Positions 1 through 42,439 of a DNA stretch of 42,439 bases are shown one piece after another (positions within the stretch are counted from its first letter, which is position 1; each line of letters starts with the position of its first letter). Below the pieces are notes generated by a model, which saw nothing but the letters and a program-made list of their open reading frames with translations, ran no database searches and was not told where the DNA came from. Source of the stretch: an uncultured Bacilli bacterium. Lineage in GTDB: Bacteria; Bacillota_I; Bacilli_A; RFN20; DUOF01. The stretch covers positions 1 through 42,439 of the forward strand of contig CALVUJ010000002.1 in assembly GCA_944363575.1 (NCBI GenBank), written 5' to 3'. Both the position numbers and the translations under genes were made by a program.

Positions 1-398
1 TATGTTTCCGTTACATTACGCCTCTCCACAAACAAAGAAGAAAAATCATTTCTAACACTATTATACTTATAAATATTAACTGAATCATTATCTTTTGTAA
101 CTCCCCAAAACGCATCATAATGATCAATTTCAATTGAAATACTCCTAGCACTATAAAATTCTTTATCTTTTAAACTTTCACCATCCCAAACATCAACACC
201 ATTATAATAACCTGAACTTTCACTAAATTTAGTAATATAATCATAACCAAAAGAAAGAACCTCCACTTTCTTATAAACTTCTTTAACTTCCCCTGCTTCA
301 TAACTATATTCAGCAGCCTTAACATTATTATCATTTAAAAGTGTACAAACAAAACCAACCACCATCATCAAAACGCAAGCCCAAACTTTTTTCATCGT
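1..398 (-). CDS. Secreted protein, N-terminal part (start codon at 398; gene continues beyond window start). Not in ORF track because no stop is reached
   Basis: Manual reverse-complement translation from ATG at 396-398 gives MKKVWACVLMMVVGFVCTLLNDNNVKAAEYSYEAGEVKEVYKK... with no stop to position 1. RBS AGGTGA lies 6 nt upstream. N-terminal signal-peptide-like hydrophobic segment. Confidence 0.55.
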
Positions 399-458
399 AA
401 TCACCTATTTATATAATACTTCATTTTATTTTTACAATCAACTTCTATTATTTAAAGA

Positions 459-486
459 GTGATAAAAAAAGTCCCAAAGGACTTTA
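459..486 (-). terminator. Intrinsic terminator downstream of rnpB (hairpin gtccTTTGggac followed by U-run on the minus strand)
   Basis: Plus strand reads gataaaaaaaGTCCcaaaGGACttt. On the minus-strand transcript this is stem GTCC/GGAC followed by UUUUUUUAUC. Confidence 0.6.
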
Positions 487-830
487 ATGAGCATTCAATT
501 CTATAAGCCATGTTCTGTAATCGATAATCATTTATCTATGCTTACGCATCCCTCTTTAAATTCGTTTCTTTAAAGAAAGTTCCCCTACCAATTTTGGGTT
601 TCTCGCTTGTGGGGTTTACCCGTTCCACCTACTAGTTTCCTAGTAACTCGTCTCTGTGGCACTTTCAGGATTAAACCATATCAAAGACTTAGGTTTAAGA
701 TCCGCCATTAGTTGCTCAAACTATCTAGACTTATTTTTTAATCTAGCACAAACACTACTTCCATCACAGAAAGTGCGAGCATGGACTTTCCTCTACTTCA
801 CTAAAAAGCAGCGATTATCCGAATTGAATA
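487..830 (-). ncRNA. rnpB: RNase P RNA (type B, Firmicutes type)
   Basis: Reverse complement contains GGATAATCGCTGC...GAGGAAAGTCCATGCTCGCAC...GAAAGTGCCACAGAGACGAG...GTGGAACGGGTAAACCCCACAAGCGAGAAACCCAAAATTGGTAGGGGAAC...ACAGAACATGGCTTATAGAA. These match P4 and other universally conserved blocks of B. subtilis RNase P RNA. It lies immediately downstream of gpsB as in B. subtilis. Track ORF 656..844 lies inside it and is spurious. Confidence 0.88.
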
Positions 831-833
831 TTT

Positions 834-1202
834 TTATTTTCTAGCTTCTTCTAACTCCTTACGAGTTTGAAATAATTCACTCTCTAGTTTAGCAATTTTC
901 TTAATTAAATCCAAATTAGAAGTACTATCTACTTTTTCAATCGAATTATTCTTATTTCTCTCCATCTCAAGCCTTGTTTCTAAATCATCTATCTTCGACC
1001 TAAGTGTACTATTAGTTTTCTGCAAAGCCTTATTTTGAGTTTCATAATAATCTCTAATTTCTTCAATAATCTCAAAATTCTTAACTACCTCATCTAAAAA
1101 AGAATCAACTTCTTGAGGAACATATCCTTTATACTGAAGTGAAAATTCCTTATTTACAATCTCCTCACTACTAAGGGTTAACTTCTTCTGCACATTAATC
1201 AA
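834..1202 (-). CDS. gpsB: Cell-cycle protein GpsB (DivIVA-domain protein)
   Basis: N-terminal DivIVA/GpsB motif LSSEEIVNKEFSLQYKGYVPQEVDSFLDEVVKNFE followed by a coiled coil. RBS AGGGGAG upstream. Synteny with rnpB. Confidence 0.75.
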   Translation of the reverse strand: MINVQKKLTLSSEEIVNKEFSLQYKGYVPQEVDSFLDEVVKNFEIIEEIRDYYETQNKALQKTNSTLRSKIDDLETRLEMERNKNNSIEKVDSTSNLDLIKKIAKLESELFQTRKELEEARK

Positions 1203-1277
1203 CTCCCCTTATATTTTATAATAATACACCAAAAAATCAATAACCAAAATAAAAAAGATTGATTAACAATCCTTTCT

Positions 1278-1568
1278 TTAATTTTCTTTTTTAGCTGTTG
1301 ATTTTTTTGCCCCTGTAGAACTTGTTTTAGTTGCTGGCTTCTTTGCAGTAGTTGTTTTCTTAGCAGTAGTCGTTTTCTTAGCAGCTGTTGGTTTCTTAAC
1401 TGTAGCAGTTTCCTTCTCTACTGTAGCTTCAGTAGCAGGCTCTTCCTTAACTTCTTCCTTAACAGGCTCTTCTACAACTTCCTCTTTTACTTCTTCTTTT
1501 GCTTCGCACCCGCAATCACAACTGCACTCTTTCTTTTTCTTACCAAAAATTCTAGCAAACAATCCCAT
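1278..1568 (-). CDS. Small Lys/Thr/Ala-rich protein with N-terminal Cys cluster (CSCDCGCE) and AKKTTT repeats; function unknown
   Basis: ORF with strong RBS (AGGAGG, 9 nt spacing). Low-complexity KTAAKK-like tail reminiscent of histone-H1-like DNA-binding tails. Confidence 0.55.
   Translation of the reverse strand: MGLFARIFGKKKKECSCDCGCEAKEEVKEEVVEEPVKEEVKEEPATEATVEKETATVKKPTAAKKTTTAKKTTTAKKPATKTSSTGAKKSTAKKEN
1345..1398. repeat. Three tandem 18-bp units (gcagtagttgttttctta-like) encoding AKKTTT repeats
   Basis: Direct inspection: gcagtagttgttttctta / gcagtagtcgttttctta / gcagctgttggtttctta. Confidence 0.7.
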
Positions 1569-1636
1569 AAAAAAATCCTCCTATCAATTTAAACATAATT
1601 TTAACATTACCATTTTCACATTACAAGAAAAAAAGC

Positions 1637-2164
1637 CTATTTCCTAAATAATTCTAACTTTCCTGATAATTTACTAGATGTAAAAAACTTTCCCTCTAAA
1701 AAATCTTCATCGCAATTAATAATAAAAGTCCCATATTCTATTTGATCTTTAGAATCCACTCTCCCATTAGGCTTTGATTTATACACTGCATATAACTTCG
1801 TCCCCTGTACATCCGTAGACATCCTACAAGCTAAAGAATCATTCAAAAAATTATCTGTTCGTATTTTTATCTTAATTTCATCTAAATATTGCGTAATAAT
1901 CGTCTCAACTTCATACCTAGCACCATTTTCTAAAATCATTTGCCCCTGCCATTTACCACCAATATCAATAACTTTATGCATTTTATTAAATGGCTTAACT
2001 CGCCACAAAACTCTTGTATACAAAACCATGCCCACAAAAACAATTGCCGCTACTATTGAAGCAATACGCACTAACATAACAGGATTATCACCTGGCTTCA
2101 TTGCTACAAAAAGAATAAAAGAAAGAAAAATCGTAAAAATAGCAACAATCTTATTTTTGCCCAT
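1637..2164 (-). CDS. Membrane protein: two N-terminal TM helices plus ~120-aa soluble domain; uncharacterized
   Basis: ORF. Hydrophobic segments IVAIFTIFLSFILFVAM and IASIVAAIVFVGMVLY. Overlaps upstream gene by 14 nt (operon). Confidence 0.55.
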   Translation of the reverse strand: MGKNKIVAIFTIFLSFILFVAMKPGDNPVMLVRIASIVAAIVFVGMVLYTRVLWRVKPFNKMHKVIDIGGKWQGQMILENGARYEVETIITQYLDEIKIKIRTDNFLNDSLACRMSTDVQGTKLYAVYKSKPNGRVDSKDQIEYGTFIINCDEDFLEGKFFTSSKLSGKLELFRK

Positions 2165-2807
2165 TAACTTGATCCTCTACAAAATTTGCATTATCCAAAC
2201 TACGAGTAAATACTTCAACAGATTTCACCCTAGCCCTATTCATTCTTGCAATAAAACATAACACACTAGTAAACAAACCAAAGAAAGTGAAAATCCACAC
2301 GATAAACATCACATAACTAATAATCGCTGGAATAGTAAAAGCAGGATCAGGCCATTTAGCAACATAAGGCCAATCTATAGGAAAATTCTTAATCCCAAAA
2401 AATTCCCCTCTAGGCCAATCAAAATCAATAAATACCGTTTTAATGCTCTCTCCAACATAACCAAAAAGATTATCTTCTCCACTAGGTTTAGCCACAAACG
2501 TATAGATTAAAAAGCCTACCATACACACAATAAACACTCTAAGAACCCATCTAGTCCTTTTATATAAAACTTTTGTTTCTTTCTTAAAAACTTCTTTTCT
2601 AAATTCTCTAGGAGTAGTAACAAGTTTAGCACTACACAAATCATGCATATACCCATCAATACCCTTCGCATATTTCCCCATCAAAGATTTAATACCTTGA
2701 CCAATATAAGCAATTAAAACAAAAACAAGAATAAGCACAATACAAAGTGCTATTAAAATTCGTTTATCTTTTTCTGTTAACTGAATTAAAAAATTAAGAT
2801 AACTCAT
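2151..2807 (-). CDS. Polytopic membrane protein, uncharacterized
   Basis: ORF with several hydrophobic helices. ATGA overlap with the upstream gene. Confidence 0.55.
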   Translation of the reverse strand: MSYLNFLIQLTEKDKRILIALCIVLILVFVLIAYIGQGIKSLMGKYAKGIDGYMHDLCSAKLVTTPREFRKEVFKKETKVLYKRTRWVLRVFIVCMVGFLIYTFVAKPSGEDNLFGYVGESIKTVFIDFDWPRGEFFGIKNFPIDWPYVAKWPDPAFTIPAIISYVMFIVWIFTFFGLFTSVLCFIARMNRARVKSVEVFTRSLDNANFVEDQVNGQK

Positions 2808-3118
2808 TTATTATCTCCACCTTCCTGCTCACTAACGTTAACCCTTTCAGGATTACTTTCATACTGATAAACGACTTGTGCTGATGCCTCTACTACACTA
2901 TTTTCTTTTTTAGACATCCGCATTTCCTTAAGTTTCTTTTCTAATTCAGTCTCCGTAGTAAATGTATTGCCAAAGAAAAAGCCAACAAAATTAATAACCT
3001 CTAACACTAAATAATTTAAAACAGTATAAACTAAAACTATACCAAAAAAAACAACCATTAAAGGAAACAATATCGTATATAAAATACCCAAACCAAACAT
3101 TTTAATAAACTCTAACAT
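2804..3118 (-). CDS. Small 2-TM membrane protein with acidic C-terminal tail, uncharacterized
   Basis: ORF. RBS AAGGAGGG. Hydrophobic N-terminal half. Confidence 0.55.
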   Translation of the reverse strand: MLEFIKMFGLGILYTILFPLMVVFFGIVLVYTVLNYLVLEVINFVGFFFGNTFTTETELEKKLKEMRMSKKENSVVEASAQVVYQYESNPERVNVSEQEGGDNK

Positions 3119-3168
3119 TTTTCCGTTCCCTCCTTCAACAATATTATTTTATCTCATTTAACACACTT

Positions 3169-4029
3169 TTAAAAGTTTTTTCCTTTATTGTCTTCAAAAT
3201 TATTAATAACGAAAGGACTAAAAATAAATAAAGGAATCATTAAATAATTTAACGGGTTAATAAATTTTATAACTAAAATACTCAAAAAAATGCTAACAAT
3301 AATTAAAATATTAGTTAAAATCTTATATTTATAATTCATGATCCCATAAACAATATAAGGAACTAAAAAAACAATTATCAAAAACATCGCAAATACACTA
3401 TACAAAACATCCACTAAAACTAAAACAATAAACAATACAAGACTAACTATAAGCCCCCACAAAAACCATTTAGGTACACGTTCGCTTTTCTCTACTCTTC
3501 CAGCAAACTTAGCCATCTCACTATCACTAACTATATGCACTAAAAAAGCTTCACAAAACCCTAAAACAAACAAAAAAGACAATGCAACAACCACAAGTTC
3601 CTTGCCACTAACCCCAAATAAAGATGCAAAAATACCCATAAAATCAACTTCTTTAAAAAGCCCGGCGATAACTAAAAAAGAAAATAGCAAACTAAAAATA
3701 TGCCCTACACTACTTATACATAATAACTCTAATTCTTTAAACTTTTTCTTCCTCAAAACACCATACAAAACCCCACAAACTAAAGAAGGCACAATATAAA
3801 TAAAAGTACTCACAACATCAAATAAAGAACATACCAAAACACTAGAAATAACAAACATTACTACATACTTACTATCACACTTAAAAGTATATATTGTCGA
3901 TAATAAAGGTAAAAAAAGCACTAAAAGCAGTTCACTGCCCACGATAAGTTTACTCATTAAAAGAAATATCACATGTAAACACGCAAATAGCCCACCTAAT
4001 GCTAAATAATTATTTTTCATTTTACCCAT
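3169..4029 (-). CDS. Polytopic (about 8 TM) membrane protein, uncharacterized
   Basis: ORF, extremely hydrophobic throughout. Confidence 0.55.
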   Translation of the reverse strand: MGKMKNNYLALGGLFACLHVIFLLMSKLIVGSELLLVLFLPLLSTIYTFKCDSKYVVMFVISSVLVCSLFDVVSTFIYIVPSLVCGVLYGVLRKKKFKELELLCISSVGHIFSLLFSFLVIAGLFKEVDFMGIFASLFGVSGKELVVVALSFLFVLGFCEAFLVHIVSDSEMAKFAGRVEKSERVPKWFLWGLIVSLVLFIVLVLVDVLYSVFAMFLIIVFLVPYIVYGIMNYKYKILTNILIIVSIFLSILVIKFINPLNYLMIPLFIFSPFVINNFEDNKGKNF

Positions 4030-4142
4030 CCTGATACCACTAAATAAATATCATAAATTAAAATAATAGAAAAAAGAACAATTAAAAAGATAATTAATCC
4101 CCTAACTCTTCTTCTAGCAATTTTCTTCTTTTCTTCTTCCAT
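4017..4142 (-). CDS. Possible 41-aa single-TM micro-protein (MEEEKKKIARRRVRGLIIFLIVLFSIILIYDIYLVVSGWVK)
   Basis: Internal ATG of track ORF 4017..4223 preceded by AGGGGTAG. Lies just after the asnS stop. The longer 68-aa version would overlap asnS and is unlikely. Confidence 0.3.
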   Translation of the reverse strand: MEEEKKKIARRRVRGLIIFLIVLFSIILIYDIYLVVSGWVK

Positions 4143-4152
4143 TATACTACCC

Positions 4153-5547
4153 CTAGAACAATAAATTTTTTGGTGTTCTAGCAAATGGAATAACATCTCT
4201 AATATTTTGCATTCCAGTAACATACATTACAAGTCTTTCAAACCCTACACCAAAACCAGCATGCTTACAACCACCAAATCTCCTTAAATCAAGATACCAC
4301 TCTAAACCATCTTTCTTCATATGAAGTTCATCCATTCTCTTAACTAAATAATCATATCTCTCTTCCCTTTGAGAACCACCAATTAACTCACCAACAAAAG
4401 GCACTAACAAATCACATGCTGCAACAGTCTTATTATCATCATTCAAACGCATATAAAAAGCCTTAATATCTTTAGGATAATTAATTAAGAAAACAGGCCC
4501 ACCAACAACCTTTTCACAAATATATCTTTCATGCTCTGATTGCAAATCCATTCCCCAATAAATATTCTTATCCTCAAACTCATGACCCTTCTTAACAGCT
4601 TTTAATAACTCTTCAATTGCTTCACTATATGACATTTTCTTAAACTCACTATTTAAAACATGACTTAATCTTTCTAGTAATGTATTATCAATCATCTTAT
4701 TAAAAAATTCCATTTCTTCAGGACAATTTTCTAAAACAGAATTAATACAATACTTGATTAAATCCTCTGCTAAAAGCATATCATCATCCAAATCTGCAAA
4801 CGCAATCTCTGGTTCAATCATCCAAAACTCACTTGCATGCCTAACCGTATTAGAATTCTCAGCTCTAAAAGTAGGCCCAAACGTATAAACATCCCTAAAA
4901 GCTAACGCATATGCCTCCGCATTTAACTGCCCTGAAACAGTAAGAGAAGCCTTCTTCCCAAAAAAATCTTCTTCATATTTATTATCTTCTCTAGTAGTAA
5001 CAATAAAAGCCTCTCCTGCCCCTTCAGCATCATTACCAGTAATAATTGGTGAATTTACATACACAAATCCTTGAGATTGAAAAAACTCATGAATAGCCAT
5101 TGCTAGCACACTTCTAACTCTAAATACAGCATTAAAAGTATTGGTCCTAGGTCTTAAATGAGCAATCTCTCTTAAAAACTCAAACCCATGTCTTTTCTTT
5201 TGTAAAGGATAATCTTCACTACAATCACCCTCTAAAACAATCTCCTTAACTTGCACTTCAAAAGGTTGCTTATTCTCTGGAGTTAGAACAAACTTCCCCA
5301 TTACCGTTACTGCACATCCTGTACCATACCTAGCATACTCATCAAAATGCTTATTATCCTTACTATAAACTAATTGGGCATTCTTAAAATATGTTCCATC
5401 ATTTAACTCAATAAAACCAATCGCTCCATTATTTCTATTAGTCCTAACCCAACCTTGTAACTCTATATAATCCAAATTATCTTTTTCTAATTCCACATCA
5501 TTATTTACTAACTCATACAATTCCCTAATAGTCATATATTCAAACAT
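4153..5547 (-). CDS. asnS: Asparagine--tRNA ligase
   Basis: Class II aaRS motifs and the AsnRS N-terminal anticodon-binding OB fold ([25 protein letters not shown]). C-terminal [15 protein letters not shown]. The track start is TTG at 5562; ATG at 5547 with a GGGGG RBS 8 nt upstream is the more likely start. Confidence 0.9.
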
Positions 5548-5602
5548 ATCTATAACCCCCAATACTATTCTAGCATTTTCTAATTTTTTTAAATATAAAA
5601 CC

Positions 5603-6439
5603 CTAACATTCTTTTAACTTTATAACCACTATTCTATCATTACCATTAACATCTTTATAACAATTAACCTCATAATTATCTAAATATTTCTCACAAAGCC
5701 CAAAAACACCATCTTTTTGATCAAACCCAATCTCTAACAACAAAACACCACCAACAACCAAAATCTCTTTTAAATCCTTAATAACCCTTTCATAATTACT
5801 TAATCCATTATCATCTGCATACAACGCTACACTAGGCTCATGCTTAACAATATCATTAACCACATAATCCTTACTAATATACGGTGGATTACACACAATT
5901 ACCTCAAACTTATCTTTACCCTTAAAAGGCTCCAACAAATCACCCAAAACCAACTCTACATCCACCTTATTATCCTTAACATTCATCTTCGCTACTTCTA
6001 AAGCCTCTTTACTTATATCACTAGCTACCACCTTAATATTATCTCTACTCTTCTTTAAAGCAACTGCAATTGCCCCACTACCAGTACACAAATCTAACAC
6101 TTTATCTTCATCTTTAATATACTCTAAAGCTTTTTCCACTAACTCCTCTGTCTCATCCCTAGGAATAAGCACAAACTCATTAACACTAATTTTATTACCA
6201 TAAAAATAAGTATACCCTAAAATATATTCAATAGGCTTTAAATCAATAATATAATCCGCCAACATCTCGCTAAACCTCTCCAAAACCTGATCATCAACAA
6301 TCTCATCTCTCATAAGCATAATCTTTGTTCTATCAACCTTTAAAATATCTTCTAAAAACAAATAAATACAACGATGCTCTAATTGATTAAGATCTAATTT
6401 TTTCTTCGCATTTTCAAATAGTTTAGCATACGTAATCAT
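5603..6439 (-). CDS. prmC: Release-factor glutamine N5-methyltransferase PrmC/HemK
   Basis: SAM motif [15 protein letters not shown] and NPPY substrate motif ([12 protein letters not shown]). Translationally coupled downstream of prfA (4-nt overlap). Confidence 0.88.
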
Positions 6440-7515
6440 AACCCTTGCCCCTCTAATCTAAGTTTTAAATCAGCATTAACAAGTGCTTCCAAAAGACCAT
6501 CTAAATTACCTTCCATAATCATATCCAATTGTTGTAAATTAAGCCCGATACGATGATCACTAACCCTGTTTTGAGGATAGTTATAAGTCCTAATCTTCTC
6601 ACTACGATCACCAGTACCTATCTTACTCTTTCTTTCACTACTTCTTTCTTTCTCTGCCGCTTGAAGCATACTATCCATAACTCTCGTTCTAATCATCATC
6701 ATCGCCTTAGCTTTATTTTCGTGCTGTGATCTACCATCCTGGCACTCTGCTACAATACCCGTAGGAAGATGGGTTATCCTAACAGCAGAATCCGTTTTAT
6801 TAATATGTTGCCCACCAGCACCACTCGCCCGATAAGTATCAATCTTTAAATCATTTGGATTAATCTCTACATCTATCTCCTCAGCTTCAGGCATTACAAG
6901 AACTGTCGCTGTTGAAGTATGTATCCTACCTTGCGATTCTGTCTTAGGAACCCTTTGAACACGATGTGCACCAGACTCATACTTTAACTTAGAATAAACT
7001 TTATCTCCTCTAACCATAAAAGAAACTAAAGAATACCCTCCTGCTTCTGACTCCATTACATCTAACACATCTATTTTCCAACCAACATTCTCTGCATAAC
7101 GAGTATACATCCTAAACAAATCACCAGCAAAAATATTCGCCTCATCGCCTCCAGCAGCCCCTCTAATCTCTACAATAACATTACGATCATCCAATGGATC
7201 TTTAGGAGCTAACAAAACTTCTAACTCTTCTTTAATACTTGCTAAATGATCTTCAGCCTGCACTAACTCTTCTTTAGCTAAACTAGCCATCTCTTCATCA
7301 CTATCTTGCTTCAAGACTTCTAACTCTTTAATATTATTTTCTTCTTTTAAATACTCATTATATTTATCTACTGCATCTTTTAAAGAAGCTTGCTCTTTTG
7401 CTAAACTCGTATATTTTTTAATATCCTTAATTAAATTTTCATCTTCTAACATCTTATCAATCTCAAGATATCTTTTTTTCATTGCTTCTAATCTTTCTCT
7501 CATTTTATCACTCAT
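6436..7515 (-). CDS. prfA: Peptide chain release factor 1
   Basis: GGQ motif (SGAGGQHINKTDSAV) and RF1 PxT-region family similarity. Start reassigned to MSDKM (AAGGGGGA RBS); the track N-terminal extension is not supported. Confidence 0.92.
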   Translation of the reverse strand: MSDKMRERLEAMKKRYLEIDKMLEDENLIKDIKKYTSLAKEQASLKDAVDKYNEYLKEENNIKELEVLKQDSDEEMASLAKEELVQAEDHLASIKEELEVLLAPKDPLDDRNVIVEIRGAAGGDEANIFAGDLFRMYTRYAENVGWKIDVLDVMESEAGGYSLVSFMVRGDKVYSKLKYESGAHRVQRVPKTESQGRIHTSTATVLVMPEAEEIDVEINPNDLKIDTYRASGAGGQHINKTDSAVRITHLPTGIVAECQDGRSQHENKAKAMMMIRTRVMDSMLQAAEKERSSERKSKIGTGDRSEKIRTYNYPQNRVSDHRIGLNLQQLDMIMEGNLDGLLEALVNADLKLRLEGQGL

Positions 7516-7556
7516 AAAACTTTCCCCCTTAAATATTATATGAAACAAATCAACAA

Positions 7557-7590
7557 ATAAAAAACCATTTGCATCTCACAAATGGCTTTT
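7557..7590 (-). terminator. Intrinsic terminator after rpmE (stem CCATTTG/CAAATGG)
   Basis: Minus-strand transcript has AAAAGCCATTTGtgagatgCAAATGGTTTTTTATTTG. Confidence 0.6.
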
Positions 7591-7608
7591 ATCACACTTC
7601 AAAAAAAT

Positions 7609-7818
7609 CTACTTTTGTTCCATATTATATTTTTTCATGAAACGTCCTACTCTACCATCTGTTTGAGCAAATCTTTGCTTACCAGTATAAAATGGATGAC
7701 AGTTAGAACAAGTATCTACTCTTATTTCATCTAAAGTAGAACCAGTTTGAAAAGTATTACCACATGTAATGCAAGTAACTGTAACTGTCTTATAATTTGG
7801 ATGTCCCTCTTTTTTCAT
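7609..7818 (-). CDS. rpmE: 50S ribosomal protein L31 (Zn-ribbon type A)
   Basis: CxxC...CxxC (CITCGNTF...[12 protein letters not shown]), 69 aa. Confidence 0.9.
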
Positions 7819-7928
7819 TCTTATCTCTCCTTCCGCCTTGAAAATATTACCTTTTCAAAGTAAGTCCTATGTATGATATCACAAACATTTTCACTATTCA
7901 AGAATAAATAACAATTTTTCCTCACCCC

Positions 7929-8681
7929 TTATTCACTAAAATAATTATTCCTCATCACACTAAACACATACTCCTGTCCTATCTGATTTAAATATATTTG
8001 ATACTTACTAAACATATTTTCCTCCTTACTAACCTCACTAATATCCACATAATATACACTCATTAACTCACTAACTTCTCTAATACTATCATTAAGCATC
8101 TCAAAAACTTCCTTAACCCCATCTACCTTCTCCTCTTCAACCCACAAAAAAGGACAATAATACCCTATCAAATACACACTAGCACCCTCATTAATATCCT
8201 TAATCTCTTCCACAATCTCATAATAATTTTGCTGCATAATCTCTAACTTCCTCTTAACAAACTCCTTATCATAAATAACTTCTTCCTTATTACTATCAAA
8301 CCTCAAATATCCTAAAATATCATTCATCCCCACACTAATAGTAATATATTTACTATCCTTAATCAAAGACATCAACCCTGTATCACTACCATTATAAGCA
8401 TCCTTAACAATCATCTCCAATAACATCGAACTATCTACATTAGACATCGTATAATCATCATTAAAATTATTAACTTTCTCTTCACCAATAAAATACTCCC
8501 CTAACAAACTAGAAAAAGAAGTAATTTGTTCCCCCTTCAAATCTCCACTAACACTTAAATAATCACCCAACGCAAGATAAGTATCTAACTTCTTATTAAA
8601 AGTAAAAATACGCATTAAAGCTACCAAAATAGCTATCACACTAAAAACAACAATCAAATACCTAATTACCTTATTCTTCAT
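7929..8681 (-). CDS. Membrane-anchored SGNH/GDSL-hydrolase-like protein with non-canonical block I (GDY instead of GDS)
   Basis: N-terminal TM. Block I-like LALGDYLSVSG and block III-like SVGMNDI. 11-nt overlap with murA (operon). Confidence 0.45.
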   Translation of the reverse strand: MKNKVIRYLIVVFSVIAILVALMRIFTFNKKLDTYLALGDYLSVSGDLKGEQITSFSSLLGEYFIGEEKVNNFNDDYTMSNVDSSMLLEMIVKDAYNGSDTGLMSLIKDSKYITISVGMNDILGYLRFDSNKEEVIYDKEFVKRKLEIMQQNYYEIVEEIKDINEGASVYLIGYYCPFLWVEEEKVDGVKEVFEMLNDSIREVSELMSVYYVDISEVSKEENMFSKYQIYLNQIGQEYVFSVMRNNYFSE

Positions 8682-9942
8682 CGCCCATATCCCTCTTCAA
8701 ACTAATATCCGCTCCTACTTTCCTTAACTTATAAACTAAATCACTATACCCTCTTTTAATATACTTAACACCATCCACCTTACTCTCCTCTTTAGCTAAT
8801 AAACTAGCCAAAACTAAACTTATACCCCCTCTTAAATCTTTACCACTAACTTCTTTCCCAACAAAAGACCTCTTACCCTCAACAATAATTTCATCATCCA
8901 CCAATTTAATATTCGCCCCCATCATATTCAAACTATCAATATGACTCAACCTTGCTGGATAAATCGTTTCTTTAACTACACTTTCCCCATCACACAACGA
9001 TAAAAGAACCGTTAAAGGTTGCTGTAAATCCGTAGGAAACCCTGGATATGGCTCCACTAATACCCTAACACTCTTATAATAGTCTCCCTTACTAACTATC
9101 AAACAATTTTTACCCTCAACAACTTTAACTCCAATATCCCTTAAAACTTTAATCACACTACCTAAACACTTAACATCAACATTACTAATCTTCAAATTAT
9201 TACCAACCAATCCACCAATTATCATAAAAGTTCCTGCTTCAATACGATCAAACATCACTTTATACTCACACTCATGCAATTTTCTAACACCCTCAACAAC
9301 TATATCCTCATCACACCTCTTAATTTTACCCCCACATTTATTTAAAAAATTAATCACTTCATCTACTTCCGGCTCTAATGAACAATTTCTTATAATTATT
9401 TTCCCTTTAATTCTACAACTAGCTAACAAAGCATTAATCGTCGCCCCAACAGACTTTTTACTAAAAACAATTTCTTTAATTTCTTTTTTCTCTTTTTTAA
9501 AACAATACAATTTATCCTCACAAGTATAATTAACCCCTAAACACTCAAAAGCATATAAATGTAAATCAATAGGTCTCGTCCCAAAATTACACCCGCCTGG
9601 CCCTAAAGCCTTAACATTATCATATAAAGAAAGCAAAGCTCCCATAAAATAATAAGAAGCTCTCATCTCCAACATTTCCTTATTATCTAACTTAACATTT
9701 CGCACTTTCCTAGCATCAATATACAAACAACCTTTATTATCATACAAAACCTTAACATTAAGCTTATCTAAAATCTTTAATAACGTATACGTATCATCGA
9801 TAGGCTTAACATTCTCTAACTTAACAATTGACTTAGTTAAAATAGACGCTGGAATTAACGCTACTAACGCATTCTTAGCCCCATCTATCTTAACTTCACC
9901 GCTTAAAACCCTATCTCCTTTAATACATAACATTTCTTTCAT
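8671..9942 (-). CDS. murA: UDP-N-acetylglucosamine 1-carboxyvinyltransferase
   Basis: MurA family fold with active-site Cys region PGGCNFGTRPIDLH. ~420 aa. Confidence 0.9.
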   Translation of the reverse strand: MKEMLCIKGDRVLSGEVKIDGAKNALVALIPASILTKSIVKLENVKPIDDTYTLLKILDKLNVKVLYDNKGCLYIDARKVRNVKLDNKEMLEMRASYYFMGALLSLYDNVKALGPGGCNFGTRPIDLHLYAFECLGVNYTCEDKLYCFKKEKKEIKEIVFSKKSVGATINALLASCRIKGKIIIRNCSLEPEVDEVINFLNKCGGKIKRCDEDIVVEGVRKLHECEYKVMFDRIEAGTFMIIGGLVGNNLKISNVDVKCLGSVIKVLRDIGVKVVEGKNCLIVSKGDYYKSVRVLVEPYPGFPTDLQQPLTVLLSLCDGESVVKETIYPARLSHIDSLNMMGANIKLVDDEIIVEGKRSFVGKEVSGKDLRGGISLVLASLLAKEESKVDGVKYIKRGYSDLVYKLRKVGADISLKRDMGDEE

Positions 9943-10008
9943 TCTTGCTACACCTCATTAAATTGTATTAAAAGGTGTGCTTATTTATAACTAATAAAAA
10001 AAGGCTAT

Positions 10009-10860
10009 TTAAGCCTTTCCTTCACTACCAAACAACTTTATCTTTTCCCTAACAACTTTCTTAATACCCTCTTTACCAGGTCCAATTATCTTTCGAGGAT
10101 CATATACCTTACTATCCTTATTAATAATCTCTCTAACAATTTTAGTCCACTCTTGTTGAGACTCTGTATTAACGTTTATTTTACATGTCCCTCTAGAAAT
10201 TGCTTCTTTAATTTGATAATCAGGTATCCCACTTCCGCCATGTAACACTAAAGGTAACTGAGTAATCTCACTAATCTCTTTCATCTCTTTAAAACCTAAC
10301 TTAGGCTCTCCATGATATGGCCCATGTACAGAACCTAATGCTGGTGCTAAACAATCAACCCCAGTATCCTTACCAAAAGAAGCACACTCACCAACATCGG
10401 CATACAAGATACCAGAAATTACATGATCTTCTTGACCCCCAACATGACCTAACTCTGCTTCTACACTAACGTTAAACTTAGATGCATACTCCACTACTTG
10501 CTTCGTAATTCTCACATTCTCACTATACTCATACTTAGAAGCATCAATCATCACTGAAGTAAACCCGGCATCAATAGCTTCCTTACACTTCTCAAAACTA
10601 CTACCATGATCTAAATGAATAACAACAGGAACACTAATATTCATTGTTTCTATTAAAGAAGAAACAATTGCCACAACTACTTTAAAACCTCCCATATACT
10701 TACTAGCCCCTTCACTAACCCCTATAATCAAAGGACTATTCAAAGCCTGAGCCTCCTCTAAAATAGCCTGCGTCCATTCTAAATTATTTGTATTAAATTG
10801 ACCAACCGCATATTTCCCTTCTTTAGCCTTTAAAAGCATCTCTTTCATATTAACTAACAT
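10009..10860 (-). CDS. fba: Fructose-bisphosphate aldolase, class II
   Basis: Class II FBA motifs (HLDHGSS, GGSG) over the full length. Confidence 0.9.
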
Positions 10861-10887
10861 AACTTTCCTCCTTAAACAAAAAGAGAA

Positions 10888-11301
10888 TTAATAATTCTCC
10901 TCTTCTTCCTCTTCTTCCTCTTCTTCTTCTACTAATTCTTTTTCCTCTAATTCATCATCAAATTCACTATGATAAACTTCCTCATCATCTTCTTCTTCTT
11001 CATCTTCCACTAATTCTTTCTCTTCTTCATCAATTTCTGTATAAACATCATTCATATCAATATGAACCTTATCAAAACATTGTCTCTCTCTTAAATCCCA
11101 AGTATTATCCTCTAATAAAACAAATCTCTCATCTAAACTCAAATTAGTATAAAAATCAGAAATATAATCATTAGCTTCATCTTCACTCAAACCTAAAACC
11201 TCACTAACTTCACCCCAAAACTTATTAAACTTTTGAGGCCCTTGCTTCTTTGACAACAATTCATAACCTACTTCTACCATTGATCTTTTTAACATATTCA
11301 T
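10888..11301 (-). CDS. rpoE: DNA-directed RNA polymerase delta subunit
   Basis: N-terminal HARE-HTH-like domain (FYTNLSLDERFVLLEDNTWDLRER) plus poly-acidic C-terminal tail typical of delta. Confidence 0.85.
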   Translation of the reverse strand: MNMLKRSMVEVGYELLSKKQGPQKFNKFWGEVSEVLGLSEDEANDYISDFYTNLSLDERFVLLEDNTWDLRERQCFDKVHIDMNDVYTEIDEEEKELVEDEEEEDDEEVYHSEFDDELEEKELVEEEEEEEEEEENY

Positions 11302-11370
11302 TCCTCCTATAAAGACACTTAATTATAAACTATTATTATTAAAAACACAATATCCCACTAACCAAAAAAA

Positions 11371-14300
11371 CTAATCCATTTCTTCTCTATTTTTACCTTT
11401 CTTAACAAACACTTTCTTAAACACTTTAAACGCATTATCCCTAGAAGTATAAACCTTAACATAATCTGTCCTAACAAAATTACTCACAAACTTAAGACCC
11501 TCTGATTTCCTTATAATACGCACAAACATTTTTGCATTCCTAAGATCATCAATCGTCGCAATAACAAGCTTTAAAGGCGTTGCCACAAAATCTTTCTCAC
11601 CACTAACATCAACATGATGATACTCTTCCTTCCTATAAATTGATGGATCTAAAGCAAAGTAAACTTGCAACAGCCCATCAACAACATTCATCTTTGCTAC
11701 CGGCATATTATTCAAATAGAATGTCTCATAATCCCTTTTAATCTTACTAACAATTCCCTCATAAGATAACAATTCATTCTTAATATCACTATAATATTGT
11801 TTAGTTTCTTCTGTAGACCTAAACAACTTATCAACAAAAGATAAAGCCACGATATCCTTCTCATCAATCTTTACAGGATTTTTAACAAACTTAACAGATT
11901 CCTCTATTATAATATCCTTCTCTTCTTTTAACGACTCGCTCCTCTCACTAATAAAAGCATTAACACTATCCAAAACCCTCTTCTTTCGTATAACATCTCG
12001 AATTACTTTTCTTCTCTTAATTACACCAATCTTATCAAATTTAGTCAAAACAACAAACGCCACAACCATACCCACAATAATAAACAAAATAGAACCAAAA
12101 ACAACAAAAACCCAAGTCATATCAATATTTAACACAGCCTCCATAGGCTCAATATAATTATAATTATCAAAATCACCTTCAAAAGTTACTCTCACTATAT
12201 GCTTAAATGGCAAAGATGTACCATTACCCACACGATTATCTATCGAATAACTAACAGTTAAACCCTCTGGAAGATCTCCCTCAAGATTAATAAAATGATT
12301 CTTAAAATTATAATTAATTTTCTTATTCTCTAACTTTAAACCAGATATATCATAATCACCTTTAGCAATTGAAAACTCAAGATAACTACCCGATCGCAAA
12401 TAAAAGTTACTATTACTAACACTTAAATCTATACGATAACTACCCGCATTTTTAATAACATCTTTACCATTATAATCCACAACTAATCCTACATCTTCAC
12501 TAGTCCCATCAACTCGAATACCAATATTCTTTACATTCCCATCATATTTTAAATTTTCATAAAAGAAAAACCTAACATCGACAGGTGCTGGAACAATCTT
12601 TATTTTATACGAACCAGTACCAGGAACCATAGTAGCCACATAATTCGTATTATTAGTTAAATATGCACCTACTATATTGTAATATCCAACATCTAAACTA
12701 GTTAACCCGCCTTCTTTAGAAAAACAAACAAGGACATCTTCCCCTTTAACTCCTTTATACACTTTACTCAAAACATTTTGCCCAAGTGTCTGCCCATAAG
12801 TAACCTCAAATAAATCAGGTTCCACAACCAATTCATATGGATCAATATGTAAACTATAAGTCATACTCAAAGCCTTATAATTTTCACTTTCATCAACAGA
12901 TACTAACATCTTATAAACACCAGTTGTTGTTAAATTAGCATTAATAAACGAAGAATAATCACCATACACAAGAATACTCTCATTGTGATTAAGAGTAACA
13001 TCTACCCTTTGTGCTACACCATTATAAACTTTTGTTTGATATATATCGCCAATAAACACACTATCTGCCTTTTCAATTGTAATTTCCATCTCTTCACCAG
13101 TTAACTCATAATTGCCATCACTAACACCACTCGCCACCAACTCATAAGTACCAGCATTTTTAAACTCACTAACAACATCATTCTTAGTAATTACTACATC
13201 TAACAAAACATCATTTTCCTCAATATTCTCATAACTAGCACTAACACTCTTAACAGTACCATCATACACTAAATACTCTGGAATATCCCATTTTACCGCT
13301 ACCAATTTAGGATTAATAACTACTTTACCCTCACTAGAAGCACTCAATGAAAAACTATAATTAGAATTATCCCCAGTAACTCCCACTATACGATAATTAC
13401 CAGCATTTCTATTACTAATATCTTCCCTATCATAAACCAAACTAATCTCATTAATAACATTATTATCATAAACAGAATCAATATAAACCCCAGTTAAATT
13501 CTCATTATCACCATAAGAAAAAACAAAGTCTTCCAACAAATTAATCTCTACTTCTTTCTGTACAACACTCAAATCACCATAATCATACTCAATACTATAA
13601 TTACTAACATAGTTACTCTCACTATCCGCATACCCAATATTTAAAATCTCAATCTTTAAAACATCCGTATAAGTACCCACAACTAACTCCTTATTATCAT
13701 TAGAGTACACCGCAACCTCATAATTCTTAATCTCTTCACCATTAACTAAAGACTTTTCACTATCGACTTCAAAATATCTTCCATTAACTTCCTTCGCCCC
13801 TACATATTCTCCGTATACAGTTTCATTACCATTAACTTTTATCAATAATTCTTTAGGCTCAATATTAACCTCTATTTCAATACTGCTAGAACTCTCATAT
13901 TCTCCATATTGAACAGTAACCTCGCAAGCATATGTACCACTCTGACTAACTAAACTAATAGAGTACAAATTGCTATTGCCACCTACAACACTCCAAATGC
14001 TATTATGATTTCTTTTCCATGTATATGTTACCTCAAACCCTTCTGTACCACTTAAATCATGTACATAACTAACTACCATCTCTAACTCATTTTCTCTACC
14101 ATTGTATATCTTCTCATTGTTACTCACACCATCACCTTGTGCTAGTATACTCAACTCAGGCAAAGCAAGCGACCATTTAGCCTCTATAGAATGTGTCAAA
14201 TTATTTTGAGAACCTTCTTCAGCTATACTATTTTCCGTTACTTTATACCCACCTTTATCAGATATCCAACCATCAAAAACAAAACCAGCACTCGTTAATT

Positions 14301-15009
14301 CAGAAGGAATACTACTTAACTGCTCCCCTACATAATACACTCTATCTTCTGCATAATTAACAACTTCATCACTATAAAAATGATATGTTACCTTATAAGT
14401 AAAAAAGACATTTGTTAACTCCTTCCAAACATCAGCATTCCTATAAGTACTCAACACCGTATTATTAGCAACAACAATTCTAACTTCATTATTAATTCCT
14501 GAAAAAACATTAACATTCTCAAGTTCACTAAATGATGGATTCTCTAAAGATCTATACCTATTAATAAATATTGTCTTAAGTGCACTATTTAAAAAAGCAT
14601 TCTCTCTAATCAAAGTAACACTACTAGCTAAACTAACTTCCTCTAATCTAGAAAACCCACTAAAAGCATACAAACCTACCGTCTGAAGATTATTGCCCCC
14701 ACTTACAGTTACAACTAAATCTTTCGCCGAGTTTAAAACACCAACACCATCACTACCATCGCTAATACTAACAACAGCATACCCATTATAGGTATCAGGA
14801 ATCTCTAAACTATCACTACACTCTCCAGCACAAGAAACACCAGTAATAGAGTAGCCCTTACTCACATCAACCAAATCAACCTGCTCAAAGGTAAAAGACC
14901 AGCCCTCAGAAGCCTTCACCTGATTATGAGATAACATGAAAAAAGACATAACTGCCACGAACATTAAAATTATATATTTTAAAGTTTTATTTTTCACCAC
15001 TTTATTCAC
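11371..15009 (-). CDS. Large surface protein: signal peptide, BspA-type leucine-rich repeats, multiple MBG/YDG-type beta repeats, C-terminal TM helix and ~260-aa cytoplasmic tail
   Basis: Signal peptide MNKVVKNKTLKYIILMFVAVMSFFMLSHNQVKA. LRR-like LQTVGLYAFSGFSRLEEVSLASSVTLIRENAF. Recurring K.YDG/YNG motifs. Hydrophobic VFVVFGSILFIIVGMVVAFVVL near residue 950. Confidence 0.7.
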   Translation of the reverse strand: MNKVVKNKTLKYIILMFVAVMSFFMLSHNQVKASEGWSFTFEQVDLVDVSKGYSITGVSCAGECSDSLEIPDTYNGYAVVSISDGSDGVGVLNSAKDLVVTVSGGNNLQTVGLYAFSGFSRLEEVSLASSVTLIRENAFLNSALKTIFINRYRSLENPSFSELENVNVFSGINNEVRIVVANNTVLSTYRNADVWKELTNVFFTYKVTYHFYSDEVVNYAEDRVYYVGEQLSSIPSELTSAGFVFDGWISDKGGYKVTENSIAEEGSQNNLTHSIEAKWSLALPELSILAQGDGVSNNEKIYNGRENELEMVVSYVHDLSGTEGFEVTYTWKRNHNSIWSVVGGNSNLYSISLVSQSGTYACEVTVQYGEYESSSSIEIEVNIEPKELLIKVNGNETVYGEYVGAKEVNGRYFEVDSEKSLVNGEEIKNYEVAVYSNDNKELVVGTYTDVLKIEILNIGYADSESNYVSNYSIEYDYGDLSVVQKEVEINLLEDFVFSYGDNENLTGVYIDSVYDNNVINEISLVYDREDISNRNAGNYRIVGVTGDNSNYSFSLSASSEGKVVINPKLVAVKWDIPEYLVYDGTVKSVSASYENIEENDVLLDVVITKNDVVSEFKNAGTYELVASGVSDGNYELTGEEMEITIEKADSVFIGDIYQTKVYNGVAQRVDVTLNHNESILVYGDYSSFINANLTTTGVYKMLVSVDESENYKALSMTYSLHIDPYELVVEPDLFEVTYGQTLGQNVLSKVYKGVKGEDVLVCFSKEGGLTSLDVGYYNIVGAYLTNNTNYVATMVPGTGSYKIKIVPAPVDVRFFFYENLKYDGNVKNIGIRVDGTSEDVGLVVDYNGKDVIKNAGSYRIDLSVSNSNFYLRSGSYLEFSIAKGDYDISGLKLENKKINYNFKNHFINLEGDLPEGLTVSYSIDNRVGNGTSLPFKHIVRVTFEGDFDNYNYIEPMEAVLNIDMTWVFVVFGSILFIIVGMVVAFVVLTKFDKIGVIKRRKVIRDVIRKKRVLDSVNAFISERSESLKEEKDIIIEESVKFVKNPVKIDEKDIVALSFVDKLFRSTEETKQYYSDIKNELLSYEGIVSKIKRDYETFYLNNMPVAKMNVVDGLLQVYFALDPSIYRKEEYHHVDVSGEKDFVATPLKLVIATIDDLRNAKMFVRIIRKSEGLKFVSNFVRTDYVKVYTSRDNAFKVFKKVFVKKGKNREEMD

Positions 15010-15089
15010 CTCTACTACTAAGCATACTTCTAATTTACCACAAATTTAATTTTTCTTATATAATATTACTCCTGTTTTTAATTTTTTTC

Positions 15090-15953
15090 CTAGTACCATT
15101 CAACAAAACACTTAACTTTCCTATACATATCATCACTATTAATCTTACTTAAAATCTTATTACATTTTTCAAAGCCTATCTCATTATTTAAAAATCTATC
15201 CATATCCACAACACAAGAAACCACTTCATCCAACAACTCTTCCTCTTCACTAATATCTCCATACTCACCCAAAAATAACTCCCTACCAAAATCATCTAAA
15301 CATTGCAAAATCAATTTCACATCTAAAAATCGATACCCTAAACAAAATTCCTCTAAACCCCACAAAAAGACCTCATTATCTTTACTAACCAAGATATTTC
15401 CTAAAGAAAATCCCACATTCAAGCATTTCTTAACCCTATCTAACTTCAATTTAATATTATCAAAATTTTTATATATTTCAAAAAGTACCTTATTACTCTT
15501 TAAATCAAGTACTTCCCTTACTTTACTAACACTCGACAAAGAAAATAAACAACTATATTCTTCAGCCTCACCTTCTTCAATACTATGTATTCCCTTATAC
15601 AATTTAGCTAACCCTACAATCACTTCTCTACTACCCAAATCTTCTTGCTTAAGCATCCTATATTCTCTAGAATCATCATACACAACAAGCCTCTCGCTTT
15701 TCCACAAACAAACAGGCTTTTTAATTCCATATTTTACCATCAAATCCTCATTTTTTCTTAAAAACTCTTCCCCAACATCATTATCATCATATCTAAAAAT
15801 ATAACTACTTTTCCCTTTCTCTCCTTTTAAAGCCCAAACATTATTTCTAACCTCCATCACCATCATTTCACAATCAAGCTCAACCCCTTGATTCATCAAC
15901 TCATTCCTAACCTTACTAATTATTTTATTCACTAACATACTACATACACCCAC
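15090..15953 (-). CDS. Kinase-fold (APH/CotS-like) protein with degenerate catalytic motifs; possible pseudokinase
   Basis: Segment GFSLGNILVSKDNEVFLWGLEEF aligns to the HGDLHPGNILV...IDFE catalytic/activation loops, but HGD->GFS and DFE->LEE. Confidence 0.35.
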   Translation of the reverse strand: MGVCSMLVNKIISKVRNELMNQGVELDCEMMVMEVRNNVWALKGEKGKSSYIFRYDDNDVGEEFLRKNEDLMVKYGIKKPVCLWKSERLVVYDDSREYRMLKQEDLGSREVIVGLAKLYKGIHSIEEGEAEEYSCLFSLSSVSKVREVLDLKSNKVLFEIYKNFDNIKLKLDRVKKCLNVGFSLGNILVSKDNEVFLWGLEEFCLGYRFLDVKLILQCLDDFGRELFLGEYGDISEEEELLDEVVSCVVDMDRFLNNEIGFEKCNKILSKINSDDMYRKVKCFVEWY

Positions 15954-15991
15954 TTATACTTTACATTATTTTTTATATTACTAAAAATAAA

Positions 15992-16020
15992 TTGAAATAA
16001 AAAAAACAATTAGTTATAAT
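15992..16020 (+). promoter_or_regulatory. Sigma-A-type promoter for dnaD (TTGAAA-17-TATAAT)
   Basis: TTGAAA at 15992-15997, 17-bp spacer, TATAAT at 16015-16020. RBS AAGGTGA, then ATG at 16039. Confidence 0.7.
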
Positions 16021-16038
16021 TAATTCAAGGTGATTAGC

Positions 16039-16671
16039 ATGGAAAAAATAACAGACGCTATCGACTGGAGAATGATTCTTGTAGATAACTATAAAAAATT
16101 AGGCTTAAATGAAAAAGAACTAAGCATCATTTTAGTAACATACTCCTTAATTCAAAAAGGAGTTGATTTCATCACTCCTGATATCATCGCTCTAAAAATG
16201 ACCCTTGATTTCAACGAAATAGATAACAACTTTACTAACTTAATAAAAAAAGATATTCTAACCCTTGAAGGAACAGATAAATTACACATCTCTATTGAAT
16301 CCTTAAAGAAAAAACTTATCAATATTTTTTATGAAGAAGTAAAAAAAGAAACGGCTAACCCATCAAGCAAAGAACAAAACGATATTTTTGTTTTATTTGA
16401 AACGGAATTTGGAAGAGCACTATCCCAATTTGAAGTAAACACCATCAAAGAATGGTTTAATCAAGGAAATAGTGCCTCTACAATTAAAGAAGCCTTAAAT
16501 GTTGCAACTTTAGCTAAAGCCAAAACAATCCGCTATATTGATAAAGTATTATTAGAATGGAAAAGAAGAGAAGAAATAAATAAAAACGGAATCTCTCCTT
16601 TATCTGAAAAATGGGGCAAAAACCTTGAAGAAACAATGGAAATAGCTAAAATAAACTGGATGGAAGACTAA
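16039..16671 (+). CDS. dnaD: DNA replication initiation/membrane attachment protein DnaD
   Basis: DnaD/DnaB_2 C-terminal domain family similarity. Adjacent to nth as in Bacillus. Start moved from GTG 16030 to ATG 16039 on RBS spacing. Confidence 0.7.
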   Translation: MEKITDAIDWRMILVDNYKKLGLNEKELSIILVTYSLIQKGVDFITPDIIALKMTLDFNEIDNNFTNLIKKDILTLEGTDKLHISIESLKKKLINIFYEEVKKETANPSSKEQNDIFVLFETEFGRALSQFEVNTIKEWFNQGNSASTIKEALNVATLAKAKTIRYIDKVLLEWKRREEINKNGISPLSEKWGKNLEETMEIAKINWMED

Positions 16672-16673
16672 TA

Positions 16674-17285
16674 ATGGATCATCATAAGATTAAAAAGAAC
16701 TTAGAAATAATGATAGAAAACCCTAAATGCGAACTAAACTATAATAATGATTGGCAATTATTGATTGCCATTCTTTTATCTGCACAATGCACTGATAAAA
16801 AAGTAAACAAAGTAACACCCATCCTTTTTGAAAAATACCCAACATTACTTGCCTTAAAAAACGCTAATATAAAAGAACTTGAAAAAATTATTTATCCCCT
16901 TGGATTATCTAAAACTAAAGCAAGAAACATCATTAATCTAGCCACTATTATACACGACCAATATAACGATGTCGTACCAAACAACAAAAATGAATTATTG
17001 ACTTTACCTGGAATAGGGACAAAAACTGCTAATGTAATGCTTATTGAGTATTTTAAAATACCAGCCTTCCCTGTTGATACACATGTTGCTAGAGTAAGTA
17101 AACGGTTAAACTTATGTGAACCCAATGCTAACACCAAACAAATAGAACAAGCACTAACAAGCAAATTTCAAAAAAAAGATTGGGCAGACCTTCACATGCG
17201 TATGGTTTTGTTTGGCCGATATATTTGCAAATCACGTAACCCAAAATGCCACGATTGCCTATTTAAAGGAACCTGCAACAAATAA
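16674..17285 (+). CDS. nth: Endonuclease III (DNA glycosylase/AP lyase)
   Basis: HhH-GPD motif (LPGIGTKTANVM) and C-terminal 4Fe-4S cluster CKSRNPKCHDCLFKGTC. Confidence 0.9.
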   Translation: MDHHKIKKNLEIMIENPKCELNYNNDWQLLIAILLSAQCTDKKVNKVTPILFEKYPTLLALKNANIKELEKIIYPLGLSKTKARNIINLATIIHDQYNDVVPNNKNELLTLPGIGTKTANVMLIEYFKIPAFPVDTHVARVSKRLNLCEPNANTKQIEQALTSKFQKKDWADLHMRMVLFGRYICKSRNPKCHDCLFKGTCNK

Positions 17286-18902
17286 CTATTCACTAAAACA
17301 ACTATTACCAATAAACTCTCTAATCAAAGAATCACTAGGTATATCGCTATCATCAATATCTATAAAATATTTCAAATATTTAATAAGTGTTCGTGATAAA
17401 TTATAATATTCAGAATCTTGCTTAACAGACTTAAGCAATGGAACTGCATACTTCTTCATAACACAAAACTCATAATCCAAAACAGAATTATAAACAAAAT
17501 CAACACCCTCTTGATTATCATATATCCACTTAAATTCCCCTCTTCTAACCGAATGCCATAAAGAAAGAGTATGCACAACATCCGCACCACGACATCTATA
17601 ATCTCGCACTAACCTTCTAATAAGCCTTAAATGAGTAACACTAATCGGATTATGATTATCAATATTAATTTGAATGTGAGGGCCAATATAAATCTCAAAT
17701 TTATTTTCACGTGGAATAGATGAGGTTAATCTTTCATTCAAAGCATGAATACCCTCAATAATAATAGGTGCATTTTCCTTAAGTTTAATCTTCTCCCCTA
17801 CAAATCTCTTCTTCGTTACAAAATCAAACTTAGGCAACACCACCTCTTCACCATCAGATAATTTCTTCAAATCACTATTAAAAAGACTAATATCAATCAA
17901 ATTAATATCCTCAAAATCAATCTTACCATCTTCCGTAAAATTAGTTCGATCTAAATAATAATCATCCATTGATATCTTCACTGGATATATACCCCTTTTT
18001 TCTAACTCTCTTCTAAGCTTATTTGAAAATGTAGTCTTCCCAGAAGAAGAAGGCCCAGCAATCGCAATAAGTTTAATTTTACCTTTCTCCACTATTTTAT
18101 CAACCAATTCTTTCATTGCTCTTTCATGACGCTCTTCACATTTCATAATAAAAGACTTCCCATTACTCGATACATTCTTATTAATCCCACTAACCGTTAA
18201 GGTATTCATCTTTTTACCCCATTCATTAGACTTAACCAAAGTATCTTCATATGTAGCCTCTTCAACAAAATCAGGAATATCGCCCTTTTCCTCAGCCCTT
18301 GGATACTGTAAAACAATTTTACCCTTATACAAAAACAACTTATACCTAGTAAGATACCCCGTCGATGGAACCATATAACTATACATATAATTAATATAAT
18401 CATGACACTTATAAATATGAGCCTCTTTTTCCTTCCTATACTGAAAAACCTCTACTTTATCCTTAAAACCATTATCATCATAATACTTTAACACCGACTC
18501 CTTATCAATAGTCTCTCTTACAAACGGATAATCACCCTCAACAATTTCCTTTACCTTTTGAAAAATCTTTTCAAATTGCTCCTCCGTAAAAGACCCCTCT
18601 TCTAATTTAAAACAAATAGATCTAGACATATAATAATCACAATTAACAATAAAAGATGGAAAAACTTCTTTAATTGCCATCACTATTAAATATCTTAAAG
18701 ATGCTTCATAAACTCTAATACTATCATCATCATCAAACCCCAAAAGTTCAACAACACAATCATCATTTAAACGATACGATAAATCTCTCAATTTATTATT
18801 AACTTTACAAGAAAAAATATCCCTAGTGCCCTTATCAACCAAATCCAACACTTTCATTCCCTTTACATATTCTTTTTCACAACCATTAACAATTATACTC
18901 AT
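17286..18902 (-). CDS. udk: Uridine kinase family protein with N-terminal ThrRS-like TGS domain
   Basis: P-loop IAIAGPSSSGKTTFSNKL and uridine kinase/PRK fold. N-terminal IIVNGCEKEYVKGMKVLDLV TGS-like. Start set at MSIIVNG with RBS GAAAGAGGG. Confidence 0.75.
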   Translation of the reverse strand: MSIIVNGCEKEYVKGMKVLDLVDKGTRDIFSCKVNNKLRDLSYRLNDDCVVELLGFDDDDSIRVYEASLRYLIVMAIKEVFPSFIVNCDYYMSRSICFKLEEGSFTEEQFEKIFQKVKEIVEGDYPFVRETIDKESVLKYYDDNGFKDKVEVFQYRKEKEAHIYKCHDYINYMYSYMVPSTGYLTRYKLFLYKGKIVLQYPRAEEKGDIPDFVEEATYEDTLVKSNEWGKKMNTLTVSGINKNVSSNGKSFIMKCEERHERAMKELVDKIVEKGKIKLIAIAGPSSSGKTTFSNKLRRELEKRGIYPVKISMDDYYLDRTNFTEDGKIDFEDINLIDISLFNSDLKKLSDGEEVVLPKFDFVTKKRFVGEKIKLKENAPIIIEGIHALNERLTSSIPRENKFEIYIGPHIQINIDNHNPISVTHLRLIRRLVRDYRCRGADVVHTLSLWHSVRRGEFKWIYDNQEGVDFVYNSVLDYEFCVMKKYAVPLLKSVKQDSEYYNLSRTLIKYLKYFIDIDDSDIPSDSLIREFIGNSCFSE

Positions 18903-18959
18903 ATTTTCCCTCTTTCCCATATTATTTTATATTATTTATTTTTCTAAAACAATATACCT

Positions 18960-18988
18960 TTATTAAATATTAAATAACATGCTATAAT
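18960..18988 (+). promoter_or_regulatory. Promoter with extended -10 (TGcTATAAT) for the lipoprotein gene
   Basis: TGCTATAAT at 18980-18988. RBS AAGGAGG before ATG 19011. Confidence 0.5.
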
Positions 18989-19010
18989 AGTAAAACCAAG
19001 GAGGATTCAA

Positions 19011-19859
19011 ATGAAAAAAGTCATTCAATTTATTACACTTTTCTCTTTTCTTTTAATTTTAACGGGATGTTTTAAAAAAGAATCTACTACTCCTAATATA
19101 AAAGAGGAAACACTAGAAACAACCTACAAACAAGCCACAGCAAGAAGACCAAAAGCAGAAAAACCAATAGACAATATATTCATTGCCTTAAACACTTTAA
19201 AAAACGCCACTTATTATGAAAGCTCTTCTTCTGGCACTATTGTTGCCAAAAAAGCCATAACACTTGCTAATCAAACTGTTAAAAATAGAAGAATAATAAC
19301 TCCTGAAGCTAATTTTAATGAATCTATAAGCATAAGCTCTTTTGTAAAAGTTGCCGAACAATTATACTCCTCTGAAGATAAGATTCTAAAAAGAAACGCC
19401 AAAAAAGTAACAGAAAATAATGTCACATGGGAAAATGACACATCTACACTATCTAAAGAAAGCTACTTATCACAATACGGCTATTTCTTCACTGACCCAA
19501 CTAGATATGTCATAAATGAAGACACTATCACTAGTGACATTACCGTTGAAAATAATGGCATTGGTCGCAAATACACTTATAAGTTTAATCTTGACCCTGA
19601 AATTGCCCCTTATTACTATAAAATAAACATCAAAAATCTTTCCAACTCCTCCTCTTTACCTACCTTCAAAAGCATTGAAATGACCATCACCTTTGACTAC
19701 AAATGGAGAATGACAAAAATAAGCACATACGAAGTATATGAAATATCAATTTCCGCTTTAGGCACCGTAACCTGCTATGCCACAATTACCGAAACATTCA
19801 GAAATATAAATAAACCTGTTGAAATACCAGAAAAAGCTTTTTTTAGTAAACACTTATAG
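19011..19859 (+). CDS. Lipoprotein (lipobox LTGC), uncharacterized
   Basis: MKKVIQFITLFSFLLILTGC signal peptidase II motif. Confidence 0.65.
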   Translation: MKKVIQFITLFSFLLILTGCFKKESTTPNIKEETLETTYKQATARRPKAEKPIDNIFIALNTLKNATYYESSSSGTIVAKKAITLANQTVKNRRIITPEANFNESISISSFVKVAEQLYSSEDKILKRNAKKVTENNVTWENDTSTLSKESYLSQYGYFFTDPTRYVINEDTITSDITVENNGIGRKYTYKFNLDPEIAPYYYKINIKNLSNSSSLPTFKSIEMTITFDYKWRMTKISTYEVYEISISALGTVTCYATITETFRNINKPVEIPEKAFFSKHL

Positions 19860-20745
19860 GCACACTTGAAATATAAATATCAACAATTGTATTTATATCA
19901 AACTGCTTTATAAAAGAAGCAAAATCACACTTATTAAAATTAATTATAATTCTTAAATAATATTCACTACTTTCAACAATCTCAATATCTCCTTTAGGAA
20001 TACTATAACTCTTATTAAAAATTATTCTAATTTCTTTTTCTTGCCAATATTTTTCCTTTATTTCTTCAAAATCCCCATCAATAACAATACTCCCATCCTG
20101 CACTACACACACTCTTTTACAAATTTTCTCAACATCCATTATATCACTACTCGCCACCACAATCGATGTCTTAAATTCTTTATTAATTCTCTTAAAAATC
20201 TTCAAAACAATATTTTTCTCAACCAAACTAATATTCCCAAAAACATCATCCAAAAAGATAACTTCTGGATTCCTTAACATCATCATCGCTATATTAACTT
20301 TAATTTTTTCAAGCCCATCTAAACTAGCCACTTTCTTACTAAAAACACGATCAATCCCCACTACTTCTTTAAACTCATTAATCCGCTTTTCAACATCCAA
20401 ACTACTAATTCTAAGCTTACTCCCATAAATCATCAAATTATTATACACAGACTCATTATTTGCTAATCTATAATCAAAATAATCACTAATCACTAAACTT
20501 TCTTTTCTCAATCTCTTATCATCCACAACTCCATCTACTAAAATATTCCCACTCGTAGGCTTCGTTTTACCACTTAACAAATTAATAATAGTAGTCTTCC
20601 CTGAATCAGGACGCCCCACTAAAGCTATAATTTCCCCTTGCCTTATAACCAAATTTAATTCTTTAACAATCTCTATTTTCTCACTCTTTATAAAATTCTT
20701 CTTAATCTTTATACTTTTTGAAACATTTTCAACAACAATCTCCAT
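19843..20745 (-). CDS. ABC-type ATPase-like protein with degenerate signature and Walker B motifs, plus a ~90-aa C-terminal extension
   Basis: Walker A GRPDSGKTT. Q-loop/ABC fold. The expected LSGGQ signature position reads SLDGLEK. Walker B IFLDDV (D instead of the catalytic E). No permease gene adjacent. Confidence 0.6.
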   Translation of the reverse strand: MEIVVENVSKSIKIKKNFIKSEKIEIVKELNLVIRQGEIIALVGRPDSGKTTIINLLSGKTKPTSGNILVDGVVDDKRLRKESLVISDYFDYRLANNESVYNNLMIYGSKLRISSLDVEKRINEFKEVVGIDRVFSKKVASLDGLEKIKVNIAMMMLRNPEVIFLDDVFGNISLVEKNIVLKIFKRINKEFKTSIVVASSDIMDVEKICKRVCVVQDGSIVIDGDFEEIKEKYWQEKEIRIIFNKSYSIPKGDIEIVESSEYYLRIIINFNKCDFASFIKQFDINTIVDIYISSVPISVY

Positions 20746-21799
20746 AATCTTTTCTCCTTTTTAAACTTTTATACTTATTAATTTTCTCCTTCTTATGACC
20801 TTTCTTCACTATCCAAAATAAAATAAGCCCCGAAAGCAAAATAACACCCACAATTAATAACCACCAATAATCAACTTGCTCCTCCACTACTAATAAAACA
20901 CCTAACCCATTACTTGAATATTGTAAATACCCATCTAAATATTCATACTCTAACTTCTCATACACCCCATCATAAACACTATATACCTGTACTCTTCTAT
21001 TTTTAATTTTCTCCTCACCAATAAAAATTTTAGCACTAACCTTCCCATCTACCTCTACTCTTTCATTACCACTCTTCAAATAAACATCCCAGGCACTCCA
21101 AACAACATAGTTATCCAAACCATACTTACTAGAATCACCCTTATCTACAAAAATCGTAGAATTAATCGGTACATACGTATTATCATCCAGTTCTATTTTA
21201 TTTTTTATTTCTCCCATTTTTTCGATTATTCGCGGATGTATACTTCCCGTATACCCATCCAAACCTAAATAATAATTATTACTATTCTTCCCTTCTAAAC
21301 TTAAACCACTTAACTCAACGCCTATATTCTCTCCAACAATAATACTCGAAAAAACTCCCTTTAATTTTCCCTTAACATAAACATCTTCATCAACAATCCC
21401 CACTACTACATATGAAGGCAATTCTAACAAGTTATTCCCATCATACTGCTTACGAATCTCATCTTCAAATCTAACATAAACTTTCTTAGGAATAATCGTA
21501 ATATTTACACTCAGCTCTACTTTTTCATAATTATTATCAAACGGCTCAAATATAACCTGTTCCTCATGATCACCAACACCTAAAACTTTAGTATCTTCTT
21601 TCCAATAAAACGTCCCCTCAACACTAGCCATACCACCACTTAATTCCGACTCAAATAAAGGAGACCCATATGGTATTTCTTCTGCTATTGGCTTTTCAAG
21701 CACACTCGTCGCTTCCAAACCATTTGCTAAATTGTTACTAAATAAAAAAAGAGTTACTAATAAGCAAACAAAATAAATTACACATCTTACTTTCCTCAT
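20729..21799 (-). CDS. Secreted/membrane-anchored protein with MBG/YDG-type repeat and C-terminal TM plus basic tail
   Basis: Signal peptide MRKVRCVIYFVCLLVTLFLFSNNLANG. KQYDGNN motif. C-terminal WWLLIVGVILLSGLILFWIV followed by KKGHKKEKINKYKSLKRRK. 17-nt overlap with the ATPase gene (operon). Confidence 0.6.
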   Translation of the reverse strand: MRKVRCVIYFVCLLVTLFLFSNNLANGLEATSVLEKPIAEEIPYGSPLFESELSGGMASVEGTFYWKEDTKVLGVGDHEEQVIFEPFDNNYEKVELSVNITIIPKKVYVRFEDEIRKQYDGNNLLELPSYVVVGIVDEDVYVKGKLKGVFSSIIVGENIGVELSGLSLEGKNSNNYYLGLDGYTGSIHPRIIEKMGEIKNKIELDDNTYVPINSTIFVDKGDSSKYGLDNYVVWSAWDVYLKSGNERVEVDGKVSAKIFIGEEKIKNRRVQVYSVYDGVYEKLEYEYLDGYLQYSSNGLGVLLVVEEQVDYWWLLIVGVILLSGLILFWIVKKGHKKEKINKYKSLKRRKDYGDCC

Positions 21800-21989
21800 A
21801 ACATCCCTCTTTATTACACATTTATATTAAATCATATTTTATTAAAGATTAAAATGTTGAATAAAAAGTTTATTGCGAAAAATAATTAAAAATTAGATAG
21901 TTTTATTATTTATAACATTAAAATTCGCAGTAAGCATATAAAAACTTAATTTAAAAGATATAAATTTGATAAAATAAAGATACAGGAAA

Positions 21990-22184
21990 ATAAGCGTTAA
22001 CAAAGTTTAGCTAACTTAACGCGAACACCTAAAATGTATAGGTGAACCTTTGTCCTGTTGAGAGATTTTTATTTAATAAGGCTAGACTTTAAACAAACAG
22101 CATTAGCCTTAACCTTTGAAGTATTTACAAAGGATTTAGTGAAACGCTTTACGACAATATCGTAAGGCGTTTTATTTTTGTTTG
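21990..22184 (+). ncRNA. Candidate small structured RNA (four consecutive hairpins ending in an intrinsic terminator); identity unknown
   Basis: Stems GCGTTAA(21994-22000)/TTAACGC(22016-22022); AAGGCTA(22078-22084)/TAGCCTT(22104-22110); CCTTTG(22113-22118)/CAAAGG(22128-22133); terminator AACGCTTTACGAcaatatTCGTAAGGCGTT + TTTATTTTTGTTTG (22142-22184). No ORF. Locally higher GC than the surrounding spacer. Confidence 0.4.
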
Positions 22185-22294
22185 ATTTTCTTACATAAGA
22201 ATTGATGTGAGAAAATATATTTTTAAATATTTTATTTTCGCGTTAACTTTTAAAACTAACAATTAAAGATTAAAATTAACAATTTAATAATTTT

Positions 22295-22325
22295 TATAAG
22301 TTTCCTTTCAAAGATATGATATACT
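22295..22325 (+). promoter_or_regulatory. Extended -10 promoter (TGaTATACT) for the SPFH gene
   Basis: TGATATACT at 22317-22325. RBS GGAGGG, ATG 22347. Confidence 0.45.
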
Positions 22326-22346
22326 TAAAAAAATGGAGGGATTATC

Positions 22347-23402
22347 ATGAGTCTAACATCAACCTTAAATATTATTGAATCACCAAATAGTGAAGAAAGC
22401 GTTATAGTTTTGCGATATCCCCTTCTTAATAACACATTAAAAATAGGAACTAAACTATTAGTAAAACAAAACCAAGTCGCTGTCTTTGCTGATGGTGATA
22501 CAGTCCTAGATGTCTTACCTGAAGGGATACACACCTTAAGTTTAGAAAGCCTGCCAAAATTTGCTGCCTATAAAAAATGGGATAAACGATTCAATTCTAC
22601 ATTCCGCTGTGATATTTATTTTGTTTCTTTAATATTATTTGATAATTTAAAATGGGGAATGGTAAATTCTGTAATTATAAGAGATAATGATTTTGGAAGT
22701 ATAGCTATAAAATGCTTTGGAAATTTTTCTTTTAAAGTTACTGACGCTAGTGCTTTTATGAAAGAATTATTCGGTAAAATTAGTCAATTCAATAATGAAG
22801 ATATAACACTATATCTACGAACTTTAATTGTAACAGGTGTAACTGACATGCTTTTAGAAACAAGAATGTCTGCCCTTGATTTTGTAACTAATTATGATAG
22901 TCTTGAAATGGAAAATTTTAAAATAGTTAGCCAAAAATTTGCTAATTGTGGCTTATTCTTACAAAGACTAAACATTGAAAACATCACTATACCTGAAGAA
23001 ATAGAAAAATTAGTAAATATAAAAGTCATGGAAAAAGTGAATGAATACTCCTCTAACATTAGCAAAAATTTACCTTTAAATCATCCAATCAATGCTGGAA
23101 CTATAAGCACTGCAGAAATGAAAAAAATGTTTAACTTTACCCATGATTTTACGATTACTTGTTTACATTGTGGTGCTACTATTGCTAAAAACTTTAAGTT
23201 CTGCCCTCAATGCGGAAACGAAAATAAAGAGTTAGCTAAAGAATGCCCTAATTGCCATAATATCATTGCTTTTAAAGCTAATTATTGCCCTGATTGTGGA
23301 ACTAAGCTATTTGATAAAAATAATGTTGTGATATGTAAAAATTGCGGGAAAATAGTATCTAAAGATGATTTATATTGCCCTGATTGTGGTAAAGCTCTAT
23401 AA
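22347..23402 (+). CDS. SPFH/Band-7-like (Band_7_1 family) domain protein with C-terminal tandem zinc ribbons
   Basis: N-terminal LRYPLLNNTLKIGTKLLVKQNQVAVFADGD resembles the Band_7_1 SPFH N-terminus. C-terminus has four CxxC...CxxC pairs (CLHCG..CPQCG; CPNCH..CPDCG; CKNCG..CPDCG). Confidence 0.6.
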   Translation: MSLTSTLNIIESPNSEESVIVLRYPLLNNTLKIGTKLLVKQNQVAVFADGDTVLDVLPEGIHTLSLESLPKFAAYKKWDKRFNSTFRCDIYFVSLILFDNLKWGMVNSVIIRDNDFGSIAIKCFGNFSFKVTDASAFMKELFGKISQFNNEDITLYLRTLIVTGVTDMLLETRMSALDFVTNYDSLEMENFKIVSQKFANCGLFLQRLNIENITIPEEIEKLVNIKVMEKVNEYSSNISKNLPLNHPINAGTISTAEMKKMFNFTHDFTITCLHCGATIAKNFKFCPQCGNENKELAKECPNCHNIIAFKANYCPDCGTKLFDKNNVVICKNCGKIVSKDDLYCPDCGKAL

Positions 23403-23423
23403 TTAAAAAACTAATTTTAATAA

Positions 23424-23456
23424 AAAAAGGGAAAATGATTTTTTTCCCTTTTTTAC
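23424..23456. terminator. Bidirectional intrinsic terminator between the SPFH gene (+) and VirB4-like-1 (-)
   Basis: AAAAAGGGAAAAatgaTTTTTTCCCTTTTTT, a palindromic hairpin with T/A runs on both sides. Confidence 0.65.
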
Positions 23457-25906
23457 TTTTTGAAAACTCTTTCTTCGTTTTTAGTAACGACAATCTTATC
23501 CATCGTTAACCTTTGCCCAGGTGCCACAACAAACAAACATTGACCAATACCTGCATTCGCAATAAACTCTCGCTCTTCATCAGAGAACCCACCAACTGAA
23601 GCATACAAATCCATCAAAGCCTGCAAATCCGCAGGATTCAAACCAAATATAAACGAATATTGACATCCATTAATAATAGAAGTAGTATATTTTTTAATAT
23701 TTGCACTACCAACGAAGTCATTAACGTTTTGAGTAATAACTACAAAAATACCATTATATTTTCTTATACGCTTAACCATTTGGTGCATAAAGTACAATGC
23801 TGCTGGACTTCTCTCATCAATAAACACATGCGCCTCATCTACTACTATTGCCACATGCTTATTCTCATGCCTAGCAATATTTCTTTCCCTATTCTTACTA
23901 ACTTCATTTTCTAAGAAACGAAGAACTAACAACATTTGTGAATTCATAACCATATCATTTTTAGAAGAAGAAGCCTTCCTAAAATCAAACAAAATCAAAT
24001 CACTAGTACTCGTATCAATAGTCGTAGGCCCATTCCACAAACTAGCTAACGAACCCTCTCCACTCAATCTTTCAAAATAAACTTCAATATTCCTTAAATC
24101 ACTTAATTCATCACCTAAATCAATTGATCTATTAGAATCTTTTATAATTAAAGCTGTTATTTTTTCGATTTTTTCCTTAACAATAGCCATCGCATCATCC
24201 ATTATAGGATAATCTTCAGCCTTTAACTTCTCAAAATTATCCGTTTTCTTAATTCCTTTTCTTTCATAAGCTTCAGTCATAATCTTAGACATTCTCGCTA
24301 ATTCTTTATTGGTTAAATCAGGAATTAAGTTTTGCATAAATTGCTCTAAAAATTGAATATGATTAGAAAAAATTGCTCTATACCCTTCCTCTTTTTGCTG
24401 CTCTGTCATCTCCTCTTCATCATCTTCTTGCATCGCTCCAAAAATATGGAAAGGATTTATTCTTGAGTTATTACCTGCTCCAACATCAATAATTTGACCC
24501 CCTAACTTCTTAGTCATATAATCATACTCACCTTCTGGGTCAATAATATAGGTCTTAACATCCTCTAAAATAAGTTTTAACAACATCTTTTTTGTAAAAT
24601 GCGATTTACCAGAACCAGACTTACCAATAACCATAATGTTCGAGTTAGTTCTACTCGTAGATCTAACCTTAGGATCAAAGAAAATCAAACCAGCAGCATT
24701 ATACCCTAACCAAAACCCATCTTTATCATCTAAGCCTTGAAAAATAAAAGGGAAACCTGCCCCAAGTGTACTACAAGGAATATCACGACCATTAGACATA
24801 ATAATATCATCTCTAGGTGTAGGAAGCATAGCTATTAATCCATTTGTCTGCCTAAGAGGTAACTTATCAATTTTAAATCTTTGTTGCTTTAAAGATGAGA
24901 TTACCTTACGATTATTATTCCTTAAATCTTTCTCTGTCTTAGCATAACTCATCGTATAAATATTAATCAATTTAAGCGTCTCATTTCCTCTTTCTATATC
25001 CGATAACACTTCATAAAAAGACTCTAATTGCGTTTGTTTACTCATAGATTCAGAAACTTTACCATGCTCTAACATCTGTGTTCTAATCTCCCTAATAGCT
25101 TTATCCATAAGCATCTTAGCGGTAGAAACCTCTACATTCCTAACATTAACTACCACTGTTGTATCAGGATGCGACATCACCAACGATAGCCATGCACCAG
25201 GAACATCTCTTGGATACTCATATGTAGAAAGAATACTCGCATACATTGAATCTGTCCTAATTTTAGTACTAAAAAACTCTAACTCTTCAGGCATTATATC
25301 TTGTTTATAATCTTCACAAGTTTCAAAATATTTATCATTTTTCGTACCATATGGATTAAACACATAATAAAAGAAAGCCTTAATTTCACTATCGCTACAT
25401 TCCTTAGGTTCCAACTTATTAATCTCTAATTTTTCAAAAACACTGTTATATACAAAATTTAAGTCTTCCAAATTGTTACCATAAATAACTAAATAAAATT
25501 CTTTAACCATTACAGGATAATCTTCTTGATAAGTTTTCATAACTTGCCATTCAAAATCAACCTGCTCTTTTCTATTACGATAACCTTCCTCACTCATATC
25601 CTTATTAGCAAACTTTTCATCTTGTAAAGCATACAACCTCTCCTGCTTATTAATTGCATTCGTTAAATCCAAAGGCCTTTCCAATTTAACAATACTGCAA
25701 TCACCTTTAATCAAATTAAAAGCATTAGTCATTTGCCTAATCTTCGTTCGTTGATCTTCCAAAGATAAATATGCCAAATTTAAACTTCCAACTTTAATAA
25801 CCTTACTAATTTTATTAGTAGTATATGTCACAACACCATTTTCAATTTTCTTAATTGGAAGAAACTCTAAAATATTTCCTCCCTTTCTTGCTGAATTATT
25901 TGCCAT
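23453..25906 (-). CDS. VirB4/ConE/TcpF/Orf16-family conjugation-type ATPase (paralog 1)
   Basis: Walker A IGKSGSGKSHFTKKM followed by IIDPEGEY. Walker B-region IVVDEAHVFIDE. N-terminal LPIKKIENGVVTY as in Gram-positive VirB4 homologs. 817 aa. Confidence 0.85.
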   Translation of the reverse strand: MANNSARKGGNILEFLPIKKIENGVVTYTTNKISKVIKVGSLNLAYLSLEDQRTKIRQMTNAFNLIKGDCSIVKLERPLDLTNAINKQERLYALQDEKFANKDMSEEGYRNRKEQVDFEWQVMKTYQEDYPVMVKEFYLVIYGNNLEDLNFVYNSVFEKLEINKLEPKECSDSEIKAFFYYVFNPYGTKNDKYFETCEDYKQDIMPEELEFFSTKIRTDSMYASILSTYEYPRDVPGAWLSLVMSHPDTTVVVNVRNVEVSTAKMLMDKAIREIRTQMLEHGKVSESMSKQTQLESFYEVLSDIERGNETLKLINIYTMSYAKTEKDLRNNNRKVISSLKQQRFKIDKLPLRQTNGLIAMLPTPRDDIIMSNGRDIPCSTLGAGFPFIFQGLDDKDGFWLGYNAAGLIFFDPKVRSTSRTNSNIMVIGKSGSGKSHFTKKMLLKLILEDVKTYIIDPEGEYDYMTKKLGGQIIDVGAGNNSRINPFHIFGAMQEDDEEEMTEQQKEEGYRAIFSNHIQFLEQFMQNLIPDLTNKELARMSKIMTEAYERKGIKKTDNFEKLKAEDYPIMDDAMAIVKEKIEKITALIIKDSNRSIDLGDELSDLRNIEVYFERLSGEGSLASLWNGPTTIDTSTSDLILFDFRKASSSKNDMVMNSQMLLVLRFLENEVSKNRERNIARHENKHVAIVVDEAHVFIDERSPAALYFMHQMVKRIRKYNGIFVVITQNVNDFVGSANIKKYTTSIINGCQYSFIFGLNPADLQALMDLYASVGGFSDEEREFIANAGIGQCLFVVAPGQRLTMDKIVVTKNEERVFKK
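23505..23930. repeat. ~420-bp near-identical DNA segment shared with 28325-28740 (3' ends of the two VirB4-like paralogs)
   Basis: Example: gcctgcaaatccgcaggattcaaaccaaatataaacgaatattgaca[t/a]ccatt is identical but for 1 nt in both copies. Spurious plus-strand track ORFs 23660..23914 and 28331..28615 translate to the same peptide. Confidence 0.8.
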
Positions 25907-26201
25907 TTTTCTTCACTACACTCTTCTTCTTATAATACTTTTCTTGTGACATATACGCAAATAAAACATCAAAACTTTGATACCCCTTCTTATTAACAAT
26001 AAACGAAGGAGAAACCATAAACAATGTAATAAATCCAATAATAGCAACAACAATAATCTTAGGAACCATTCCCCAAGATGTTTTAAAAATTAAAACACAG
26101 ATGATTGCCGCTACAATGACCATGGCCGCTTCTACAACGCCCAACCCCTTAAATAACTGCATCTTAACATTTCTAGCTGATTTTGGTATCAAATATCCCA
26201 T
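25896..26201 (-). CDS. Small 2-TM membrane protein, VirB3/TcpE/ConD-like by position and topology
   Basis: 101 aa with two hydrophobic helices (VVEAAMVIVAAIICVLIF; IIVVAIIGFITLFMV). Overlaps the VirB4-like start by 11 nt. Sequence-level homology not verifiable by eye. Confidence 0.5.
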   Translation of the reverse strand: MGYLIPKSARNVKMQLFKGLGVVEAAMVIVAAIICVLIFKTSWGMVPKIIVVAIIGFITLFMVSPSFIVNKKGYQSFDVLFAYMSQEKYYKKKSVVKKNGK

Positions 26202-26204
26202 AAA

Positions 26205-28178
26205 CTATACCCCCTTCTTTTGATTGTTATAGAAATCATTTGCCTTAGAACTAGCTTCCATTAACTTCTCTCTTTGTTTATCTGCTCTTTCTTTAACTCT
26301 AAGAGCATCTGCCGTACTCATATTACCAGAACTAATCTCACTAAGTTTTCTAGCCGTTTTACCATATTCAACTTGTGCCTTACGATATGCTGTCGTAATT
26401 TTCTTTAACTCTTCTTGTTGCTTAGAAGACAAATCATTACTCAACTTCGTAGACTTACTTGCAAAATCACGATACCCTTCCTTAGCAACTTTCTCTTCTT
26501 TCTTATATGCTTCAACATATTTAACCATTGAACTCTTAATTTTTGTTTGCTCACCACTACTAATTGAATTATCTAAGTCTTTACTTGCACTCTCAAATTC
26601 TTTTACAACTTCTCTAGAACTAGCACTATTAGAATTCTTCATAAAGCCCCATTCTTGACGAATCTTATCGTTTTCTCTCTTATAACCTGACAAGCTTCTA
26701 TCCAAAACCTCAGTTGGATCAAAACTAGATACAGCATTTTCAGTTGTTTTATAATTACCCCTAATTGCACCACTATCATTACTTCTTGTTTCTCTCTCTG
26801 CTAAAGAAACATTAGCTCTATTTTGAATATTATTAACATGCCTATCAACATTACTTACATTCATATTAACATTATTTCGCACACTACTATTAACATTTAC
26901 TGTTGGCTTAGCTTTCTCTGAATCAGAAGAAACACTCTCATTATAATTAATAATTTTTCTCGTTGAAGTACTAGTCTTTGTAATAACTCTTGTCCTAGGT
27001 GTTGAACTCTCTCCCTTTACAATCGGTGTTTGCTCTTTAGGACCCAATCTATTAAAGATGCCTTCTAATATAGCTCCACTATCATCATTAGAACTTCTAA
27101 ACGTATTTCCTAATAACTCTCCAGAATCTTTAGCCACTGTAGTACCAGCCATCAATAATAACATTTTAGTAAGATTGTTGATTAACAATACTGTCTCATT
27201 AACCTCCGTTTCACCATCTGCTAATGCTTTAATAGCCCCTAAACTACCATCACCAGTAGCTTCAGTTGTTACCTTAACAAGTTCTAAATCATTAATTACA
27301 CCAACCAAAGAAATTAAAATCATAAAAACAATTACAGTACCAATAATTGAAAACAATTCCGGCAAAGCTTTATTCTTCCATTCTCTAAGCTTACTACCCC
27401 CATCATCTACCATTCTAGCAATATAAAAAGGTGCTACCAAATACAAAACAATAATATTAAAAATACGCTTAATTAACTTCAAAACAATTACCACCAAATT
27501 GAAAACAATTACACCGCCACCTAATAAATATACATACCAATAAAAAGTAACTGTTCCTGTTCCACCATATTCTAAATCAAACAAGAAACCATTCTCCATT
27601 TGCTTCCAACTCGTAATCTCCGTCCCATACATAGCATTATATGCCTCAACAGGATCCCCACTAAAACTAATATTAAAAATTAAATCTGCTAACGAAATAT
27701 TACTATTATCACCAAAAATCCCCACAATTGCAGTAGTAATCGTACTAATAGAAGAAATCGCAAACAAAGACAACGGAGCTAAACATATTAAAAGAAAAAA
27801 AGCTAAAACCATATTTCTAATAACACCTACTGTTGACTTAGTTTCTTCTTTACTAAAATACATTTGCTTAATAACGGCAATTGTACCAAAAATAGCCATC
27901 AAAATAACGGAAGTAAAAAGCATAAATAAAGAAACATTAGAAACAATATTTTGATTAAACAGTTGACTTAATAAATCCTGTTCCTCCACCAAATTTTCAC
28001 TACCTGAGCCCAAATAATTTACCCCAACCAATTTATAAAACAAACCTGTAATAACATCAATTAAATTACCAACAGCATAAACTATCTTCCAAAAAAGCTC
28101 ATATATTGCATATAATATGCCTTTAGCAATGTTCCCATATCCAGGATCATCTAACTTAAAAAAGTTAACTATAGACAT
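26205..28178 (-). CDS. VirB6/TrbL/ConG/TcpH-like polytopic membrane protein (paralog 1): N-terminal ~350-aa multi-TM domain, C-terminal ~300-aa hydrophilic coiled-coil/low-complexity domain
   Basis: Multiple TM helices. Shares the conserved block LVAPFYIARMVDDGGSKLREWKNK with paralog 2 (VAPSPISQIVLDGGTKFKQWLKK). Followed directly by the VirB3-like and VirB4-like genes. Confidence 0.7.
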   Translation of the reverse strand: MSIVNFFKLDDPGYGNIAKGILYAIYELFWKIVYAVGNLIDVITGLFYKLVGVNYLGSGSENLVEEQDLLSQLFNQNIVSNVSLFMLFTSVILMAIFGTIAVIKQMYFSKEETKSTVGVIRNMVLAFFLLICLAPLSLFAISSISTITTAIVGIFGDNSNISLADLIFNISFSGDPVEAYNAMYGTEITSWKQMENGFLFDLEYGGTGTVTFYWYVYLLGGGVIVFNLVVIVLKLIKRIFNIIVLYLVAPFYIARMVDDGGSKLREWKNKALPELFSIIGTVIVFMILISLVGVINDLELVKVTTEATGDGSLGAIKALADGETEVNETVLLINNLTKMLLLMAGTTVAKDSGELLGNTFRSSNDDSGAILEGIFNRLGPKEQTPIVKGESSTPRTRVITKTSTSTRKIINYNESVSSDSEKAKPTVNVNSSVRNNVNMNVSNVDRHVNNIQNRANVSLAERETRSNDSGAIRGNYKTTENAVSSFDPTEVLDRSLSGYKRENDKIRQEWGFMKNSNSASSREVVKEFESASKDLDNSISSGEQTKIKSSMVKYVEAYKKEEKVAKEGYRDFASKSTKLSNDLSSKQQEELKKITTAYRKAQVEYGKTARKLSEISSGNMSTADALRVKERADKQREKLMEASSKANDFYNNQKKGV

Positions 28179-28203
28179 ATTATCACTCCTCCCAATATAA
28201 ATT

Positions 28204-28233
28204 AATTATACCTTACTTATTCTTTCTTTTTCA
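28204..28233 (-). promoter_or_regulatory. Sigma-A-type promoter for module 1 (TTGAAA-18-TATAAT on the minus strand)
   Basis: Minus strand reads TTGAAAaagaaagaataagtaaggTATAAT, then RBS GGGAGGAG before ATG at 28178. Confidence 0.55.
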
Positions 28234-28244
28234 ATTGTTTCACC

Positions 28245-28276
28245 AGTAAAAAAAGATATGTTGTCAACATATCTTA
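28245..28276 (-). terminator. Intrinsic terminator ending module 2 (perfect 10-bp stem overlapping the VirB4-like-2 stop)
   Basis: Minus strand reads AAGATATGTTGacaCAACATATCTT followed by TTTTTTTAC. Confidence 0.7.
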
Positions 28277-30706
28277 TTTAAACACACTCTCTTCCTCTTT
28301 ACTTATAATTATTTTTTCAATAATTAACCTTTGCCCAGGAGAAACAATAAACAAACATTGACCAATACCAGCATTACCAATAAAAATTCTCTCTTCATCA
28401 GAAAACCCACCAACCGAAGCATAAAGATCCATCAAGGCCTGCAAATCCGCAGGATTCAAACCAAATATAAACGAATATTGACAACCATTTATGATTGCCG
28501 TCGTATACTTCTTAATATTTGCACTACCAACAAAATCATTAACGTTTTGAGTGATAACTACAAAAATACCATTATACTTTCTTATACGCTTAACCATATT
28601 AAACATAAATTGTAATGCTGCTGGACTCTTCTCATCAATAAACACATGGGCCTCATCTACCGCTATCGCAATATAATGATCTTCTCCCTTTAACAAATTT
28701 CTTTCCCTATTCTTACTAACTTCATTTTCCAAAAACCTAAGCACAAGCATCATTTGAGCATTCATAACTTTATCATTTTTAGAATCATTCATCTTCTTAA
28801 AATCAAACAAAATAAAATCAGATGTTTTAGTATTAATCGTAGTCTCACCATTCCAAAGTGTAGCCAAAGAACCCCCACTACTCATCCTCTTCAAATAAAC
28901 TTCAAGATTCCTTAAATCATTCAACTCATCGCCCAAATCTGCTGCCCTATTAGAATCCTTAGTAATAATTGCTGCTAACTCATTAACTCGCCATTTAACA
29001 AGATTCATCAAATCATCAATAATAGGAAAATCCTTAGCCTCTAAACTTTGAAAATCCGTAGTTTCCTCAATTTTCTTTTGTTTATAAACTTCTACAATAA
29101 GAGAAGATAATCTCGCCACTTCCTTATCTGTTAAATCAGGAATTAAACTTTGAAAAAATTGTTCCAAAAATTGAATGTGTGAAGAGAAAGCAGCTCTTCT
29201 CAAACTATTAGCATTCTCTTCTCCAACTTCATCCTCATCTTGCAACTGCCCAAAAATATGAAAAGGATTAATACGCGAATCTACTGCTGCACCAACATCA
29301 ATCATTTGCCCGCCTAATTGCTTACAAATAATTTTATATTCACCCTCAGGGTCAATAATATATGTCTTAATATCTTGAAGCAACAACCTTAAAATCATTT
29401 TCTTCGTAAAATGTGATTTACCAGAACCAGATTTACCAATAATCATAATATTTGAGTTAGTTCTAGCCGGATTTCTAACCGTAGGATCAAAGAAAATCAA
29501 ATTAGTCTTATTATTACCTAATAAAAAACCTTTTTCATCCTCTAATGCTTGAAACACAAAAGGAAAACCAGCACCCAAACTCAAACAAGGAATATCCCTA
29601 CCATGATCTAACATAACATCATCCCTAGGAGTAGGAAGCATACTAATATACCCATCTAACTGCCTACACAACAACTTATCTGGTTTCATGGAATTTTGTT
29701 TAATAGCAGATGATACAGAATGTGATATAACCTTCAAATCTTTATCATTATCACTATAAGCCATTATCATTACATTAACTCTCTTTAAAACCTCACTACC
29801 TCTTTCAATCTCTTCCAAAATATACAAAAATGACTCTAACTGTGCTTGCTTAGCTATATCTTGCGAAGACTTATTCTTATTAAGCAACTGTGTCCTAACT
29901 TCCGTAATAGCTTTATCCATCAAATTTCTAGCCTCTGTCGTAGGAACATTCTCAATATTAATAACACAACTAGTATTATCTATATTCACTAAAGGAGCCA
30001 ACCAACTTGCATTAACATTCATAGGAAAATCTAAAACAGAAAAAGTAGTCGCATACATCGTATCAGTCTTAATCCTAGTAGTATTAAACTCTAAAAAATC
30101 TGGAAGAATATCATTAATATAATTTTCATTATCAACAAAATCATCCATTGTCTTTTGTCCAATAGGATTATACATATGATAAAACAAATACTTAATTTCT
30201 AAATCCCCACACTCAACAGGATCCACCTTCAATTGTGAAAACCTAGAAAAAACATCATCATATAACAACTTAAACTCCTCTGGATCTTTCCCATAAACAA
30301 TAAAATAAAACTCATTACTCAAAATATTAGCTTCATTATTAAAATACTCTAACCTTCTTTTTTCAAAATTAACTTGCTTTAATCTATTATTATAACCTTC
30401 CTCATTCATATTACCTTCTCTAAATTTACGATGCTGAATCTTAAGAAGTTCCTTTTGCTGCTCTATCTGCCTAGTTAAATCCATAGGCCTCTCCAACTTA
30501 ACAATACTGCAATCCCATTGAATAGAAGCCAAAATAGAAGCAAACTGATTTATTTTAACCTTCTGCTCTTCACTATCCAACAACAACAAATTCAAACTAT
30601 TTATCTTAATAACCCTCGCCAACATATTATTATGGTAAGTAACAACACCATCCTTAATCGATTTAACAGCAATAAAACTAGAAATATCTGCTCCTTTTTT
30701 CTTCAT
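28274..30706 (-). CDS. VirB4/ConE/TcpF-family conjugation-type ATPase (paralog 2)
   Basis: Walker A IGKSGSGKSHFTKKM, IIDPEGEY, IAVDEAHVFIDE. ~65% aa identity to paralog 1 overall, >90% over the C-terminal 140 aa. Start set at MKKKGADISS (RBS AAGGAG). The 22-codon upstream extension in the track ORF lacks an RBS. Confidence 0.85.
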   Translation of the reverse strand: MKKKGADISSFIAVKSIKDGVVTYHNNMLARVIKINSLNLLLLDSEEQKVKINQFASILASIQWDCSIVKLERPMDLTRQIEQQKELLKIQHRKFREGNMNEEGYNNRLKQVNFEKRRLEYFNNEANILSNEFYFIVYGKDPEEFKLLYDDVFSRFSQLKVDPVECGDLEIKYLFYHMYNPIGQKTMDDFVDNENYINDILPDFLEFNTTRIKTDTMYATTFSVLDFPMNVNASWLAPLVNIDNTSCVINIENVPTTEARNLMDKAITEVRTQLLNKNKSSQDIAKQAQLESFLYILEEIERGSEVLKRVNVMIMAYSDNDKDLKVISHSVSSAIKQNSMKPDKLLCRQLDGYISMLPTPRDDVMLDHGRDIPCLSLGAGFPFVFQALEDEKGFLLGNNKTNLIFFDPTVRNPARTNSNIMIIGKSGSGKSHFTKKMILRLLLQDIKTYIIDPEGEYKIICKQLGGQMIDVGAAVDSRINPFHIFGQLQDEDEVGEENANSLRRAAFSSHIQFLEQFFQSLIPDLTDKEVARLSSLIVEVYKQKKIEETTDFQSLEAKDFPIIDDLMNLVKWRVNELAAIITKDSNRAADLGDELNDLRNLEVYLKRMSSGGSLATLWNGETTINTKTSDFILFDFKKMNDSKNDKVMNAQMMLVLRFLENEVSKNRERNLLKGEDHYIAIAVDEAHVFIDEKSPAALQFMFNMVKRIRKYNGIFVVITQNVNDFVGSANIKKYTTAIINGCQYSFIFGLNPADLQALMDLYASVGGFSDEERIFIGNAGIGQCLFIVSPGQRLIIEKIIISKEEESVFK

Positions 30707-30720
30707 AATGATACTCCTTT

Positions 30721-30799
30721 CAAAACAAATAAAGGCCCAAAGGCCTTTATCTCCACACAGGCTCATTCTCATTGTAAATTAACCCATGTTTTTTTTCAA
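30721..30799 (-). promoter_or_regulatory. Putative internal promoter (TTGAAA-17-TACAAT, 30771-30799) plus terminator-like leader hairpin (AAAGGCC-uuug-GGCCUUU + AUUUGUUUUG, 30721-30748) immediately upstream of the VirB4-like-2 RBS
   Basis: Read directly from the minus strand between the stop of the VirB6-like-2 gene (30827) and the ATG at 30706. Confidence 0.4.
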
Positions 30800-30826
30800 C
30801 ATATCACCAACTTTTTGTTTATTCAA

Positions 30827-33800
30827 CTACTTTTTATTGTTTCTTTCTTTAATTTCTACCTTAATATCATCAATCTTTCTCCTATGCCCAATAACTTCAT
30901 GAATAGCATTCTTAACTTTTTCTAATGTATTAGGATTCTTATTAGCAGCAAACTCTCTCATCGCATCATATGCTGTAGACAAACTATTAGCATAATCACT
31001 ATTTGCTCTCTTATACCTATCTAACAAAGCATTCTTATAAGAAGTTGGTTTTCCGTTATAATCAACTTCTTCAGAACCACCCTTAATTCGACCAATCGTC
31101 TTAACCATTGCATCAATCTTCACACCAGCATCTAAATCATGCGAATATTGAATAGCATCATATGCCATACTCTCTAATCTTTGAGCATCCGCTGCTGGAT
31201 CAAACACACCTTGTCCTCCAACAAGTGAATTACCATCAAACTTAGTAGTATCAAGAGAATGAGCAATGCCATCTAAAGCACTAGTTTGAACATCTATCAC
31301 TATCTTTTCTCTAGGTCCCCTAGCACCAGAATTCCTTCTAGGTTTTGGTGTTCCTCCACCTGCACTTCCTCCTGGTGTTGGTGTGCCTGTTCCACCTGTG
31401 TTTGCTTGATTACTACTATTATTATTTTGATGAACTCTCACTTCAACAGCAGGTCCTTGTTGTGCTTGTTGAGTTTGTGGTCTTGGTTGAGTAGTTGTAT
31501 TTTGTGGTCTTGGTTGAGTAGTTGTATTTTGTGGTGTTGGTTGATTATTTCCTCCAACAGTAGTTACTGTTACCTCAGGCGAAACTTCTGAATTCCCACG
31601 AATATTTTGTTGAGCTGTACGAAGAGGTGTAGCCCTTTTAACTGATTTAGCACCAAGTTTATTTATACCAGATACATTAACCTTTTTGAATTTATTATAT
31701 TTCTTCACTTGCTTTTCATTAATTTTGTTTAACTTTCTCTCTAATTTATCCGCTTTTGCGTTATCTCCACTATTTCTCATTACCGCAATATCAGATTCAA
31801 TTTGACTATACCTATCAGCATATTCTTTATAAGATTGATTGTTAGCTAAATTCTTCGCACTCTTTTTCTTAACATCTCCATATGTACTCCTCATAACTTC
31901 ACTCAATCCATCAGAAGCTTTAGCTAAAGCATCCTTCTTCTTAACTACAGCAGCTCTAGCCTCATTAACTTCTTTTTCAGATTTAGTACTATCAGAACGA
32001 ACTTCGTTATATTTATTAATTGCATCCGTATATTCCTTTCTAGCATTTGAATAATCAGACATCTTCGTTTGTAAGTTCTCATTTGCCTTTCCAGTAACAT
32101 CAACTGCCGTTCTTTGAACAGAAGCTGCATCATTTCCCATTCTGTCAAGACTGCTAGCACCAGAATCAACATTCATTGATTGATTTCTAGAAGACACTTC
32201 TTGTTGTAAATTAGTTGTCGCCGTTTGTAGTTCCTTTGAAGTTCCTTTTACTTTATTCTCAGCTTCTTTTTTCTGTTGCTCCCATTCATCTTTTTTCATT
32301 CCAGCAGGTTTCTTTTGTGAAATATTTTTATATTCTGTTAGAGCTTTATCATGTTTTGTTCTTGCTTCATCAAAATTAATACGCAACTTATCATATTGTT
32401 GTAAATTATTTCCCGCCGTTTCTAGTTCCTTTGAAGTTCCTTTTACTTTATTCTCAGCTTCTTTTTTCTGTTGCTCCCATTTATCATTTTTCATTCCAAG
32501 AGGTTTCTTCTTTGAAATCTTGTTATATTCTTCTTGAGCTTTTTCATGATTTGCTTTTGCTTTATCAAAATTATTACGCAACTCATCATTACCAGATACA
32601 CCATCCATCATATTTGAAGCTTCACTAACTTTATTTGCTGTCTCTGCAACATCATCACCCATTGTCTCAGTATTCCACTTAGACTCATCTGTATAATCTC
32701 TAGCATTCATTTCATTTACAGCATTGGCACTATTATTAACTGCCTCATCAGCATCCAATGCAGATTGAACCCTATCCATTGAATCATGAACACCAATATT
32801 ACCACTATTTAATACTCTCTTCTCAGCTTTGGTAACCTTATCTGCTGAACCAGGTTGACTCACTACATTATTATTCTTACTATTTTTACCTTTACCGTTT
32901 TTACCGTTTTCTTTCTTCTTTTGATTAGCTGACTTAGCCACAAATTTACCAACTTGTCGCTTAGTTTGATCAATCGTACCATGAACTGTTGACTCAACAG
33001 CACTGGCAACGCCACCCCAACCTGCAGCTTGAAGAACTGCTTTTGATAATATTCCAGCAGTAGATAAACCTGCTTTTGCAGCAGTTCCTGCGACACCAAG
33101 TGAAGTTGTACCAAGAGCAAGTAACCCTCTACCAGCCAAACCAAGAATGTTTCGACCAATATTCTTTTTAACACCTTGACGAGATAATGTTCCACGTGCT
33201 CCAATTCTTCCATTTGTATCTCCACCTTGAGGTGTTCCACCTGATCCATTTGCTGGTGCTGCTGATGTTGCTGATGCTCCGTCATTTGAGCCATCTTCTG
33301 GTGCTCCATCACCTGCGTTATCTGATGGTGCTGCTGCCTCTTCTGGTGCTCCATCACCTGCGTTATCTGCTGGTGCTGGCCCACCTGATCCTGGTGTTGC
33401 CGTTTCTGGTCCTGGCCCACCTGGTCCTGGTGTTGGTGTCTCTTTTTCTTCATTTTCTGGTGGACCTTCTTTTGGTTTAGGCTTCAATTTCCTCGCTCCT
33501 TTAACTGCAGAAAGTCCAAAACCAACAGTCGCACCAACTGCTTGTTTCGTTATGTCTAGAGCAGCTCCACCAACTGCTTTTGCCGCACCCATAACTGCTT
33601 GTCCACTAGCTCCCAACTCCATAGATGAGCTTCCTCCTGAAAGTAATGGAGTTATTGTTGCATCAATATCTGCAATCGCACCTACTCCAGCAACTATAAG
33701 CATTGCTTTTCCTAAAGCATTGATAGCGCTATCAACCCAAGATGGCTCTGTCCCCCCATAATACAAGAAACTTACATCATTACGCAACTCTAAAATCAAA

Positions 33801-34852
33801 TTATTGCTCTCTATAATATTACTAATTGACGTTGCTGCATCAGTAGAATCATAAGCATATTTTGCAACATCCAAATCATTGATAGCTCCAAGCATAAGGA
33901 AAAAAATCATAAACGACATTACACAACCAACGACCTTTAATGCTTCTTCCATAACTTTTTTTAACCATTGTTTGAATTTAGTACCGCCATCCAAAACAAT
34001 TTGAGAAATTGGTGATGGAGCAACGATAAAATATGCTACTAATTTATATAATCTTGTAACCATCGCAACCATCATTTTACCAACATTTAAAATTAAAATA
34101 AGACCAACAAAAATAAATATATACCAATGGAAATAAGATTGTTCTACCTGCGTACCATTAATTGAAAGTGATCCTACCCATTTTTCGGCAGTACTTTCAT
34201 TTATATAATAGTGAAAGAAAGTATCGCCCGAATACCATCCAAAATTATTCGGATCATACAATTCAGAATTAGGCAATGAAAAAGCAACCGCTCTAACACT
34301 TTGCCCTCCATCGTCCCAGCACATATTAAAGAGCATGGTACCTATTCCGCCTCCGCCATAACCCATTGCACGCATAACTAAAACTGCTAGCATACCGGAA
34401 ACTTCAAGCAAAAAAGTAAAAATAGGAATAACACAAATAAAAGCAAGAAAACTTAAGGCAACATCTCTAAAAATAGGAGCTTTAGAACGTGGCCCCGCTC
34501 TATCAAAATAATCTTGTTTAATAATTTTAGCAATGGCAAAAACAATTACTAGACCTAATGCTATTAAAGACAAATATATATATGCACTTCTAAATTCCTC
34601 TCTAGCTACAAAAAAGTTAACAATATCAACTTGTCCCTCATCTATACTTGTTGCCGATTCATCAAAAACAGGTGTAACCCCTGCAAATATAAAAAAAAGT
34701 TGAGTTAGTAAGTCAAGAACCCATGCTATTGCCTTAATAATTCCAAAATAAATACCATAAATAAACTTCCAAAAAGTATTTGTAATACCCCTAACGACAC
34801 CATCAATAAGACCTTGTAACCATTCCCAAAACAGGAAATTTATTCTTAACAT
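30827..34852 (-). CDS. VirB6/TrbL/ConG-like polytopic membrane protein (paralog 2) with ~900-aa repetitive C-terminal extension (G/P/T/A-rich linkers, coiled-coil repeats, Q/T/P-rich 9-aa repeats)
   Basis: N-terminal 440 aa homologous to paralog 1 (FWKFIYGIYFGIIKAIAWVLDLLTQLFF vs FWKIVYAVGNLIDVITGLFYKLVG; DGGTKFKQW block). The C-terminal region has internal DNA tandem repeats at 31484-31560, 32227-32590 and 33295-33440. Confidence 0.7.
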   Translation of the reverse strand: MLRINFLFWEWLQGLIDGVVRGITNTFWKFIYGIYFGIIKAIAWVLDLLTQLFFIFAGVTPVFDESATSIDEGQVDIVNFFVAREEFRSAYIYLSLIALGLVIVFAIAKIIKQDYFDRAGPRSKAPIFRDVALSFLAFICVIPIFTFLLEVSGMLAVLVMRAMGYGGGGIGTMLFNMCWDDGGQSVRAVAFSLPNSELYDPNNFGWYSGDTFFHYYINESTAEKWVGSLSINGTQVEQSYFHWYIFIFVGLILILNVGKMMVAMVTRLYKLVAYFIVAPSPISQIVLDGGTKFKQWLKKVMEEALKVVGCVMSFMIFFLMLGAINDLDVAKYAYDSTDAATSISNIIESNNLILELRNDVSFLYYGGTEPSWVDSAINALGKAMLIVAGVGAIADIDATITPLLSGGSSSMELGASGQAVMGAAKAVGGAALDITKQAVGATVGFGLSAVKGARKLKPKPKEGPPENEEKETPTPGPGGPGPETATPGSGGPAPADNAGDGAPEEAAAPSDNAGDGAPEDGSNDGASATSAAPANGSGGTPQGGDTNGRIGARGTLSRQGVKKNIGRNILGLAGRGLLALGTTSLGVAGTAAKAGLSTAGILSKAVLQAAGWGGVASAVESTVHGTIDQTKRQVGKFVAKSANQKKKENGKNGKGKNSKNNNVVSQPGSADKVTKAEKRVLNSGNIGVHDSMDRVQSALDADEAVNNSANAVNEMNARDYTDESKWNTETMGDDVAETANKVSEASNMMDGVSGNDELRNNFDKAKANHEKAQEEYNKISKKKPLGMKNDKWEQQKKEAENKVKGTSKELETAGNNLQQYDKLRINFDEARTKHDKALTEYKNISQKKPAGMKKDEWEQQKKEAENKVKGTSKELQTATTNLQQEVSSRNQSMNVDSGASSLDRMGNDAASVQRTAVDVTGKANENLQTKMSDYSNARKEYTDAINKYNEVRSDSTKSEKEVNEARAAVVKKKDALAKASDGLSEVMRSTYGDVKKKSAKNLANNQSYKEYADRYSQIESDIAVMRNSGDNAKADKLERKLNKINEKQVKKYNKFKKVNVSGINKLGAKSVKRATPLRTAQQNIRGNSEVSPEVTVTTVGGNNQPTPQNTTTQPRPQNTTTQPRPQTQQAQQGPAVEVRVHQNNNSSNQANTGGTGTPTPGGSAGGGTPKPRRNSGARGPREKIVIDVQTSALDGIAHSLDTTKFDGNSLVGGQGVFDPAADAQRLESMAYDAIQYSHDLDAGVKIDAMVKTIGRIKGGSEEVDYNGKPTSYKNALLDRYKRANSDYANSLSTAYDAMREFAANKNPNTLEKVKNAIHEVIGHRRKIDDIKVEIKERNNKK
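31484..31560. repeat. 27-bp tandem repeat (x~2.7) encoding QPRPQNTTT units
   Basis: tttgtggtcttggttgagtagttgtat repeated at 31484 and 31511, with a partial third copy. Confidence 0.75.
32227..32590. repeat. Two tandem ~195-bp (65-codon) direct repeats inside the VirB6-like-2 gene (EQQKKEAENKVKGTSKEL... coiled-coil unit)
   Basis: Copy 1 from 32227 and copy 2 from 32422. The first ~80 nt are nearly identical (gttcctttgaagttccttttactttattctcagcttcttttttctgttgctcccat). Confidence 0.8.
33295..33440. repeat. 45-bp and 33-bp short tandem repeats encoding the G/P/A/D-rich linker (DNAGDGAPE...; GPGPPG...)
   Basis: cttctggtgctccatcacctgcgttatctg at 33295 and 33340. ggcccacctg(a/g)tcctggtgttg at ~33377 and ~33410. 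Confidence 0.65.
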
Positions 34853-34939
34853 ACTACTACCTCCCCTTGAGTTTAAAATAAAAAAGAAAGCTAGAAAGCT
34901 TTCTTATCACCAACTAGCGGTTATTTTTTTTCCTCTTTA

Positions 34940-35269
34940 TTAGCTTGCTTGTTTAGCAAAATAACTCAATAGTATTTGAGCAACTGCTGCAACACCGTAA
35001 CCGATAGCAACACCAATTACTAACCACTTTAATGAGCCTATTTTTTCTTGCCTTACTTGTGGTTCATCTGCAGCTTTAACAATTTGAACACCTAGCAAAG
35101 CACCTTTAATAACCAACAACACACCTAGTACAATATAAATTATAACTAGCAATGTATTAGCAACATCAATAACAGTTGCCATTGCATCAGAAAGTCCAGA
35201 ATCCCCAATATTTGTAGAAGTATCAATTGAAGGACCACTTAAAAATGCCATTAACCTCATTAAACTCAT
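34940..35269 (-). CDS. Small 2-TM protein; possible VirB2/TrbC pilin-like or other T4SS membrane component
   Basis: 109 aa. Polar N-terminus then two hydrophobic helices (LLVIIYIVLGVLLVIKGALLGV; WLVIGVAIGYGVAAVAQILL). First gene of module 2, with its own promoter. Confidence 0.4.
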   Translation of the reverse strand: MSLMRLMAFLSGPSIDTSTNIGDSGLSDAMATVIDVANTLLVIIYIVLGVLLVIKGALLGVQIVKAADEPQVRQEKIGSLKWLVIGVAIGYGVAAVAQILLSYFAKQAS

Positions 35270-35295
35270 ATTTTACCCTTCCTTTCTCTAATATA

Positions 35296-35340
35296 CCCAA
35301 ATTATAGCATACAAATTTTTTTTAAAACAATAAAATGTCC
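35296..35340 (-). promoter_or_regulatory. Promoter with extended -10 (TGcTATAAT on the minus strand) for module 2
   Basis: Minus strand reads TTGTTTtaaaaaaaatttgtaTGCTATAAT, then RBS GAAAGGAAGGG before ATG 35269. Confidence 0.5.
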
Positions 35341-35431
35341 TCAAATGTTATCATTTTTCAACACATTTATTTGTTTCTACGCTCATTTTACAACAATTAA
35401 TACCAAAAAGATAGTATTTTTTTATTTACAC

Positions 35432-35459
35432 ACAAAAAAACTACACCTGAGTGTAGTCT
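35432..35459 (-). terminator. Intrinsic terminator after spoIVA
   Basis: Minus strand reads AAAGACTACACtcagGTGTAGTTTTTTT. Confidence 0.65.
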
Positions 35460-36938
35460 TTAAAAAACAATTGCAATTAAGTTTGTCTTACCCTTATTAG
35501 CTAAAGTCTTCATTAAATTCTGCAATTTAACTCTAGTAGAATCTGGTAAAGTAGTAAGTTTTGCTTTTATCCCATCATTTATAACATCTCCCATATTTCT
35601 ACCAAACATTTCTTTATTAAAGATTGCTTTAGGATCAACTTCCATCCCTTCTCCTAAATAATCTACTAAAGATTCACTTTGCTCCTTAATTCCTATAATT
35701 GGTTCAAAACTTGTCTCCACATCTACTTTAATAATATGTAACGTTGGTGCTTTCGCTTTAACTTTTACCCCATATCTATTACCCTGCTTAATTAATTCTG
35801 GTTTATCTATCACAATATCATCTAAACTAGGAGTAGCAAACCCATATCCTGTAGTTTTTGCCATTTCCACTGCCCCTGACAACTGCTCGTACTCTTTTTT
35901 AAGTTTGGCATACTCCTGCATAACCCCCAAAAGCACTACCGGATCATCAATATCAAACCCCATAACTTCTTTTAACACTTTTTCATATAAATCATCTTTC
36001 ATTTCAATAGATGTTTTAACAACACCAGTTGAAGTATCTACATCTACTATTCTAAAAGAAGTAACATTTTCATTTCCTTCCACAATTTCGCCAATTCCAT
36101 CAACATCTTTAACTTTCTTAGCAAAATTCATTGCTTCATAAATAGAATCTTTCAAGCTTTTTCTCAACCAATGTTCCCCATCTAAGACATTAACCCAACT
36201 AGGCAACTCTACTTCAATATTAGCAAGAGGAAACTCATACAAAGCTTCTTTCAACACTTTACTAACATCATCATTATTCAAAGTCTCAATATTAAGCCCT
36301 AAAACAGGAACATTATACTTACTCTTTAAATCATTAACAATTTTTAACACTTTTTCACTACTAGGATCCTTACTATTAACAATAACAATAAAAGGTTTTC
36401 CTAACTTAACTAACTCATCAATAATTTCATTTTCTGCCTCTACATAATTAGCCCTATCAATATCGGTAATAGAACCATCTGTAGTAACAACAATTCCAAT
36501 CGTAGAATGATCACTAATAACTTTTTGTGTTCCTATTTTAGCAGCCTCATCAAAAGGAATCGCATCCTCAAACCATGGAGTCTTAACCATCCTTACTCCT
36601 TCATCATCTCTATAACCCTTCGCATCTTTAATTACATATCCTACACAATCCACTAATCTAACATTAATATTCAAACTATCCTCAACATTAATCATAACTG
36701 AATTATTAGGCACAAACTTAGGCTCCATTGTCATAATAGTCTTACCTACTCCTGATTGAGGTAACTCATCAATCGTTCTTTTCTTATCTCCTTCATCACT
36801 AATATTAGGAATAATCGCTAATTCCATAAACTTCTTAATAAAAGTAGACTTACCACTCCTAACAGGACCCACTACCCCAAAATATAAATCTCCATTAGTT
36901 CTAGTCCCAATGCTCTTTAATAATTCTCTAGTATTCAC
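35460..36938 (-). CDS. spoIVA: Stage IV sporulation protein A (spore coat morphogenetic ATPase)
   Basis: N-terminus GDLYFGVVGPVRSGKSTFIKKFMELAIIPNI matches the SpoIVA Walker A region. 492 aa, the typical length. Confidence 0.85.
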   Translation of the reverse strand: MNTRELLKSIGTRTNGDLYFGVVGPVRSGKSTFIKKFMELAIIPNISDEGDKKRTIDELPQSGVGKTIMTMEPKFVPNNSVMINVEDSLNINVRLVDCVGYVIKDAKGYRDDEGVRMVKTPWFEDAIPFDEAAKIGTQKVISDHSTIGIVVTTDGSITDIDRANYVEAENEIIDELVKLGKPFIVIVNSKDPSSEKVLKIVNDLKSKYNVPVLGLNIETLNNDDVSKVLKEALYEFPLANIEVELPSWVNVLDGEHWLRKSLKDSIYEAMNFAKKVKDVDGIGEIVEGNENVTSFRIVDVDTSTGVVKTSIEMKDDLYEKVLKEVMGFDIDDPVVLLGVMQEYAKLKKEYEQLSGAVEMAKTTGYGFATPSLDDIVIDKPELIKQGNRYGVKVKAKAPTLHIIKVDVETSFEPIIGIKEQSESLVDYLGEGMEVDPKAIFNKEMFGRNMGDVINDGIKAKLTTLPDSTRVKLQNLMKTLANKGKTNLIAIVF

Positions 36939-37025
36939 TTATATTTCCTCCTCATTTTTACTTATTATTACTTATGCACTAAAAAAAACATTTATTACAC
37001 TAAAAATAAAAAGGGATTTCTCCCT

Positions 37026-37262
37026 TTAAAATTTCTTTTCAATATTTTTAGGAATTTTATCTTTAATAATCGCATCAATTATTTTCTCTTCTCTTTCCTT
37101 ACTCACATCTTTACCAGCTAAAGTAGCCACACTCTTAATTAACTTCCTTAACTCTTTCTCGTCTTTCAAGTTCTTATTTTGAATTGATCTCGCCAAACTT
37201 AAAATATCCTCTTTTTTAACATTAGTCTTCTTCTCAACTCGCTCAAAAAAATTATTATTCAT
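37026..37262 (-). CDS. Small protein resembling stage VI sporulation protein F (SpoVIF/YjcC family)
   Basis: MNNNFFERVEKKTNVKKEDILSLARSIQNKNLKDEKELRKLIKSVATLAGKDVSKEREEKII matches my recollection of the SpoVIF N-terminal pattern FF.NIEKKTGV...L...Q.ANF.DE; not verified. Confidence 0.4.
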   Translation of the reverse strand: MNNNFFERVEKKTNVKKEDILSLARSIQNKNLKDEKELRKLIKSVATLAGKDVSKEREEKIIDAIIKDKIPKNIEKKF

Positions 37263-37316
37263 TCAAAAAACCTCCTACTTAGATATATGCAAAAAGCCTA
37301 TCTAATGTTAAAGGTT

Positions 37317-38624
37317 TTAATTTTTAACTCGACATTTAATAACTAAAGGAGTCCCTACAAACCCAAAAGCTTCCCTTAACTTATTCTCTAAAAATCTAGC
37401 ATATGAAAAATGTAAATACTCAGGATTATTAACAAATAATATAATAACCGGCGGTCTAACACTTACTTGATTTACATAACTAATCTTTAAAATACCCCCA
37501 TTAAATTCTACTGGTGGATTTCTTAAAATCGCTTCTAATAACACTTCATTTAAAACACTCGTTGAAATTCTCGTTGAAGCACCTTCATAACACTCATTAA
37601 TTAAAGAAAAAACATTCCCAATTCTCTCTTTTGTTACAGCACTAACAAAAACAATCGGAGCAAAGCTTAAAAACTTAAACTCATCTCTAACTTTTTTTTC
37701 AAAACTAGCCATCGTATGACTATCCTTCTTCACTAAATCCCATTTATTAACCACTATCAAAATAGACTTACCCGCTTCAGTAGCATAACCTGCAACATGC
37801 TTATCCTGCTCCCTTATACCAGTACTAGCATCAATAACTAACACACACACATCACTACGATCAATCGCCCTTAAAGCCCTCAAAGCTGCATACTTATCAA
37901 TAGACTCAAAGATTTTTCCCTTCTTCTTAAGCCCTGCTGTATCAATTGCCACATACTCTTTACCATCCTTAACAAACGGTGTATCTATCGCATCTCTAGT
38001 AGTGCCTTCAATGCTTGAAACAATAACCCTCTCTTGCCCTAAAATAGCATTCGTTAAACTAGACTTACCCACATTAGGTCTCCCAATAAAACAAAACTTA
38101 ATACTATTTTCATACTCTTCATAAACTTTATTAGAAAAATAACTTATAATCTTATCCAATAAATCACCAATACCAACCCCATGTATTCCACTTACCGCAA
38201 TTGGATCGCCTAATCCTAAAGAATAAAAATCATAAATATTATTTAATAAATGCCCATCATCTATTTTATTAACAGCTAAAATAATTGGTTTTTTCCATTT
38301 TCTCAATAACGAACAAACATATTCATCATTAGAATCTACCCCACTTCTACCATCACCTACATATACGATAATATCAGCTTCTTCCATAGCAATTTCCGCT
38401 TGCATTTTAATAGATTCTTGAAAAGGAGCATCTTTTAACTCAATTCCCCCTGTATCAATAACTCTAAACTCTTTCCCTAGCCACATAGCCTTCGCATATA
38501 ACCTATCTCTAGTAACCCCTGGTGTATCTTCAATAATAGCTCTCTTCTCTCCAATAACACGATTAAAAATAGTAGACTTCCCTACATTAGGCTTCCCAAT
38601 AAATGCCACTACTGCTTCAACCAT
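37317..38624 (-). CDS. der: Ribosome-biogenesis GTPase Der (EngA), tandem GTPase domains plus KH-like domain
   Basis: Two G-domains (GKPNVGKST...DTGG; GRPNVGKSS...DTAG) and a C-terminal KH-like domain. Confidence 0.92.
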   Translation of the reverse strand: MVEAVVAFIGKPNVGKSTIFNRVIGEKRAIIEDTPGVTRDRLYAKAMWLGKEFRVIDTGGIELKDAPFQESIKMQAEIAMEEADIIVYVGDGRSGVDSNDEYVCSLLRKWKKPIILAVNKIDDGHLLNNIYDFYSLGLGDPIAVSGIHGVGIGDLLDKIISYFSNKVYEEYENSIKFCFIGRPNVGKSSLTNAILGQERVIVSSIEGTTRDAIDTPFVKDGKEYVAIDTAGLKKKGKIFESIDKYAALRALRAIDRSDVCVLVIDASTGIREQDKHVAGYATEAGKSILIVVNKWDLVKKDSHTMASFEKKVRDEFKFLSFAPIVFVSAVTKERIGNVFSLINECYEGASTRISTSVLNEVLLEAILRNPPVEFNGGILKISYVNQVSVRPPVIILFVNNPEYLHFSYARFLENKLREAFGFVGTPLVIKCRVKN

Positions 38625-39279
38625 TTTTAATCACTCCTTTTGCTAATTCCACAACCTTATTTACCACTTCTTCAACTTCCGTATAAGTAGTATCTACTAC
38701 TATTACATCCTCGCCTTTAACCAACGTCTTATTAATAATCATATCCCTATAATCTCTATCTTTCATCAATTCTCTAACTCTTTGCAAACTAGTCTCTTTC
38801 CCTTTTCCCTTTTCTTGTAAATATCTTCTTTTTACTCTTTCCTCAAAACTAGCCTCCAAATAAATCTTTAACTCAGCATCCTTCAAAACAACACTAGTAA
38901 TATCTCTACCATCCATCACAACACCCTTTTCACTAGCTATATTCTTCTGAATGTTAATTAAAAATTCTCTAACATAAGGTTTACCCGCTACTATAGATAC
39001 ACTTTTATTAACTTCATCACTCCTAATATCTTCACTAATATCTATACCATCATATATAACCTTATCTTCCTCAATTTCATAATCATATTCTTTTATTAAC
39101 AACTCTTTAATCTTCTCATCTTCATTTAAAGAAACCTTCTTTTTTATCAAAATATAAGTAAGAACTCGATACATAACACCCGTATCCACATACAAATATC
39201 CTAATCTTTTGGCCACTAACTTAGCAACAGTCCCTTTACCACTACCAGCAGGACCATCAACAGCAATATTTATTTTCAC
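38617..39279 (-). CDS. cmk: Cytidylate kinase
   Basis: P-loop IAVDGPAGSGKGT and CMP kinase family layout. 8-nt overlap with der. Confidence 0.88.
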   Translation of the reverse strand: MKINIAVDGPAGSGKGTVAKLVAKRLGYLYVDTGVMYRVLTYILIKKKVSLNEDEKIKELLIKEYDYEIEEDKVIYDGIDISEDIRSDEVNKSVSIVAGKPYVREFLINIQKNIASEKGVVMDGRDITSVVLKDAELKIYLEASFEERVKRRYLQEKGKGKETSLQRVRELMKDRDYRDMIINKTLVKGEDVIVVDTTYTEVEEVVNKVVELAKGVIKNG

Positions 39280-39335
39280 TTCTTACCCTCCTTTTAAATA
39301 AAAAAGTACTCTTATTATAGTACTTTCTTTCTTAA

Positions 39336-39941
39336 TTATAATCTAATTATTTTAAAAATTAATAAAATTCCAACGATTATTACCGCTATTAAAGCTACAA
39401 ATAACAACCCTAAAACCAACGATTTAAAATTCTTCGTTTTAATTTTTGTTTCCTTACGAACATCAACACCCTCATGCTGACGTATTCTCTCTTGCATCAT
39501 TTCTGGAGTATAACTAGAATCATTAGGACTCTTTTTCAATAATTTTTTGTTTTGTTTTAATCGCTCTTGTTGCTCAATCTTAGCACGCAGAATCTCCTCA
39601 ACAGACAACTTATCTGTAAAAGCAATTGGTTTTTCAAAAAGCCTTTCATCTACCACAAGCTCATTCTTTTTCCTTTTTTCCTCTTTTACTTTAACTAATT
39701 CATGCTTTTTTCTTTCTTTACCACTAACTTCTTTAGCAATAGCCACTAAAGCACCCTTTTTCTTCTCTTCACCTTTTTTATTACCTTTTTCACTTACAGA
39801 TGTTTGCTTCTCTGAAATTTCCCCTAATTTAGGATCAATAGCCTTTAACTTCTCTTCATATGACTGCTCCTTATTATTTTTCATTTCAGTATCTAAATCA
39901 TCATATAATTTCTTATTTTTTTCAACACGAGATTTAGCCAT
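39336..39941 (-). CDS. Lys/Glu-rich coiled-coil protein with C-terminal TM anchor, uncharacterized
   Basis: ORF. C-terminal LVLGLLFVALIAVIIVGILLIF. Start set at MAKSR on RBS spacing. Confidence 0.5.
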   Translation of the reverse strand: MAKSRVEKNKKLYDDLDTEMKNNKEQSYEEKLKAIDPKLGEISEKQTSVSEKGNKKGEEKKKGALVAIAKEVSGKERKKHELVKVKEEKRKKNELVVDERLFEKPIAFTDKLSVEEILRAKIEQQERLKQNKKLLKKSPNDSSYTPEMMQERIRQHEGVDVRKETKIKTKNFKSLVLGLLFVALIAVIIVGILLIFKIIRL

Positions 39942-40052
39942 TATCATTCACCTTCCATTAACATCTCTCTATCTATAAGTATATTTTAATTTTGCTTTTA
40001 TTGCAAATAAAATATTATTACTTTATAATTATTTTAATGAAGGGGGAAAACA

Positions 40053-40253
40053 ATGAAAAAGGCTCGTATAAAAAAAGATAGTTGCATAGGCTGTGGCTTA
40101 TGTACATCTATTGCTAGCGAAGTATTTGCTTTTGGTGATGATGGTCTTGCAGAAAACGTTTTAGGAGACAACACTGAATTACCTGAAGATGTACAAGATA
40201 GTGTTCAAGAAGCTGCAGACTCTTGCCCTGTTAATGCTATCGAGATAGAATAA
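40053..40253 (+). CDS. fer: Small ferredoxin (single [3Fe/4Fe-4S] cluster type)
   Basis: CIGCGLC ... CP motif, 66 aa, acidic. Confidence 0.8.
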   Translation: MKKARIKKDSCIGCGLCTSIASEVFAFGDDGLAENVLGDNTELPEDVQDSVQEAADSCPVNAIEIE

Positions 40254-40254
40254 T

Positions 40255-40292
40255 AAAAAAGGCCAGATTGGTCTTTTTTTTATAAACAAAAA
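40255..40292. terminator. Terminator-like A-run/hairpin/T-run between convergent fer and the downstream membrane protein gene
   Basis: taataaaaaaGGCCAGAttGGTCTTttttttat. Confidence 0.4.
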
Positions 40293-40309
40293 AATCTAAT
40301 AATTTCCAA

Positions 40310-41110
40310 TTATTTACTTATTTTGTTTTTCTGTTCTATTTCTGCTTTTTTATTTTTAACATTTAAAGATTTGAAATAGTCAGCACAAAAACGAAAACAT
40401 TTATATAAAGACTGGTCATGCCATTTCAAAGTTATCGCTTCATAGATAAGACTAGTTACAATAGCAATAATTATCATTAGAATCCCTGTCACCCACCAAG
40501 TAAATGGAGTGCCTTCTAAAAGAGGTGCGTTTAAGTACATATTGTTAGAATATCCCAAAACTTGATTTGAGAAAACCCCATAAACAACCATAACACTTAA
40601 ACCAATAAATACTCTAGGAACTTTATCTAATGAAGGTTTAGAATACTTAACAGCAAAACAAAGTATTGCAAGCGTAATCATTAAACCATGATATAAGAAA
40701 CTTATAAATGTATTTTGAACTCTTTCTTGACCAACATTATCCCCAGAAAAGAGAGTTAAAACTCCACCAATAAAACCTGAAAACAATGCAAAATATAAAT
40801 TTTTACTATCTTTTTTACAAAAAAGAACAAACAGAGGCATAACAAACCCCATAGTACTACAAAAAGAATTTGGAAGGAAATCAATTAAAGAAGGCGTCCA
40901 ATCATTATAGATAAACCTAGATAAAATCGTTGATAAAAGCGAAATTCCTGCTGTTACCTTTATCACAGTTATTTTTGACCTCTCTGTTTTAGCAAAAAGA
41001 AAAGTAAAAAGTAAAAGCAATGTTGTCATTATTGCCCATAAAATCATAAGCAAGATGTGAGGACCTTCATAAGGTGAGGATCCTACAAAAAAACTTTTAA
41101 TTTGTTCCAT
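40310..41110 (-). CDS. Polytopic integral membrane protein (possibly YwaF/TIGR02206-like), uncharacterized
   Basis: ORF with ~7 hydrophobic helices. Family assignment is a guess from composition and length. Confidence 0.5.
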   Translation of the reverse strand: MEQIKSFFVGSSPYEGPHILLMILWAIMTTLLLLFTFLFAKTERSKITVIKVTAGISLLSTILSRFIYNDWTPSLIDFLPNSFCSTMGFVMPLFVLFCKKDSKNLYFALFSGFIGGVLTLFSGDNVGQERVQNTFISFLYHGLMITLAILCFAVKYSKPSLDKVPRVFIGLSVMVVYGVFSNQVLGYSNNMYLNAPLLEGTPFTWWVTGILMIIIAIVTSLIYEAITLKWHDQSLYKCFRFCADYFKSLNVKNKKAEIEQKNKISK

Positions 41111-41482
41111 AATTTCTCATACGTCCTTCATTGTAGTATAATATCTTAACTTTAAAATTAAATCAATATTTATATTTTTATTTAGACAAGTTATACACAT
41201 TTAACACACAGCAATTTAAAACTAACAATTTTAAACAGTTCTTTTATTAGAAACAAAATTAAAACTTGCTTTTCTTATTAATTTTATATAAAATCAATAA
41301 TGTAGTATTTCAATTCGTCCATTCGCGATGTACTGCATAAGAACAATAATAAAGACTAGGTTAAAATCTTCTTTATGAATGGCAAAAATAATCAATAGAC
41401 AATTATTATGGTTGTTTTTTGCTATTGAAATAAAGGAGTTTTTTTGTTTTTACAACCAGCACAAAACAAAGGAGGAAGAAAT

Positions 41483-42238
41483 ATGAAAATAAAATTCAAT
41501 TACAAAGATGTAGCAAAAGAAATGGGTTGGAGCTTTAAAAAATTAAATTGTCTAACTATCAAGAAAACAGATTACGAGTATTATAAAAAAGTTGCTTCCA
41601 AAATAAACGAAAACACCATAATGCTGGACATTGGATGTGGAAGTGGAGAAAAAGCAATTCCATATTATGTAAAAGCTAAAAAAATATATGCAGCCGACAA
41701 CGAACCTAACATGTTAGAAAAGATGAAAGAAAATGTAGAAAAAACTTTTAAAGGCAAACCAAACTTAAAAGAAAAATTCATTTATCAAGAAATAGATTGT
41801 GAAAAAAATTTGCCCTATCCCGATGAATTCTTTGATCTTGTAGTTTCTAGACATTGCGGTGGTGACATGAACGAAATTTATCGTGTATTAAAAAAAGGAG
41901 GCTTCTGTATTTTACAAGACATTTCTGATGATGACTGCATAGAACTAAAAAAATTATTCAACAGAGGGCAAAACTACAATAAACCGAGTATCTGCAAACA
42001 ACTTTTAAACGAATGCTTTGATGCTAAATTCAAGGAAATAAATTTATTAAGATTTGAAGAATTAAATTACTTAAAAGAAGTAGCGGACCTAAAATATTTA
42101 TTATACCGAACTCCAATTCTTGACTATTACGATGATGAAAAAGATGATGAAACACTAAACAAATATGTGCAAGAACACACAACCGAAAAGGGAATATTAT
42201 TAATTAGAAAATTGCATGCACTTGAATTAAAAAAGTAA
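41483..42238 (+). CDS. Class I SAM-dependent methyltransferase
   Basis: Motif I LDIGCGSGEKAIPY and motif II-like DLVVSRH. Start moved to ATG 41483 with AGGAGGAAG RBS. Confidence 0.7.
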   Translation: MKIKFNYKDVAKEMGWSFKKLNCLTIKKTDYEYYKKVASKINENTIMLDIGCGSGEKAIPYYVKAKKIYAADNEPNMLEKMKENVEKTFKGKPNLKEKFIYQEIDCEKNLPYPDEFFDLVVSRHCGGDMNEIYRVLKKGGFCILQDISDDDCIELKKLFNRGQNYNKPSICKQLLNECFDAKFKEINLLRFEELNYLKEVADLKYLLYRTPILDYYDDEKDDETLNKYVQEHTTEKGILLIRKLHALELKK

Positions 42239-42261
42239 AACATATACAAAAAAACTCCAAA

Positions 42262-42296
42262 AAACCACCATCTCATATGGTGGTTTTTATATTAAT
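42262..42296 (+). terminator. Intrinsic terminator after the methyltransferase gene
   Basis: aaaaaCCACCATctcatATGGTGGtttttat. Confidence 0.65.
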
Positions 42297-42439
42297 TATT
42301 AAATTAAAGTAAAAAAACAAGCCCTTTTTAAGCTTGCTTTATTTAATCAACTCAAATAAACCACAACATATTACACTGAAATTTATCTTTTTCCATAATT
42401 ACCACTTTAATTTTATAAAGCATTATTTTTCAAACTAAT

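What the first reader, a model, noticed from the sequence alone, without database searches (positions are those of the whole stretch)
23453..35340. Duplicated minimal T4SS-like module (VirB6-like + VirB4-like ATPase, twice) in core chromosome, without relaxase, coupling protein or integrase
Seen in sequence: the ~12 kb between an SPFH/zinc-ribbon gene and spoIVA holds only six minus-strand genes, organised as two tandem transcription units, each with its own sigma-A-type promoter and intrinsic terminator. Unit 2 (35340->28245) is a pilin-like 2-TM protein, VirB6/ConG-like 1341-aa membrane protein and VirB4-like ATPase. Unit 1 (28233->23453) is a VirB6/ConG-like 657-aa protein, VirB3-like 2-TM protein and VirB4-like ATPase. 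The paralogs are clearly homologous to each other in both the ATPase and the polytopic N-terminal domain. Established knowledge: in Gram-positive conjugation systems (Tn916 Orf15/16/17, ICEBs1 ConB-ConG, pCW3 TcpA-H, pIP501) these components are always accompanied by a coupling ATPase (VirD4/TcpA/ConQ), a relaxase, a VirB8-like protein and a cell-wall hydrolase, and sit on mobile elements. None of these, nor any integrase, is in the window, and both flanks are housekeeping or sporulation genes (cmk-der-spoIVA synteny as in Bacillus) at the same base composition. Inference: this is not a decaying ICE but a retained, duplicated, stripped-down VirB4/VirB6 apparatus. It might be repurposed for protein or DNA export or uptake, or for surface-fibre assembly, as suggested by the huge repetitive extracellular-type tails on the VirB6-like proteins. 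A VirB4+VirB6-only machine with its own promoters next to sporulation genes is not a described system as far as I know.
Basis: partly seen in the sequence, partly recalled or inferred. Interest (0 to 1): 0.85.

Follow-up and report, generated by a model that had tools for sequence, protein, structure and literature searches.

The report
Chromosomal duplicated conjugation-type secretion core
A small group of spore-forming gut Firmicutes keeps, as a permanent chromosomal locus, a stripped-down and duplicated conjugation-type (type IV) secretion machine with its own pilin, and no DNA-processing or mobility genes were found nearby, so it has probably been taken over for a host function.

Summary
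Window 23453-35340 holds six minus-strand genes: a VirB2-like pilin, two VirB6-like membrane proteins, one VirB3-like protein and two VirB4 ATPases. They sit between spoIVA and an SPFH/zinc-ribbon gene. By curated HMMs they are the conjugation core of Mollicutes ICEs (Mbov_0395/0396/0397 families).

Comparative genomics rules out a decaying ICE. The locus lies beside spoIVA in all nine related MAG loci where that flank is visible. It comes from one ancient tandem duplication of a pilin-VirB6-VirB3-VirB4 unit. Both VirB4 copies are as constrained as SpoIVA (dN/dS about 0.04-0.08). The sigma-A-type promoters are conserved. No T4CP, relaxase, integrase, tRNA or flanking repeat was found in the window, and no T4CP in 338 kb of focal loci.

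- Minimal chromosomal VirB2/VirB4/VirB6 machines are already described (archaeal Ced/Ted, Patescibacteria T4SS).
- The short VirB6 tail is predicted to be cytoplasmic, not extracellular.
- Nothing links expression to sporulation.

Most likely this is one membrane translocon and pilus-assembly machine with specialised VirB4/VirB6 paralog pairs. Its substrate is unknown. Verdict: a new variant of a known kind, interest about 0.63.

The parts
35301..35330 (-). Promoter of the pilin gene: -35 TTGTTT (35330-35325), 18-nt spacer, extended -10 TGcTATAAT (35309-35301)
   Evidence: Read. The same TTGTTT...TGnTATAAT arrangement is conserved upstream of the pilin gene in eight related loci, including the two genomes where unit 2 has moved to another chromosomal site.
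34940..35269 (-). VirB2-like T4SS pilin (109 aa): two long hydrophobic helices joined by an invariant loop KAADEPQVRQEK
   Evidence: Pfam T4SS_pilin 24.4 bits (cutoff 26.6) and NCBIfam Mbov_0395 pilin-like 35.5 (cutoff 40). All 9 orthologs hit PF18895, and the L017 ortholog passes the cutoff. The AF2 model is a helical hairpin, pLDDT 80. The loop is invariant in 28 homologs.
34875..34905 (-). Hairpin plus T-run between the pilin gene and virB6_2 (terminator or attenuator)
   Evidence: stem 34905-34884. Conserved in L006, L009 and L010. The L002/L007/L015/L008 clade instead has a terminator plus a new promoter at this position.
30827..34852 (-). VirB6-like polytopic membrane protein 2 (1341 aa): N-terminal membrane domain of about 400 aa plus a fast-evolving, basic, low-complexity/coiled-coil tail of about 940 aa
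   Evidence: MMCAP2_0566_fam 81.7 bits (cutoff 90). Paralogous to the 657-aa protein, E 9e-33. Tail is 25-29% identical between species whose VirB4 is 86-89% identical, yet the ORF is kept at 1341-1648 aa. 195-nt duplication at 32201-32589. Tail pI 9.4.
30721..30799 (-). Conserved spacer upstream of virB4_2: promoter-like TTGAAA-17-TACAAT (30799-30771), then GC hairpin AAAGGCC/GGCCTTT (30748-30731) and a T-run
   Evidence: Both elements are conserved in 8 loci. The stem sequence differs between clades but still pairs (AAAGGCC/GGCCTTT against AGAGGCCC/GGGTCTCT).
28274..30706 (-). VirB4 ATPase 2 (810 aa from the RBS-preceded ATG; the longest ORF extends to 30772)
   Evidence: NF045975 VirB4_plasma 636 bits (cutoff 590) and P-loop_TraG 4e-24. 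Walker A GKSGSGKS and Walker B DE are invariant. dN/dS 0.05-0.08. PDB 4AG5 VirB4 C-domain E 2e-58.
28248..28273 (-). AT-rich hairpin GATATGTTGACAACATATC plus T7, a terminator after virB4_2
   Evidence: Read. Conserved in L006, L009 and L012.
28205..28234 (-). Promoter of unit 1: TTGAAA, 18 nt, TATAAT
   Evidence: 11 of 12 match. Conserved upstream of virB6_1 in W, L006, L009, L010, L007, L012, L013 and L014.
26205..28178 (-). VirB6-like polytopic membrane protein 1 (657 aa): about 6 TM helices, a disordered linker and a C-terminal helical bundle
25896..26201 (-). VirB3/PrgI-like two-TM protein (101 aa). Its 3' end overlaps the virB4_1 start by 11 nt.
   Evidence: PrgI E 9.6e-5 (23.3 against 27). 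Matches positions 2-99 of the VirB4_plasma model, E 3.8e-7. Strongly conserved motifs YLIPKSARNVK and VSPSFI.NKKGYQ. dN/dS 0.05-0.10.
23453..25906 (-). VirB4 ATPase 1 (817 aa)
   Evidence: NF045975 613 bits (cutoff 590). 59% identical to VirB4_2: 45% in the N-domain and 71% in the ATPase domain. dN/dS 0.04-0.06.
23423..23454 (.). Bidirectional terminator shared with the convergent SPFH/zinc-ribbon gene

Best explanation
The locus is a domesticated, chromosomally fixed and vertically inherited core of a monoderm (MPF-FATA-type) type IV secretion system. It derives from the lineage that also gave the Mollicutes ICE/plasmid transfer genes and pilin-bearing ICE-like elements of Clostridia.

Inferred history: an ancestral four-gene unit (VirB2-like pilin, VirB6-like, VirB3-like, VirB4) settled next to spoIVA and then duplicated in tandem once. 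The copies lost complementary genes. Unit 2 kept the pilin and acquired a giant VirB6 tail. Unit 1 kept VirB3.

Proposed mechanism, inferred by analogy with the R388 structure: VirB3 anchors a VirB4 hexamer at the membrane. VirB6-like subunits form the membrane platform or channel. VirB4 ATP hydrolysis extracts the pilin from the membrane and polymerises it on VirB6 into a pilus or short conduit through the wall. The two VirB4/VirB6 pairs act as specialised parts of one machine that shares the single pilin and the single VirB3. One possible arrangement is VirB4_1 plus VirB3 as the 'central' ring and VirB4_2 as the 'outside' subunits.

Expression is from sigma-A-type promoters, so it is vegetative. 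No relaxase or coupling protein lies at the locus, so the substrate is not an ICE. It is unknown, and is probably a contact-dependent transfer of DNA or protein of the Ced/Ted or Patescibacteria kind.

Shown: gene identities, paralogy, conservation, synteny, selection and conserved promoters. Inferred: assembly, the pilus, the division of labour and the substrate.
For: Identity: HMMs at or near curated cutoffs for the Mbov_0395/0396/0397 trio; VirB4 structure 4AG5, E 2e-58; TrwI/VirB6 is the best membrane-protein fold match; the VirB6-like N-domain belongs to a family of about 1600 clusters, all 10 sampled members being MMCAP2_0566/Mbov_0396; pilin.

Domestication:
- The locus is beside spoIVA in W, L002, L006, L007, L009, L010, L013, L014 and L017.
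- In two genomes unit 2 sits between eno and pgi, with its promoter intact.
- The NJ tree shows one duplication after the Erysipelotrichaceae branch and congruent paralog subtrees.
- VirB4 amino-acid divergence equals SpoIVA divergence (85-89%), and dN/dS is 0.04-0.08.
- There is no compositional anomaly, no tRNA or att-like repeat, no T4CP in 338 kb of focal loci, and no plasmid relative above 31% identity.

Ancestry: Spiroplasma plasmids carry Mbov_0396 TM, a small ORF, Mbov_0397 VirB4 and then a T4CP, in that order. A Clostridia MAG at 33% VirB4 identity carries a VirD4 and two T4SS_pilin genes.

One machine rather than two: a single pilin and a single VirB3. Paralog divergence is concentrated in the VirB4 N-domain (45% against 71%). 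In R388 that domain makes the VirB4-VirB4 dimer and the VirB3 contacts, and VirB3 binds only the central VirB4 (PMC9259494).

Precedents for relaxase-less chromosomal T4SS cores: PMC9905601, PMC12102498, PMC12857230.
Against: - The rest of the genome could not be searched, so a T4CP, relaxase, VirB8-like protein or wall hydrolase elsewhere is not excluded.
- The pilin and VirB3 HMM scores of the window proteins are just below the curated cutoffs.
- The VirB6 fold match is moderate (TM 0.41, Foldseek E 4e-3), and the model has mean pLDDT 61.6.
- dS is saturated (1-2), so dN/dS values are rough.
- Nothing shows that a pilus is made, that the two paralog pairs interact, or what is transported.
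- L011 keeps two VirB3 copies, so the 'one VirB3' rule is not universal.
Confidence: 0.7

Rival explanations
1. Split conjugation system. The locus is the mating-pair-formation module of a transfer system whose coupling protein and relaxase (or a DDE recombinase, as in Mollicutes ICEs) are encoded elsewhere in the genome. It still exports DNA, either chromosomal or of mobilisable elements.
For: The closest mobile relatives place a T4CP right next to VirB4. In Patescibacteria T4CP genes often lie far from virB4 (PMC12102498). The rest of the genome was not searchable.
Against: No T4CP within 10 kb on either side in 17 focal loci or in the 42-kb window. The locus is vertically inherited and fixed at one site, unlike a self-transmissible element.
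Confidence: 0.15
2. Sporulation-associated channel. The machine works during spore formation, for example in mother cell to forespore transport or in coat/crust fibre assembly. This would explain why it always lies next to spoIVA.
For: Adjacency to spoIVA in 9 of 9 loci with a visible flank, from 50% to 100% VirB4 identity, while the other flank varies.
Against: - Both unit promoters are conserved sigma-A-type -35/-10 pairs. By eye they show no match to sigma-E, K, F or G consensus sequences (consensus recalled from memory, not scanned).
- A conserved terminator follows spoIVA.
- Unit 2 sits between eno and pgi in two genomes.
- The adjacency can be explained by one ancestral insertion and few rearrangements.
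Confidence: 0.05
3. Decaying remnant of an integrated conjugative element, with no current function.
For: It lacks most genes of a conjugative element. The long VirB6 tail evolves at about the neutral rate.
Against: - All six ORFs are intact in every genome seen.
- VirB4 and VirB3 dN/dS is 0.04-0.10, equal to SpoIVA.
- Walker motifs are invariant.
- Promoters and RBSs are conserved.
- Both paralogs have been retained since an old duplication.
- There are no att repeats, tRNA or integrase.
Confidence: 0.02

Closest known systems
Mollicutes ICE/plasmid conjugation core (M. agalactiae ICEA CDS15-CDS16-CDS17; NCBIfam Mbov_0395/0396/0397; Spiroplasma plasmids)
   Same: Closest by sequence. Both VirB4s pass the Mbov_0397 equivalog cutoff, the 657-aa protein passes MMCAP2_0566/Mbov_0396, and the pilin matches Mbov_0395. 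The gene order TM protein, small 2-TM protein, VirB4 is the same. Neither has a VirB8- or VirB1-like gene at the locus (PMC12857230).
   Different: Only about 30% VirB4 identity. The Mollicutes systems sit on mobile elements with a T4CP (CDS5) and a DDE recombinase, and their VirB3-like part is fused to VirB4. Here the system is chromosomal and fixed, no T4CP is nearby, VirB3 is a separate gene, VirB4 and VirB6 are duplicated, and the host has a cell wall and forms spores.
Patescibacteria (CPR) chromosomal T4SS (Southlakia epibionticum; PMC12102498, PMC12857230)
   Same: Monoderm MPF-FATA-derived, chromosomal, vertically inherited and relaxase-less, with VirB2-like (PF18895) pilins next to VirB3, VirB4 and VirB6. 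It is presumed to be co-opted for a non-conjugative function.
   Different: The VirB4s fall in a separate clade (24-28% identity). CPR loci have pilin arrays, TrsD-like and often hydrolase genes, and usually a single VirB4. Here there is one pilin and two VirB4/VirB6 pairs. The host is a spore-forming Firmicute, not an ultrasmall epibiont. Essentiality is unknown.
Archaeal Ced/Ted DNA-import systems (PMC9905601)
   Same: Closest by composition and status: a domesticated chromosomal machine made only of a VirB2-like pilin, a VirB6-like channel and a VirB4-like ATPase, with no relaxase or coupling protein.
   Different: No meaningful sequence similarity (best Ced-family NCBIfam hit, CedD, 30 bits against a cutoff of 600). 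Archaeal envelope. DNA import is shown experimentally there and nothing is shown here. No UV or DNA-damage context is evident.
Rickettsiales vir T4SS with duplicated and extended VirB6 and VirB4 paralogs (PMC2653234, PMC7648143)
   Same: Chromosomal T4SS with paralogous VirB4 and VirB6 genes, and VirB6 proteins carrying very large C-terminal extensions.
   Different: A diderm MPF-T system with a full VirB7-11 set and VirD4, used for effector delivery to eukaryotic cells. It is unrelated in sequence beyond the superfamily. This comparison rests on the abstracts listed and on general knowledge.

Membership tests
VirB4/TraC-type T4SS ATPase, Mollicutes-ICE subfamily (NF045975 VirB4_plasma) | Whole-protein HMM score above the curated equivalog cutoff (590 bits) | tested here: met
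   613.4 and 636.5 bits.
VirB4/TraC-type T4SS ATPase, Mollicutes-ICE subfamily (NF045975 VirB4_plasma) | Intact Walker A and Walker B motifs | tested here: met
   GKSGSGKS and DE are invariant in 10 orthologs and paralogs. The C-domain matches VirB4 structure 4AG5 at E 2e-58.
VirB4/TraC-type T4SS ATPase, Mollicutes-ICE subfamily (NF045975 VirB4_plasma) | N-terminal VirB3-like membrane segment fused to the ATPase (model positions 1-100) | tested here: not met
   Matches start at model positions 102 and 81. The VirB3-like part is a separate 101-aa gene in unit 1 and is absent from unit 2.
VirB6-like conjugation membrane protein (NF045848 MMCAP2_0566 / NF045889 Mbov_0396) | HMM score above the curated cutoff | tested here: met
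   657-aa protein: 116.5 against 90 and 81.6 against 70. 1341-aa protein: 81.7 against 90 (below), but paralogous to the former at E 9e-33.
VirB6-like conjugation membrane protein (NF045848 MMCAP2_0566 / NF045889 Mbov_0396) | VirB6 fold (polytopic helical bundle as in TrwI of R388) | tested here: met
VirB2/T4SS_pilin (PF18895) | HMM score above the gathering threshold (26.6) | tested here: inconclusive
   Window protein 24.4 bits, E 3e-5. The L017 ortholog scores 28.5. 9 of 9 orthologs hit at E<=0.01, and most database homologs carry a precomputed PF18895 hit.
VirB2/T4SS_pilin (PF18895) | Two hydrophobic helices joined by a short charged loop, and assembly into a pilus | tested here: inconclusive
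   The helical hairpin is predicted (pLDDT 80) with an invariant loop KAADEPQVRQEK. The fold search was not discriminating. Pilus formation cannot be tested with these tools.
VirB3/PrgI | HMM score above the cutoff (27), two TM helices, and a gene immediately upstream of virB4 | tested here: inconclusive
   23.3 bits, E 9.6e-5. Two TM segments. The gene overlaps the virB4_1 start by 11 nt. It matches the VirB3-like N-terminus of the Mollicutes VirB4 model at E 3.8e-7.
Integrative conjugative element / conjugative plasmid | Relaxase and type IV coupling protein with the MPF genes | tested here: not met
   None in the 42-kb window. No T4CP in 338 kb of focal loci. The rest of the genome was not searchable.
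Integrative conjugative element / conjugative plasmid | Integrase or recombinase, att repeats or a tRNA target, variable presence, foreign composition | tested here: not met
   No integrase, no tRNA, no bounding repeats, native GC and skew, conserved synteny, and no plasmid relative above 31%.
Patescibacteria T4SS clade | VirB4 nested in the monophyletic Patescibacteria VirB4 clade | tested here: not met
   The focal VirB4s group with Clostridia ICE-like and Spiroplasma sequences, apart from 45 Patescibacteria-type sequences (NJ tree). Identity is 24-28%.
Ced/Ted DNA-import system | Homology to CedA, CedA1 and CedB, and demonstrated DNA import | tested here: not met
   Only a 30-bit partial hit to NF053655 CedD (cutoff 600). 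The function cannot be tested here. The resemblance is in composition and chromosomal status only.

The most novel reading that the evidence does not exclude
This would be a bacterial counterpart of the archaeal Ced/Ted systems: a conjugation machine captured by the host chromosome of walled, spore-forming gut Firmicutes. It would build a VirB2-type pilus, so far proposed among monoderm bacteria only for Patescibacteria, and use it for relaxase-independent exchange or uptake of chromosomal DNA, or of other macromolecules, between cells. It would run on a heteromeric motor in which the two VirB4 paralogs occupy the 'central' and 'outside' positions seen in R388.
Probability: 0.2. Interest if true: 0.85.

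Novelty: new variant of a known kind. Interest (0 to 1): 0.63.

Why it matters
A 2025 review of the field (PMC12857230) makes two relevant statements. Nearly all known Gram-positive T4SSs are conjugation systems. VirB2-type pilins are known among monoderms only in Patescibacteria.

This locus shows a fixed, host-owned T4SS core with a VirB2-like pilin in ordinary walled, endospore-forming Firmicutes of the gut. It also shows that the pilin gene is part of the Mollicutes-ICE and Clostridia ICE-like lineage. That widens the set of 'domesticated' conjugation machines beyond archaea and CPR.

It also offers a natural experiment. The two diverged VirB4/VirB6 pairs share one VirB3 and one pilin. This makes directly testable the unexplained role of the 'outside' VirB4 subunits and the function of extended VirB6 tails.

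Tried and rejected
- A profile search of the VirB6-like alignment against PDB sequences gave only chance hits.
- A Foldseek search with the pilin model returned only generic helical hairpins, E>2. It is not informative either way.
- The afdb50 library was unavailable.
- I looked for a shared operator. The palindrome ATGTT-N-AACAT occurs twice in the window, both times inside the locus, but 1.3 matches are expected by chance and 38 of 100 shuffles reach 2. Dropped.
- I looked for conserved accessory genes. The ORFs that flank the units in relatives are a 265-aa lipoprotein after unit 2 in the split genomes and four small ORFs upstream of spoIVA in the L002 clade. None has a homolog in the window, so they are not part of the system.
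- Rfam found no RNA family in the locus.
- The last 220 residues of the long tail are only weakly conserved, so no clear terminal domain could be defined.
- Gene conversion was considered as the cause of the 81%-identical 3' ends of the two virB4 genes. The same region is nearly invariant among all orthologs, so purifying selection explains it.
- The contig L001 that differs in the long tail is the same assembly broken at the Pro/Gly repeat, not a population variant.

Full report
**What is there.**
Window 23453-35340 contains exactly six ORFs, all on the minus strand. In transcription order they are:
- 34940-35269 (109 aa)
- 30827-34852 (1341 aa)
- 28274-30772 (832-aa ORF; the real start is most likely 30706, giving 810 aa, because a GAAAGGAG RBS precedes it and gene callers use it)
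- 26205-28178 (657 aa)
- 25896-26201 (101 aa)
- 23453-25906 (817 aa)

Pfam and NCBIfam identify them as follows:
- Both large soluble proteins are VirB4-type ATPases (P-loop_TraG, AAA_10, DUF87). They pass the curated equivalog cutoff of NF045975, the Mbov_0397 family ICE conjugal transfer ATPase (613 and 636 bits against 590).
- The 657-aa protein passes NF045848 (MMCAP2_0566 family conjugal transfer protein, 116 against 90) and NF045889 (Mbov_0396, 81.6 against 70).
- The 1341-aa protein is just below the cutoff (81.7), but it is a clear paralog of the 657-aa protein (N-domains 23% identical, E 9e-33).
- The 109-aa protein hits Pfam T4SS_pilin (24.4 against 26.6) and the Mbov_0395 pilin-like family (35.5 against 40).
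- The 101-aa protein hits PrgI/VirB3 (23.3 against 27) and the VirB3-like N-terminal 100 positions of the Mollicutes VirB4 model.

The two VirB4s are 59% identical.

**Firmer identification of the weak members.**
- Pilin: all nine orthologs from related loci hit PF18895, and the Erysipelotrichaceae ortholog passes the threshold. The protein is predicted as a hairpin of two long helices (pLDDT 80). The connecting loop KAADEPQVRQEK is invariant in 28 homologs, while the rest of the protein varies.
- A profile of the two N-domains finds 1589 clusters in 1.84 billion representatives. All ten remote hits I sampled are MMCAP2_0566/Mbov_0396 members, and eight of them also link weakly to the pLS20_p028 transmembrane protein.

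**Surroundings.**
- The flanks are spoIVA, spoVIF, der and cmk on one side and an SPFH/zinc-ribbon gene on the other.
- The remaining window genes are housekeeping (prfA, prmC, murA, fba, an aminoacyl-tRNA synthetase, dnaD, nth and others) or unknown.
- No relaxase, coupling protein, integrase, VirB8-like protein or wall hydrolase is present.
- There are no tRNA genes and no direct repeats bounding the locus.
- GC content and GC skew are those of the flanks, except in the Pro/Gly/Ala-rich part of the 1341-aa gene.
- A class B RNase P RNA and the record titles of related loci place the organism among uncultured gut Bacilli near the Erysipelotrichaceae.

**Comparative genomics.**
A scan of one genome per GTDB species found the family at more than 50% VirB4 identity in about ten MAGs: gut Bacilli, Erysipelotrichaceae and one digester MAG.
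- The whole six-gene locus lies next to spoIVA in L006, L009 and L010 (86-88% VirB4 identity) and in L002 and L007 (74%).
- In two MAGs the units are split. Unit 1 stays beside spoIVA (L013, L014). Unit 2 sits between eno and pgi (L015/L004, L008).
- In Erysipelotrichaceae SIG223 (L017) a single unit, pilin-VirB6-VirB3-VirB4, follows cmk-der-spoVIF-spoIVA.
- A neighbour-joining tree of 91 VirB4s shows the family as monophyletic. The single-copy Erysipelotrichaceae sequences lie outside one duplication, and the two paralog subtrees have the same branching order.
- The nearest outgroups are Clostridia MAG loci (33% identity, with a VirD4 coupling protein and two T4SS_pilin genes) and Spiroplasma. 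Patescibacteria form a separate clade.
- No plasmid in PLSDB exceeds 31% identity. The best are Spiroplasma plasmids, whose gene order is Mbov_0396 TM protein, small ORF, Mbov_0397 VirB4, then a T4CP.
- tblastn with two T4CPs against 338 kb of focal loci finds nothing beyond the Walker A region of the VirB4 genes.

**Selection.**
Comparisons were made between the window and L006, L009 and L010.

| Gene or region | dN/dS or identity |
|---|---|
| VirB4 (both copies) | 0.04-0.08 |
| VirB3 | 0.05-0.10 |
| SpoIVA | about 0.07 |
| 657-aa protein | about 0.2, tail as conserved as the membrane domain |
| Pilin | 0.3-0.5 |
| 1341-aa protein, membrane domain | 54-61% identical |
| 1341-aa protein, tail | 25-29% identical, dN about equal to dS |

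- VirB4 and SpoIVA show the same amino-acid divergence (85-89% identity).
- The long tail stays an open frame of 1341-1648 aa in every genome.
- dS is saturated (1-2), so the ratios are approximate. The contrast with a decaying remnant is nevertheless unambiguous.
- Walker A and B motifs are invariant in both paralogs.

**Regulation.**
- The pilin gene is preceded by TTGTTT-18-TGcTATAAT (35330-35301).
- Unit 1 is preceded by TTGAAA-18-TATAAT (28234-28205).
- Both are conserved across the clade, including the relocated unit 2.
- A terminator follows spoIVA in every genome.
- A hairpin plus T-run follows the pilin gene (34905-34884).
- A conserved promoter-like element, followed by a GC hairpin and T-run, precedes virB4_2 (30799-30721). 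The stem sequence differs between clades but still pairs.

The layout is therefore more complex than two operons. It is typical of pilin loci in which the major subunit is made in excess. By eye nothing resembles a sporulation sigma-factor promoter; this comparison uses consensus sequences recalled from memory and was not a formal scan.

**Topology of the tails.**
- For the 657-aa protein, hydropathy, charge distribution and the model's helices give six TM helices.
- Basic loops fall on one side and acidic loops on the other. This places both termini, and hence the tail, in the cytoplasm.
- Both tails are basic, with pI 9.4-9.55.
- The 657-aa tail ends in a helical bundle with generic matches only.
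- The long tail has Gly/Ala-rich segments that might re-enter the membrane, so its location is open.

'Extracellular-type' is not supported.

**Mechanism proposed.**
In the R388 structure the inner-membrane complex is a hexamer of VirB4 dimers. VirB3 binds only the central VirB4, and the dimer interface is made by the N-terminal domains. A VirB6 pentamer forms the base on which VirB2 is proposed to polymerise (PMC9259494).

The features of this locus that fit this model are:
- The two VirB4 paralogs differ mainly in the N-domain (45% against 71% identity).
- There is one VirB3, and its gene overlaps the start of virB4_1.
- There is one pilin.

I therefore favour a single machine. VirB4_1 with VirB3, together with VirB4_2, would form a heteromeric motor. 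The two VirB6 paralogs would form the platform or channel, and the pilin would be assembled into a pilus or conduit through the wall. This step is inference. The substrate is unknown.

**Comparison with what is known.**
- By sequence the system belongs with the Mollicutes ICE core (CDS15/16/17; PMC6030558, PMC12857230).
- By status (chromosomal, vertically inherited, relaxase-less, with VirB2-like pilins) it parallels the Patescibacteria T4SS (PMC12102498).
- By composition it parallels the archaeal Ced/Ted DNA importers, which are domesticated VirB2+VirB6+VirB4 machines (PMC9905601).
- Duplicated VirB4/VirB6 with extended VirB6 tails recall Rickettsiales.

I found no paper describing it in Firmicutes. 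The 2025 review states that VirB2-type pilins in monoderm T4SSs are known only from Patescibacteria.

**Verdict.**
This is a real, functional, host-owned T4SS core: a new variant of a known kind. The main open points are whether a T4CP or relaxase exists elsewhere in these genomes, whether a pilus is made, and what is transported.

Noticed in passing
window 1637-2164 (-), with 2151-2807 and 2804-3118: A 175-aa protein matches the Cap15 cyclic-dinucleotide receptor domain (Pfam) and 13 PADLOC '2TM effector' models (best E 1e-19). No cyclase was recognised next to it, and the two adjacent small ORFs have no hits. It may be an orphan or unusual CBASS-type effector.
   Followed up: partly
window 499-826 (-): Bacterial RNase P RNA class B, 286 bits. 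This fits a low-GC Firmicute chromosome.
   Followed up: no
window 30721-30799 (-) and the orthologous spacers in L002, L006-L010, L015: The spacer of about 120 nt between virB6_2 and virB4_2 holds a conserved promoter-like element followed by a GC hairpin and T-run just before the RBS. The stem differs between clades but still pairs. This looks like a leader attenuator of unknown trigger. There is no Rfam match.
   Followed up: partly
window 32201-32589 and 33225-33441: The long VirB6 tail contains a 195-nt (65-aa) tandem duplication at 88% identity and short Pro/Gly-rich repeats. A metagenome contig of the same organism (L001) breaks at the Pro/Gly repeat.
   Followed up: partly
window 11371-15009 (-) and 20729-21799 (-): A 1212-aa protein has BspA-type LRR, MBG and Ig-like domains, and a 356-aa protein has a YDG domain. 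Both are probable surface proteins of a gut commensal, and the second is syntenic in relatives.
   Followed up: no
L011 1271-8815: In a digester MAG the arrangement is VirB4, VirB3, VirB6, VirB3, VirB4. A second VirB3 copy survives there, and it sits upstream of virB6_1 rather than of virB4_2.
   Followed up: partly
L015 12638-13435 and L008 12978-13775: In the two genomes where unit 2 has moved, a 265-aa predicted lipoprotein (72% identical between them) follows virB4_2. It has no homolog in the window.
   Followed up: partly
window 34940-35269 (-) homologs: The pilin search returned 164 distinct 90%-identity clusters, against about 80 for VirB4. Identity is 52-73%, apart from the invariant loop. 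This fits a fast-evolving, possibly surface-exposed subunit.
   Followed up: partly

Follow-up and report, generated by a model that had tools for sequence, protein, structure and literature searches.

A VirB6-like protein with a long, modular, repeat-bearing C-terminal tail in a chromosomal type IV secretion module of an uncultured Bacilli bacterium

Results

Genes of the locus

In the window (the whole analyzed stretch of 42,439 nt), a run of T4SS genes was located between spoIVA and housekeeping genes in the order pilin, long VirB6, VirB4, short VirB6, VirB3-like, VirB4; all features given below are on the reverse strand. The VirB2-like pilin (34940..35269; 109 aa) has two hydrophobic helices with a charged loop between them, and its matches to PF18895 T4SS_pilin (24.4 bits) and to the NF045849 Mbov_0395 family (35.5 bits) were both under the curated cut-offs. 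A terminator-like hairpin between the pilin and long VirB6 genes (34884..34905) was suggested by a consensus scan only. The long VirB6-like gene, paralog 2, was taken from the ORF list (30827..34852, stop codon included) and codes for a protein of 1341 aa that exactly matches one NCBI protein. It is followed by VirB4 ATPase paralog 1 of the Mbov_0397 family (28274..30772; NF045975, 636 bits, above the cut-off of 590). The alignment of this protein with VirB4 paralog 2 starts at its residue 25, and its true start is probably M23.

The short VirB6-like paralog 1 (26205..28178; 657 aa) scored above the cut-offs of both NF045848 (116.5 bits) and NF045889 (81.6 bits) and was 23% identical to the N-domain of the long protein (E=5e-33). 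As the initial annotation stated, its tail is shorter (~300 aa) and non-repetitive, with merely a weak 21-bp x2.3 repeat; homology between the two tails was not detectable (hhalign probability 0.3%). A VirB3/PrgI-like small membrane protein (25896..26201; 101 aa) had a PF12666 PrgI score of 23.3 bits, below the cut-off of 27, and aligned to the first 99 residues' worth of positions, at the N-terminus, in the model for mycoplasma VirB4. VirB4 paralog 2 (23453..25906; NF045975, 613 bits) was 59% identical to paralog 1.

The gene order, starting from spoIVA, recurs at L001-L003, L006 (partly), L009 and L010/L011, with ortholog identities of VirB4 (86-88%) like those of SpoIVA (85-89%) and Der (85-87%). 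The 42-kb window was found to contain neither a relaxase nor a coupling protein, integrase or tRNA, and family scans identified no VirB5-like protein at the locus. The locus had been described as an ordinary T4SS; given the synteny across species and the lack of mobility genes in the window, we regard it instead as a minimal T4SS module of the kind known from mycoplasma ICEs, here fixed in the chromosome and not a mobile element.

Domain layout of the long VirB6-like protein

The expected VirB6-like polytopic N-terminus was borne out over ~450 aa. The N-domain (33503..34852; residues 1-450) has seven long helices and a loop domain at 163-242. The protein matched NF045848 (E=5.5e-23, 81.7 bits) and NF045889 (E=3.8e-11) below the NCBIfam cut-offs (81.7 < 90 and 43 < 70, respectively), and it had no Pfam TrbL/VirB6 match. 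Together with the flanking genes for a VirB2-like pilin, VirB4 and a VirB3-like protein, the two NCBIfam matches indicate that the protein is a VirB6. The span singled out by the initial annotation, 30827-33900, corresponds to residues ~318-1341.

The N-domain is followed by ~890 residues. The acidic, Gly/Pro/Thr/Ala/Asp-rich linker was located by composition at residues 451-550 (33203..33502; pI 4.3), as had been proposed; its GC content is 0.44 against ~0.31 for the window, and such a composition is akin to that of Gram-positive wall-spanning repeat regions. Next comes a conserved, weakly hydrophobic, basic Gly/Ala/Leu-rich segment (32978..33202; residues 551-625; pI 12), defined by hydropathy and hydrophobic moment. 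Its consensus is A.TA.KTG...AGI.AKT...TGMG, BLAST detected it in about 23-25 of 37 homologs, and it directly precedes the Lys-rich residues 626-690.

The rest of the tail was divided with the help of an AF2 model of residues 551-1341, which starts downstream of the linker; the alignment was shallow (27 sequences) and the mean pLDDT was 59, with about half of the modeled residues predicted to be disordered. Within the alpha-helical region (31685..32782; residues 691-1056), long helical hairpins at ~740-890 and ~922-1050 were predicted confidently (local pLDDT 78-96), and fold comparison of the region gave no specific match. The "coiled-coil" repeats of the initial annotation stand only as long alpha-helical hairpins that are predicted with confidence. 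A second disordered region, rich in Gln/Pro/Asn/Thr/Gly (31202..31684; residues 1057-1217; pLDDT <50), leads to the C-terminal region (30830..31201; residues 1218-1341), delimited by BLAST coverage, consensus and AF2. A conserved helical hairpin with the pattern RY..A...Y ... IK.EI (pLDDT 83-87) makes up its last ~70 aa, and BLAST coverage among the homologs peaks at residues 1265-1340. The tail as a whole is net basic (pI 9.4).

Domain and fold searches found no known domain, adhesin, wall anchor or binding domain in the tail, and sequence search found no similarity to proteins outside its own family, TraG included. The tail is a lineage-specific modular appendage on a seven-helix VirB6 fold, in the order acidic spacer, basic Gly/Ala segment, helical rod, Gln/Pro/Asn/Thr disorder and helical C-terminal end. 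The general proposal was supported: the protein is a channel subunit of the VirB6 type whose C-terminal appendage is unusually long, modular and repeat-bearing.

Tandem repeats in the long VirB6 gene

All the repeat arrays proposed earlier are present, including the 45-bp, 195-bp and 27-bp QPRPQNTTT repeats; their extent had been overstated, as each has only 2-2.6 imperfect copies. In the linker, a 45-bp tandem duplication (33294..33378; P[AS]DNAGDGAPE[ED]) consists of 2 copies that match at 98% over 40 nt and include a perfect tract of 31 nt. The other linker repeat, described as one of 33 bp, has a true period of 36 bp (33370..33441; ETPTPGPGGPGP / ETATPGSGGPAP; 2 copies, 86% identical). The 195-bp duplication (32201..32589; 2.0 copies, TRF score 624) encodes two 65-aa helix-loop-helix units, residues 755-819 and 820-884, and lengthens the alpha-helical hairpin rod of the tail. 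Far from being nearly identical, these units share 172/195 nt (88%) and just 46/65 aa (71%); 19 codons differ, all nonsynonymously. The 27-bp repeat (31474..31544; QP[TR]PQNTTT) has 2.6 copies with a 97% match. The longest perfectly repeated tracts in the gene are 59, 35, 31 and 12 nt, and none of the arrays repeats perfectly over several copies, contrary to what had been claimed.

Length and divergence of the tail among relatives

The cluster that holds the long VirB6-like protein (P0001) has a single member, with no strain-level relative to show variation. The homologs range from 971 to 2053 aa, and a tail of 500-1600 aa is kept in 37 of 37, so that the giant tail is a trait of the whole family; the six syntenic orthologs have 1362-1648 aa. 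Conserved islands in the family tails correspond to residues ~555-650 and 1265-1340.

DNA tandem repeats, different in each protein, were present at aa ~510-680 in all six syntenic orthologs, at the same acidic Pro/Gly-rich linker position, and about 23 of the 38 family members have linker repeats of their own kind. These sequences point to the linker as a tandem-repeat hotspot throughout the family. In a sister species, three orthologs that are otherwise 97-99% identical have a 15-aa unit in 2, 4 or 5 copies. These copy numbers in the orthologous linker confirm the predicted repeat-driven length variation: short tandem units are added to the spacer and lost from it.

Among orthologs whose neighbor genes are 85-89% identical, identity was 43-50% in the N-domain and 21-31% in the tail, with hypervariability and mosaic identity patterns in the tail between close relatives. 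By this comparison, the tail diverges far faster than the neighboring genes. The family tails contain 0.14% Cys compared to 1.02% in the N-domains.

Discussion

Comparison with known systems

The closest sequence family to the N-domain is CDS16 of the Mycoplasma ICE (the Mbov_0396/MMCAP2_0566 family; NF045848, NF045889), and the order pilin-like/VirB6-like/VirB4 matches that implied by the consecutive locus tags Mbov_0395/0396/0397. Transfer of ICEA requires each of CDS15, CDS16 and CDS17 (PMC6030558). Unlike the ICE, the present locus has no coupling protein (CDS5), DDE transposase (CDS22) or inverted repeats; it keeps its synteny with housekeeping genes, and its module is duplicated. The host also differs in having sporulation genes (SpoIVA at this locus, SpoVIF in relatives), and it is therefore presumably walled.

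The claim that known tails are far shorter and non-repetitive holds for the ConG/TcpH type (700-900 aa; PMC12857230) and fails for extended VirB6 proteins. ConG (ICEBs1), TcpH (pCW3) and Orf15 (Tn916) are likewise monoderm VirB6 homologs with extra unstructured domains and have already been likened to extended VirB6 (PMC12857230). They are, however, shorter than the protein described here, are not reported as repetitive, and sit on mobile elements with VirB1, VirB8 and VirD4 homologs. NCBIfam/Pfam searches gave no match linking them to the long VirB6, with a weak pLS20_p028 signal in remote relatives only.

Anaplasma phagocytophilum VirB6-3/VirB6-4 and Rickettsia RvhB6a-e share with the present protein a polytopic core with a huge hydrophilic, partly repetitive C-terminal extension, repeat numbers that vary between strains, and a single, non-mobile chromosomal system with several VirB6 paralogs and a duplicated VirB4 (PMC3556328, PMC7648143, PMC2653234). 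Anaplasma VirB6-4 reaches 4,322-9,935 aa (PMC7648143, PMC3556328). The tail is not unprecedented, as variable repeats are already known from other extended VirB6 proteins. The Rickettsiales tails nevertheless have no sequence similarity to the tail here, are strongly acidic (pI ~4) rather than basic overall, carry repeats in tens of copies (up to 81) compared to about 2-11, and belong to Alphaproteobacteria, diderm hosts whose P-type T4SS is complete (VirB8-11, VirD4).

F-plasmid/SXT TraG also combines a VirB6-like polytopic N-domain with a large hydrophilic C-terminal domain (PMC7648143). Its tail differs in being folded and non-repetitive, in a diderm, and without sequence similarity to the one here. 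The TraG C-terminal domain is extracytoplasmic, and its variable part sets partner recognition; no TraS-like exclusion partner was found at our locus. Repetitive extended VirB6 tails being known from Anaplasma VirB6-3/-4 and F TraG, it is the chromosomally fixed context that is novel.

Archaeal Ced/Ted DNA-import and Patescibacteria T4SSs also have a chromosomal VirB2-like pilin, VirB6-like channel and VirB4, and are non-mobile systems retained because they serve the host (PMC9905601, PMC12857230). They are without a giant repeat-bearing VirB6 tail and have no sequence relation to the locus beyond VirB4, whose CedD match (E 1e-5 to 1e-7) was far below the cut-off. The solved R388 TrwI/VirB6 and Legionella DotA (itself an extended VirB6) likewise have seven long core helices, most of them hydrophobic, at merely 9-12% sequence identity to the long VirB6. 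TrwI (261 residues in the solved chain) differs in being tail-less, with a separate VirB5 tip protein.

Orientation and role of the tail

Family-averaged loop charges are consistent with a topology that leaves the chain in the cytoplasm after helix 372-405; the K/R-rich loops 111-130 and 288-305 would then face inward, and the acidic loops 61-90, 161-240 and 327-375 outward. Together with KGARKLKPKPK directly after helix 415-452 and the K/R-rich stretches on both sides of the Gly/Ala-rich segment, these charges favor a cytoplasmic tail. Such a tail could be a flexible, basic, helical scaffold that docks both VirB4 ATPases or recruits DNA or protein substrate, replacing the missing coupling protein, and its Gly/Ala segment could lie at the membrane as a hairpin whose two flanks are cytoplasmic. 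The net charge and the lack of a coupling protein gene agree with this possibility, which we consider somewhat less likely than an exposed tail. The C-terminus of Agrobacterium VirB6 was reportedly mapped to the cytoplasm, and the C-terminal region of TcpH is said to be cytoplasmic as well. On the other hand, the ATPases are 86-88% conserved and a surface on which they dock should be conserved as well, yet the tail is only 21-31% identical; the tail of paralog 1 is without detectable homology, the 65-aa repeats differ by nonsynonymous changes alone, and strain-level length variation is more typical of exposed proteins. Moreover, only two helices of R388 VirB6 are embedded in the membrane and the remainder is periplasmic, including hydrophobic helices predicted to be transmembrane, which means that a topology derived from charge may be misleading here (PMC9259494).

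The fast evolution, the nonsynonymous-only divergence of the 65-aa repeats, the Cys depletion, the wall-like linker and the VirB6 structural precedent favor an exposed tail, which the initial annotation had taken for a plausible fiber or adhesin. Disordered or helical regions in the cytoplasm can also evolve fast, be poor in Cys and carry tandem repeats, which weakens this case. Trypsin reaches the repeat tails of Anaplasma VirB6-3/-4 on intact cells (PMC7648143). The roles proposed for Anaplasma VirB6-4 and for the C-terminal domains of F/SXT TraG (PMC7648143), the mosaic hypervariability and the possible processing sites in the AF2-predicted disorder on either side of the helical rod would also suit a tail that, once exported, is cleaved off or passed on to a partner cell, as a released effector or an entry-exclusion type determinant of self and non-self. 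Built wholly on analogy, with no protease site, signal or TraS-like partner gene identified and no similarity to TraG or any protein outside the family, this idea seems improbable. Even less credible is a mostly functionless, neutrally drifting low-complexity sequence or a partial assembly or gene-calling artefact: the lack of a known domain, the extensive predicted disorder and the very low conservation could be read that way, but the reading frame is unbroken over 4 kb, all 37 homologs keep the tail with its conserved islands, helical hairpins are predicted confidently, and repeats that are imperfect and do not exceed the length of a read are unlikely products of collapse or expansion.

We therefore prefer, with a probability of roughly 0.5, an extended VirB6 in a chromosomally fixed module of uncultured spore-forming gut Bacilli whose tail is exposed as a contact element. 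The N-domain would form an oligomeric base for pilin assembly, after R388 TrwI and the pCF10 PrgH/PrgF model, and the extracytoplasmic side is where the tail would most likely exit the VirB6 core. The repeat-bearing Pro/Gly-rich spacer might then act as an adjustable tether across the wall, displaying the helical rod and the C-terminal end at or beyond it for contact or recognition. Under diversifying selection, the tail could be a built-in stand-in for a VirB5 tip or adhesin. In a distant MAG, the trio pilin, long VirB6 and VirB4 was located between eno and pgi.

The long VirB6 gene and its tandem repeats

The gene of the second VirB6-like paralog, hereafter long VirB6, occupies positions 30827..34852 of the minus strand and encodes 1341 aa in the ORF list. 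Tandem Repeats Finder and a repeat finder located four repeat sets inside this gene, far beyond what chance would produce. A 195-bp unit in 2.0 copies (score 624) at 32201-32589 encodes residues 755-819 and 820-884, and a 27-bp unit in 2.6 copies with a 97% match at 31474-31544 encodes residues 1103-1127. Two copies of a 45-bp unit, 98% identical over 40 nt, were found at 33294-33378 (residues 492-505 and 507-520), and two copies of a 36-bp unit, 86% identical, at 33370-33441 (residues 471-483 and 483-495).

The initial annotation, made before any database search, had described this feature correctly in outline while exaggerating its details. The 195-, 45- and 27-bp units that it named were all recovered by repeat finding, and its 33-bp period turned out to be the 36-bp period at 33370-33441. 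The repeats had been called perfect, which is an overstatement, as the longest perfect tracts measure 59, 35, 31 and 12 nt and the copies number about two. The 65-aa units are indeed a duplication, but they are not nearly identical, sharing 172 of 195 nucleotides and only 46 of 65 residues. The ORF list and the repeat search also agreed with the earlier description of paralog 1 (the short VirB6, 657 aa) as having a shorter tail of ~300 aa, essentially without repeats. The feature of the long VirB6 is real; an assembly artefact is unlikely because the repeat copies are short and imperfect.

Architecture of the long VirB6 protein

Hydrophobic helices lie in residues 1-450, a hydrophobic, well conserved N-domain with 45-55% identity within the family. 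The tail that follows is 891 aa long and hydrophilic (GRAVY -1.03). It begins with an acidic, low-complexity linker rich in Gly, Pro, Thr, Ala and Asp (residues 451-550, pI 4.3), which lifts the local GC content to 0.44 compared to ~0.31 for the window. Then comes a basic, Gly/Ala/Leu-rich and weakly hydrophobic segment (residues 551-625, pI 12), which BLAST picked up in about 23-25 of the 37 homologs, followed by a Lys-rich stretch at 626-690. In the AF2 monomer, long antiparallel alpha-helical hairpins were predicted at ~740-890 and ~922-1050 with local pLDDT of 78-96; the 65-aa duplication is part of the first of these blocks. Residues 1057-1217, which contain the 27-bp repeat, are Gln/Pro/Asn/Thr/Gly-rich and predicted to be disordered, and the last ~70 residues are predicted to form a conserved helical hairpin. 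Since the tail model was built from only 27 aligned sequences and had a mean pLDDT of 59, its low confidence is no proof of disorder.

No credible known domain was detected in the tail by Pfam searches at E<=5 with the whole tail and three sub-segments, or by a PDB sequence search. Foldseek gave no PDB match to the tail fold at E<=0.001, and only generic BAR-like long-helix bundles appeared at E>0.02.

Assignment of the N-domain to VirB6

Neither the whole long VirB6 nor nine remote relatives matched any Pfam model at E<=0.01, the TrbL/VirB6 model included, and Pfam and NCBIfam scans gave no match of the long VirB6 to the F-type TraG, ConG or TcpH family models. NCBIfam linked the N-domain to two protein families of mycoplasma ICEs. 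The long VirB6 scored 81.7 bits (E=5.5e-23) against NF045848 (MMCAP2_0566, conjugal transfer protein), a clear sign of homology though short of the cut-off of 90. The nearest sequence family among known systems, CDS16 of the mycoplasma ICE (Mbov_0396, an ICE transmembrane protein; equivalog NF045889), was matched with 43 bits (E=3.8e-11), below the cut-off of 70. Paralog 1, which is 23% identical to the long VirB6 across the core (E=5e-33), exceeded both cut-offs with 116.5 bits for NF045848 and 81.6 bits for NF045889. A recent review describes the mycoplasma CDS16 as "likely the VirB6-like component" (PMC12857230).

The fold and the genomic context point in the same direction. We observed about seven long, mostly hydrophobic helices in a bundle, with a pilin-like gene upstream, VirB4 downstream and, further on, another set of VirB6-like, VirB3-like and VirB4 genes. 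From these features the N-domain can be assigned to VirB6. The protein also has at least five hydrophobic helices and a large C-proximal hydrophilic domain, as in the definition of extended VirB6 proteins by Alvarez-Martinez and Christie (summarised in PMC12857230), and is an extended VirB6 with a modular tail.

A motif common to the tails of both paralogs, Y..A...Y, had suggested that these tails were homologous. The motif is 10-fold enriched, though this was noted post hoc and stems mostly from two conserved alignment positions; the profile-profile comparison with hhalign returned a probability of 0.3%, and the homology was rejected.

A conserved chromosomal T4SS locus

Read along the minus strand, the genes come in the order cmk, der, spoIVA, a VirB2-like pilin (109 aa), the long VirB6, VirB4, the short VirB6, a VirB3/PrgI-like gene (101 aa) and a second VirB4; beyond it lie a convergent SPFH gene and then udk, nth and dnaD. 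The first VirB4 matched NF045975 with 636 bits, and the second is 59% identical to the first. The ORF of the first VirB4 (28274-30772, minus strand) starts 22 codons upstream of the region similar to its paralog and to the NCBIfam family, and the true start is probably M23, at about 30706.

The same order, with spoIVA and the other neighbours, was found in several MAGs of uncultured faecal "Bacilli bacterium" and in metagenome contigs (loci L001-L003, L006, L009 and L010/L011). In these syntenic loci, identity to the window proteins was 86-88% for the first VirB4, compared to 85-89% for SpoIVA and 85-87% for Der. It was 77-83% for the VirB3-like protein, 59-65% for the pilin, 59-63% for the short VirB6, 43-50% for the N-domain of the long VirB6 and 21-31% for its tail. 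VirB4 is thus as conserved as SpoIVA. The machine is inherited vertically and subject to strong purifying selection, and the long VirB6 evolves fastest within it.

Scans of ORFs of at least 100 aa against protein families revealed no relaxase, coupling protein, VirB8, VirB1 or integrase in the 42-kb window, and no tRNA was present. The hallmarks of a mycoplasma ICE (CDS5/VirD4, a relaxase or the DDE recombinase CDS22, element boundaries) were likewise absent from the window, and no VirB5 or adhesin was identified in the locus. The stretches inspected for missing T4SS and mobility genes were the 42-kb window and, in relatives, flanks of about 20 kb. With mobility genes absent and housekeeping synteny conserved, we rejected an ICE for this window. 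The cluster at 23453-35269 looks to be a mycoplasma-ICE-derived T4SS that has become domesticated in the chromosome.

In a more distant Bacilli MAG (locus L004, 9349-16987), pilin, a 1471-aa VirB6 and VirB4 form a lone trio flanked by enolase and pgi/glmM. Upstream of the trio is a gene with a Fic domain, and both the second module and the spoIVA adjacency are absent. One related lineage has an extra gene of 476 aa with no Pfam match inserted between the first VirB4 and the short VirB6 (L010 11535-12965, L011 11310-12740).

A consensus scan, the only method applied to terminators, placed terminator-like hairpins on the minus strand after spoIVA (35436-35461) and after the pilin gene (34884-34905). 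The latter could attenuate transcription continuing from a strongly expressed pilin gene into the gene for the long VirB6. Co-transcription with spoIVA, and a link to sporulation, were discarded in view of the hairpin 3' of spoIVA and of the trio standing beside eno in distant relatives.

Length variation in the tail family

The 37 homologs found all measure 971-2053 aa; the range for the six syntenic orthologs is 1362-1648 aa. When residues 142-1341 were compared exhaustively with 1.84 billion representatives by phmmer, 123 hits were obtained. None outside the close family matched the tail alone; all outside hits matched the N-domain core only, which leaves the tail with no detectable relatives beyond that family. 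The remote hits, 644-2215 aa long, belong to the MMCAP2_0566/Mbov_0396 family. In several remote members of this family (P0056, P0059, P0064-P0066, P0073 and P0078) the VirB6-like core sits at residues ~1000-1500 of 1600-2700 aa, behind giant N-terminal extensions. The wider family thus commonly carries extensions of one kind or another.

Short tandem repeats occur in the linker of about 23 of 38 family members, each with its own unit unrelated to the others and with periods of 5-48 aa. At the DNA level, all six syntenic orthologs carry tandem repeats at aa ~510-680 (periods of 15-48 bp, 2.3-11.4 copies). Length change is seen most directly in a single sister species, where three proteins (L001, P0013 and P0015), 97-99% identical, have 4, 5 and 2 full copies, respectively, of the 15-aa (45-bp) unit PNATQGGEQQEEAVD, and all differences in their length fall within this array. 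In slightly more distant pairs the linker was always the most divergent, indel-rich window; the tail usually diverged faster than the core and was sometimes mosaic.

The linker gains and loses tandem units and changes its length in this way, and a duplication of the 65-aa module has lengthened the helical region. Repeat-driven length variation of the kind predicted in the initial annotation is seen in proteins of the sister species (2, 4 and 5 units); the window's gene itself has ~2-copy repeats and no strain-level relative among the homologs found. By these comparisons the tail appears to be confined to a small family, yet is kept by every member, with demonstrable repeat-number polymorphism.

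Signals of selection

The two 195-bp copies differ at 23 nucleotides in 19 codons, and all 19 codon changes are nonsynonymous. If roughly a quarter of random changes were synonymous, a rough assumption, the chance of seeing none among 19 would be about 0.004. The pattern therefore points to copies that, once duplicated, either came under diversifying selection or were strongly relaxed in their constraint. A stretch of 59 nt within the 195-bp unit is identical between the copies and could support unequal recombination.

Exported Firmicute proteins show cysteine exclusion. Across the family, Cys content was 0.14% in the tails and 1.02% in the N-domains, a depletion compatible with export-type exclusion and equally with low-complexity or helical composition.

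On which side of the membrane is the tail?

Family-averaged charges assign the loops 111-130 (about 5 K/R) and 288-305 (about 4.8 K/R) to the cytoplasm, and the net acidic loops 61-90, 161-240 and 327-375 to the outside. By this rule the chain should therefore be inside after the helix at 372-405. A weak helix at 415-452 is then followed by KGARKLKPKPK, and K/R-rich stretches flank the Gly/Ala segment on either side. Loop charges, basic motif and flanked segment all favour a cytoplasmic tail, which might serve the VirB4 ATPases or the substrate as a scaffold, an explanation that we consider less likely than an external tail. Seven up-down helices would place the two ends of the N-domain on opposite sides. 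The Pro/Gly/Thr-rich, copy-number-variable linker is similar to the wall-spanning repeat regions of Gram-positive proteins, and fast evolution, nonsynonymous-only divergence and Cys depletion fit an exposed tail. Precedents from known machines also favour an external tail. In the R388 structure only helices one and two of VirB6 are membrane-embedded, and the other hydrophobic helices form a periplasmic dome despite being predicted as transmembrane (PMC9259494), so charge rules may mislead for the VirB6 fold. The extended C-termini of Anaplasma VirB6-3 and VirB6-4 are accessible to trypsin in intact cells, and the C-domains of F/SXT TraG act outside the cytoplasm (both PMC7648143).

The in-silico signals conflict, with loop charges pointing inside and evolutionary signals outside. 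We estimate the probability of an extracytoplasmic tail at roughly 0.55-0.6. This estimate includes the variant in which the tail is cleaved or delivered as a specificity or effector domain, a rival to a tail that stays attached. That the tail is functionless filler is contradicted by its universal retention and by its conserved islands at residues 555-650 and 1265-1340.

For an extracytoplasmic tail, we propose that the core would oligomerise as a base for the adjacent VirB2-like pilin, after R388 and the PrgH/PrgF pair of pCF10 (PMC9259494; bioRxiv 10.64898/2025.12.18.695078). The tail would project outward, the linker might serve as an adjustable tether through the cell wall, and the helical rod with the C-terminal end may provide the contact or recognition element in place of VirB5 or an adhesin.

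Comparison with known systems

The initial annotation described known ConG/TcpH tails as far shorter and not repetitive. As a claim of uniqueness this does not survive the literature on extended VirB6 proteins, an established category whose hydrophilic domains are without known function (PMC12857230). The nearest functional analogues, Anaplasma VirB6-3 and VirB6-4, combine strain-variable C-terminal tandem repeats with multiple paralogs of VirB6 and a duplication of VirB4 (PMC3556328, PMC7648143, PMC2653234); they have no sequence homology to the long VirB6, and envelope and machine type differ. Monoderm VirB6 proteins of the ConG/TcpH/Orf15 type reach 700-900 aa and have unstructured regions (PMC12857230), whereas the long VirB6 is longer and carries repeats. 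Unlike the mycoplasma ICE, the locus is without ICE mobility genes. Its chromosomal core of pilin, VirB6 and VirB4 is reminiscent of the Ced/Ted systems domesticated in archaea (PMC9905601) and of the essential T4SS of Patescibacteria (PMC12857230). The long VirB6 belongs to a duplicated T4SS module of mycoplasma-ICE type, which in these uncultured, spore-forming gut Bacilli is now a conserved part of the chromosome.

How Gram-positive T4SSs cross the wall and contact a partner is an open question, and the assembly of VirB2-like pilins on VirB6 was only proposed in 2025, for pCF10 (bioRxiv 10.64898/2025.12.18.695078). The locus offers a natural series of tails of 500 to 1600 aa on an otherwise highly conserved, chromosomal, minimal core. 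With no adhesin, VirB5, VirB8 or coupling protein identified nearby, it is therefore a clean system for studying tail function. More speculatively, and with considerable doubt, the two-module machine (VirB2-like pilin, two VirB6, two VirB4, one VirB3-like protein), of mycoplasma-ICE ancestry and inherited vertically in these spore-forming gut Bacilli, might be a domesticated T4SS that serves the host itself, like the DNA-importing Ced/Ted systems or the T4SS of Patescibacteria, and is maintained as strictly as SpoIVA and Der. The hypervariable tail of the long VirB6, adjustable in length, would then be a built-in tip replacing VirB5 or an adhesin and choosing partner cells for DNA or nutrient exchange. 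A domesticated machine of this kind, if confirmed, would be a rare bacterial counterpart of archaeal Ced/Ted in abundant uncultured gut bacteria. The locus also shows annotators that a match to the NCBIfam families Mbov_0395/0396/0397 is not diagnostic for mobile elements.

Other observations in the window

Nearly all genes lie on the minus strand, GC content is about 31%, and GC skew is extremely strong with little variation, most 1-kb windows falling between about -0.4 and -0.8. A 1212-aa protein with BspA-type leucine-rich repeats and MBG domains (11371-15009, minus strand) and a 356-aa protein with a YDG domain (20729-21799, minus strand) are encoded near the T4SS cluster. These domain types are typical of surface proteins, and both could be separate adhesins. 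A cluster of 3-, 9- and 15-bp tandem repeats at 10898-11007 (TCT/TCCTCTTCT on the plus strand) falls within an ORF of 137 aa with no Pfam match (10888-11301, minus strand).

At 1637-2164 of the minus strand, a 175-aa protein contains a Cap15 cyclic-dinucleotide receptor domain (PF18153, E=8e-12), which suggests a CBASS-type defence effector. The gene adjoins a 218-aa ORF (2151-2807) with no Pfam match.
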